The notes beneath the pieces were generated by a model. That model searched no databases. It was given only the letters and a program-made list of their open reading frames with translations, and was not told the DNA's origin. Below are positions 1 through 64,000 of a stretch of 64,000 nt of DNA, piece after piece (the stretch's first letter is position 1; each line of letters begins with the position of its first letter). A program made the position numbers and the translations under genes. The DNA is from Eledone cirrhosa (lineage: Eukaryota), in the NCBI GenBank assembly GCA_964016885.1, contig OZ024741.1, positions 72,292,001-72,356,000 of the forward strand. The letters are read 5' to 3'.

Positions 1-99
1 TTGATTTTAACGAACAAACGTTATTTCGAAATTGAATGTAACGTTGATATTAAATAAACACAGACAAGGAAAAGAGGCTGGTTGCTACATGTAGAAATA

Positions 100-1320
100 G
101 AGAAGATTGAAAGAATGATCGAGAAAACTGAAGGCAACAGAGAAATTACAGAGAATAGAGGAGGACATCATGGAACAGAATGAAGAGCAAAACAAGCGAG
201 ATTCTATCGAAAGTGTTGAAGAAGGAAATATAGCAGAAAATGTTAATTTTGTTGAAGAAAATACTGCAGCAGAAATTAGAAACGAAATTAGTGATGAACA
301 ATAAACAATCATAAACATGTTGAAGACGAAACTGGAAAACCCTGGTAAACATGAAGTAATTAACCTGAAAGTTGCTGATAGAAAGAACACTAGAGAGAAA
401 ACTAAGCTTATCAACGAAGTCATAAGCACAATACATTAGTGATACAAACCTCCTAGTACTTACGTAGCTGATTTGATGGGAATTAAAAACAAGGAAAAGG
501 GACTAACAGGCAACTATGGTAGAAGAGAAGGGTTCACGACAGTGTTATGAAATTACAAACTGGAGGAATGGAAAAATAGAAGTTTACAGAATGAATGGAA
601 AAAAGAAGCACTAGAAAGACAATATAATGTGAAGAATAAGGGAATTAATGCAGTAGCAAAGCAGTTGAAGCTACGAATAAAAGCAAAGATTGCAAAACTA
701 AAGAAATACGAATAAAGACGTAACCAATACATGCCGAATAGACTCTTTCAAATCAATAAAAAAAAGATCTGTTTGAGAAACTGGAAAGAATCGAAAGGAA
801 CAATGATGTAAGGCCAGATGTAGAAGAAAACATTTCTTTTTTGAATAACATTTCTTTTTTGAATAACCTTTGAATAACAATGAGAAAGCAAATTGGATAA
901 AGACCGGATATTGTTGTAATTGTGAAGGAAAGAAACTGCACCCTCATAGACGTAGCGAGTCCTTTTGACATCCGAATTGAATGAAAAGAGGAGAAAGTAG
1001 GGGTTTATACCAACATAAAATATGAGATCTGAAGTAATGAATTGTCACCATTGTCCCGGTGATGATTGGTGCTCTGGCATGGTGACAAAGAACCTTGAAA
1101 ACTACCAGTCGAAAACACTTTGTACCAGGGACTAAACTGCTCCGTGCCTACTAGGAACAACCCGAATATTGAGAAAGGTTCTTGACTACCAGCAGTAGTG
1201 AAATGACAAGGAATGATATGAAAAAGTTGGAGTTCCCTAGGTTACCAGTTGTAGCCCGGTATTCTCTATAAAAACCTACCAAAGGCAACGTCGAAGCTGG
1301 TCGTGATAAATAATCAACTA
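100..1320 (+). mobile_element. Degenerate, internally deleted R4/Dong-like (RLE-type) non-LTR retrotransposon remnant
   Basis: 901-1190 translates, with stops and frameshifts, as RPDIVVIVKERNCTLIDVASPFD...IVPVMIGAL...CLLGTTRILRKVL, a restriction-like endonuclease C-terminus. ~700-770 encodes an NRLFQ segment like the pre-RT NRLFA region of the element at 49494-52345. The RT domain is missing in between. It ends in a TAA/GAT-rich tract at ~1305-1331. The left boundary is approximate. Confidence 0.75.
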
Positions 1321-1321
1321 A

Positions 1322-2172
1322 TAATGATAATGGTTTCTGATTTAAGCAGAAGACCAAACATTTTTTTTTGGGGGGGGGGGAATTCAATTAAATCAATCCC
1401 AGTTCGTTACCGGTACTTTATTTTATCGACCCACAAGGATGAGAGGCAAAATTAACCTCGGCGGGATTTGAATTCAGAACGCAAAGGGACGTAACTCTAT
1501 GCCGCAAAGCATGTTGTCCGACCCTCTACCGATACTGTCAATCCAATAATGATAATGATAATTGTTTCTACTTTTGGCACAAGGCCAATAATTACCCAGT
1601 ACGTTACTGGTACTTTATTTTATCGACCCCGTAAGGATGAAAGGCAAAGTTAAACTCGGCGGGATTTGAACTCAGAACGAAAAGGGCCATAACTCTTTAT
1701 TGCAAAGCATGGCGTCCGACCCTCTACCGATACTGCCAATCCAGATAATGATAATAATGGTTTCTGATTTAGGCACAAGGCCAACAATTTTTGGGGCAGG
1801 GGAAAGGCGATTAAATCGACTCCATTGCGTGACTGGTACTTTATTTTATCGACCCCGTAAGGATGAAAAGCAAAGTTAACTTCGGCGGCATTTGAATTCA
1901 TAACGTAAAGGGACGTAACTCTATGCCGCAAAGCATGTTGTCCGACTCTCTACCGATACTGTCAATCCAATAATGATAATGATAATTGTTTCTACTTTTG
2001 GCACAAGGCCAGCAATTATCCCAGTGCATTACTGGTATTTTATTTTATCGACCCCGTAAGGATGAAAAGCAAAGTTAACCTCGGCGGCATTTGAATTCAG
2101 AACGTAAAGGGCCATAACTATGCTGCATAGCATGGTATCTGACGCTCCACCGATACTGCCAATCTACCGCCC
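1322..2172 (-). mobile_element. Four head-to-tail copies of a tRNA-derived SINE (~1327-1545, 1560-1745, 1758-1968, 1985-2172)
   Basis: On the minus strand each copy has an A-box (TGGCAGTATCGG/TGACAGTATCGG), a B-box (GAGTTCAAATCC/GAATTCAAAT), the core TTGCCTTTCATCCTTACGGGGTCGATAAAATAAAGTACCAG and a 3' end GGCCTTGTGCC..AGAAA. Copies are joined by (ATT/ATC)n. Confidence 0.9.
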
Positions 2173-2176
2173 TTAC

Positions 2177-3635
2177 TAATAATGATTTCTGTATTAGCCA
2201 CACAGTGCTTACATCAGACAAACAATAAAGACGGCATATTACGACACACTGTGGGTTTTTGTGTGGAAAAATGTTATAATAAAAACTAAACCTTAAAAAA
2301 TGTTATAATAAAAACTAAACCTTAAAAAATGTTATAATAAAAACTAAACCTTAAAAAATGTTATAATAAAAACTAAACCTTAAAAAATGTTATAATAAAA
2401 ACTAAACCTTAAAAAAAAAGGTTATAATAAAAACTAAAAAAAAAACATTTATAAATAAAACAAAACAAATTGCCCTCCAAGGAAGGAAGACTTCGAAGGT
2501 CACTCGTGGAGAATGCTTACAAATAGCCAGTCAATCTGACAGCTAGGGCCAGTACCCCCTCCCAGTTGTCCTCCTTCAATCTACAGTTGTTTACTGAGAG
2601 TAGGTCCATTCACCCGGGCCATACTCTCATCCATCTCTCAACAAACTGTTTGGAAGGCAGCACTTTCCTAGACACACTGAACCTTCCTGAAGTGAAACGT
2701 GAAAAAGTTAATCAGGGCCTTGCCAAAGATGAAAGTACTTTCCATAAACCCTTTCAAACGTCTCTGCTACACGACCTTTTTCACCATGGCCACCAAGCAG
2801 ATATAACCTCCTGTCCTTACCGACTAAAGGGAGGCGACGGAACGATCTTCATCATGGAGTCAGCTGATAACCGTATACGTCTTACACACGACAGCAGGTA
2901 TTCGACATAACCCACAATTCAGCAATGTTAGGACACTCGACGAGAGCGTGCAATGTCAGTTGACGGCACATCCATGCCTGCAGAGTTTATCTCGAACTGA
3001 CAATGCTCCCCAATAGCAGTGCCAGTCCAGGGATTTCTGGAAGTTATCCATTGGACCTGGACCGAAAGTACTCCGGAAAAGTGTGACTAGTTGATTTTCG
3101 TCGCTTTTACTCGCCACTATCTGTCTATAGAACGCCAAGATGGAGTTTTAACCGGTCGTACTGTCCAATAGGCAAAAGGCTGTCAGTGCTTGAAGACATT
3201 CCAGTTTCCAAGCGCTCCCTCTCGGTTTTCTCTTGACGTACAACTGCAGCTCTGTCAAAGAGACGAGCTGTGGAAACACACGCCTAGCAAACGGTGACCA
3301 TACTTGTTCACTGTCAAGGAGAAACTGGAGATACTGCAGCCTCAGCGAATGTCTGCGCATCATCAGCCAAGGCATGAATTTTTTCACGCAGAAGGTGTTG
3401 GCAACAAATGGACCGCCTGACCATTGGTATGCATCCCTTCCACAAAAATCGAAAGAGAAAACGCTCTAGTGCAGTCAAACGTGGACCAGGAGAAGGCATG
3501 ACATTCACTAGGTAGTAGCTGACGGACGTGATGTACGCGTGCGCCACCTCTGATCTACCTTTCAGGGATAACTTCCTTTCGGTCCATTTCTGGGTGAGAG
3601 AGGCCATCCTACTCGTTACCTCGTCCCAGTTTTAG
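2177..3635 (-). mobile_element. Old 5'-truncated Tx1-like LINE (ORF2 C-terminal part plus 3' UTR) with an (ATT)-type tail
   Basis: Minus-strand ORFs 3314-3607, 3148-3387 and 2956-3138 (LTQKWTERKLSLKGRSEVA, MPWLMMRRHSLRL, GPMDNFQKSLDW) are homologous to ORF2 of the 21.9-45.8 kb array. The 3' end reads TGTGGCTAATACAGAAATCATTATTAG. Confidence 0.9.
2267..2440. repeat. 30-bp tandem repeat (AAAAATGTTATAATAAAAACTAAACCTTAA), about 5.5 copies, within the LINE 3' UTR
   Basis: Unit read directly from the sequence. Confidence 0.95.
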
Positions 3636-4699
3636 CCAACCTCTCTTTAATGTATCACATAAGGTGGAACTTGTCGTGGATGGATGTGTTCCGAATGGCC
3701 TGTGCTTACAACTATTTTCCTGCGTTCGAGATTTTGAAATTTCTAAAAATATTTCAACTCACTCGACGCTTCAATGTTTCTTTACAAAATGTTACATTGA
3801 AAATTTAATATTTAGTGTTATTTAAGACTATAACTGCCGTCAAGGGTCTTTTAGCTGAATGGTACAGAGCACTCGGTCTGAATTGAGGGGAACAGATTTC
3901 GATCCTCCCTAGCGGCTACTGACCACCTTTTTTTTTTCCCCGTTTATAGAGGCATTTTACTTGATTTTCTCAGCTGTGTTTACAGCTATTTTCGTACAGC
4001 CGAGATTTTCTACATTTCTAAAAAAAAAAAAAAAAAAAAAAAAATTCAACCTACTTTACATATCAACGTTTATTTACAAATTATTTCTCACTTTTCTATT
4101 TGTTTCTCCTTTTCGCTAAGTCACCGTGCACCGCGTTTCTATCTCTACTTATTCAGTTGAAGCACATTGGTTTGTAGCATTTTTTTGGTCTTTATTCGTG
4201 TAATTCGCCAAAAGTCACAACTTGTCCTGTGTCTCCCTATTTGGCTGAATCCAATGTGCACTGGAATGAATAGTATTAACCTATATATATACATAATCGG
4301 CAGCAGACAGTGTGATAATTTCTGCAACTCATTAATATAACACAATACACACGCTCTAAACAATACCCACAAAGCACACACAACACGCACTCTATATAAT
4401 CACACTCTATAAAGTCTCTACACAACACACACAATCCTCACACTTTACAAAATGACCGCAAAACATACAACACACGCGCTCAACACGATCACCACACAAT
4501 GCACACATTCTACTCATTCATCACAAAATATACGCAGACTCACACAGACACACCCTGCATCATAACCACACAACTCTCACGACACACACTCTACATAACC
4601 CCACACAACACTATATCATAAACACACATAGTACACACGGAATATAAACACCCTCTAACATAATAACATAATTCACACTACACATACTTTATAAATCAA

Positions 4700-5020
4700 G
4701 TTGTATGTGTGGGGGAGATAACCCCTGATGAAGTCGTAGAGACACGGTAGTTATATACGACATGTCATGGGTATTTTCAACTTGCGGAGCCCATCCCTCT
4801 CCATGTCCGAACACAGCCGATATTTTGCATAGAAGGAGAGTGGAAGAAATATAGAGGAAAATTGACCCCAGTATTAGACAGGTATTTTTTTTTATCGACT
4901 TCGAAAGGATGTAAGCCAAAGTTGACGTTGTTGCATTTGGACTCGGAGTGCAGAGAGCTGGAACGAATACCGCAAAGCCTTCTAGTTGACGTTCTAACGA
5001 CTCTGCTAATTCGCCGCTTT
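4700..5020 (-). mobile_element. SINE variant (same head and core, different 3' tail); related copies at ~9090-9378 and ~19235-19460
   Basis: Core TTTATCGAC..CGAAAGGA...AAAG and a degenerate tRNA-like head; 4700-4860 and 9090-9240 share a purine-rich segment. Confidence 0.6.
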
Positions 5021-5173
5021 ACAACAAGCCGACGAAACACTAAAATAGCATCAGAAACAATAAGAAAAAAACAAAATCCTACAACAAAGCAATACAAATG
5101 TATTTCTATATACAAACACAATTCAATATATTCCACACAAAAATAAAGACAACAACGACGATATAGCATCTGA

Positions 5174-5176
<3 letters not shown>

Positions 5177-5259
<83 letters not shown>

Positions 5260-5270
5260 AGAGAGAGTGG

Positions 5271-5291
<21 letters not shown>
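5177..5291. repeat. (GA)n microsatellite; other (GA)/(TC) tracts at 12633-12681, 21115-21188, 52809-52871
   Basis: Direct reading. Confidence 0.97.
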
Positions 5292-5302
<11 letters not shown>

Positions 5303-5638
5303 AAGAATGAGTGATGGAAGAATGTAAGAATGAGACAAATATGAGGCGATCAGACCTTAGAAGGGGTGGGAGTAGAAGAAGGGAATCGATGAAGTCCCCC
5401 ACTCCACCCCACTACTTTGCCTCTTCTTACAATCATAAAAAAAGTAACCTAGATTGCAGGGTTGGAATTAAATTCTGTGTCAGACAATAGCAGTGCATGA
5501 ATGAATACACATAACCAAAGAGAACATGGAAGAACTCTAAAAAGAAAGAGAAATACGAACGAACGAATGAAGATACGAACGAATGAATGAATATAAATAA
5601 ATATATATATATATGTGTGTGTGTCTGTGTGTGTGTGC

Positions 5639-5753
<115 letters not shown>

Positions 5754-6029
5754 TATATATCATAAAACATGTCTATAGAATCACAAGATAAAATATATAC
5801 TATTTCCTCTCCCAATTAGCATAATTAACTATATAAAACATCGAATAGACCAGGCTATACGAATGAGGCTTCTATGAAGGAATCTCCGACAAATAACCAA
5901 AACTAGCGCTTCGCATCGGCCGTAGTGGAATATTTATCGAATATTTCGACAGCGTAATCGCCTAGATACAGTCAACTAAGCAGAATTAGGTTTAAAATAA
6001 ACTAGGAGAAAACAGAATACATTTAAATA

Positions 6030-6115
6030 CCTCTACCATGGTTTCGTCCGTGTTTTGAGTTTTCCAATAATTATGTAATAATTATATAAACTCGAGCGCC
6101 GGATTCTTCAGGAAG
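6030..6115 (-). ncRNA. Hammerhead ribozyme motif (type I, PLE-like, extended stem II)
   Basis: Minus strand: CTTC-CTGAAGA-ATCCG...CGGAC-GAAA-CCATGG-TA-GAGG. Intact core, palindromic stem III, GUA cleavage triplet, short stem I. Confidence 0.65.
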
Positions 6116-6483
6116 CTCGCTCATATCTAGACATTAAATTTTCCAAAACGATCGCGCCAAGAATTCATTTCAAAATGGCTAAATATCGTGATGTAGCCGC
6201 GGTCAAGTTGGAAGGGGTGTGGTAGTTGCTTACGACTGGTGGCATTTTTGCTAGAAAGCATAGCACAATACAGCCAAATTTGTGTATCAACCTAGTGGGA
6301 GATTATTACATATAAAAGTTTACATATATATATACATACACATACATATACGTGTTTTGCAACTAGTCACTTTGTGGCTCAATGAAAAATTTATAAATTA
6401 AACAATCAGAGCTATATATCATAAAACATGTCTATAGAATCACAAGATAAAATATATACTATTTCCTCTCCCAATTAGCATAA

Positions 6484-7376
6484 TCTCTATATATAAAACT
6501 GTGGTTGTCTGTCTGTCTATCGATTTTTGGCACACATCTCCTCTTAGAATCTCTCACGGAATTGCACTGAAATTGCTATACTTGTACATTGAGCCCTAGC
6601 GAAGACATCGGAAAAAAAAAATTTCAAATTGACCCACCCTATGTGACGAAATCGAATATAATGTATCGATTTTTGAGCGTAAGTTATCAGTTATTTCCCT
6701 TTGTTCTGTTTACATTGAGCGTCTTACGTAAAAAATTACGCTGGCTTTCTCAGCGTTTAAAATGACATTAACACAATACACGAAGCTTCTGTTTTGCTTC
6801 ATTTCCATTTAAAAGCATTTTAAAACAATATTTTTACTTGAAAACAAGTCTATTTAAAGACTACGTAAAACAAGCAAATATTTCGTCGTTAGGCGTGCAG
6901 ACAGACAGTCGTGCAGACAGACAGTCGTGCAGAGAGGTGATATAGGCGTGCAGACAGACAGTCGTGCAGAGAGGTGATATACGCGTGCAGACAGACAGTC
7001 GTGCAGAGAGGTGATATAGGCGTGCAGACAGACAGTCGTGCAGAGAGGTGATATAGGCGTGCAGACAGACATAACTGATAATTTGGTTACGCTAATGTTT
7101 TTCTCTGCGTTGCAGTGTTTACATTTTCGATCTTTGTTAATAAATAACCAGTGCAGTTTTTATCCCCAGCATCCTCTTTTGTTATAACATTGGGGTTATC
7201 GTTATGTTTTCTTAACTTCATAAGGCATATTGTTGGTTGAGGGAATATTAATCAAAAACACCACATGCAAGTCTGCACAGTAGACACTACAGTTTTTAAG
7301 CCAAAAAAGAAACTTAACATTGTAACTTTAACACAGCTACTGAGCGACCCCGAGCAACGCCGGGCTTTACTGCTAG
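6484..7376 (+). mobile_element. Non-autonomous Helitron
   Basis: 5' TC(TCTATATATAAAA), (GTCT)n near the 5' end, subterminal hairpin CCCGAGCAACGCCGGG, 3' CTAG. Inserted between A and T with no TSD; the uninterrupted site GCATAA|TTAACTATAT is present at 5819-5834. Confidence 0.92.
6891..7071. repeat. ~37-bp minisatellite (GGCGTGCAGACAGACAGTCGTGCAGAGAGGTGATATA) inside the Helitron
   Basis: About 4.5 units read directly. Confidence 0.92.
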
Positions 7377-7519
7377 TTAACTATATAAAAAATCGAATAG
7401 ACCAGGCTATATGAATGAGGCTTCTATGAAGGAATCTCCGACAAATAACCATAATTGATTGTTTAATTTATTAATTTTTCATTGAGCCATAAAGTGACTA
7501 GTTGCAAAACACGTATATG

Positions 7520-7621
<102 letters not shown>

Positions 7622-7854
7622 TATATATATATATGTATGTATATATATTTATTCATATTATCTTTTATTTATATACACACACACACATGTATATATAAAT
7701 AAAAGATATGAATAAATAAATAAAATGAAATCAAAGTCAAGACTTCAATATCCACAGAATATTATCCCCACTTAATGTTTGATTTTACAGTCTTTGTTTA
7801 AGGCTGTTGCTATTGTTGAAGTGATGTTGTAGTGGTCCACGGTGGTGGCATTAT

Positions 7855-8230
7855 AGTTGTGGTTGTTGTTGTTGGTGGTGGTGGTGTGATTGTGGTTGTG
7901 TTGTTGTTGTTGGTGGTGTAGCTGTGGTGGTATTGTTGTTATTGGTGGTGGTGTGGTTGTTGTTGTTGGTGGTGTAGCTGTGGTGGTATTGTTGCTATTG
8001 GTGGTGGTGTGGTTGTTGTTGTTGGTGGTGTAGCTGTGGTGGTATTGTTGTTATTGGTGGTGTGGTTGTTGTTGTTGGTGGTGTAGCTGTGGTGGTATTG
8101 TTGTTATTGGTGGTGGTGTGGTTGTTGTTGTTGGTGGTGTAGCTGTGGTGGTATTGTTGTTATTGGTGGTGGTGTGGTTGTTGTGGCTGTTGTTATTGAT
8201 ATTTTGTTGTTATTTTTGTTATTATTATTA
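7855..8230. repeat. GTT/GGT-rich ~57-bp higher-order repeat; similar low-complexity tract at 8908-9085
   Basis: Recurring unit GGTGTAGCTGTGGTGGTATTGTTGTTATTGGTGGTGGTGTGGTTGTTGTTGTT. Confidence 0.9.
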
Positions 8231-8243
8231 TCAGAGGATAGAG

Positions 8244-8890
8244 GGCGGTGGATTGGCAGTATCGGTAGAGGGTCGGGCGCCATGCGTTACAGCATAGAGA
8301 CACGTCTCTTTACGGCATGAGTTCAAATCCCGCCGAGGTTAACTTTGCCTTTCATCCTTACTGGGTCAATAAAATAAAGCACCAGTAACGTACTGGGGTC
8401 GATTTAATCGACTTTCCCCTCCCCCAAATTACTGGCCTTGGGCCTATACTAGAAATCATTATTATCAGAGGGCGGTGGATTGGCAATATCGGTAGAGGGT
8501 CGGACGCTATGCTTTGCTTTGCAGCAAAGAGTTACGGCCCTTTATGGTCTGAGTTCAAACTCCGCAGAGGTTAACTTTGCCTTTCATCCTTACGGGGTCG
8601 ATAAAATAAAGTACCAGTAATACACTAAGATAATTGGTGGCCTTGTGCCAAAAAGTAGAAACAATTATTATCAGAGAATAGACGGTAGTGGATTGGCAGT
8701 ATCGGTAGAGCGTCGGACAGCATGTTTGCTGTATATAGTTACGTTCTGAGTTCAAATACTTTTAGATTAGCTTTACCTACCATTCTTACGAAGTCGATAA
8801 AATAAGTACCAGTAATGCCCTGGAGTCAATTCAATCAACTTTCCTCTTTCTCAAAATTGTTGGCCTTGTGCCTAAATCATAAATCAAGTT
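8244..8890 (+). mobile_element. Three head-to-tail copies of the tRNA-derived SINE (~8244-8466, 8471-8671, 8682-8890)
   Basis: GGCGGTGGATTGGCAGTATCGGTAGAG head, GAGTTCAAA B-box and shared core; copies are joined by ATTATTATCAGAG. Confidence 0.9.
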
Positions 8891-9549
8891 TATAAGCGGA
8901 AAGTACTGTTGTTATTGTTGTTGGTAGTGGTGGTGTAGCTGTAATTGTGGTTGTTGTTGATGGTGTGGTTGTTGATGTTGTGGTTGCTGTTATTGTTATT
9001 GTTGTTGTTATTGAAATTGTGGTTGTTGTAGTTGGTGTTGTTATTGCTGTTGTTGATGTTGTGGTTGTGCTTGTTGTTGGTGTTATTTATATGGTATGGT
9101 ATGGTTCCGTAACTCCTGATAGACGGTGTCTCTTGGGAATTTTAAACCTGGCGAAGCCTATCCCAGGTTTGAAGAGAAGCATAGACAGTGAGAAAATGGA
9201 AGTGAAAAAGAGATATAGAGGAAGAATCAACCACAATACTAGACTATTTTTTATCGACCTCGAAAGGACGAAAGGCAAATTTGCCCTCGGCGGGATTTGA
9301 ACTCAGATAGCAGAGAGCCAGAACGAATACCGTAAAGCATTCTATCTGATGTTCTAACGAATCTACCAATTCGTTGCTTCTTAAACCATTCTTCGTCCTG
9401 TCTTTGACAAAACGAAGTTAGTTGTTAACAAAAAAATATATTATTTAATTAAAATTATAATTGTTTCTACATTTAACACAAGGCCACCAATTACCCAGTA
9501 CGTTATTTTATCGACCCCGTAAGGATAAATATTAAAATTATAATGTTGA

Positions 9550-9870
9550 TGGTAGTGATTGTTGTTGGTATTGTGAGTGTTGCGCGCTCTAACTGGTACA
9601 TGTACACGATGGTTAACAAACCTGAAAGACTCGATCTCATCGGAAGTCCTAAGATTTGTTTGTATACGGAGCCCTCTAACTGGAAAAAGGCGTTGCACAT
9701 GAAGATAGAGAGCAGTTTGCGGATGTCAGCAGCAGTGACCCCCCCCCCATAAAAAAACAATGGAGGTCGGTAGAGGCGATGATATTGTCTGTAATTAAGT
9801 CGATGGCCGAGGAAACTACGTCTAAACTAAACGGGTATCTATTCTGTCCAAGTGTAGTGGAGCAAACATC
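9550..9870 (-). pseudogene. Penelope-like reverse transcriptase fragment
   Basis: ORF 9503-9760(-): CNAFFQLEGSVYKQILGLPMRSSLSGLLTIVYMYQLE matches the PLE RT 'F.F....YKQ..GL.MGS.LS' motif; upstream YPFSLDV resembles the RT 'SLDV' motif. Confidence 0.8.
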
Positions 9871-10072
9871 ACGGACGCTCTATCTCAAAATTATTTTTGA
9901 AAAGCATTTAGAAATGCGCAACCGGTAAAACTTAAAACCAAAACTGAATACTAACCAATACAATTACTAATTCTCATTTATTCCTAATTAAACTATTTTT
10001 CACTGTGAACAATTTGTCAGCATTTTCTATTCCGTTTACTAATATATAATAACTTGTGTGTTACACCTCTAT

Positions 10073-10115
<43 letters not shown>

Positions 10116-10197
10116 TTATTCCGGGTTCAATCGGGGGTAACCACAGTAAGTAAGGTACTCAATACATAGCAGAGTATAAATGTTTTAATATAGAAAT

Positions 10198-10246
10198 GCT
10201 TCTACATGTCTAGAACTGTTTCATTCGTGAGAAATCATCAGGAAGC
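10198..10246 (-). ncRNA. Minimal hammerhead ribozyme motif in a PLE pLTR-like insert (10113-10500) between (TA)n tracts
   Basis: Minus strand: GCTTC-CTGATGA-TTTCTCACGAAT-GAAA-CAGTTCTAGACATG-TA-GAAGC. Stem I GCTTC/GAAGC is perfect and the core is intact. Confidence 0.75.
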
Positions 10247-10500
10247 TGACTCTCCAAGTAAATGTGGTGGTATTTATATCTTTTCTGGTGGTAGGAGAGG
10301 TTGGGGATTGAGATGGGTGGAGGTCATTTGTTGATGGATTTAAAGAAAAGGGAATTCATTAAAAGCTAATTCTTTAAAGCTATAATTTATATTAACAAAG
10401 GCAGAAAGAATACTGTAAACAGGTTCAAATTGGAAAACCGATCCTTGTTTATCTCTTAAAGTAACAATGCCTGTAAGTCAGGTGTCTACAGGATGGGTGG

Positions 10501-10551
<51 letters not shown>

Positions 10552-11053
10552 ATAGGGAGAAAAAGACGATTATTAGGAAGAAAAAAAATATTTTTTTCCT
10601 TTTTATTTTTTCTCTTTTTTTCTGGGTTAGAAAATGTTTAAAACAAAATAATTTACTTTGTGTGACGTATTGAGGTATTAGTTAATTTATTTATTAATTA
10701 ACAATGGCATTTATTTATTTATTTATATATTTAATAATTGTCTATTACCGGTTTCAGCATTTTATGCATTATCAAAGGGGGGAATTTGTATTGGTTTAAA
10801 ATGTTAATTCGTGTACATGTTAAGGAAATGGTGAAGAAAAAATAACGTTATTTACAAACAAGGTTTTTTGAAGTGAAAAGAAAAAAAGAAAAAAAGGGGG
10901 GGGGGGGTAATGTGGAACATAATAGGGTAACGGGAAATAAAAAATAACTATGCCTGTAAATAATATTATTTTTTATTTCCCATTACCCTATAATGCTCCA
11001 CATTACCCCCTTTTTTTCTTTTTTCCCAACTCCTGTGTCCCTTCTCCACATTT

Positions 11054-11124
<71 letters not shown>

Positions 11125-12446
11125 TATATACACACACATATATATATATTATATATATATATATATTTAATATAGAAAAGGCTTCTTATATATATATATT
11201 CTGATTGCTTTTTTTTTCGATTTATTTTTTATATACTGCTCCCACATTTCGGTTGAGCTGATCTATTAGAAAGAGTTGATGAGCTATTTCTAGCTCTCAC
11301 GTCAACCTGTTTACTGTCTATATGACGCCAAGAAATGCACATGTAGTTGGCTTTCATTCCAGCGTGGTGCCATTTTGCTGATATTGTTACGGTTAAGAGT
11401 AAAAACTGAGCTCCTACTAGACAAATTACAGTTTGTGGTACTAGTTAAGAAACACTTGCTTACTGAGGAGCACCTGGGTCTTCAAGTTAATTAATTATAC
11501 CGTGTTTATTTAAACCATGGTAGTTCGTGCATTCTTTCTCTGAGATTTGTAACAGCTGTATAGGATTAGTTTAGGTGTAATAAGTAATGTAATATTCTTA
11601 TATTCTGATTGGTTTTGTAACTTGTAATATGTATTACATTATATAATTAATATTGTTCTCTGCAAAGAATGCTCTGGAATTTTTTTTTTTAAATCTTACT
11701 TTCATTGAGTTCCACAGAACAAAAAATTCGATATAATTTTGACACTCCACATATATACCCCCCCCACACGCACACACACATATATATATATATGTATGTA
11801 CACACACAGACACACAAACACACAAACAGACTCACACAGACACACAGACACACACAGACACACAGACACACTGACACACACTCACACATACACACACTCA
11901 CATATACACACATGTATATAATTAATTGGAGAAAAGTAGAGAAAAATATTTTTTTTCGTTACGAAAAGAATATTTTTTCTTTGATAGCGACGCTACTCAT
12001 TTGTTTATTGTATATAAACATATAATATATGTCTCCATATACACCCCTATTATGTTTAAACGCAGTTTTAGTGCTACTGCCAATTAATTATAACCGGCCA
12101 AGTTCGTACTATATGCAAATGAGTATTTCCAGCCGTTGTCTTCGATTTACTATATGCAAATGAGAATCTCTAGCAAACGTTCATCACGCAAAATTCTATA
12201 TAGACACTAATCTATAACCAAGCCAGTAGGAGTTGAGGGAATGTCACAGATGAAATATTAACAAATGTTGAAACTGCGCTCACTGGTATTCTCGCCTTTA
12301 CTGAGAACTCTGAAATGTTCACAGAGAAAAATAGAAATAAATATAGTTTTTGTCATGAAAATATATTTTTCTTTTATAACGTCGTTACTCGTGCGTTTAT
12401 TGTAAATAAACACATAGTATATGTTTTCATATACACCTACACATAT

Positions 12447-12567
12447 ATATAGTAGAGAGTTAGAGCTTGATGTCTGGGCTCTTGCCGTTTCGACAGCAAA
12501 TTCTAGACTTGAATTTACTGTTGAAACGACAAGAGCTCATCCACCGGGCTCTAACTTTCTACTATAT
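12447..12567. repeat. ~120-bp near-perfect fold-back (hairpin/MITE-like)
   Basis: ATAGTAGAGAGTTAGAGC...GGCTCTTGCCGTTTCGACAGCAAATTC pairs with GAATTTACTGTTGAAACGACAAGAGCT...GCTCTAACTTTCTACTAT. Confidence 0.85.
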
Positions 12568-12628
12568 TTATACTCTACTATCTCAAGTAGAACATGGTCT
12601 TTCTAGTTTAAACTGTTAAAATTCTGAT

Positions 12629-12723
<95 letters not shown>

Positions 12724-13026
12724 CATATATATTCCGTGTGTGTGGGTGGGTATGTATATATAAGCTTAAAACAATTCAAAACTGCAGATTGAAGATAATG
12801 TTTACCAACTAGTAAAACTTATTTTTAGATAACAATATTTTTTAAGCAATGTTGAAAAAACCAACAGTTCTTATGTTAACATTTATCAATGATATCACCA
12901 CAGACTAAAGGGAAAATATGTGATAAAATCCAGCCATTACTTCTTTTTACAGTTGTTGAAATCCAAATTTTAATGGACCTTTTTTCGTAGTTAGACTCCA
13001 GTGTATTCTTTGTACGATTAAAGGAA

Positions 13027-13104
<78 letters not shown>

Positions 13105-13141
13105 GAAAAAATGGCGTGCTGCGTTGTTGCGAGTGTGATAC

Positions 13142-13458
13142 ATATGAATGAAAAAATAGAGAGAGAAACGGGTCTATTCATCATCAGTGATCTTCTGACT
13201 ATCATCGATATTTCTTCGCATGGTCGAACTTAAGTTCACATGTATTGACTTGTCTCTCTTTTCCTCTCTTTACGTTGCATTACTACTTTTGTTTGTTTAC
13301 TTTCCCTCTTTCTCCACCCAATTCGCTCTGTCCCAATAACTTATTTTAGTTATTGCTCGCACTGATTTTGAGATATCTGGTCTTTAATGCGAAGAAATAC
13401 CGATGATAGTCAGAAGATCACTGATGATGGACAGTCCCGTTTCTCGGTCTATTTTTCA

Positions 13459-13464
<6 letters not shown>
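13142..13464. mobile_element. MITE-like element with ~80-bp terminal inverted repeats in (TA)n
   Basis: 13142-13221 is the reverse complement of 13387-13464 (ATCATCAGTGATCTTCTGACTATCATCG / CGATGATAGTCAGAAGATCACTGATGAT). Confidence 0.75.
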
Positions 13465-13518
<54 letters not shown>

Positions 13519-13640
13519 GGGTGGCCCCTAAAATGTATACAGACGTTGAATAGGATGTTGTTGAAGTGTGTATACATTCTTTGGGCTTATATATATAAAA
13601 GGCAAACTGAAATAATAAAGCGAACGACACAGTACAATGA

Positions 13641-13671
<31 letters not shown>

Positions 13672-13759
13672 CATACACACACACACATAACTATGTACTA
13701 CATGTTTACATATATGATTACATACATGTTTATACAAACATACATACACACTCTAGCTT

Positions 13760-13774
13760 TTACTGCTACTGCGG

Positions 13775-13851
<77 letters not shown>

Positions 13852-13924
13852 TCTACTACTGATGCTGCTTCTACTGCTACTACTACTACTGCTGCTGCTG
13901 CTGTTGCTACTACTACTACTACTA

Positions 13925-14008
<84 letters not shown>
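13760..14008. repeat. (CTA)n/(CTG)n trinucleotide repeat
   Basis: Direct reading. Confidence 0.97.
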
Positions 14009-14009
<1 letters not shown>

Positions 14010-14429
14010 AGCCGTAATTCGTATTCAAGTATGACTTGGTGGTATGTACCATGCGAAAGCATGGTACATACTACAAGCAATGGTATTGTGTGTGTGCGTG
14101 CGGACTGGTCAGGTTGCCAGGTTGCCCAATGGCAGGTGGGCCCCACAGTAGCATTGCAGGGCCCACTATAGTATTTTAGGGGCCAATGCTTTGCTTTCAA
14201 AAAGTACCCGAAATCTAAGAGAAAGAATAACACTTTTTCAAAAATAAATAAAACTATTAAGCGAAGCATTTGGTCAACCAATTCCCCAGGGAATTACTAG
14301 AAACCAAAATATACGATAGTGCGAATAGCTGGAATCGGTGGTTGTAAATCTAAATCTTAGTGTATTCATTTATGCATGCAAACATACATATATAGACACA
14401 CACAAGCTCATATATATATATATATATAT

Positions 14430-14850
14430 ATGATGGCTGCCCCCTTGTTATCGAGTATGGCCATTGCACGAACTTTGCCTTTCATCCGTACGGGGTCGAT
14501 AAAATAAAGTACCAGTAATACACTGGAATAATTGCTGGCCTTGAGCCAAAAGTAGAAACAATTATTAATAATTATCAGTTAATTCTATCGTGCAATGCCT
14601 GTGCATGAAGATTTTTTTTTAAAGTGAGGAAAGACTGTGCACTGAGCCAATCCCACTCTCTGAGAGACAGTAGCTATAACCCGAAAAGAAGAAAAGATCA
14701 ACATCATCGGTAACTACTGAGCCGCAGATTTTATGTCGGAGTTATCCCAGTTTCCTGAGTTGCCTTCTCCTAGAAGAATGCCCTGACAAAGATTAGGAGT
14801 CCTTCTCTCCCAGTGGTTTAACCGAGCGATTATCTTTATGGCTCCGCGCA
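14430..14850 (-). mobile_element. Non-autonomous retroelement (RTE-related/SINE-body-like) carrying a nested SINE fragment (14472-14570, +)
   Basis: Reverse-complement homologue of 47831-48330. Contains CTAGGAGAAGGCAACTC, recalled as an RTE 5'-UTR-like motif, and ends TCGATAAC.AGGGGG.AGCCATCAT. Confidence 0.7.
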
Positions 14851-14877
14851 TATACATACAGATGAATAGCATACATG

Positions 14878-14994
<117 letters not shown>

Positions 14995-15943
14995 TAAGAA
15001 AATATCTATATGCGTGTGTAATTAATACATGCATACATTTATTTTTTTAAAATTAATTGAGTTCTTAACACGCAGGATTGATAATGTTTTTGAAAAAACT
15101 AATTAACCCACGTGTATATTATTTTACTTTTCTTGTGACTCGCGATTGCCTCCATTTTCCGCTTCGTGACGCTATGATATTTCCTCAGTCTAAAGACTGC
15201 TGGAATTTCAAATTTGGCGGTCATTTGATGCGTGAAGGGACGACTTAGCGGACACGAAAAATAACTGCGGTAAGAAATTTTTATATCAAAGTTTAATGGG
15301 CATCCACTGATGATTTATAAGTGCCTACCTACATATATTCTTACAGAAAAATATGTTAGGCTTCTACATAAACTGGAAACATTCTCCCAACTTGTAGAAA
15401 ACTTATAATGAAACAATTGTTTGGAAAGAGAGATATATTTTAATTTTAATTATACCTCATATAAAATAATACAACTGGCTTTCCACAAAATACATATAGT
15501 TAGCACCCCAAACACAAAATTGGGATTATACTAACGTATACCCTAATGTTTGTTGAGTGAGATGGTGACCAGTCAGAGTTTACCTTATAGCTTTCTCTGT
15601 TATTGTATTAAATATATATATATATACATACGTGTGTGTGATTGTACGGATATGTGTGAGTATGAAAATATATCTATACACTTATTTCATATTTGTGTGT
15701 CTATACGCATCTTATCTGTGCATTATAAATTTACAGAGACATTAACCTTGAAATTTTGTATTTGCATCCATCCTTTTAGTATGCGTATACAAGTTATGCA
15801 TACATTTTTGTAAAATATGTGTAAGGGTAGGTACATGTATATACACACACCGAACTGCATTAAACCTTTTGTATTTTCATTGGTCAATTTTGTTCCCAAA
15901 CGGACCTGAAATTTTGAATTGTTGTTATTATCAATAAATATAC

Positions 15944-16097
15944 TTCATTATTTCTGAAGACGGCGTATATATGTGTTGGTATGTATATTTAATCTTGATA
16001 GTTTGTATAATTTTGTATAATTTTGTACATAGATCTGTTGAATATGCATGCCAATTCTAACACATATATATCCTAGAAACGATCGTTAAATAATGAA
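15944..16097 (+). ncRNA. Hammerhead ribozyme motif with long stem II
   Basis: TTCATTATTT-CTGAAGA-[..TATATATGTGTTGG...CTAACACATATATA..]-GAAA-CGATCG-TT-AAATAATGAA; 10-bp stem I and palindromic stem III. Confidence 0.7.
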
Positions 16098-16454
16098 CTT
16101 TTTTTGTTTAATATAAGGAACTGTCTTATTGTTTATTCATTATTTGTTTAATATTTTATATATACATATATATATATTAATTCAAAATATTAACAAAATA
16201 GATATTCTTGTCATCAATTATATTTTATTATACATATTTCAGAGGTACCCTTGAAATATGTATAATAAAATATAATTGATCAAAAGAATATCTATTTTAT
16301 TAATATTTTGAATTAATATTAATAACTCTGGAAAACCTTTTTTGTTGAGTGCTTCCAATCTATTGTAAAACTCATTCTTTGACGTATTCATTGAACCTTG
16401 TTCAACTTTTAAATATATATATATATATATATATATACACATGCACACATTTAT

Positions 16455-16668
16455 ATACATATTTACACATTTTTTGATGGCAGTTGACTCTTATGAGTTC
16501 TTCTGCTCTTTGCCAGGTTTTGCTTTTTGTCCTGTAGGGTGTCCAAAATCACCCTCTTCACCAAGTAAACTTGGTGGGGTAACCGGTTTATTCGCCGACG
16601 ACCCGACCATGCGACAGGTTGTACTGGGTTATATGTTACCAGTAGCACTCAAAAGTGAGCCGACATAA
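16455..16668 (+). repeat. Dispersed repeat of unknown class; partial inverted copy at 47665-47770
   Basis: TTTACACATTTTT...GACTCTTATGA...GTCCTG.AGGGTGTCCAAAATCACCCTC is shared between the two loci. Confidence 0.7.
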
Positions 16669-16669
16669 T

Positions 16670-16712
<43 letters not shown>

Positions 16713-16851
16713 CTCACATATATATAAGTATATATTTATATATAATGTTAATTAGATCCTTAGGGATTTTTGTTCAAGTTGAAAACATGTTATGTATACA
16801 CATATATAAATCTGTATATACACATGTACATGCACACATATGCACGCACTC

Positions 16852-16896
<45 letters not shown>

Positions 16897-17147
16897 TATT
16901 GAATGAGTGTGAAAGACTAAAGGTCATTATTGAAAATCTCTGGATTCCCCAAAATACATAATAGTTTTTATTGGAGAAGGTAAGAAGATATTTTCCCGCA
17001 AAACTTTGATTGCACTGTTTTGTTTCCACTTATGTATTTTTTGAAAATGTTATTTATTCATTATAAAAATTAAATGATAGCATTCTATATGTAGGTGGAC
17101 CCCCTTTATCTCCTGGCAACCAATATTTTTAGACCCAGTCCGCAACC

Positions 17148-17245
<98 letters not shown>

Positions 17246-17551
17246 ATAAAATAACAGGAGGCTGGACTGGTGTAATTACGTTGCATGCTCTCCATAATAT
17301 TACATCGATGTTGACCATACGGAATGACCAGTTCTATCCTTGTAAGTTTGAATCTAACTGACATGCAAAAATATATATAGATGAGTAAGTTAAGCCCAAA
17401 TCATAGTAGATACAAATATCACAGGGAAAGAGAGATAGAGTGAGTGGGGGAGGGGGACGAGGGGGGTTGAGAAATGAGGTGCAACAGAAATGAAACATTG
17501 ATTACAGATTAAAATATAGTCTAGATAGATGAGAAACAAAACGAGGATGTA

Positions 17552-18030
17552 GTTTATGGAACACCCAAATAATTTAGAAGTCGACCTTAAGTAGAAGCAA
17601 TAACATTAAGAAAGACATGAACGACACCACATCATGTTGCATTGGAAATTTTGAAAGTAGGTTTATAAGTATTAATTTTCATGATATTTTCGTTGTTGTC
17701 TCAGTGGACTAGCGGTAGGTACTAAAGACGGTGGAGTCCTGGTCTTGGGTTCAATCCTGGTCAAGAGGTATATGTAGTCTTTTTCAGTTTTTATTTTACA
17801 TCCCATAGAAAAAATCTGAAAAGGCTTACCGGGAACCCTACCCCCGACCAGGGTCGAACTTCAGACAAGGATCACCACCGTCTACGATTCCTGCAACTAG
17901 GCCACCGAAACAGCTACAAAAGGATAATAAAAATTAATCATTATAAACCTACTTTCAAAATCAAAGTTAAAAAGATGTGGTGTCGTTCATGGCTTTCCTA
18001 AAGCTGTTAGTCATATTTAGGGTCGACTTG
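17552..18030. mobile_element. Fold-back element with tRNA-like inner arms; second truncated copy at 18759-19228
   Basis: 17578-17770 and 17840-18030 are diverged inverted repeats (AAGTCGACC..ATGAACGACACCACATC..TTTTGAAAGTAGGTTTATAA). The inner arms have A/B-box-like motifs (CAGTGGACTAGCGG, GGTTCAATCC). Confidence 0.7.
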
Positions 18031-18092
18031 TCAATCATCTGGCTCTTTGGAAACAACCTTATTATTCCTATGTGTGTTTAACTGTTGAATTA

Positions 18093-18128
<36 letters not shown>

Positions 18129-19472
18129 GAAATTTTCGCTCTTCTTGGCTGAATACAATAAATGTAATCTGAGTTTTTCGAATATTAATGATAACATGCG
18201 ATTCGTTTGCAATTATGAAAACAAGCCTCAATTTTATAGCCATGTCAGTAGAATGAACCTTTCATTCTTGCTCTTGTGTTGGCATGTGAACAGAACTGCA
18301 GACACTAATGTTTCTGGGTATCACCTTTCATCAGTACAGCTCACTGTTCACCTGGCAAACTGTCAGAGCTAGTGAAAATATATGCTATTTTCAAAAATAC
18401 ACAGTGACTGATCAGCCTAATTTGCATATTAGCAGACTGGCTGATCAGTCAGATCTGCATATTAACAGATCCACTGATCAGCCAGATTTGCATATCAGCA
18501 GACTGGCCAGTCAGTTTTCTGTAACGCGAACTGGCGTGAAATTTATTACATGAAATTTATTCACGTGACAGTCATCAACCACAAACCCTCCATCTCAATT
18601 CTACTTTTGAAAAGCATAAGAACTGAACTGTGAAACCGGTAAAGGAAACAAATAAATATTCTTAAAAAGACTCTAGTTGCATTTTCGATTTTTTTTCTTA
18701 TACTTTCACTCGTGTAGTACATCTCGTTTTTTTTCATTAAAAAAACCCCTCATTTTCAGTTTATGGAACACCTAAATGATTTAGAAGTCGACCTTAAGTA
18801 GGAGCAATAACATTAAGAAAGACATGAACGACACCACATCATTATGCATTGAAAATTTTGAAAGTAGGTTTATAAGTATGAATTTCCAGTATATTTTCGG
18901 AGCTGTCTCAGTGGACTAGCGGTAAGTAGTAGAGACGGTGGAGATCCTGGTCTTGTGTTCAATCCTGTTCAATCCTGGTCAAGAGATACATGTAATCGTT
19001 TTCAGTTTTATTTTACATCCCATAGAAAACAAAAACAGAAAAGGTTTACCGGGAACCCTACCCCAGACCAGTGTTTAGCGGGAACACTACCCCCGACCAG
19101 GGTTTAGCGGGAACTCTACTGCCGACCAGGATCGAACTTCTGACCAGGATCATCAACGTCTATATTTCCTCCAACTAGGCCGCCGAGACAGCTACACAAG
19201 TATAACGAAAATCAATAATTATAAACTTACATAGACATAGACATTCTCTCAACCCACCGTCAGTTGATCGCGCAGAACACCCAGATTGTGACAGCTGAAG
19301 GAAAAGAGAAGGGGCGCACCAGTAGTGAGCTGGTACTTTCTTTATCGACCCCAAATGGATGAAAGGTAAAATGGACCTCGAGGGGATTTGAACACAGAAC
19401 GGAGCGAGAGCCGGAACAAATATCTAGTGTTCCAACAGCTCTTCCAAATAGACCGTCTTAGACATACTTACT

Positions 19473-20992
19473 TACACACACACACATACACACACACACA
19501 CACAATCATACATCACAGCAGACACATACACACAGCACACACATACACACCACACACCACACAACCACACACACGCACACATCACACAACACACACATAT
19601 ACACACACACCATGCACCAAACACATACACAACACACACACCACACACACAACACACACGCATACATACAACACACACGCATACACACACACACACCACA
19701 CACACACACTACACAGCACACACTACAAAACACCACACCACACACAGCACACACGCATACACACACACACACCACACACACACACTACACGCGACACACT
19801 ACAAAACACCACACCCCACACCACACGCATACACACACACACGCACAATCATATGTGTACATAGACACACACTTATGTCCATATATAGGTAAAATACAAC
19901 AAACAAACAATACTATTGTTTACTCCAATGTAAATAATGCAAATCACGTGATGGAAGAAAATCCCGAATACTGACTTAACTGTGATATTTCTACATGTAT
20001 ATATATGTGTGTGGTAATGGTAGTGTGTGTGTGTGTGGGGGGGGGGGGTATATGTGTGTGTATGGGAATGATAATGTGTGTGTGTGCGTGTGAGAATGTG
20101 TGTGTGTGTGTGCGTGTGAGAATGTGTGTGTGTGTGGGGGGGGTATGTGTGTTGTGTGTATGAGAATGATAATGTGTGTGTGTGTGCGAGAATGTGTGTG
20201 AGGGAATGTGTGTGTGTGGGGGGGGGGGTATGTGTGTGTATGAGAATGATAATGTGTGTTGTGTGTGTGTGCGAGAATGTGTGTGAGGAAATGTGTGTGT
20301 GTGGGGGGGGGGATATGTGTGTGTATGAGAATGATGTGTGTGTGTGGGAATATGTGCGTGTGAGGTAATGTGTGTGTGTGGTAATGTGTGTGGTAATAGT
20401 AATGTGTGTGTGTGTGTGATGGAATGTATCTGTGTTTTGGAATGTGTGTGTGTGGTTTAGAATATGTAGTTATGTGTGTATATATATTTGTGTATGGGTA
20501 TATGTGCATATGTGTGGGTGCGCGTGTACGTATATGCATGAGCATGTGTATGTACATATATGCATGAGCATGTGTGTGTATATGTGTGTATGTAAATGTA
20601 TGAATGTATGTATACTTGTGTGTGTATATATGTGAGACAGGGGGTTGTGTGTGCATATTTGTTTATGTGTGTATGTGTATGCATGTGAGTATGTATCTAT
20701 CAGTGGGTGTGCATGTGTGTGTATGTGTGTATATGAAGGTGCGCACGTATGTGTGAATATCTATATGTGCATATGTCAATGTATGGGTTTGTGTATGTGT
20801 ATGCAAGTAGTATGTATATATGTTTTTATGTATGTATATATGTATGTATGTGCGTGTGTGTGTGTTTGTGTATGTATGTATGCATGTATGTATGTATGTA
20901 TGTATGTATGTATGTATGTATGTATGTATGCATGTATGTATGCATGTATGTATGTGCGTGTGTGTGTGTTTGTGTATGTATGTATGTATGTA
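19473..20992. repeat. Degenerate (CA)n, (TG)n and (TATG)n low-complexity block
   Basis: Direct reading; it accounts for the HT/VC/MYVC ORFs. Confidence 0.93.
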
Positions 20993-21128
20993 CCGTTCAA
21001 TGGGATTTGCATAAAATGAATTTTTACACTCTCAAACCACGTGACCTCATGACGGAGTTACGTGATTTTAGAATTAATTAAATTCCTTCGCTTTGACGGA
21101 AATAGGAACAATAACAGAGAGAGAGGGA

Positions 21129-21191
<63 letters not shown>

Positions 21192-21363
21192 ATGAAAAAG
21201 AGATAGGGAGTGATATGTAGTGTGGCTTGAATGTAAATGAAGATGAATGAGAATAAATATATACATACATACACACATACATGTATAAATATATATACAC
21301 ATACATACATACAAAGAAACATACATAAATACACACATTCATACATATACACACATACATACA

Positions 21364-21447
<84 letters not shown>

Positions 21448-21631
21448 CACACACACAACTTTTCTTTTAAATATGTTTATATTAATGTTCTTGTGAAATT
21501 CTTTTATTAAGGATTTCCTTATTAGTCCTTTAAATTTACTTTAGAACAACAGCGTTCTTGAATCTATTAATGTAATAACGTTTCAAGACACAAGTTCACA
21601 TCATCAGAATAGAATTATACAGTGGCATACG

Positions 21632-21859
21632 AATAATAGTTTCTACTTTAGGCACAAGGCCAGCAATCTGAAGGGGGAGAGGAAGTCGTTTAAATCCACG
21701 CCAGTGCATTACTGGTGCTTTATTCTATCGACTCCCGTAAGGATAAAAGGCAAAGCTAACCACGGCAGGATTTGAACTCAGAACGTAAAGGGCCAAAACT
21801 CTATGCTGAAAAGCATGATGTCCGGCGCGCGCTCTACTGATACTGCCAATCCACTGCCC
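21632..21859 (-). mobile_element. tRNA-derived SINE copy abutting the Tx1 array
   Basis: Same head, core and tail as 1322-2172. Confidence 0.9.
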
Positions 21860-21912
21860 ATACTTATAATATCTATCTATATATCTATCTACCTATCTAT
21901 CATAAAGAAATA

Positions 21913-21945
<33 letters not shown>

Positions 21946-21949
<4 letters not shown>

Positions 21950-23751
21950 GCTCAAGGGTCAAGGTGAACGGTTACCTCTCGGAGCCGTTCCATATTACGC
22001 GATCCATTCGACAGGGATGCCCTCTCTCCTCCATTCTGTACGTACTGACTCTCGAGCCACTACTGCGGAAGCTGGAGCTATTGCAGGGCTTCCCTCTGGA
22101 ACCGGGACTGCGGAAAGCGGCGTCGGCCTACGCCGACGACGTGACAGTAATGGTGTCGAGCGCCTCGCAAATCGAGAAAGTCGGCACCTTACTAAAGGAA
22201 TACGAAAGTCTCACAGGAGCGAAGCTGAACTGGGACAAGTCCATCGGTTTGCAACTCGGATCGTGGAGAGGCAGACCGATGCCTTCCGATGGCGTCGTCG
22301 GACGCTGGACGGAAGGACCGGTAAAGCTGCTCGGGGTCTGGTTTGGTCCGGACCTCCAGGTGGAGAAGAACTGGAACGAAGTGACGGCCAAGGTGTTTGC
22401 ACTCACCCAGAAGTGGGCCGAGTGCAAACTATCCTTGAAAGGTCGAGCGGAGGTGGCGAACACTTTTATAGCGTCCGCCATCTACTACCGCTTGACCGTC
22501 GTGCCTTGTCCAGCCAAAACGCTCGCCAAAATGGAGCGCGCCCTCTTCCGATTCCTTTGGAAGAGGCGGGCTCCTTTGGTAAGAAGATCCATCTGCTGCC
22601 AACACCCTTCTAACGGAGGGCTGGGGATGCCGTGGTTGACGATGCGCAAACACGCGCTCAGGCTGCGGCATCTCTACGTATTCCTGACCGGACAACCGGT
22701 GTGGGCCCCGTTCGTGAGGCGAGCCTTCCCACGACTCGTCTCACTGACCGAGCTGCAGTCCTGGGTCAAGCGGAGACCGAGGAAAATGGGCGACTGGCAC
22801 ATCGAATGTGCTCAGGCGCTCACAGCCCTCTGGCAGGCGGACCCGGCGATCAGTGGAGACTCCACTTCGTCATTCTATAGAGGGTTGGTCCGCAGCAAGT
22901 GCGACGACGCGCTCGGTGAAACTCTAGGCGTGGAGGAAGATGAACTGGCCAGTCTGTTCGGTAGGACCTTCCACCCGGGACCGATGGACAACTTCCAAAA
23001 GTCCCTGGCCTGGCAGTGCTACCGAGGAGCTCTACCAGTTCGAGACAAGCTCTACAGACATGGGCGCCCGGGCAGGGACCCTGCAAAAAAGATCTGTCCG
23101 AGGTGCGTGCGAGACGAAGAAACCGTCGCGCACGCATTCATACACTGCCCGGGCGTCACTGACCTGTGGGGCTATGTAGAACGACTATTGTCGCGGGTGG
23201 GACCAATCCAGTTGACCACCGAGTCCATTGTCATGATCAAACCGCCACCCTCCTTCAAAAACGAAGGAGAGGCGGTTTTCCTTTGTGTGATAGCTATGGC
23301 GAAAGAGGTTGTATGGTGGACAAGGTTGAAAGGGCTGAGGTCAGACACCTTTCTCTCCGGCCAACAACTGATTCTTTTTTTCAAATACCACTTTGGAAGA
23401 AGAATCAGGATGGAGAGAGAGGTGCTGTACCCCAGCAAGTTTTATGAAAGGTGGGTGAAAGTGGCGAGAATGGCCCGAGTGAATGGGCCTTCTCTCTATA
23501 TCAGCCTGTAGATTGAGGAAAAGGAGGAGGAGAGGAAAGGAGTACAAGCTCTTCGTACTCATGGAGATGAGGGTTGCACATTTTTTTCGGGGGTATGTGT
23601 TACCCATATAAACTGTCTCCCTCTATTGGGGAAAATCGACTAACTTTTAAATTCCATCTGTGATAACATTTTACACGTTTTTATTGTATGTAAACTTCCC
23701 CCTTTGTATTTGTCCCCTTCTTTTTTTGCCCCTGTGGCTAATAAAGAAACA

Positions 23752-23804
<53 letters not shown>
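21946..23804 (+). mobile_element. Tx1-like copy A, 5'-truncated (RT C-half, zinc finger, 3' UTR)
   Basis: Open frame 21964-23511 with RQGCPLS, AYADD and CPRC..ETVAHAFIHC; 3' end TGTGGCTAATAAAGAAACA(TATC)n. Confidence 0.95.
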
Positions 23805-23874
23805 CCCCTTCTTTTGTGCCCCTGTGGCTAATAAAGAAATATATCTATCTATCTATCTATTTCTCTCTCTATCA

Positions 23875-26800
23875 GACGTGTGTAACTTCGCGGAGAAGTT
23901 TCCGTTAATTTATGTAAGAAAAAAACGTGAGTTTTTAGTTAAATATTATATTATTGTGTAACCTTCAGGTGGTGGGTCAACTCATTTTCGCCCCTACAGG
24001 GGCGAAATATCCGTTAGAAATTTTTCTCCATCGAATCTTTGAAAAAATATTGTAAAAGTTTGATTACGTTATGAACGCTGCATCCAACGATAATGGTGGT
24101 GGAGAGACGGTAAGACTACAAAGCTCGCAGTCAACAACGTCTTCTTCCCTAGATACTATAGAGATGGAAAGACGAAATGAAAATGCAAAAACAAATTCAT
24201 ATCCAAACAACACAAATGACACCAAACAGTTCAATGACAACAAAAATAACAGCAACACCAACAATGATGATAAAAACAACAATGATAACAACAACAAAGA
24301 AAAAAATAAAGACAACACCAATAACACCAGCATCAAAGACAACAACAACACCAAGGAAAATACGAATAATATCAACATCGGTGACAACAAGAATAACAAC
24401 AAGAATAACAACAATAATGACAACACCACCAACACGGATAATTCCACAAAGGAACCAAAAATCTCCTTTGTAGAGACAGTTAAAAAAAGGAGGAACTGAT
24501 ATATCTCGACATAACAAATGCTGAACAACTTTTAAAGGACGCTAGGAGATATGTCACTTTCGAAAAAAATGGTGCTTTCAGCATCAATTCTCCGGTAGAA
24601 ATTCGCAAGGAAACTACTCTCAAAACGATAGTTTTTAGGACAGTTTCCAATTCTACCCGAAAACCAGTCCAATTGTCACAGAAAGAAATTGAACTGGTTT
24701 TCAAAAATTCAATGAATGATATTGCATTCATTCAAAGAAACAAACTTTTGGGGAGTATTTCGGTACTCATGAAGGATCAATTGACGGCCCAAAATTACTC
24801 TGTGTCGCCAATTGTATCCAACCTGTACACCTTTTTCCCTACATACATGAGAAAAAGGACACAAAAGATCAAAATCACGAGTGTCACACCAAAGGTGAAC
24901 ATATGGTGGATACTGTGCGGCTTCATCAATTTTGATGAAGACAGAATACTGTCAGTAGGAAAGTCCCCCAGAGATGTATTCAATGGGACTAGCATTGAAG
25001 TTCTGGTGCAAATGAGCCCAGAGCGAATAGCTATGATCCCACAACGTGTACTCCTGGACGGACTCACCTACATAAACTTTTCGGTTGAGGGTAGGCGGCC
25101 TTCATGTTACCATTGCTTTAGCAGGGGTCACCTGAGGGCTTCCTGTCCTAAATTAATGAATAAAAAAAAGGCTCTTCTGCCGCACCCATCAAAACAACAC
25201 AACCACCAACACCACAACAACAACAATACCAACACACAAAAATAACCACAACAAACACAGTCCCACCCAAACCCCACTCCACCTAAAACCACTGCAAAAT
25301 CACATACAGACACAACAGCTCCCCAAGACATACCCCTCCCCAATCACACAGACGATACAACAGATGAGGCTATCTGGCCATCACCCAGTGAAGACGAGGG
25401 AGAACCCCATAGCTCGAAAAGAAAGAAAAGACATCACAAAAGCAAAAAACCAGCAAACACTGAGCCAATGCGGCAAACGCAAATCTCCAGATCTCGACGG
25501 TTTACCCGTAGCAATGCCGGACTTATTCTCCAGTCTCCTGGAAGCGGTCTACTGCAACTGGCAACAGAACGGGAGAATTCCCAGTTCTGTAACCGGGGGC
25601 GTGGTCACACTAATCAGGAAGGACGAGAATAAGGGGGATGACATAGGCAACTTCCGGCTCATAACTCTGCTAAACACAGAGTTACAGATTTTGGCCAAGG
25701 TGTTGGCAAAGAGGCTGGCGCTTGTCGTCGAGAACCTGGTGGGAGAAGCGCAGACATGCGCAATCCCGACCAGGTCCATACACGACAACCTCCACCTCAT
25801 GCGATACATCATAGAGAGGGTAGGGTGTAAACCCGGCTTCGGTGGGGCCCTGATCAACTTGGATCAGTCTAAGGCTTTCGATAGGGTTGACCATCGTTAC
25901 CGGGATGCGCTGCTCGAGGCGGCAGGCTTCGGACCCGTGTTCAGGGGCTGGATTGCTGCAATGCACAACAGCAACATCTGCTCAAGGGTCAAGGTGAACG
26001 GCTACCTCTCGGAGCCGTTCAATATTACGCGATCCATTCGACAGGGATGCACTCTCTCCTCCATTCTGTACGTACTGACTCTCGAGCCACTACTGCGGAA
26101 GTTGGAGCTATTGCAGGGCATCCCTCTGGAACCGGGACTGCGGAAAGCGGCGTCGGCCTACGCCGACGACGTTACAGTAATGGTGTCGAGCGCCTCGCAA
26201 ATCGAGGAAGTCGGCACCTTACTGAAGGAATACGAAAGTTTCACAGGAGCGAAGCTGAACCGGGACAAGTCCATCGGTTTGCAACTCGGATCGTGGAGAG
26301 GCAAACCGATGCCTTCCGATGGCGTCGTCGGACGCTGGACGGAAGGACCGGTAAAGCTGCTCGGGGTCTGGTTTGGTCCGGACCTCCAGGTGGAGAAGAA
26401 CTGGAACGAAGTGACGGCCAAGGTGTTTGCACTCACCCAGAAGTGGGCCGAGTGCAAACTATCCTTGAAAGGTCGAGCGGAGGTGGCGAACACTTTTATA
26501 GCGTCCGCCATCTACTACCGCTTGACCGTCGTGCCTTGTCCAGCCAAAACGCTCGCCAAAATGGAGCGCGCCCTCTTCCGATTCCTTTGGAAGAGGCGGG
26601 CTCCTTTGGTGAGAAGATCCATCTGCTGCCAACACCCTTCTAACGGAGGGCTGGGGGTGCCGTGGTTGACGATGCGCAAACACGCGCTCAGGCTGCGGCA
26701 TCTCTACGTATTCCTGACCGGTGTGGGCCCCATTCGTGAGGCGAGCCTTCCCACGACTCGTCTCGCTGACCGAGCTGCAGTCCTGGGTCAAGCAAAGACC

Positions 26801-27648
26801 GAGGAAAATGGGCGACTGGCACATCGAATGTGCTCAGGCACTCACAGCCCTCTGGCAGGCGGACCCGGCGATCAGTGGAGACTCCACTTCGTCATTCTAT
26901 AGAGGGTTGGTCCGCAGCAAGTGCGACGACGCGCTCGGTGAAACTCTAGGCGTAGAGGAAGATGAACTGGCCAGTCTGTTCGGTAGGACCTTCCGCCCGG
27001 GACCGATGGACAACTTCCAAAAGTCCCTGGCCTGGCAGTGCTACCGAGGAGCTCTACCAGTTCGAGACAAGCTCTACAGACATGGGCGCCCGGGTAGGGA
27101 CCCTGCAAAAAAGATCTGTCCGAGGTGCGTGCGAGACGAAGAAACCGTCGCGCACGCATTCATACACTGCCCGGGCGTCACTGACCTGTGGGGCTATGTA
27201 GAACGACTATTGTCGCGGGTGGGACCAATCCAGTTGACCACCGAGTCCATTGTCATGATCAAACCACCACCCTCCTTCAAAAACGAAGGAGAGGCGGTTT
27301 TCCTTTGTGTGATAGCTATGGCGAAAGAGGTTGTATGGTGGACAAGGTTGAAAGGGCTGAGGTCAGACACCTTTCTCTCCGGCCAACAACTGATTCTTTT
27401 TTTCAAATACCACTTTGGAAGAAGAATCAGGATGGAGAGAGAGGTGCTGTACCCCAGCAAGTTTTATGAAAGGTGGGTGAAAGTGGCGAGAATGGCCCGA
27501 GTGAATGGGCCTTCTCTCTATATCAGCCTGTAGGTTGAGGAAAAGGAGGAGGAGAGGAAAGGAGTACAAGCTCTTCGTACTCCTGGAGATGAGGGTTGCA
27601 CATTTTTTTTCGGGGGTATGTGTTACCCATATAAACTGTCTCCCTCTA
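23875..27648 (+). mobile_element. Tx1-like copy B: 5' UTR and frameshifted ORF1 fused to RT (endonuclease deleted), 3' end clipped
   Basis: ORF1 pieces 24071-24499 and 24673-25245 (CYHCFSRGHLRASC knuckle). The sequence jumps at ~25460 to LSQCGKRKSP (RT). An 8-nt deletion lies at 26720. ORF2 stops at 27533 and there is no (TATC) tail. Confidence 0.92.
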
Positions 27649-27675
27649 TAGATAGAGCTGGTTTTAAAAGACGTC

Positions 27676-28887
27676 ATGAAGGACATCACCTTCATTCAGA
27701 AGGATAGACTCTACGGGAGTCTATCCATTCTCATGAAGGACAGGGACACAGCAGTGAAACTGTCCATCAAACCAATCACATCCACCGCATACACCTTCTA
27801 CCCTACGTACATGGGTAGAAGAACACAAAAAATAAAAATCCACACCATCCTGCCGATTATGGACATATGGTGGGTTTTGACAGGTTTCCTGGACCTGGAG
27901 GATGACATGCTGGTGTCCATGGGAAAGGCATCGGGTGACGCGTTCAGTGGAACGAGCCTCGAACTTGTAGTTCAAATGAGGCCCGAAAGGATCGCCCAGA
28001 TCCCTGAACGCGTGATACTGGATGATCTATCCTTCATCAACATTACCGTTGAGGGTAGACGGCCCTCGTGTTACCTCTGCGGAACCAGAGGTCACCTGAG
28101 GGCTATCTGTCCCCAACTTAATAAGAAAACCCCAATCCTGCCTACACCACCAACAACTGCACAACCAACACAATCACCACAACTACCACTACAAAAACAA
28201 CCACCACAGCCCAAACCAAAACAAAACAATGTCCAACCCATCCCCTCCACTCAAAAAACAAAAACAATTTCCAAAACACCCGCACCGCAAACACAACCCG
28301 AAAATATACCCCTCCCCTCCAACGCGGAAGATGACCCTAGTTCGTCGTCAGACGAGGAGGAGCACTTCCACACAATCAAAAGAAAAAAAAGAAAACACAC
28401 CTCAGACACACAAATGAAAACAACCCCTCCCCAAAATATAACACTGACACCAACACAAAAGAGCTCACAACAACAGCAAACAAAAAACACCACACAAAAA
28501 CAAAAACATGCATACACATACATAAACACAAGAAACAAAAAACTGTTAAACATTGTGTACAACAATCTAATAAAAACACAAGGGCCTAACTTCACCCAGG
28601 CAGGGGATTTCCCCCACCTCAAAATGATTAAGGCCCCACAGGACACCTATAAAACTTTAAAAAACAATTTTAAAGAGGACGTGGGTCCCCCCTGCGTCGG
28701 GCCCATTAACCGCGTCCTCCTAAAAAACTACCCCACCCCCTCCCCAAACACCCACACAACTCCAAGCTCCCCAACCACACAACACACTGATGCCCCTACA
28801 CTTCCACAAACCACTACCCCACCCAACAACCCATCCCCCACCCTAATGGAAATTGTGCAGCCCGATACCCGGGACGCAGAGAGGTAA
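27676..28887 (+). CDS. ORF1 (gag-like, CCHC zinc knuckle, Pro/Gln/Thr-rich linker), N-terminally truncated
   Basis: CYLCGTRGHLRAIC = CX2CX4HX4C; homologous to ORF1 of copies B, D and E. Confidence 0.85.
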   Translation: MKDITFIQKDRLYGSLSILMKDRDTAVKLSIKPITSTAYTFYPTYMGRRTQKIKIHTILPIMDIWWVLTGFLDLEDDMLVSMGKASGDAFSGTSLELVVQMRPERIAQIPERVILDDLSFINITVEGRRPSCYLCGTRGHLRAICPQLNKKTPILPTPPTTAQPTQSPQLPLQKQPPQPKPKQNNVQPIPSTQKTKTISKTPAPQTQPENIPLPSNAEDDPSSSSDEEEHFHTIKRKKRKHTSDTQMKTTPPQNITLTPTQKSSQQQQTKNTTQKQKHAYTYINTRNKKLLNIVYNNLIKTQGPNFTQAGDFPHLKMIKAPQDTYKTLKNNFKEDVGPPCVGPINRVLLKNYPTPSPNTHTTPSSPTTQHTDAPTLPQTTTPPNNPSPTLMEIVQPDTRDAER

Positions 28888-28911
28888 GTGCCTTTTCTCT
28901 TCACCACCAAC

Positions 28912-31900
28912 ATGGCTATGCTAAGAGTAGGCTATTTAAATGCGCGTGGCCTGGGCTCAACTTGGAAGCAAGCAATGCTTCTAAATGACCTCAGGTCACA
29001 ACGTATAGATGTGATGGTTATTTGCGAGGCCCGGATCAGCAACCTGCGACAGCTGGCCCCCACCTTTGATGACTTTGAGATGCACGCATCTCTCTGTCAG
29101 CCCGGAGATGGGGGTGGAGTTGTCGTTCTGCTGCAAAAACATCTGGGTCTCGCAACACAGATGGTACATTTGGACCCGGAGGGTCGACTAGTGGTTCTGG
29201 ACCTTGGCAGTGGTAAAGGCGGAGCGTTTAGGTTGGTAGCCGCCTACGGCCCTTTCGGGTCAATGCGGCCGGACTTCTTCCATCGTCTGGAGACTTTTCT
29301 AGGGACGTCCCGCTCCTTGCTATTAGTGGGGGACTGGAATGGTATCCTAGATGCACGCTGGGACTACGTAGGGGCCTGCCCCGATAGAGAGGGGTGTAAT
29401 AGCCTCAAAGGGTTAATCGGTCGATTTGACCTGGCCGATAGATATCGACTAGATTTTCCGACTGCGCCAACCTGGATTGGGCAAATCGTAGCGGATCATC
29501 TAGGTCGTACCTAGATAGGTTCTTAGTTAGAATTAAGGATAAGGACTTTTTAAGTTGTCCAAAAATGCGCATGGTTGGCTATTCAGACCACAAATTAGTG
29601 AGCTGCATGGTCAACCTTGACAGAACTCATAGACAGGGACCCGGTTACTGGAAGCTCAACTTGTCCTTACCGGCAAGTAAGGCTTACAGGAACCGGATTA
29701 GCACTTTAGTTAAGGAGCGGTTGACGGGCGCCATCGTCAACAGCAGGTGGTGGGGATCTCTCAAAAGAGAGATTAGAGTAGTCTCTATAGAATTTAGTAA
29801 GGAGTTAGCCTCAAATAGAAATAGGAAGGAAAGGGAGTTGGTAGATAGTGTAGAAGGGGCAATTAGAAGCGGCGACGTGGCCAGAGTGCTAGCGTCGAGA
29901 ACGGCCCTGGGCCAGTTCTTCGACGCGAAACACGAAGGCTGCATCGTCCGAAGCAAAATACGTGCTCTGGGAAACGAGGGGACCAAAGCTGTTAGCTGGG
30001 CCCGCGTGACAGAAGCCAAAAGAGGGAGCAGATCCACTATCCGGTATTTGCGAGACTAGGATGGACGGGTGATCCTTAAACCTAAGCAGATGTGCGAGGC
30101 TTTTCAAAAGCACTTTGCCGGATTGTTCGGAAGGGGCGGGGGGCCGGTTGGGGACGTGGACTTCGGTCCATACCTCGACGGCCTGCCGCGTCTCTCGGAC
30201 AGGGAGGCGAAGTCCTGCGAGGAGCCGATTTCAGCCGCTGAGATAGAGGACGTGCTGAGCCAATGCGGCAAACGCAAATCCCCGGGTCTCGATGGTCTTC
30301 CATACGAACTATATCTAGCTATGCCGGGCTTGTTCCCCGAAATCCTCGAGGCGGTCTACTGCAACTGGCAACAGAACGGGAGAATTCCCTGTGCTGTGAC
30401 CAAGGGCGTAGTCACGCTAGTGAGGAAGGACGAGAACAAGGGGGACGATATAAATAATTTCAGGACCATAACTCTGCTAAATACAGAGTTACAGATTTTG
30501 GCCAAGGTGCTAGCAAAGAGGTTGGCGCTTGTCGTGGGCAACCTGGTGGGAGATGCGCAGACATGTGCTATCCCGTCCAGGTCCATCCACGATAACCTCC
30601 ACCTCATGCGATACATCATAGAGAGGGTTGGGAACGAACCCGGCTTTGGTGGGGCCCTGATCAACTTGGATCAATCTAAGGCATTCGATAGGGTCGACCA
30701 TGGTTACCTGGATGCGGTGCTAGCGGCGGCAGGCTTCGGACCCGTTTTCAGGGGCTGGATCAACGCCATGCACAGCAGCCGCATCTGCTCTAGGGTCAAG
30801 GTGAACGGCTACCTCTCGGAGCCCTTCGAAATCGCGCGGTCCATCCGACAGGGGTGCCCTCTCTCCTCCCTTCTGTATGTAATGACTCTAGAGCCACTGC
30901 TGCGGAAGTTGGAGTTGTTGCAGGGCATCCCGTTGGAACCGGGATTGCGGAAAGCGGTGTCAGCCTACGCCGATGACGTAACAGTAATGGTGTCGACGGC
31001 CTCGGAAATCAGGGCGATCGGCACCTTACTGGAGGAGTACGAAAGGTTTACAGGGGCTAAGCTGAACCGGGACAAGTCGATCGGTCTGCAACTCGGCACG
31101 TGGAGGGGCAGATCGATGCCCTCCGATGGCGTCGTCGGGCGCTGGACGGAGGGCCCGGTGAAGTTGCTCGGGGTCTGGTTCGGACCAGACCTCCAGGTGG
31201 AGAAGAACTGGGGTGAGGTAATCAACAGGGTGTTTGCACTGACCCAGAAGTGGGCCGAGTGCAAACTGTCCCTGAAAGGACGGGCGGAGGTGGCGAACAC
31301 TTATATAGCGTCCGTCATCTACTACCTCCTGACCGTTGTGCCTTGCCCAAGGGAAACGCTCGCCAAAATGGAGCGCGCACTCTTTCAATTCCTTTGGAAG
31401 AAGCGGGCTCCTATGGTGAGGAGATCCATCTGCTGTCAACACCCTTCGAAAGGAGGACTGGGGGATGCCGTGGCTAATGATACGTAAACACGCATTAAGG
31501 CTACGGCACCTTCAGGTATTCCTCTCCGGTCAACCGGTGTGGGCCCCGTTTATGAGGCGAGCCTTTCCCAGACTCGTCTCACTCACCGAGATGCAATCCT
31601 GGGTCAAGCAAAGACCGAGAAAACTGGGCGCCTGGCACACCGAGTGTGCCCAGGCACTCACGGCTCTCTGGCAGGCGGACCCGGCTGTCAGTGGAGAATC
31701 CACCTCGTCATTCTATAGAGGGCTAGTGGTTAGCAGGTGCGACGACGCCCTTGGAGAAGCCCTAGGCATGGAGGAAGACGAACTGGCCAACCTGTTCGGT
31801 AGGACATTCAGCCCGGGACCCATGGATAACTTCCAGAGGTCCCTGGCCTGGCAATGCTACAGAAGGGCTCTGCCCGTTCGAGAAAAGCTCTACAGACACG

Positions 31901-32349
31901 GGCGCCCGGGTAGGGACCCATCGAAAAAGATCTGTCCCAGATGCGTGTGCGACGAGGAAACCGTTGCACACGCATTGGTACACTGCTCGGGCATTGCCGA
32001 TCTGTGGGGTTATGTCGAACAACTGCTGTCAAGGGTGGGACCAATCCGGTTGACCACCGAGTCTATTGTAACGATCAAGCCGCCTCCCCTCTTCAAAAAC
32101 GAAGGAGAGGCGGTGTTTCTGTGCGTAATAGCCATGGCGAAAGAGGTTGCATGGTGGACGCGTCTGAAAGGACTGAGGTCAGACACCTTTCTCTCTGGCC
32201 AACAACTGGTCCGTTTCTTCCGATATCATTTCGGAAGAAGGATCAGGATGGAGAGAGAGGTGCTGCACCCCAGCTGTTTCTATGAAAGATGTGTGAAAGT
32301 GTCGAGAATGGCCCGTGTGAATGGGCCTTCACTCTACATCAGACTATAG
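28912..32349 (+). pseudogene. ORF2: APE endonuclease, RT and C-terminal zinc finger; two frameshifts and one in-frame stop
   Basis: LNARGL, GDWN, SYLDRF and SDH (APE); KSPGLDG, LDQSKAFDRV, RQGCPLS and YADD (RT). Frameshifts at ~29475 and ~31462; TAG at 30057. Confidence 0.93.
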
Positions 32350-32613
32350 GTGAGGAAGATGAAAGACCAAGGGAGCACCTCTTCTCTGTGCTCCTGAGGA
32401 GAAGGGTTGCACACTTTTTTCGGGGGTGTGTGCGACCCCCCAAGGCGCCTCCTCTCTATTGAGGACTTTGTTATAAATTATATTTTTTGTTATATTTTAT
32501 TTTATTTTTATATATTGTTATTGCCTCCTCCTTATTGAGGACGCCTTGTTTTGTAAACTCCCCCCATTGTACTTGTCCCACTTTTGATGCCCTGGTGGCA
32601 AATAAAAGAAACA

Positions 32614-32698
<85 letters not shown>

Positions 32699-32706
32699 CT
32701 CTACCT

Positions 32707-35700
32707 GACGCGTGGAACATCGCCGGTAAGATTTTTTGTCAATTTATAAGAAAAACAGAACAAATTGTTTGAAAAAACATATTATTTTGTAGATTAACCC
32801 CCAAGCCGAATTGTCAGCTGGGTGGTAATCCCATTTTTCGCTCCTTTAGGGGCGTAAATTTAATTTACAAATTGTTTTAAAATATCAAATTTTGCCAACT
32901 ATAAAACATGAATAACACGAAGTGAACGCTGGAGAACGTCGACAGAGAGAGAAAAAGAGAGAGAAAAAGGCAGATTTTAACGTTATATCTGCTTCTGCTA
33001 CTATGGACGTCGCCATAGATACGACTGTCAACAAAGGGAAAAAAATATTGCCACTTGAAGATTGTACAATTTCTACCGTCGAAGCGGAGAAAAATGAAAA
33101 CACAGGAATTAAACCCATTAACATACATACACATGAAAAAAAACAACATCAACAACTCCACAGATACATCTACACATAAAGTTTCACCTCATCAAGGAAC
33201 TGAGATTTCCAACACCGAGGCTAACAACGATAACAACAACAACAACAACAGCAACACCACACGAAAAAAAAAATGTCTTTCGCTGAAACAGTGAACAAAA
33301 AACAAGATTTTATAAATCTTGACAACTCCAATGCAAGAGATATGCTCCAGCAAGGGAGAAAATTTGTAACTTTCGAAGAGAAGGGTGGATTTAGAATTAA
33401 CTCACCCCTCGAAATAAAAGAAGACACAGTTCGAAGGACCTTTAGGACTGTGTCCAATACCACGAGAAAGCCGATATTTGTTAGTCAAGGAGATATAGAA
33501 GATACCTTGAAGGAAATTCTAGCAAATATCGACTTTCTCCAACGAGGAAAACAGTACGGAAGTGTTTCCGTACTGTTTGAAAGCGAGGCATTCGCCCCAA
33601 AACATTCTGTGACACCAATGGTGTCAAAAGCATTCACCTTTTTCCCTACATACATGGGAAAAAGGACAAAAAAAAAATACCACCAAAGATTAACATCTGG
33701 TGGATCTTGGCTGGCTTCGTAGAGCCAGAAACTGATATGATTCTTTCGATACGAAAGTCTATTCGACAAAGGTGGGCGAGTACTGATTTGGAGATTCTGT
33801 TGCAAATGAGGCCGGAGAGAATCTCCAAAATACCCGACAAAGTCGTCATCGACGACAACAACAAAATAAACATTTCGGTAAAAGGACGAAAATTTCATTG
33901 CTTTCGCTGTGGTAGCACAGCACACCTAAAAGCCTCCTGTCCTTCACAAACACACCACAACAACATCATTAAAAAAACACTATTACCAACACCCACACAA
34001 CCACCACCACCACAAGTACAACAACATACGAAACGAGCAACCACACCAAAACAAACAGCCACTCAACCAACAACACAGAAACAACAAAGACAACACCCCT
34101 GAAGAACACAGCCCCACCCATCCCACTCCATCAAACACTACCACAAACACACACACCGAAACACCACCGCCACACAACATACCCCTATCCCACACTCCTG
34201 ACGATGATTATTCATCGACGGATGAAGCTGCTTCTCCTTCTTTGAAATGAAGAAGAGGGAGAGCCGCGGAAATCTAAAAACCCCAAAAAGAGACACCATA
34301 AAACCCCCAAAACTCCAACCACCAACACTAACACACAACCACAGACAAACAACAACACAAACAACACCACAGTCAAACATCCCTCTACCAGCAAAACCAA
34401 CACCAACACCACCCCAAACACCAGCACCCACCATAAAAAGAAAACTCCCGGACGAACAACAAATTAAAACAACACAACAAAGGCACAAACAACAATATGT
34501 ATACATCAACACAAACAACAAGAGTTTGATGGAGGTCATCTCCCAAAACCTCAAGGTGGAGACGGAGGTCAAAACTTTCGTCAAGGCAGAATCGTCTCCA
34601 CAACATCAACTTATAAGGATTTCTATGGAAACCTATAATGACCTGAACAATAAATTTTCACAGGACGTGGGCAACCCCTGCCAGAAACCCATCAACTGCG
34701 TCCTGTTAAAATGTTTCCCCACCCCACCCAACACCCCATCCAGCACCCAAATGGAGATTGAACAACTCGATCTCCAGGAAACGAAAAGGTAAGTGCACCT
34801 TTTCGCCCCTTTTCTCCAACTTTTCTTCACCAACATGGCTAGTTTACGAGTTGGAAGCGTGAATGTGCGTGGCCTAGGGATATCCTGGAAACAGGGCCAA
34901 CTTTTAAACGACCTTAGTTCACACGGTATGGATGTGATAGTCATCACCGAGTCCAGGATCCACAACAGGCAGCAACTAACCCCCATCTTCGACGACTTTG
35001 AGATCTACGCATCTCTCTATCAGCCAGGAGGTGGAGGTGAAGTGGCTGTCATGTTTCGGAAGAACCTGGATGTCGAAGTACAGCAAGTACACTTGGACCC
35101 GGAGGGTAGACTAGTAGTCCTAGACGTGAACATTATTGGAGGTGGAGCCTTCAGACTGGTGGCCGTTTATGCCGTTTAGGCCGTTTATGCTCCGACCGGG
35201 CAATCGCAATCACGGCCAGACTTCTTTAAGCGTCTAGAGTCTTTCTGGGAACATCTCGCTCCTTACTTTCAGTGGGGGACTGGAATGGTATCCTAGATGA
35301 ACGATAGGACTATGTGGGAGCATGTCCCAGTAGAGGGGGGAGGGTGCAACAGCCTCAAAACTTTAATCGGCCAATTCCAACTGGCCGATAGGTATCGACT
35401 GGATTTCCCGACTGCACAACAGTGAACGTGGGCAAACCGCAGCGGGACATCTAGATCGTATTTAGATAGGTTCTTCATTAGAGAAAGGGACAAGGAGATG
35501 TTAAGCTGTCCACGAATGCACATGGTTGTCTACTCAGATCACAAATTAGTCGTCTGCTTAGTCAACCGTGATAGAATACATAGGCAGAGAGTTAGCCTTA
35601 GAGACAAACAGAATAGAAAGAGAACTAGTAGCCAAGGTAGAGGAGGCACTTAGAAGTGGCAACGCGGTTAGAGTATTAGCGTCGAGAACGGCACTAGACC

Positions 35701-38392
35701 AGTTCTTCGAGGCGAAACACGAAGGCTGCGTGGTCAGAAGCAAAACACGTGCTCTAGGAAACGAAGGAGCGAAAGCTGTCAGTTGGGGCTGAGTGGCGGA
35801 GGCGAAAAGTGGCAACAAGTCCACGATTCGGTCTTTGAAAGACCAAAACGGACGCGTGGTATTGACCCCAAGCAAATGTGTGTGGCCTTTCAGTAGCACT
35901 TTGCGTGACTGTTTGAGCAGAACGACGGTGAGCCGAACGGGGTAATGGACTTTAGTTCATACCTCGACGGCCTGCCGCGTCTCTCGAACACGGACGCCGA
36001 GTTCTGCGAAAGACCGATCACGGACACTGAGATACGGGACGCTCTGGGCCACTGCGGGAAACGTAAGTCACCAGGTCTAGGTGGTATACCCTATGTGTTT
36101 TACATAAGCATGCCGGACTTGTTCTCTGGCGTCCTCGAAGCCATCTACTGCAATTGGCAACAGAACGGGAGAATTCCCAGTTCTGCAGGCAAGGGCATAG
36201 TAACGATGATCAGGAAAGACGAGAACAAGGGGGACGAAATTAACAACTTCAGGCCCATCACTCTGCTCAACACAGAGTTAAAGATTTTGGCCAAGGAGCT
36301 AGCGACGAGGTTGGCGCTTGTCGTCGAGAACCTGGTAGGGAAAGCGCAAAATGTGTGCAATCCTGACCAGGTCCATACACGACAACCTCCACCTCATGCG
36401 ATACATCATAGAGAGGGTGGGTAGTAAATCCGGCTTCGGTGAGGCTCTGATCAAGTTGGATCAGTCTAAGGCATTCGATAGGGTCGACCATTGATACTTA
36501 GAAGCGGTTCTCAAGGCGGCTGGTTTCGATCCTGTTTTCAGAGGCTGGATCGAGGCGATTCACACCAGCATCTGCTCGAGGGTGAAGGTGAACGGCTACC
36601 TATCGGAGCCGTTCGCAATCACGCGTTCCATTCGACAAGGGTGCTGTCTCTCCTCCATTCTGTATGTATTGACTCTAGAGCCACTACGACGGAAATTGGA
36701 GCTGTTGCAGGGCATCCCTTTAGAACCGGGATTGCGCAAAGCGGCGTTGGCTTATGCCTACAACGTGACAGTAATGGTGTCGAGCACCTCGGAAATCGAG
36801 GTGATCGGCAACTTACTGAAAGAATACGAAACGCTGACGGGAGCAAAACTAAACCCGGACAAGTCTGTCGGTTTGCAACTCGGTACGTGGAGAGGTAAAC
36901 CGATGACGTCCGACAGCGTCGTTGGACGCTGGATGGGTGCACCGGTGAAATTGCTCGGGGTCTGGTTCGGTCCAGACCTCCAGGTGGAGAAAAACTGGAA
37001 CGAGGTCACGGCCAAGGTGTTTGCGCTCACCCAGAAGTGGGCAGAGTGCAAACTGTCCTTGAAAGGTCGAGCGGAGGTGGCGAACACTTTCATAGCGTCC
37101 GTCATCTATTACCGCTTGACTGTCGTGTTTTGTCCCCGTGAACACCTCGCCAAGATGGAACGCATGCTCTTCCAGTTTCTGTGGAAGAGGCAGGCTCCGC
37201 TGGTGAGGAGATCCGTCTGCTGTCAGCACCCTTCCAACGGAGGGCTGGGAATGCCGTGGCTGATGATGCGCAAACATGCGCTGAGGCTGCGGCATCTCCA
37301 GGTATTCCTCACAGACCCCCAACCGGTGTGGGCACCGTTTGTGAGACAAGCTTTCCCACAGCTCGTCTTGATGACGGAGCTGCAGCCCTGGGTCAAGAAA
37401 AGACCGAAAACGATGGGCGCCTGGCACATTGAATGCGCTCAGGCGCTCACAGTCCTCTGGCAAGGGAGCGCAGCAATCAGTGGAGACTCCACTTGACATT
37501 CTCTAGAGAGATTGTACGTTACAAGTGCGACGACGTGCTCGGAGAGACTCTGGGTGTCGAAGACGATGAGCTCACCAGTCTGTTTGGTAGAATTTTCCGC
37601 CCAGACCTATGGACAACTTCCAGAGGTCCCTGGCCTGGCAGTGCTAACGAGGAGCTCTACCGGTTCGTGACAAGATCTACAGGCACGGACGCCACGGCAG
37701 GGATCCTTCCAAGAGGACGTGTCCAAGATGCGCGCAGGACATTGAAACAGTCCTGCATGCAATTGCACACTGCCCGGGATTAACCGACCTGTGGAACTAT
37801 GTAAAACAACTGCTGTCGCGTATGGGACAAATCCAGTTGACTGCCGAGTCCATAGTAAGGATCAAACCACCAGCCTCTTTCAAAAACGAAAGAGAGGCGG
37901 TTTTCCTCTGTACAGTGGCTATGGTGAAAGAAGTTATATGGTGGACGAGATTGAGTGGAATGAAGACAGATGCCTTTCTCTCCGGACAACAATTGATTCC
38001 CTTCTTTAAGTATCACTTTAGAAGGAGAATCAGAGTGGAGAGAGAGGTACTGCACCCCGGTAAATTTACTGAAATGTAGGTGAATGAAGCGAAAATGGTC
38101 CGAGTGATTGGGCCTTCTTTGTTTATATGCCTGTAGGTTAAAGAAGAGAGCAAAAGGAAGAAAGGTGCAATTGCACAACACGCTCCTGGAGTTGAGGGTT
38201 GTTCTATCGACGGGGTATTAAACAACTCATTTGTGGCGCTTCCCCCCTATTGGGGATTTCGATTGTTGTAATTGTTTGTTTTATATTTTTTACACGACTG
38301 TATGTAAAATCCCCGGCATGTCTTTGTATTGACTCCTTTTCTTGTGCGTACTTGTGGCAAATAAAGAAATCTATCTATCTATCTATCTATCT
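32707..38392 (+). mobile_element. Tx1-like copy D: near full-length, most decayed, distinct subfamily
   Basis: 5' GACGCGTGGAACATCG. ORF1 fragments ~33055-34792 (CFRCGSTAHLKASC). ORF2 34835-38136 has many stops and YADD changed to YAYN. Confidence 0.93.
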
Positions 38393-38403
38393 CGTATAGT
38401 ATA

Positions 38404-41400
38404 GACGCGTATAACATCGGCTCCTGCCTTTTTGAATTTTTACCCATTGACAGTAAGTGTTTGTCTCTTTATTGTGTTGTCTTCGTGCCTTTTAACCACC
38501 CCGCTAGGACTGTAGACGGGTGGTCATCGTATTTTTACCCCCTTTGGGGGTAAAAACTACTCCAAAAATTTTTGCTGACTCACATGGTAAAAAATTGACG
38601 CCTTGTCTGTAGCACGTGTGGACGATAACGCCACGCTCACTAAGGAAGAAGAGAGAAAGAAGCAAGCGGTACAAAGCGTTTTGCTTTCTCGCGTCAATGT
38701 TTTAAAAGACTTTGTAAAAGGCGATATGCCGGACAAACAATTAAATATGGGTGCAAACCCAATTAATTACAACAAAAACACTAACAATGACAAAACCAAC
38801 ACACCAAATGAGAAAGACAACAACAACAAAAATGAAAATAACACAAACTACGAGAAACAGAACAACTCAAACACCAACAACGAAAACAAAATATCTTTTG
38901 CACTGACTGCTAAAATATCAGTCACCTATGTGCTTGAAGATATAACAAATGCAAAAGAAATGCTTGAAAAAGCAAAAAAATATGTATCGTTTGGCGAAAA
39001 TGGATCTTTTTCCATCAATTCGCCCCCAGAACTAAAAAAACAGACGGAATTACGAACTGTTGTATTCCGTACAATTGCAAACAAAACAAAAAACCAGCAC
39101 AACCATCTCAAGCTGAAATTCAGTTGGTCCTGAAAGAGGCTATGAAAGACATAATTTTCATACAAAAGGATAAACTCTATGGGAGTTTATCCATATTGAT
39201 GAAAGACGAATTGGCGGCGAAAAAATACTCTGTGTCGCCAATTCGTTCCACACATTACACCTTTTCCCCCACCTACATGGGTAAAAAACCCCAAAGAATT
39301 TGGATAACCACCACCACTCCAAACATAAACTACTGGTGGTTACTAAACGGTTTCTTCAACTTGGACGAGGACAAACTTATATCAATAGGGAAGGCATCCG
39401 GCGACGCGTTCAGTGGAACGAGCATTGAAGTTCTGACCCAAATAAGGCCAGAACGTATCGCCCAAATCCCTGAGCGCGTCTTGCTGGATGACCGTACCCA
39501 CCTCAACATTATTGTGGAGGGTAGGCGTCCCTCCTGTTACCTCTGTGGCAATAGAGGTCACCTGAGGGCTGCTTGTCTCCAGCTCACACCGAAAAAAACA
39601 TTGCTACCAACACCCCAACAACCAACACCACCACCACCACAACAACAACAACAAAAACAACCACAACAACAACAGCAACAAAAACCAACAACACCACCAC
39701 CACAACAACAACAAACACGTGAAAAAACAACACAGAACACTGTCCCACCCAACCCCTCCCCACCCAAAACAAATACAAAAACACACACACCGCAAACACT
39801 ACCAGAAAATATACCCCTCCCACCCAACAAGGAAGACGAACTCCTTTCGTCGCAAGACGAAAAAGATCCCTTCCAAATAGTAAAAAGAAAGAAGAGGAGG
39901 CGCACCACAGACACACTTATTAACATTAACCCTCCCCAAGAGAAAACAAACTATATACAAACCACCCCTCCCCGTCACACAACACTAACTGCTACGCAAA
40001 AAAAGACTTTACAATATACATATATGAACACAGACAACAAAGAACTAATGAACACAATTTCGTCAAACCCTTCGGTCCAAACGGAAGGGCCTAACTTTCT
40101 AACTGCTGTGGGACTACCTCATTTACAAATGATTAAAGTCCCAATGAACTTATACAAAACGTTGAAAATAAATTTCACGGAGGACGTGGCCCCCCCCCCT
40201 GCTCCAAGCCAATCAACCGCGTCCTCCTAAAAAATTTCCCCACCCCCTACCCAGACACCCACTCAACCACAAACACCCCAACCCCATAACACACTGATGC
40301 CCCTACACTCCCCCCCAACAACCCATCCCCAACCCTCATGGAAATTGAGCGGCCCGCTCCCCGGGACGCAGAGAGGTAAGTGCCTTTTCTCTTCACCACC
40401 AACATGGCTGTGCTGAGAGTAGGGTGTCTAAATGCGCGTGGCCTGGGCTCACCTTGGAAGCAAGCAATGCTTCTAAATGACCTCAGGGCACGATCTATAA
40501 ATGTGATGGTTATCTGCGAGGCCCGGATCAGCAGCATGCGACAGCTAGCCCCCACCTTTGATGACTTTGAGATGCACGCATCTCTCTGTCAGCCCAGAGG
40601 TGGGGGTGGGGTTGTCGTTCTGCTGCAAAAACATCTGGGTCTCGCCACACAGATAGTTCACTTGGACCCAGGGGGTCGACTGATGGTGCTAGACCTTGGC
40701 AGTGGTGAAGGTCGGGCCTTTAAGCTGGTAGCCGCATATGCCCCTTTTGGGACAGAGCGTCCCGACTTTTTCCAGCGTCTGGAGTCTTTTCTAGGGACGT
40801 CCCGTTCCCTGCTTTTAGTGGAGGACTGGAATGGTATCCTGGATGCACGTTGGGACTATGCAGGGGCATGTCCCGATAGAGAGGGGTGCAACAGCCTCAA
40901 GGGGTTACTCGGCCGATTTAACCTGGCCGATAGATTTCGACTAGATTTTCCGACGGTGCCAACCTGGTCTTGGTCAAATCGCAGCGGTCAATCTAGATCG
41001 TACCTTGATAGGTTCTTAGTTAGGAATAAGGACAGGGACATTTTAAGTTGTTCAGAAATGCTCATGGTTGGCTATTCAGACCACAAGTTGGTGACCTGCA
41101 TGGTCAACCTTGATAGAACGCATAGACAGGGACCCGGTTACTGGAAGCTGAACTTGTCCTTACCGGCAAGTAAAGCTTACAGGGACCGGATTAGTACGTT
41201 AGTTAAGGAGCGGTTGACTGGAGCGATCGTCAACAGCAGGTGGTGGGTATCTCTAAAGAGAGAGATTAGAGTAGTCTCGATAGAATTTAGTAAAGTTCTA
41301 GCTGCGGATAGGAATAAGAAGGAAAGGGAGCTGATAGATAGAGTAGAAGAGGCAATTAGAAGAGGCGCCGTGGCCAGAGTGCTAGCGTCGAGAACGGCTT

Positions 41401-42862
41401 TGAGCCAGTTTTTCGACGCGAAGCACGAAGGCTGCGTTGTCCGAAGTAAAATACGTGCTCTAGGGAACGAGGGGACCAAAGCTGTTAGCTGGGCCCGCGT
41501 GACAGAAGCCAAGAGTGGAACTAAATCCACCATCCCGTCTTTGCGAGACTAGGATGGACAAATATAGCGATCCTATATAGCGTCCGTCATCTACTACCGC
41601 CTGACCGTTGTACCTTGCCCAAGGGAAACCCTCGCCAAGATAGAGCGCGCACTCTTCCAATTCCTTTGGAAGAAGCGGGCTCCTTTGGTGAGGAGATCCA
41701 TCTGCTGTCAACACCCTTCGAAAGGAGGGCTGGGGATGCCGTGGCTAATGATGCGTAAACACGCATTAAGGCTACGGCACCTCCACGTATTCCTCACCGG
41801 TCAACCGGTGTGGGACTCGTTTGTGAGACGAACCTTTCCCAGACTCGTCTCACTCACCGAGATGCAATCGTAGGTCAAGCAAAGACCGAGAAAACTGGGC
41901 GCCTGGCACACTGAGTGTGCCCAGGCGCTCACCGCCCTCTGGCAGGTGGACCCGGTTATCAGTGGAGACTCCACCGCGACATTCTATAGAGGGCTGGTAC
42001 GCAGCAGGTGCGACGACGCCCTCGGAGAAGCCCTAGACATGGAGGAAGACGAACTGGCTAACCTGTTGGGTAGAACATTCATCCCGGGACCTATGGACAA
42101 CTTCCAGAATTTCCTGGCCTGGCAGTGCTACCGAGGGGCTCTACCCGTTCGAGAAAAACTCTACAGACACGGGCGCCCGGGTAGGGACCCCGCCCAAAAG
42201 ATCTGTCCCAGATGCGTGTGCGACGAGGAAACCGTTGTACACTGCTCGGGCGTAGCCGATCTGTGGGGCTATGTCGAACAACTGCTGTCAAGGGTGGGAC
42301 CAATCCGGTTGACCACCGAGTCTATTGTAACGATCAAGCCGCCTCCTCCCTTCAAAAATGAAGGAGAGGCGGTGTTTCTGTGCGTAATAGCCATGGTGAA
42401 AGAGGTTGTATGGTGGACGCGTCTGAAAGGACTGAGGTCAGGCACCTTTCTCTCTGGCCAACAACTAGTCCGTTTCTTCCGATATCATTTCGGAAGAAGG
42501 ATCAGGATGGAGAGAGGGGTGCTCCACCCCAGTTGTTTTTATGAAAGGTGGGTGAAAGTGGCGAGAATGGCCCGTGTGAATGGGCCTTCTCTTTACATCA
42601 GCCTGTAGGTGGAAAAGAAGAAGGAACGAGGGAGCACCCTCTCTCTGTGCTCCTGAGGAGAAGGTGTTGCACACTTTTTTCGGGGGTGTGTGCGACCCCC
42701 CAAACGCCCCCTCCCTATTGAGGACTTTATTGTTAATTTTATATTTGTTATTTGTTTTCTTTACTCGCCTTTTTGTGTAAACTCCCCCCATTGTACTTGT
42801 CCCACTTTTTGATGCCCTGGTGGCAAATAAAAAGGAAATTATCTATCTATCTATGTATCTAT
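38404..42862 (+). mobile_element. Tx1-like copy E: both ends intact, RT domain deleted
   Basis: 5' GACGCGTATAACATCG. ORF1 ~38603-40379 with frameshifts; APE ORF 40404-41552; ~1.2-kb deletion at 41560; C-terminus ends at 42608. Confidence 0.93.
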
Positions 42863-44651
42863 GGGGTGCCCTCTCTCCTCACTTCTGTATATAATAACTC
42901 TAGAGCCACTGCTGCGTAAGTTGGAGTTGTTGCAGGGCATCCCGTTGGAACCGGGATTGCGGAAAGCGGTGTCAGCCTACGCCGATGACGTAACAGTAAT
43001 GGTGTCGACGGCCTCGGAAATCGGGGCGATCGGCACCTTACTGGAGGAGTACGAAAGATTTACAGGGGCTAAGCTGAACCGGGACAAGTCGATCGGTCTG
43101 CAACTCGGCACGTGGAGGGGCAGATCGATGCCCTCCGATGACGTCGTCGGGCGCTGGACGGAGGGCCCGGTGAAGTTGCTCGGGGTCTGGTTCGGACCAG
43201 ACCTCCAGGTGGAGAAGAACTGGGGTGAGGTAATCAACAGGGTGTTTGCACTGACCCAGAAGTGGGCCAAGTGCAAACTGTCCCTGAAAGGTCGGGCGGA
43301 GGTGGCGAACACTTATATAGCGTCCGTCATCTACTACCGCCTGACCGTTGTGCCTTGCCCAAGGGAAACGCTCGCCAAAATGGAGCGCGCACTCTTCCAA
43401 TTCCTTTGGAAGAAGCGGGCTCCTATGGTGAGAAGATCCATCTGCTGTCAACACCCTTCGAAAGGAGGGCTGGGGATGCCGTGGCTAATGATACGTAAAC
43501 ACGCATTAAGACTACGGTACCTTCAGGTATTCCTCTCCGGTCAACCGGTGTGGGCCCCGTTTGTGAGGCGAGCCTTTCCCAGACTCGTCTCACTCACCGA
43601 GCTGCAATCCTGGGTCAAGCAAAGAACGAGAAAACTGGGCGCCTGGCACACCGAGTGTGCCCAGGCGCTCACGGTCTCTGGCAGGCGGACCCGGCTGTCA
43701 GTGGAGAATCCACCTCGTCTATAGAGGGCTGGTGGTTAGCAGGTGCGACGACGCCCTCGGAGAAGCCCAAGGCATGGAGGAAGACGAACTGGCAAACCTG
43801 TTCGGTAGGACATTCAGCCCGGGACCCATGGATAACTTCCAGAGGTCCCTGGCCTGGCAATGTTACAGAAGGGATCTGCCCGTTCGAGAAAGGCTCTACA
43901 GACACGGGCGCCCGGGTAGGGACCCCTTGAAAAAGATCTGTCCCAGATGCGTGTGCGACGAGGAAACCGTTGCACACGCATTGGTACACTGCTCGGGCAT
44001 TGCCGATCTGTGGGGCTATGTCGAACAACTGCTGTCAAGGGTGGGACCGATCCGGTTGACCACCGAGTCTATTGTAACGATCAAGCCGCCTCCCCCCTTC
44101 AAAAATGAAGGAGAGGCGGTGTTTTTGTGCGTAATAGCCATGGTGAAAGAGGTTGTATGGTGGACGCGTCTGAAAGTACTGAGGTCAGACACCTTTCTCT
44201 CTGGCCAACAACTGGTCCGTTTCTTCCGATATCATTTCGGAAGAAGGATCAGGATGGAGAGAGAGGTGCTGCACCCCAGCCATTTTTATGAAAGATGGGT
44301 GAAAGTGGCGAGAATGGCCCGTGTGAATGGGCCTTCACTCTACATCAGACTATAGGTGAGGAAGATGAAAGACCAAGAGAGCACCCCTTCTCTGTGCTTC
44401 TGAGGAAAAGGGTTGCACACTTTTTTTCGGGGGTGTGTGCGACCCCCCAAGGCGCCTCCTCTCTATTGAGGACTTTGTTATAAATTTTATTTTTTGTCAT
44501 ATATTATTTTATTTTTATTTTTATATATTGTTATTGCCACCTCCTTATTGAGGACGCCTTGTTTTGTAAACTCCCCCCATTGTACTTGTCCCGCTTTTGA
44601 TGCCCTGGTGGCAAATAAAAGAAACATATCTATCTATCTATCTATCTATCT
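42863..44651 (+). mobile_element. Tx1-like copy F, 5'-truncated at the RT GCPLS motif
   Basis: ORFs 42861-43724 and 43657-44355; C-type 3' UTR. Confidence 0.95.
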
Positions 44652-45715
44652 TTGTGAGACGAACCTTTCCCAGACTCGTCTCACTCACCGAGCTGCAATC
44701 CTGGGTCAAGCAAAGACCGAGAAAACTGGGCGCCTGGCACACTGAGTGTGCCCAGGCGCTCACCGCCCTCTGGCAGGCGGATCCGGTTATCAGTGGAGAC
44801 TCCACCGCAACATTCTATAGAGGGCTAGTACGCAGCAGGTGCGACGACGCCCTCGGAGAAGCCCTAGACATGGAGGAGGACGAACTGGCCAGCCTGTTCG
44901 GTAGGACATTCAGCCCGGGACCTATGGACAACTTCCAGAAGTCCCTGGCCTGGCAGTGCTACCGAGGGGCTTTACCCGTTCGAGAAAGGCTCTACAGACA
45001 CGGGCGCCCGGGTAGGGACCCCGCCAAAAAGATCTGTCCCAGATGCGTGTGCGACGAGGAAACCGTTGCACACGCATTAGTACACTGCTCGGGCGTAGCC
45101 GATCTGTGGGGCTATGTCGAACAACTGCTGTCAAGGGTGGGACCGATCCGGTTGACCACCGAGTCTATTGTAATGATCAAGCCGCCTCCCCCCTTCAAAG
45201 ATGAAGCAGAGGCGGTGTTTCTGTGCGTAATAGCCATGGCGAAAGAGGTTGTATGGTGGACGCGTCTGAAAGGACTGAGGTCGGGCACCTTTCTCTCTGG
45301 CCAACAACTGGTCCGTTTCTTCCGATATCATTTCGGAAGAAGGATCAGGATGGAGAGAGAGGTGCTGCACCCCAGCCGTTTCTATGAAAGATGGGTGAAA
45401 GTGGCGAGAATGGCCCGTGTGAATGGGCCTTCACTCTACATCAGACTATAGGTGAGGAAGATGAAAGACCAAGGGAGCACCCCTTCTCTGTGCTCCTGAG
45501 GAGAAGGGTTGCACACTTTTTTCGGGGGTGTGTGCGACCCCCCAAGGCGCCTCCTCTCTATTGAGGATTTTGTTAAAAATTTTATTTTTTGTTATATCTT
45601 ATTTTATTTTTATATTTTGTTATTGCCTCCTCCTTATTGAGGACGCCTTTTTGTGTAAACTCCCCCCTTTGTACTTGTCCCACTTTTGATGCCCTAGTGG
45701 CAAATAAAAGAAATA

Positions 45716-45774
<59 letters not shown>
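44651..45774 (+). mobile_element. Tx1-like copy G, 5'-truncated
   Basis: ORF2 C-terminus to 45451; 3' end GTGGCAAATAAAAGAAATA(TATC)n. Confidence 0.95.
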
Positions 45775-46165
45775 TACTCTTGCTTGATGGGTCTGGGGTA
45801 ATCTTGGTCAGTAGTCCCTGAAACGTACGTAGAGCCGACCAAGTCCTCTGGAGCCCTCCATCACTGGTGGTCCTGTACCAGCCTCTCTGCGTCCTTCAAG
45901 TTGACATCGAGCCTCTGGAGATCTTTCTTAATCAGAGTACACCGCAGGTTTCTTCCCGTCCTCCACGCGACACCGTGAACGAGAGTAAAGGCCCTGGTAG
46001 GGTGATTTGGCGGGAGGTGAAGTACATGTCCGTACCAGCGGATGCCGTGGATGGCTATGAGGTGCTGGTGGTGGTAGGGGGGGGGGGCTGCGGGTTGATG
46101 CGTATCCGCACGTAGCTCTGCGTTGGAGACGTGATGATAACACCTGATTTTCTCGATGGTTCATT
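45775..46165 (-). mobile_element. RTE-clade LINE 3' fragment
   Basis: The minus strand translates in pieces as KIRCYHHVSNAELRADTHQP, IRWYGHVLHLPPNHPTR and LIKKDLQRLDVNLKDAERLVQDHQ*WR, typical of the RTE C-terminus. It ends CAAGCAAGAGTAA followed by (TAGA)n. Confidence 0.75.
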
Positions 46166-46414
46166 GTTGGATTAAAAAAAAAAATTATTCGATGATTTTG
46201 GTAGATCTAATAGTTAATTTCATATGAGCTGTATCTGTCTTAAACCTCCGAATGACTCTAATACAGCAGACTAGCAGGGACGTCATTTTCTCGTCAGTTG
46301 ATCATGTATTTACAAGGAGCCATCATAACATTATAATACAGCACACGTAATCAAATTAGATAGAAAAACATTAGTTGACAATACTATAATTCTATATAGA
46401 AATCTGCAAAACAT

Positions 46415-46945
46415 GATTGACTATGATGGTGATGATAGTGATTGTTGTGATGGTGATGGTCATTGGAGTGATAATGATGTTGGTGGTATTGATTGTGCCG
46501 GTAATGATGGTGATGATGATGTTGACAACGGTGTTGTATGTATGTATATATTTATATCTATAATTTCTACATTCGTAAATTTGATGCATGCGCGAGGGTG
46601 CAACCCATGGTGGTGATGAGGGTAACGGGGTAGATGATGGTGGTGATGACGGTTGTGATGACGATGGTGATGACGATGGTGATGATTCGGATGACATCAC
46701 TATGATGTTAATGATGACGGTGATGGTAATGATAATGGTGATGATGATGATAATAGTGATGATGTTTGTAATGTTGTTGATTATGGTGGTGATGATGGTA
46801 ACGATGATCGTGATGATAGTGATGATGGTAACGATGGTGATGATGATAATGAAGGCGGTGATACTTACAGTGATGGTGGTGGTGATGGCGTTGACAATAG
46901 TGATGGCGATGGGGATGATGACAATAACGGTGGTGATGATAGTGA
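46415..46945. repeat. Degenerate (GAT/GGT)n
   Basis: Direct reading. Confidence 0.9.
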
Positions 46946-47268
46946 CGCCGGCGGTTGGGTGCCGTCAGTATTGTCTGGTAGACATCGTGGAATGCCAGTT
47001 ATTCAAAACTAACCACACTGAGGTCGATCTGCTAGGCTGAAATGTAGTAGCAATGGTGTCACCCTGAGCACCACGCTCTGCTAATCTTTCTATGAGATCC
47101 GTTTGAAGTTATTGCCTAGCCAGGGTGTGGCGTGGGGCGACATAAAATGACATTTCTGGCTTTGATCGGTTTTTATGAAATAGAAAATAAAACAGCAAGA
47201 AATAGTGGTGTTAGCGGCAGAGTTGTTGTCGGTGGTTTATCTACATACATACATAAATATATATACAG

Positions 47269-47326
<58 letters not shown>

Positions 47327-47329
47327 TGT

Positions 47330-47363
<34 letters not shown>

Positions 47364-47640
47364 GGCGCGTGGCCTACTGGTTAGAGAATTCAGCTCACGA
47401 ACGTAAGGTTGTGAGTTCGATTCCCAGCGACGTGTTGTCTCCTTGAACAAGACACTTTATTTCACGTTACTCCAGTCCACTCAGATGACAAAACGTTGTA
47501 CCCGTAATTCGAATGGGGTTGTCTTGTTACGTTCTGTGTCATGCAGAATTTCTCTGAATCTCCTTAATTTCACGAGTAGGTTGTTCTATTGATCTAATCA
47601 GTTGGAACACCAGTCGTCGTAACCGACGGAGAGCCAGATT
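47364..47640 (+). mobile_element. Second tRNA-derived SINE family (CORE-like); related copy at ~59365-59650
   Basis: GGCGCGTGGCCTACTGGTTAG A-box, GAGTTCGATTCC B-box, CCTTGAACAAGACACTTTATTTCAC core. Confidence 0.8.
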
Positions 47641-47830
47641 GTATATATGTGCGTATGTATGTATGGCGAGGAGGGTGATTTTGGACACCCTGCAGGACAA
47701 AGAACAAAACCTGACAAAGGGCGGACGAATTCATAAGAGTCAATATCCATCCAAAAATGTGTAAATATATACATATACATATATATATATATGTATATGC
47801 GTTTATGCATCTATAAATATGTGTATATAT

Positions 47831-48395
47831 GCGCGGGGATATAGAATTAATCGGGCTGGATACCCGATCACGCGCTTAAACCACTGGGAGTGAAGGACCC
47901 CTAGCCTTTGTCAGGGCATTCTTCTAGGAGAAGGCAACTCAGGAAACTGGGATAAATCCAATATAAAACCTGCGGCTCAGTAGTTACCGATGATGTTGAT
48001 CTTTTCTTCTTTTCGGGTTATAGCTACTGTCTCTCAGAGAGTGGAATTGGTTCAGTGCACAGTCTTTCCTCACTAAAAAAAAATCTTCACGCACAGGCAT
48101 TGCACAATAGAATTAACTAATTTTTTCTACTTTTGGCACAAGGCCAGCAATTACCAAGTGCATTACTGGTACTTTATTTTATCGACCCCGTAAGGGTGAA
48201 AGGCAAAGTTAACCTCGGCGGGATTTGAACTCAGATCGTAAAGGGACGTACATAGAATTAATTAATAATTATTAATAATGTTATATCGTTCAATGGCCAT
48301 ACTCGATAACGAGGGGGTAGCCATCATCATGTATGTATGTATGTATGTATGTATGTATGTATGTATGTATGTATGTATGTATGTATGTATGTATG
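47831..48395 (+). mobile_element. Non-autonomous retroelement (family of 14430-14850) with nested SINE (48120-48252, -) and (TATG)n tail
   Basis: Homology to 14430-14850; ends GGGGGTAGCCATCATCA(TGTA)n. Confidence 0.75.
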
Positions 48396-48840
48396 ACCCC
48401 TTAGCCTTTGTCAAGGCAGAATTCTAGGAGAAGGAAAACTGATATAACACCTGCAACCCTGATGGTATCCAATGATGTTGACTTGTTCTTCTTTTTGGTA
48501 AATATCTTGGTTAAGAGAGTGGGACTGGCTTTGTGCAGTGCCTTTGCTCACTATAAAAGCTTCACGGTACAGGCATTGCTTTATATCTGGAGATCTCTCT
48601 GCACTTGTCATCACACGGTACCATGGGCCCAGCACTCTGTGTCAGTAATTGTCACAAGTGTAGTGTTTGTACCAGAGTTTTCAAGTCGCTGGCTGGACTA
48701 AAAAGTCACACATGGATATAAAGTAGTTGCCGTACTCGAAAACGAGTTGGCAGCCACCATGTATGTATGTATGTATGTATGTATGTATGTATGTATGTAT
48801 GTATGTACGTATGTATTTATGTATTTATGTAGGGATGTAT
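48395..48840 (+). mobile_element. Diverged relative of the same non-autonomous family, with (TATG)n tail
   Basis: GACCCCTTAGCCTTTGTCAAGGCAGAATTCTAGGAGAAGGAAAACT...ACTCGAAAACGAGTTGGCAGCCACCA(TGTA)n. Confidence 0.7.
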
Positions 48841-48842
48841 GT

Positions 48843-49328
48843 TCTTCTGGTTTTATACTTTCACAAAGTTTTACCAATAGAGAGAGAGTCGGTTTCTAAC
48901 ATAGACACAAGACTCTCTCATTGGAATTTACACAACATCAACTAGGTAGATATGTATGTATGCATGCATGTGTAGATATGGATGTTATTGTATGTGTGGA
49001 TGTGTATGTTTTGAGTTGTATGTGTGCATGTGTATATGCTTAGTATCTGTACATGTGTATATGCAGTTATTAGATGCAACATTTTTGGAATGTTTTACAT
49101 ATTTTTACTGTTCCATTAATGGATTGTACTTGTAGTTTCCTAACTAGTTGTGTTATTTCTGTTCCAGTGAAGCCTAGCTTCTCAAGATTTGTATTGAGGC
49201 AGTTACTAACATATCCCAGTGCCCCAATAATCACAGGCATAAATCTGAAGGTGTAATCAGGGTGGAGTATCTGCAGATTTCTCATCAGTTCTGCATAAAT
49301 ATTCTCCTTTTCACTAATCTTTGATATT
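48843..49328 (-). mobile_element. 5'-truncated R4/Dong-like element (RLE C-terminus plus 3' UTR) between (ACAT)n tracts
   Basis: ORF 49070-49285(-) FMPVIIGALGYV...GTVKICKTF is homologous to the end of 49574-50086. Confidence 0.85.
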
Positions 49329-49493
49329 GTATGTATGTATGTATGTATGTATGTATGTATGTATGTATGTATGTATGTATGTATGTATGTATGTATGTAT
49401 GTATGTACGTATGTATGTATATACGTACGTACGTACGTACGTAGTATGTATGTATGTATGTATGTATGTATGTATGTATGTATGTATGTATGT

Positions 49494-52345
49494 TATCTCT
49501 TTCTCTTAATTTTGAGTATATTTTTTTGACCGGCCACCTTCCTGGTGGCAAGGTTGTAAATGAAAAGAAATTGTCATCCCTTGAATCGCAAGAATGTTTT
49601 GCAAATTTTGAAGGTGCCAGCTATCGCAGCCATCTGCAGACTATGAATTAGGGAGCTGCGCTTTTTGTCCGCAAATCCAAGTTCAGTCATACTTTGGTCC
49701 AAGCGGGTTGGTATATAACCCGTAGCTCCAATAATGATGGGTATGAAGCTAAAGGTGTATCTTGGATACTGGATTTGTAAACTCCTCATCAATGGTCCGT
49801 AGATGTCCTCCTTCTCCTGTATTTTTCTGACAACGTTTGCATCAAGTGGGCAGCTGATCTCCACAACAGAACACGTTTTCAATATGTGGTCCCAAACAAC
49901 AATATCAAGCCGGTTGTGCTTTAATTTGGTGGCAGTTTTTATTTTCAGGTTCCACCAGTATTCCTTAGTGCCATCTGTCTCAATATATTCTTCCTCGTTT
50001 GTTGTTAATTTTGTTTTCCGAAGTACGTTCCAGATGGTTCTAGCTATCCCATCGTGTCTCATGGGGAGGTAGTAGCGAGATGACATTCTTTCGCAGCTGG
50101 CAACAATGTGGCTTACATCCTCAATCTTTGTTTTACATAGCCTACATTTATTGTCAGCTGCTGGCCCTCCTCTTTTGTGCAGCAGATATTTGGTAGGGAG
50201 TTCTTGTTACTGTATTGCATAGAGATATCCCTCAAGGTGTGATGTCATAAACTTGTCGGAACTCAATGCCAGGCCTTTTGAGTGGTTTATCCCCTCTATG
50301 GTCTGTGTTTTACGCCTCAAGTATCCATGCACAACTTTTTCTGTAAATTGGTCAATTTTTTAATCTTGTTTGAACATTGAATAGGATCTTCCGATTTCTC
50401 TGGGTGAGAGATTTCTATCAGGCTTTATTCCATATCTCTCCTCCAGATCAGTCGCTATTCTAATGATATTTTTTTTTTCATGCTCATAAACCTGGGCAAG
50501 ATGGTTGCCAACCTTTTTCCTCTGTTGAAAGTGTTGCTTCAGTGTTACTATCCGGGTCTCATATGTTGTTCATATTGATTTTAGACCCCGGCCACCTTCC
50601 TTGCGTGAGAAGTATAGCCTATCCACATCACCATTGATGTTAAAGTTCCCAGTAACACTGAGAAGTTTTCGAGTTCTAACATCCATCTCAATTAGTTCTT
50701 GCAATGACCAGTTCAGCAGGCCAAATGTTGGCGTTAGAATTGGCACAGCATAAGTATTGTGGGCAATGTATTTTTTGTACGCTGACAATTCTGATGACCA
50801 TATTTTCTTTACTCTTCTGAGGTATTCAGTTCTGGTTCTCTCCTTATTTATGGGTCCATCATATCTGACATTCTCATCCTGTCCAAGATATCTGTAGTTG
50901 TCACCTGACTGTAGAGGTTGTATTGTCAGGCCGTTCATCTCTAGATTTCTAGAGGAGGGCACAGCTCTTCCACGTTTTACTGCCAAATATGCACACTTGG
51001 ACTCACCAAATTTCATTTTGATGTCGGTTGAAAATTGTGTAATGAGGTCCAATTGTTTCTTGATGTCATTGATATTTGGCCCATACAACTTCAGGTCGTC
51101 AACAAAGAAAATATGGGAGATACTTCTGGGCCCACTTCTTTGTCCACCTTGTTTCCTGAGTAGGTAAGATAGTGGATTCAGTGAGAGAACGAAGAGTAGC
51201 ACTGACAAGCTATTACCCTGAAAGATGCTCTTCTGGTAATGTATCTTATCAGTCTTAACTTGCTCCTTCTCACCTCTAAGGATCAAATTGGTGTACCAGT
51301 TCTTGGTCAGGCGTTCAACAGCAGCTACCAATGGTTGTGGGACTTTAGCTAACTGTAAAGCCTTAATAATCCACTCATGAGGTACACTATCAAATGCTTT
51401 TTGATAGTCCAGCCACACCACAGTCATGTTTCTGCGATTCTTTGTTGTTTTTTCCTGAATCATTTTGTTAGTTAGTAGGTGATCTATGCAACCCCACACC
51501 TCTCTCTTTCCACCAGCTTGCTCAGGTGTTATGATGTTGTTGGTAGCACAGTGATCCTGTAAGAACAGGTTAAGGCACCCAGTATATAATTTATACATGA
51601 TGTTTTGGGCGGTAATTTTTAGCAAGGGTGGTTTGGCTATTTTGGGGAATGAGGAGAGTAGTGGCAGTTGATAACCATCTGGGCAGTTCTTGTGTGCCTT
51701 TAATGGTTTCTGTAAACAGCCGTATGAGATCTTGCCGATAGAAAGTGAAATTCTTCAACCAGTATCCTGTAATGAGGTCTGGGCCTGGCGATTTCCTATT
51801 CGACATTTTCTGTAGAGCTGTTTCCAGTATTGATCCATCTATGTCATATTGTTTTGTCTGGACATGTTGGCAGTAGTCCTGTTCCAGTTCTTTTAGCCAA
51901 TTAGTTTGTCTGTTGAATCCGTCATCCGTTTCCCATACAGATCTCCAGTAGCTCTCAACCTGTTCTTTTGAAGGGGTGTCGTTTACAGGGATTGAGCTTT
52001 TGCCACCGAAGCTGCGATAAACTGATTTAGGATCTCTGGCAAACAATCTATTTAGCACTTGTCGTTTATATGCTGTTGACTTATATTTTAGTCTTTCTGT
52101 TGTAGCTGTGAGTTGTTGTTTCAACTGGTGTAATTTGGAGTTCAAAGTTTTAAATTTTGTATCTCCAAATCGTCTCTCTAACCTTTTTTTAGGTCTTCCT
52201 GGTGTCGTGTGAAGTTGCTCTCTATGTTGCATTTCATAACGACTGCGATGTGTGAGATACTTCGTCTCAGGGACAACATTTTGCTTTTTAAATTTCGCAT
52301 CCACGCTGGTTCAGGCTTTCTGTTTGTATCTTGATTGCGTGGTTT
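49494..52345 (-). mobile_element. R4/Dong-like non-LTR retrotransposon (RT, CCHC, RLE), 5'-truncated and decayed, inserted in (ACAT)n
   Basis: KSPGPD, NYRP, WLDYQKAFDSVPH, IFQGNSLS and FFVDDLKLY (RT); CRLCKTKIEDVSHIVASC (~50090-50148); RHD, RLDIVVW..VEISCP (RLE). Flanked on both sides by (TATG)n. Confidence 0.9.
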
Positions 52346-52804
52346 TAGATGTGTGTATGTATGTATGTATGTATGTATGTATGTATGTATGTATGTATGT
52401 ATGTATGTATGTATGTATGTATGTATGTATGTATGTATGTATGTATGTAGATCTCATACATTTGCACGGGTGCAGCATAAACGTGAGTATATATTCACAC
52501 AATTACAGCTTGAAATATACAAGTAAGTGGAGCTGTTGGGTGGTATGGTGAAAGTTTTCGTTGTCGATGGTTTATCTGTTAATATCTACATCTTCTACAC
52601 TCCTACGTCTGATGCATGCACGTAGATGGAATACGAGCATACGTCTCGAGAGATACAGCTTGAAATACCGGAGTATAGATTCACTGGCTTGTAAAAAACA
52701 CACACATATACACTCACATGCACGTACGTATAGGGTAATATTTATTAAAGTTATATTCGATATATGTACACATTATATAATATAATTTTTATCTATCTTC
52801 TCAC

Positions 52805-52921
<117 letters not shown>

Positions 52922-53324
52922 CAATATGTTGAAAAGGTAACACACTACAGAGAGATACAGTGCGCTATCAATAAAACAGGGAAAAACCACCAGTGTATGG
53001 AATCTATAACCTATGAAAGACTGAGTATAGACACGATAATTAAAAATATAAATTAAAGCGTAAATAAATACCTCTATAACTATATAACGCACGTACAAAT
53101 CCAAAGTGATCTGTTTCGCCAGTAAGTTGTTGACAGAAATAAAATAACCCAGGTTCATCAGCGTGTGTAAGGCTATACATTTCAGACAACACTAAGAGAA
53201 TTTTTAAAGCGACCAACATATTGTATTTTAAAGAGCTCAGGATTTCCTCTCCTTTGGGCACATTATTTACAGAGAACGGCGAGAGTCTATGGCTCCGTTA
53301 ATGTATCGTGATATATATATATAT

Positions 53325-53712
<388 letters not shown>

Positions 53713-53728
<16 letters not shown>

Positions 53729-55000
53729 GGTTCCAGGACTGATGTCACAAAAGATTTATTTCAAACCCAAACTTCACATTAAGAGTTATCGCCTTCAAAG
53801 TAATCCCCCTGGAGTCTAATGCACTTTTCCATCCTTTTCTGCCACGCTTGCATGCACTCCTGGAAGGATTCTTCCGGGATCCTCCGCAGTTCCGTCGTCA
53901 CGGCCTTTTTGATGTCGTCCACGTCTTCAAAACGGGTCCCCTTGATGACCCCCTTGAGCTTGGGGAATAGGAAAAAAATCACACGGAGCCAGGTCGGGGG
54001 AGTAGGGAGGTTGCTCCAGCACGGCGATGTTCTTCTCGACCAGGAACTGTCGGATGTTCAGGGCATTGTGAGCAGACGCGTTGTCATGAAGCAGCCACGT
54101 GTTGTTCTGCCTCAACTCTCGCCTCTTCGCACGCACTGAACGAAGCAAACGCTGCAGCATCTCTTTGTAGACATGTTGGTTGATCGTCTGGCCCTGTGGC
54201 AAGAACTCGCAGTGGACGATCCCCCTCACAACGAAGAATGTGATCAACATGACCTTCAATTTGGACTTCGACTGTCGTGCTTTCTTCGGCCTTGGCGACG
54301 ATGGACTTTTCCACTGAAGGCTCTGGCCTTTGGTTTCCGGGTCGTACTCGAAGATCCATGACTCATCACCGGTGATGACTGTCCCTAGTAAGTCTGGTTC
54401 GGTTTCAAGACGCTTGAGGCTGTCCTGCCAGACTTGCATGCGTCGACCCTTCTGTTCATCGTTCAGCAGTTTTGGCACCATCTTCGCGCAGACTTTCCGC
54501 ATGTCCAAATCTTCAGTGAGAATCTTCCAGACGCTGTCCCGATTCAGGCCCAGCTCATTTGCCATCAGTCGAACAGTCAGCCAACGATCGCTACACACCA
54601 TCTGCCTGACGCGCTCAACGTTGATCTCAGTCCTGGTTGTTGAGGGCCTTCCGCTCCTGGGGTCATCTTCCACGTCCTCGCGTCCTTCTTTAAACCTCTT
54701 GCACCACTCAAAAACACGTGAGCGTGACATCGTCTCATCTCCATACACTTGCTGCAGCAATCCCACTGCTTCTGATGGAGTTTTCCCCAACCGTACCAGA
54801 AACTTCAAGTTTGTTCGTTGCTCTGTGCTCATTGCTTGACGACCTGAAACAGAGGACATGTATATAGAATTATGAAGAAAAAAGTTTGATCGCTTCAGAG
54901 AGCTAAGATTACAATTACCTACTCCAGGGGGATTACTTTGAAGGAGAAAACTCTTATTGTGAAGTTTGGGTTTGAAATAAATCTTTTGTGACACACCTCG
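53713..55000 (-). mobile_element. Mariner transposon with ~100-bp TIRs and TA target duplication
   Basis: TA|CGAGGTG...CACCTCG|TA. The TIRs share TGTCACAAAAGATTTATTTCAAACCCAAACTTCACA..CTTCAAAGTAATCCCCCTGGAGT; the right TIR has a ~21-nt deletion. Confidence 0.95.
53779..54832 (-). pseudogene. Mariner DD34D transposase, frameshifted near 53975
   Basis: Start MSTEQRTNLKF; DDPRSGRP; TGDESW; HDNA-(34)-YSPDLAPCDF. The C-terminus FPKLK...GDYFEGDNS lies in another frame. Confidence 0.95.
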
Positions 55001-55007
55001 TATATGT

Positions 55008-55560
55008 ATATTAATTTAAGTAAAAAACCGAAAGTTATTTTATTAACTCGCATGTTCGTTTCAATTTTAACGAAATATAATTACGAAAATATTGAAATAA
55101 TAATTTACAGATTAATTAATTAACCTAACAAATCAATAAAACAGTTGCAATCACATAAAAAAGTCTCACCAGGAAATCGATATAAGATTTGGAGAATGCA
55201 TGCCCCAAAAATTTCCAAGCCATGGTCAATAAATTATAGTTATTAAAAAGTCTTTTTATATAAAAGAAACATATGCAAAACAGTTGATTGTATGGGCGAA
55301 GGAAAACGTTAGTTTTTTTTAAAGTATCATACAATTAGATTAAAGCCATAAAAAGTCCAATATAAGGCATAAGTCCTCCAAGCTGTAATATAGTTTAAGC
55401 GCAAATATATTTTTTAATTACTAAATGCTATTATTTTCTGGTTTAATCTTATTAAAAAATATTACGTTATTTTGAAAACATAACGTTTGACAGCGGTATT
55501 CAGCCAAAATTGAAACGAACGTAGAATTTAATAAAATAGTTTTTTACTTCAATTAATATT
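55008..55560. mobile_element. Possible decayed MITE; adjacent ~85-bp direct repeats at 55577-55660 and 55898-55980
   Basis: GTTCGTTTCAATTTT (~55054-55068) and AAAATTGAAACGAAC (~55506-55520) form an inverted pair. Confidence 0.4.
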
Positions 55561-56240
55561 ATTATGTTCTGATTATTTTAATTAAACATACGGTATATTG
55601 CCAAATATACTATACATACATTCATGTATACATCACTATTTCAGAGCAACAATACTAATACCTAATTTTTGCTGGACCGGCAATCGCTCTGTTTAATCAG
55701 CTCCTGGTTATTACTGGAATTCTATAAGAATCCAGCTTCTATAATTTTCGGCAAAGGCAGCGGAGTGTGTGGTCTTGATAAACGCTAACAAGCGAGAAAC
55801 AGACTGTCTGTCGATCACTCTCTGTTGTTTTTGCCGAGAATGAGTAAATGAGATAGTCACTACTTTAAAACTCATAGCGAATGGTCTTCAAAATGCTTTT
55901 AATTAAACATACAGTATTTGCCAAATATACTATACATGCATTCATGTATACATCGCTAGTTCAGAGCACCAATACTAATATATATGTACACACACACACA
56001 CACGTTGTCCACACGTCACCAAACATCTATTGCATAACTACAAGGCTCCGGACTGATTCTTTGTAATTTTATTTTTTATTTCTTTTTATTTTATTTTCAA
56101 CCTAAAAACTTTCCGGACTTTCGCAGTTATCTCCCTTACACCCCCCGCACGCAGTCTAGTATTGCCTGTGTGAAGTGACCGAGTTTCTGCGCATGCGCGT
56201 TCGTACGGTTGTCTTTCCTGTTCCTATAACCATACACATC

Positions 56241-56280
56241 CCGAGCTGAAGATCCGCGAAGGTGAAACAATTGTTCTCGG
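56241..56280 (+). ncRNA. Minimal hammerhead ribozyme in the 5' pLTR
   Basis: CCGAG-CTGAAGA-TCCGCGAAGGT-GAAA-CAATTG-TT-CTCGG. Confidence 0.85.
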
Positions 56281-56533
56281 TATGGTGAACTAACTATTGT
56301 GTAACCATTTCTACCTAACTCGTCCCTTGGACTGAGTGCTCTACCACTACGGATATTACCTTCCAGTGTTCCACCACTATTTACGTCTCCAGCAGCGGTC
56401 AGCAGATTCTTCTCACTACGTAGAAGTTTGGCTTTTAGCAGATTCTCCACCACGTGCGAGTTTGGCTTACTACCCTGAGAGCGCTCTATATATCCTCGTG
56501 TCCTACACAATTTTGCGTCTCATCAACGTCAGT

Positions 56534-58633
56534 ATGAATTTATACGAACTGAATTACTCCCTGAAGAACATTCCAACCACCTCCAACCATGTTTACCAAA
56601 AGCTCCTCCTACAAAAAGCGGAAAATGTCGTCAGATGCTTAAGATGGCGAGCCCTAGCTTTCGACAGCAAAGTTACAGGCACCAACAACACCTTCAACCT
56701 GAAATCGAGAGCCTACCCTCCTAAGGTAACCGAACTTGCTCTTTTCGAGACGGACCTTCTTGACTTAGTCGCTAACATTTCCTTCCGCAAACACACTAAC
56801 ACCTTTCAAACGAAACTCAGAAACGATATTAAGAAATTTAGGTCTTCTAATAATACCTTCGTCCTTTCCGACAAAACTAATAATATTTACGAAGTCGACA
56901 ACACCACTTTCCGCCACCTGGCCCATAACGCTATTACTTCTAAATATAAGAAAGCTAACTCTATGGCCTACCACGACATTAATACAGAAGCCAAGGAACT
57001 CGCCACCGACCTTAAGGTAGATAAGAAGCTACAATCTCTAGCTAAGCGGGAGGCGTTCCTCACCCTAAAAGATCACAAGGTAGACTTTACTTCTAACCCC
57101 ACATGTAGACTAATAAACCCGGCACGCACAGATATGGGACTAGTCAGTAAGGCCATACTTAGAAACATAGTTAAGACCATTAGGACCAATTCCAACCTGC
57201 CCCAGTGGGAGAACAGCGACTCCGTAATTAAGTGGTTTAACTCCTTAAAATCCCAAAAAGCGAAGTTTGACACTGTTTGTTTTTACCCGTCGATCTCAGA
57301 GACCCTGTTAAACAAAGCGTTGGACTTCGCTACCACTTATACCACCGTCGATGGTTTAGACAGGGAAATCATCGCTCACTGCCGGAAAACCCTCCTCTTC
57401 AACGACGGAGTAGCCTTGGCAAAGAAGTCTACATCTTCAGACCTGTTCGACGTCTCCATGGGATCGTTTGACAGTGCTGACGTATGTGACTTGATTGGCC
57501 TTTTTATCTTAGACATATTACGTGTTAGATTCCCGGACTTCCACACGGGAATATACCGTGACGATGGACTGACTTTATCGAGCCATAAAAGTGGTCACGA
57601 CCTCGACCGGTTTAAAAAAGACTTAGCTTCTACCTTCAATGAGTTAGGACTTAGGATAACAGTAGCCACCAACCTCTCTAGCGTAGATTTCTTAGACATT
57701 AATTTAGACCTTCGCACCCACACCCACAGACCCTTCCATAAGCTAAACGAGAAACTCAATTACATTCACAAGGACTCATGCCACCCTCCCACTGTTTTTA
57801 GAAACTTCGTTAAGAATATCAGTACTAGAATCTCAAACCCCTCCTCTAATAAGGCTATCTTTGACAGGGCGGCACCCTACTATAACACGGCGTTGGCTAA
57901 CAGCGGCTTCTCACAACCTATCACCTACTCTCCCACTAGCGACAACACCATTAAGAAAAGTAAGCGCATCAATAGACAAACTATCTGGTTCTCTCCTCCC
58001 TTCTCACTCAATGTTAAAACCAATGTAGGAAAAAAATGTCTATCCCTCTTAGATAGACACTTCCCCATAGGTCATAAATACCGCTCCAACTTTAACCGAC
58101 ACAAAGTTAAACTAGGATACTCCTGCACTAAGAACATAAAGGCCCACATCACCAGAAGCCCTAGGAGCAAAACCCCACCAGGGTGCTCTTGCCCTAAGCC
58201 TGAAGCTTGCCCCCTTCAACAGCAATGTAACACACCAGCTGTAATCTATGAAGCTGTGATCACTTCCAACCGACCAAACGAACCACAGGAGGTCAAATCC
58301 TATGTGGGCATGGCGGAGGGCCGATTCAAAGAGCGTTTCCTGAACAACCAGTCTACCTTCAGATACCCGGACAGACGTTCATCCACGAAACTCGCGAGCC
58401 ACGTATGGTCCCTCAAGGACTCAAGTATAGGCTACTCCATTCAATGGAAAGCCATCACTAAGACCAAGCCATACGCAAGGGGAAATCCGACGTGTGGCTT
58501 ATGAATCGACGAACGAATAACTATCCTAAAGAGATTACGCAATATTGATTGCCTAAACACGAGAAGTGAATTTTTCACACGTTGTCCACACGTCACCAAA
58601 CATCTATTACATAACTACAAGGCTCCGGACTGA
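56534..58633 (+). CDS. PLE RT plus GIY-YIG endonuclease with one in-frame TGA (58502-58504)
   Basis: NYSLKNIP N-terminus; SDKT, RLINP, FYPSI, SMGSFD and GIYRDDGL; CSC..C PL..C; VIY...YVG..F KERF. The frame continues past the TGA as IDERITILK..LNTRSEFFTRCPH..APD*. Confidence 0.85.
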
Positions 58634-58817
58634 TTCTTTGTAATTTTATTTTTAATTTCTTTTAATTTTATTTTCTACCTAAAAACTTTCCGGACTTTCG
58701 CAGTTATCTCCCTTACACCTCCCGCACGCAGTCTAGTATTGCCTGTGTGAAGTGACTGAGTTTCTGCGCATGCACATTCGTACGGTTGTCCTTCCTGTTC
58801 CTATAACAATACACATC

Positions 58818-58857
58818 CCGAGCTGAAGATCCGCGAAGGTGAAACAATTGTTCTCGG
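58818..58857 (+). ncRNA. Minimal hammerhead ribozyme in the 3' pLTR
   Basis: Identical to 56241-56280. Confidence 0.85.
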
Positions 58858-59929
58858 TATGGTGAACTAACTGTTGTGTAACCACTTCTACCTAACTCGT
58901 CCCTTGGACTGAGTGCTCTAACACTACGGATATTACCTTCCAGTGTTCCACCACTATATATATATATGCATACGCATACACTCTTTCCCTCTCACCCTCA
59001 CTCTCTCTGTCACGCATTTAGTTACTTGTATCAATCAAAAGCCAAAACCTTGCATGAAAGGGAAACAGAAAATTAGATAAACCTATTGCACTGGTATGTA
59101 GGTGTTGAATTCTGGATTCAAAGTGACATTGTTAAATACTGTAATACATTCAATCTGTGACACACTGCCGTGTTTTGTCATCAACAAAAGCAAACACAAC
59201 AATACCAAAAACAAAAAAAAACAACAATGGCGACAACAACAACAACAGCAGCAGCAACAACAACAACACCAACAATAATCACTACCACACAACAACAGCA
59301 GCAGCAACAACAGATTTTTGTGCATAACCAATAATTAGTTTAATTACGAATATGCATACATATGAGGTGAAGGTTTAATGGTTAGAAATTTCAGCTCATG
59401 ATTGTAAGGTCGTGAGTTCGAGTTCTGGTAACGCACCGTGTGTTTGAACAAGACACTTTATTTCACATTGTTCCAATCCCTTACGTTGTAATGGCCAGCC
59501 TTTTCATACACTGTTTCATACCGAATCTCACTGAGAAGTACATGAAAGGTACATGTGTTTTTGGAATGCTCGGCCACTTGTAACGTAAATTCCACGTGTA
59601 GTCTGGTCCGTTGATTGAATCAACTGCGACACTCGTCGTCGGAAATCGACAAAGGTCCAGCACAAACACACACAGACACACACAAACACACACACACATA
59701 CACACACATATACACACACATGCACACATACACACGCACACACACACGCACACACACACACACATACACACACATGCAAACACCCTCCCTAAACACTTAT
59801 ACATACATATACATACTAGTGATATGTACGTGCTGTTATAGAGTGTGCTCCCGTGCTGAACCTATTATCCACGCATACATATTATTGATTTATACATTGA
59901 TTTATAAGCATATTTTTGTTTTTTGAGAG

Positions 59930-60330
59930 AGCAAAGTTGATTCCATAAAACCCAGTACTTGACTGTTGTTTTTTTTGTTTGTTTTAACTTTCGGAAAGAT
60001 GAAAGGCAAACATTTGAATTCAGAACGTGAAGAGCCAGAACAAATATCGCAGGGGTCATTTTAGCGAACGCTCAATCATTTCTGCCAATCCACCAGCCTC
60101 ACTCAGGAAGTATATTGATTTCTAATTTAGGCACAAGGCCAGCAAATTTGAGACAGACAAAGTTGATTAAATTCACCCTAGTACTCGCCTGGTACTGTAT
60201 TTTATCTAACCCTGAAAGGATGAAAGACAAAATTGACATCGGCTTGATTTGAACTCAGATCGTAAAGAGCCAGGACAATTATCACAATGACATTTTATTC
60301 GTTGCTCTACCATTTCAGCCAATCCACTAC
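59930..60330 (-). mobile_element. Two decayed tandem copies of the main SINE
   Basis: GATGAAAGGCAAA..TTTGAA.TCAGA core and B-box; TTTCTAATTTAGGCACAAGGCC tail. Confidence 0.75.
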
Positions 60331-60334
60331 TTTA

Positions 60335-60622
60335 AGTCTGTCTTAAACCATTTAAGCCTGATTAGGCTGGTGCTTATCTAGGTTCCATGGCGTGAAGCGA
60401 CTGAGAGTACAAGACCCTCCCCTGGACAGGACGCCTGTCCATCGCAGGGTTAAACTCCCAGCTATTGCTGGTACTCAATTTCAGCTGAGTATACTAGAGC
60501 AACGTGAAATGAAGTGTTTTGCTTCAGAAGACAACATACAACCCTGGAATACAGAACAGGAATCGAACCCACGACATTATGACCGTAAGTCCAACACCTT
60601 TACCACTAGGCCACACGCCTCC
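60335..60622 (-). mobile_element. tRNA-derived SINE (third family)
   Basis: Minus-strand head GGAGGCGTGTGGCCTAGTGGTAAAGG...GGGTTCGATTCC. Confidence 0.75.
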
Positions 60623-60776
60623 ACTGCTCTGGGCAGAAATATTTCTACAACTTAACACATATTTTAGGCTATTTCTACACGTAACACGACATCCGGCTAA
60701 TTCTATATTTATTTCTGAGTGGATATTATTAGATTTCAAACCAAATTATCACCAGATTATATAATGATACCACGAG

Positions 60777-63700
60777 ATGGTGATAGTGGTGATAGTGACG
60801 ATGGTGATGATGGTGGTGATAATGATGGTGATAGTGTCGATGACAGTAGTGATGATGGTGATAATGGTAATGACGGTGATGATAATGGTGGTGATGATGT
60901 TGATGACTGTGGTGATGATGTTGATGATGGTGCTAATGGAGATGATGGTGGTGATGATGGTGCTGATGGTGTTGATGACAGTGGTGATGATGGTGGTGAT
61001 GGTGCTGATGACAGTGGTGATGATGGTGGTGGTGGTGGTGTTGATGACAGTGGTGATGATGGTGGTGGTGGTGTTGATGACAGTGGTGATGATGGTGGTG
61101 GTGGTGTTGATGACAGTGGCGTTGATGGTGGTGGTGGTGCTGATGACAGTGGTGATGATGGTGGTGGTGGAGTTGATGACAGTGGTGATGATGGTGGTGG
61201 TGGTGTTGATGACAGTGGTGATGATGGTGGTGGTGGTGTTGATAACAGTGGTGATGATGGTGGTGGTGGTGGTGCTGATGACAGTGGTGATGATGGTGGT
61301 GGTGGTGTTGATGACAGTGGTGATGATGGTGGTGGTGGTGTTGATGACAGTGGTGATGATGGTGGTGATGGTGCTGATGACAGTGGTGATGATGGTGGTG
61401 GTGGTGGTGGTGTTGATGACAGTGGTGATGATGGTGGTGGTGGTGCTGATGACAGTGGTGATGATGGTGGTGATGGTGCTGATGACAGTGGTGATGATGG
61501 TGGTGGTGGTGGTGGTGTTGATGACAGTGGTGATGATGGTGGTGGTGGTGTTGATGACAGTGGTGATGATGGTGGTGATGGTGCTGATGACAGTGGTGAT
61601 GATGGTGGTGGTGGTGGTGGTGTTGATGACAGTGGTGATGATGGTGGTGGTGGTGCTGATGACAGTGGTGATGATGGTGGAGATGGTGTTGATGACAGTG
61701 GTGATGATGGTGGTGGTGGTGTTGATGACAGTGGTGATGATGGTGGTGGTGGTGGTGGTGTTGATGACAGTGGTGATGATGGTGGTGATGGTGTCTATGA
61801 CAGTGGTGATGATGATGGTGGTGGTGCTGATGACAGTGGTGATGATGGTGGTGGTGGTGGTGGTGTTGATGACAGTGGTGATGATGGTGGTGGTGGTGTT
61901 GATGACAGTGGTGATGATGGTGGTGGTGGTGCTGATGACAGTTGTGATGATGGTGGTGGTGGTGTTGATGACAGTGGTGATGATGGTGGTGGTGGTGGTG
62001 CTGATGACAGTGGTGATGATGGTGGTGGTGGTGCTGATGACAGTGGTGATGATGGTGGTGATGGTGTTGATGACAGTGATGATGATGGTGGTGGTGGTGG
62101 TGGTGTTGATGACAGTGGTGATGATGATGGTGGTGGTGCTGATGACAGTGGTGATGATGGTGGTGTTGATGACAGTGGTGATGATGGTGGTGGTGGTGTT
62201 GATGACAGTGGTGATGATGGTGGTGGTGGTGTTGATGACAGTGGTGATGATGGTGGTGGTGGTGCTGATGACAGTGGTGATGATGGTGGTGGTGGTGCTG
62301 ATGACAGTGGTGATGATGGTGGTGGTGGTGTTGATGACAGTGGTGATGATGGTGGTGGTGGTGTTGATGACAGTGGTGATGATGGTGCTGATGGTTTTGA
62401 TGACAGTGGTGATGATGGTGGTGGTGGTGCTGATGACAGTGGTGATGATGGTGGTGGTGGTGTTGATGACAGTGGTGATGATGGTGCTGATGGTTTTGAT
62501 GACAGTGGTGATGATGGTGGTGGTGGTGTTGATGACAGTGGTGATGATGGTGGTGGTGGTGTTGATGACAGTGGTGATGATTGTGGTGGTGGTGCTGATG
62601 ACAGTGGTGATGATGGTGCTGATGGTGCTGATGGTGTTGATGACAGTTGTGATGATGGTGGTGGTGGTGTTGATGACAGTGGTGATGATGGTGGTGGTGG
62701 TGTTGATGACAGTGGTGATGATGGTGGTGGTGGTGCTGATGACAGTGGTGATGATGGTGCTGATGGTGTTGATGACAGTGGTGATGATGGTGGTGGTGGT
62801 GTTGATGACAGGGTGATGATGGTGGTGGTGGTGTTGATGACAGTGGTGATGATGGTGGTGGTGGTGTTGATGACAGTGGCGATGATGGTGGTGGTGGTGG
62901 TGGTGTTGATGACAGTGGTGATGATGTTGGTGGTGGTGTTGATGACAGTGGTGATGATGGTGGTGGTGGTGGTGGTGTTGATGACAGTGGCGATAATGGT
63001 GGTGGTGGTGGTGGTGTTGATGACAGTTGTTGATGATGGTGGTGGTGGTGTTGATGACAGTGGTGATGATGGTGGTGGTGGTGTTGATGACAGTGGTGAT
63101 GATGGTGGTGGTGGTGCTGATGACAGTGGTGATGATAGTGGTAGTGGTGCTGATGACAGTGGTGATGATGGTGGTGGTGGTAGTGGTGTTGATGACAGTT
63201 GTGATGATGGTGGTGGTGGTGTTGATGACAGTGGTGATGATGGTGGTGGTGGTGTTGATGACAGTGGTGATGATGGTGGTGGTGGTGCTGATGACAGTGG
63301 TGATGATGGTGGTGGTGGTGCTGATGACAGTGGTGATGATGGTGGTGGTGGTGTTGATGACAGTGGTGATGATGGTGGTGGTGGTGGTGGTGCTGATGAC
63401 AGTGGTGATGATGGTGGTGGTGGTGTTGATGACAGTGGTGATGATGGTGGTGGTGGTATTGATGACAGTGGTGATGATGGTGGTGGTGGTGCTGATGAAA
63501 GTGGTGATGATGGTGGTGGTGGTGTTGATGACAGTGGTGATGATGGTGGTGGTGGTGGTGGTGTTGATGACAGTGGCGATGATGGTGGTGGTGGTGGTGC
63601 TGATGACAGTGGTGATGATGGTGGTGGTGGTGGTGGTGCTGATGACAGTGGTGATGATGGTGGTGGTGGTGTTGATGACAGTGGTGATGATGGTGGTGGT

Positions 63701-64000
63701 GGTGTTGATGACAGTGGTGATGATGGTGGTGGTGGTGTTGATGACAGTGGCGATGATGGTGGTGGTGGTGGTGGTGCTGATGACAGTGGTGATGATGGTG
63801 GTGGTGGTGTTGATGACAGTGGTGATGATGGTGGTGGTGGTGCTGATGACAGTGGTGATGATGGTGGTGGTGGTGCTGATGACAGTGGTGATGATGGTGG
63901 TGGTGGTGTTGATGACAGTGGTGATGATGGTGGTGGTGGTGTTGATGACAGTGGTGATGATGGTGGTGGTGGTGTTGATGACAGTGGTGATGATGGTGGT
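60777..64000. repeat. GGT/GAT minisatellite, ~30-39-bp unit (GTTGATGACAGTGGTGATGAT(GGT)n), running off the window
   Basis: Direct reading; the unit length varies by whole GGT triplets. Confidence 0.97.

What the first reader, a model, noticed from the sequence alone, without database searches (positions are those of the whole stretch)
28881..32349. ORF2 may be one large spliceosomal intron: donor on the ORF1 stop, acceptor at the ORF2 end
Seen: in all three copies with the boundary, the ORF1 stop lies inside a consensus 5' splice site: GAG|GTAAGT (C, GT at 28884; E, 40376) and AAG|GTAAGT (D, 34789). This holds although the ORF1 ends differ (TRDAER vs LQETKR). ORF2 ends in a pyrimidine tract plus YAG: CCTTCTCTCTATATCAG|CCTGTAG (A, 23504), CCTTCACTCTACATCAG|ACTATAG (C, 32342), CCTTCTCTTTACATCAG|CCTGTAG (E, 42601). 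Donor and CAG acceptor are both phase 2, so splicing would give ORF1-(S/R)-L-stop using ORF2's own TAG. The alternative TAG|G acceptor gives an immediate stop in C or a basic tail in A, D and E (e.g. RLRKRRRRGK). Known: copia-type LTR elements make spliced gag-only RNA to set stoichiometry. Inference: an analogous ORF1-only mRNA in a LINE, which I do not recall being described. Caveats: the branch point is weak and D lacks the CAG.
Basis: partly seen in the sequence, partly recalled or inferred. Interest (0 to 1): 0.8.

Follow-up and report, generated by a model that had tools for sequence, protein, structure and literature searches.

The report
Conserved splice donor in LINE, unspliced
A very active group of jumping genes (LINEs) keeps a near-perfect splice-donor motif exactly at the end of its first gene across divergent families, but the proposed acceptor is not conserved and no genomic copy is spliced, so the motif likely works as a docking site for the U1 splicing particle rather than making the second gene an intron.

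Summary
Half right. The window holds a tandem array of microsatellite-targeting L1/Tx1-like LINEs. G|GTRAGT sits at the ORF1 end in 12 of 13 family representatives (the 13th has GTAGGT). It persists with three stop codons, in three reading frames, and beside unrelated ORF1 C-termini. Only 1 of 36 distant L1-like loci has it. The acceptor does not hold up. The CAG is missing in several families, one family with a perfect donor ends ORF2 in TAA with no acceptor, and the phase match is not general. None of 1454 genomic copies carrying the ORF1-end motif is spliced at the donor, and 0 of 13 internal deletions have GT..AG ends. A second donor-like motif lies about 20-50 nt from the 5' end and is also unspliced (0 spliced, 385 unspliced). 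No run on record as RNA was available. Best reading (about 45%): a mostly unspliced U1 docking site, predicted to be partly hairpin-masked, that supports full-length transcription. ORF2 as an intron: about 12%.

The parts
27628..28887 (+). ORF1 of copy C, 5'-truncated (open frame 27652-28887); holds a CCHC knuckle; ends in Arg then TAA
   Evidence: (97% aa identity to residues 183-593 of intact ORF1 in L033)
28846..28850 (+). ATGGA motif 38 nt before the donor; found 34-40 nt upstream in 9 of 9 representatives (one base differs in F3b; different codon frame in F3)
28881..28889 (+). Donor-like motif GAG|GTAAGT over the ORF1 stop (SD2), copy C
   Evidence: conservation
28890..28911 (+). Pyrimidine-rich inter-ORF spacer (75-85% C/T in 10 representatives) ending at the ORF2 ATG; predicted to pair with the purine-rich ORF1 end
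28912..32349 (+). ORF2 of copy C (APE endonuclease, RT, C-terminal zinc motif); broken by a frameshift near 29475-29510, a stop at 30057-30059 and a frameshift near 31450-31487
32326..32349 (+). Proposed acceptor region (CAG ending 32342, stop TAG ending 32349); codes G-P-S-L-Y-I-R-L-stop; not conserved as an acceptor
32350..32613 (+). 3' UTR of C with AATAAA at 32601
32614..32697 (+). (CTAT)n microsatellite, the insertion target separating the tandem copies
32726..32792 (+). Intron-like unit in the 5' UTR of D (GTAAGA to TAG, 67 nt); contains donor SD1
34786..34794 (+). SD2 of copy D (AAG|GTAAGT)
38453..38507 (+). Intron-like unit in the 5' UTR of E (GTAAGT to TAG, 55 nt)
40373..40381 (+). 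SD2 of copy E (GAG|GTAAGT)
23914..23968 (+). Donor-like motifs (GTAAGA at 23914, GTGAGT at 23927) and a CAG ending 23968 in the 5' UTR of B

Best explanation
The ORF1 end of this L1/Tx1-like lineage carries a conserved G|GTRAGT motif that is never found spliced in genomic copies and likely acts as a U1 snRNP docking site on the full-length bicistronic RNA rather than as the start of an ORF2 intron. Shown: the motif is conserved independently of frame, stop codon and ORF1 protein end; a second donor-like motif lies near the 5' end; no partner acceptor is co-conserved at the ORF2 end; no spliced retrocopy was found. Predicted: the pyrimidine tract just downstream folds back on the purine-rich ORF1 end and buries positions -1 to +2, as in retroviral donor hairpins. 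Inferred: U1 bound there would help polymerase pass from the A-rich ORF1, which holds AATAAA/ATTAAA hexamers, through the 3.4-kb ORF2 without premature termination or polyadenylation, while the hairpin and the lack of a good acceptor would keep real splicing rare.
For: Donor conservation: -1 to +6 invariant in 8 of 8 family representatives, flanks variable. GTAAGT in 29 of 29 parsed D-family loci (30 fetched), 30 of 30 F2-group loci, 29 of 30 F3 loci (one deleted across the site), and G|GT..GT in 17 of 17 neighbour junctions. It is kept in phase 2 (Arg-stop), in phase 1 in two separate branches with intact 658-aa and 641-aa ORF1s, and in phase 0 in copies of an older subfamily. The change at +3 is A to G, which stays within the donor consensus (consensus recalled). 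Outgroup: 1 of 36 distant L1-like loci has G|GTRAGT at the ORF1 stop. No splicing seen: 1427 copies read GTAAGT and all 27 variants at +1, +2 or +3 continue into the spacer and ORF2, against 2782 unspliced ORF2 ends; F2 family 2 variants, both point changes; 5'-UTR donor 385 unspliced and 0 with a non-G next base; 0 of 13 internal deletions GT..AG. G(-1) and G(+1) are predicted paired (probability above 0.96) in 9 of 9 representatives. 6 of 6 elements carry 2-7 A(A/T)TAAA hexamers upstream of SD2. Precedent: U1 binding at HIV SD4 raises transcription independently of splicing (PMC2875018, abstract and headings); 5' splice sites shield RNA from Restrictor termination (PMC12211998, abstract); donor hairpins limit U1 access (PMC4974535 and PMC2794156, abstracts).
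Against: No RNA or binding data: U1 binding and its purpose are inferred only. The hairpin has no covariation support (family-swap permutation p=0.21; native beats shuffled tracts at p<0.05 in 2 of 9), and a purine run next to a pyrimidine run pairs easily. The hexamers may only reflect ORF1's A-richness. The families are 69-76% identical over ORF2 and share 32 invariant runs of 7 nt or more there, so a 7-nt invariant run is not rare in itself; the weight rests on frame changes and divergent flanks, with only about 3-4 deep lineages. Changes at +3 and +4 in phase-2 families are also just stop-codon swaps. Human L1 keeps a little-used donor because it lies in a RUNX3 site (PMC5860796, Discussion), a precedent for a non-U1 reason. 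Strict cis preference could hide a spliced RNA from the retrocopy test.
Confidence: 0.45

Rival explanations
1. One reading: ORF2 is removed as one intron from SD2 to an AG at the ORF2 end, giving an ORF1-only mRNA that sets ORF1p:ORF2p stoichiometry.
For: Perfect donor kept at the ORF1 end, with the stop always downstream of the GT. In the young C family the TAG acceptor would give back the same ORF1 end, Arg then stop (read from the sequence). Leu-TAG ends ORF2 in all families read except F3. If the 5'-UTR unit and ORF2 were spliced together, strict cis preference would leave no spliced copies.
Against: F3 has the donor but ends ORF2 in TAA with no CAG, TAG or tract. CAG is absent in D, F2, F2old, F2b, L111-like and one E-like copy. 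Phase varies. The AGs are unremarkable among 111 YAG sites. 0 of 1454 copies are spliced, although any retrocopy of such an RNA longer than about 290 nt would show the joint.
Confidence: 0.12
2. SD2 is a working donor but pairs with another acceptor: a cryptic AG in ORF2 or the 3' UTR, the next element's 5'-UTR AG in an array, a host exon, or a nearby AG in the spacer or first ORF2 codons.
For: Donor conservation as above. Several families have a tract plus YAG just before the ORF2 ATG (F2, F2old, L111-like, B-like). One YAG with a 73-80% pyrimidine tract inside RT is invariant in 6 of 6 families.
Against: All 27 variant copies continue into ORF2, so no other acceptor left a retrocopy. Spacer AGs are absent in C, D, F3, L109, L306 and L311, and would give introns of only 30-38 nt. 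The RT-internal AG lies in conserved Pro-Val-Phe-Arg codons.
Confidence: 0.13
3. The motif is conserved for a reason other than U1: part of a hairpin that couples ORF1 termination to ORF2 reinitiation, or a DNA or protein binding site, matching the donor consensus by coincidence.
For: It sits at the stop-restart junction with a conserved ATGGA 34-40 nt upstream and predicted hairpins. LINE ORF2 is made by termination-reinitiation in SART1 and L1 (PMC5972666, passages). The human L1 donor is kept as a RUNX3 site (PMC5860796, Discussion).
Against: The invariant block is exactly the U1-complementary span and the tolerated changes are donor-compatible. A second GTRAG sits near the 5' end of most families, which translation coupling would not explain. 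No covariation support for the hairpin.
Confidence: 0.22
4. Neutral inheritance: an ancestral Arg codon, TAA and two bases that have not yet drifted.
For: The families share 69-76% nucleotide identity in ORF2, and the deep lineages are few.
Against: Flanks, spacer length (27-47 nt) and ORF1 ends have turned over, the frame has shifted at least twice and the stop codon has changed, yet G(+1), T(+2), G(+5) and T(+6) have not.
Confidence: 0.08

Closest known systems
Tx1-clade microsatellite-targeting LINEs (Kibi, Koshi, crocodilian Tx1; PMC4494074, passages)
   Same: Two ORFs, APE plus RT, insertion into simple repeats; here (CTAT)n and (ATT)n.
   Different: Other target repeats. No conserved donor at the ORF1 end turned up for them in my searches. 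Clade placement against named Tx1 references was not tested.
Human L1 splicing: SpIREs (PMC5860796, passages and Discussion) and SpORF2 (PMC2896524, passages)
   Same: A LINE keeps a conserved but little-used donor; a donor lies in the 5' UTR.
   Different: The human donor discussed is in the 5' UTR only, about 2% of full-length copies are spliced, and products lose 5' UTR or ORF1. Here a second donor marks the ORF1 end and no spliced copy was found (0 against 385 and 0 of 1454).
Spliced gag-only RNA of copia-type LTR elements (BARE1; PMC3735527, abstract)
   Different: LTR element with a demonstrated spliced RNA. Here no acceptor is conserved and no RNA evidence exists.
Retroviral donors that bind U1 without splicing or under hairpin control (HIV SD4, PMC2875018; HIV SD hairpin, PMC4974535; MLV, PMC2794156; abstracts)
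   Same: Strong donor kept on an RNA that must stay unspliced; predicted local hairpin over the donor.
   Different: Those donors are also used for abundant spliced mRNAs and were tested experimentally. This is a non-LTR element, and the role is inferred.

Membership tests
L1-group non-LTR retrotransposon | ORF2 with N-terminal APE endonuclease and RT | tested here: met
   RVT_1 E=1e-25 above cut-off; Exo_endo_phos E=4e-5, just under cut-off; best PDB match human LINE-1 ORF2p over residues 8-857, E=3e-48
L1-group non-LTR retrotransposon | Separate ORF1 with nucleic-acid-binding motif; C-terminal Cys motif in ORF2; no LTRs | tested here: met
   Intact copies with ORF1 about 595 aa and ORF2 1145 aa; CCHC knuckle in the sequence and Atlas zf-CCHC neighbours at 0.92; zf-RVT E=1e-5, under cut-off; 5'-truncated copies ending in AATAAA plus repeat
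Tx1 clade | Target-sequence preference | tested here: met
   (CTAT)n runs at the copy boundaries in the window and in 18 of 20 fetched 9-kb loci; (ATT)n beside F2 and F3
Tx1 clade | RT phylogeny groups with named Tx1 elements | not tested
Spliceosomal (U2-type) intron spanning ORF2 | Consensus 5' splice site | tested here: met
Spliceosomal (U2-type) intron spanning ORF2 | Branch point, pyrimidine tract and YAG conserved with the donor | tested here: not met
   F3 ends in TAA; CAG absent in several families; AGs unremarkable among 111 YAG sites. Branch point not scored.
Spliceosomal (U2-type) intron spanning ORF2 | Exon-exon junction in RNA | not testable with these tools
   No holder on record as RNA
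SpIRE-type spliced retrocopy | Genomic copies precisely lacking a GT..AG segment | tested here: not met
   0 of 1454 at SD2 in the C-type group, 0 of 2 variants in F2, 0 against 385 at SD1, 0 of 13 internal deletions. D, F3 and B-like families were not scanned genome-wide.
U1 docking site without splicing | U1 binding and a splicing-independent effect on RNA output | not testable with these tools
   Only sequence complementarity and conservation are shown

The most novel reading that the evidence does not exclude
This LINE lineage runs retrovirus-like partial splicing: a hairpin-tuned donor at the ORF1 stop (with a small 5'-UTR intron) yields an ORF1-only mRNA pool, using the ORF2-end AG in some families and other acceptors elsewhere, while only unspliced RNA makes ORF2p and is copied, so spliced forms never reach the genome.
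Probability: 0.22. Interest if true: 0.75.

Novelty: new variant of a known kind. Interest (0 to 1): 0.5.

Why it matters
LINEs are usually described as intronless RNAs for which splicing is a cost (PMC5860796). A lineage with thousands of copies that keeps a U1-complementary site at the ORF1/ORF2 boundary through frame and stop-codon changes, and a second one near its 5' end, suggests that a LINE can use the host's splicing particle for its own benefit. Either it mimics an intron-containing gene to escape premature termination, or it makes a separate ORF1 mRNA. Both are cheap to test with existing kinds of RNA data. Strong sense-strand donors in over a thousand insertions could also disturb host transcripts (inference).

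Tried and rejected
RNA: no RNA holder listed (6 runs, kind unknown), so there is no evidence on expression either way. Logan contigs of X4, X1, X5 and X6 were laid on intact copy L033: 15 of 248 joints were shown, none at the donor. One X4 contig bridges the 5'-UTR unit and another, from a diverged subfamily, bridges SD2, both unspliced. X4 alone: 5 of 5 joints shown, none at the donor and none GT..AG; 6 of 66 loose ends shown. X4's kind is not on record and contigs drop rare forms, so I do not count any of this; depth profiles were not used.

Stop readthrough: ORF1 and ORF2 are in frame in C and window D, but spacers of 23 and 41 nt after the stop in other subfamilies are out of frame; rejected.

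Mini-intron fusing ORF1 to ORF2: would be copied in cis and would have shown; none did.

Hairpin covariation: not significant. Rfam on an intact copy: one match at E=0.12, far below the gathering score.

Limits of the retrocopy test: it needs the exact 16-nt ORF1 end; acceptors whose exon starts with GTA were not covered; at SD1, exons starting with G were not covered; the F2 denominator was not counted. Tail lengths printed for family C are off by one base and were not used. In the tree three rows (L111, L306, L308) frameshift inside the aligned stretch, so their places are unsure. Earlier findings: three look-ups returned nothing.
Full report
What the window holds. Between about 21950 and 45770 lies a head-to-tail array of whole and partial LINE copies, separated by (CTAT)n runs. 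ORF2 has an APE endonuclease, RT and a C-terminal Cys motif, and its best solved relative is human LINE-1 ORF2p (E=3e-48). ORF1 has a CCHC knuckle. Insertion into simple repeats fits what is described for Tx1-clade elements such as Kibi and Koshi (PMC4494074, passages); clade membership by phylogeny was not tested. The genome is a 3.0-Gb animal assembly; its make-up looks cephalopod-like to me (recalled, untested). Copy C is 5'-truncated and its ORF2 is broken, but the family is young. A DNA search gave 1307 candidates with the best 40 at 99-100% identity, and many of 20 fetched copies have a 1145-aa ORF2, several also a 593-599-codon ORF1. L033 served as the intact reference.

The observation. 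The three donors in the window are inherited from one ancestor, so I tested the motif more widely.

The donor is strongly conserved. GTAAGT is present in 29 of 29 parsed D-family loci (30 fetched), 30 of 30 loci of an (ATT)n-targeting group F2, and 29 of 30 loci of a third group F3, whose ORF1 C-terminus is unlike that of C. In 20 neighbouring stretches, 17 of 17 ORF1/ORF2 junctions read G|GT..GT: 12 GTAAGT, 4 GTGAGT and 1 GTAGGT. Across 8 representatives, columns -1 to +6 are invariant and -2 is A in 7, while other columns vary; the groups differ by 29-49% in the first 60 residues of ORF2. The motif is not a by-product of the stop. It lies in phase 2 in C, D and F3, in phase 1 in F2 (intact 658-aa ORF1 ending Gly-Lys-stop) and in L305 (641 aa, Gly-Glu-stop), and in phase 0 in copies of an older F2 subfamily. 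L305 falls inside the supported C/D/B clade, apart from F2, so the frame changed at least twice. As a control, 36 of 74 metagenome loci held an ORF2 N-terminus; 1 of 36 has G|GTGAGT at the ORF1 stop and none has G|GTAAGT. A caution: the families are still 69-76% identical over ORF2 and share 32 invariant runs of 7 nt or more there, and there are only three or four deep lineages.

The acceptor is not conserved. The CAG exists in C, E, A and B-like ends, but not in D, F2, F2old, F2b, L111-like ends or one E-like copy. Leu-TAG is kept in most families, but F3, with a perfect donor, ends ORF2 in TAA with neither AG nor tract. The pyrimidines are the codons of Gly-Pro-Ser/Thr-Leu, and the two AGs fall in a tie starting at rank 9 among 111 YAG sites of the intact copy. 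An unbiased look at 65 AGs invariant in six families found one YAG with a good tract, inside RT in conserved codons.

No spliced copies. With the last 16 nt of ORF1 as anchor, 1427 copies continue with GTAAGT. All 27 that differ at +1, +2 or +3 are point changes or small indels followed by the spacer and ORF2. The young family has 2782 unspliced ORF2 ends. An RNA spliced as proposed would keep the 3' UTR and show its joint in any retrocopy over about 290 nt. F2 gave 2 variants, both point changes (denominator not counted). Of 13 internal deletions in 51 loci plus the window, none has GT..AG ends. In human L1, about 2% of full-length copies derive from spliced RNA (PMC5860796, Discussion). The test is weakened by cis preference, since an ORF2-less RNA must be copied in trans, and D, F3 and B-like families were not scanned genome-wide.

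A second donor. Most 5' ends carry GTRAG about 20-50 nt from the start (14 of 16 distinct 5' ends listed, of the other two one is truncated; also C and E). In C, D, E, B and L283 a YAG follows 55-67 nt later, but F3a lacks it, and in L111 and F2 the nearest AG is only about 35 nt away. An RNA spliced there would still encode both proteins, yet 385 young copies are unspliced and none has a non-G base after the first exon. So neither donor has left a spliced copy.

Local structure. The 75-85% pyrimidine spacer is predicted to pair with the purine-rich ORF1 end, burying G(-1) and G(+1) in 9 of 9 representatives, with AAGU mostly in the loop. Swapping tracts between families does not weaken the fold significantly (p=0.21), so this is a prediction only. 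An ATGGA motif lies 34-40 nt upstream in all nine (one base differs in F3b; another frame in F3). All six elements checked have 2-7 poly(A)-type hexamers upstream of SD2, and five have 0-1 between SD2 and the 3' signal; base composition may explain this.

Mechanism. I commit to a U1 docking site that is mostly not spliced (0.45). Shown: conservation, frame independence, no co-conserved acceptor, no spliced copy. Inferred: U1 binding and a benefit to full-length transcription, by analogy with HIV SD4 (PMC2875018, abstract and headings), protection from Restrictor by 5' splice sites (PMC12211998, abstract and headings) and hairpin-limited retroviral donors (PMC4974535 and PMC2794156, abstracts). 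Rivals: ORF2 as the intron (0.12); real splicing to another acceptor (0.13); a non-U1 role in termination-reinitiation or DNA binding (0.22; PMC5972666, passages; RUNX3 precedent); neutral inheritance (0.08). One version of the splicing idea escapes my tests: if both units were spliced together and only unspliced RNA made ORF2p, spliced forms would never be copied.

Novelty. Known: spliced human L1 RNAs that lose 5' UTR or ORF1 (PMC5860796; PMC2896524, passages) and gag-only spliced RNA of BARE1 (PMC3735527, abstract). Eight searches of the open library (listings only, apart from the papers named) showed no report of a conserved donor at a LINE's ORF1 stop. A recent octopus repeat annotation lists active L1-Tx1 families and has no occurrence of 'splic' in its main text (PMC13282606, passages). 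Subscription journals and Repbase were not searchable and I opened no supplements. Verdict: an ordinary Tx1-like LINE array with an unusual, real cis-element of untested function; new variant of a known kind; interest 0.5.

Noticed in passing
window 32726-32792, 38453-38507, 23914-23968; L033 5' UTR: Short intron-like unit (GTRAG donor, often a YAG 55-67 nt later) in the 5' UTR of most families; unspliced in 385 young copies, none found spliced.
   Followed up: partly
G000:C1:423365218-423418069; L282: Ten hits of the F2 family at a period of about 5840 bp; L282 shows them as head-to-tail units joined by short (ATT)n. Pairs at the same spacing occur elsewhere.
   Followed up: no
L304, L305, L308, L310, L111, L282, L273 inter-ORF spacers: In some families the spacer ends in a textbook 3' splice site (tract plus CAG or TAG) just before the ORF2 ATG, which could serve an ORF2-only RNA from the 5'-UTR donor, like human SpORF2. 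It is absent in C, D and F3.
   Followed up: partly
window 28846-28850 and equivalents: ATGGA and a predicted stem-loop 34-40 nt upstream of the donor in all representatives; a possible termination-reinitiation signal.
   Followed up: partly
window 21913-45771; L264-L282: Related families split into (CTAT)n-targeting and (ATT)n-targeting groups, each inserting beside its own kind.
   Followed up: no
window 27628: Copy C starts inside ORF1 and is joined directly into the 3' UTR of copy B without a microsatellite.
   Followed up: no
window 2584-3631 (- strand): Old, decayed 3' fragment of a related LINE, 37-65% aa identity to ORF2, whose 3' end resembles F3 but keeps TAG.
   Followed up: no
window 49574-52310 (-), 53927-55015 (+), 56336-58504 (+): ORFs that look like an RT-encoding retroelement with a restriction-like endonuclease, a mariner-type transposase inside an inverted repeat, and a Penelope-like RT with a GIY-YIG-like end (resemblances recalled from the translations, not searched).
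   Followed up: no
L170 (metagenome contig), ORF1 stop 87 nt before ORF2: A distant L1-like element with G|GTGAGT over its ORF1 stop, the only such case in 36.
   Followed up: no
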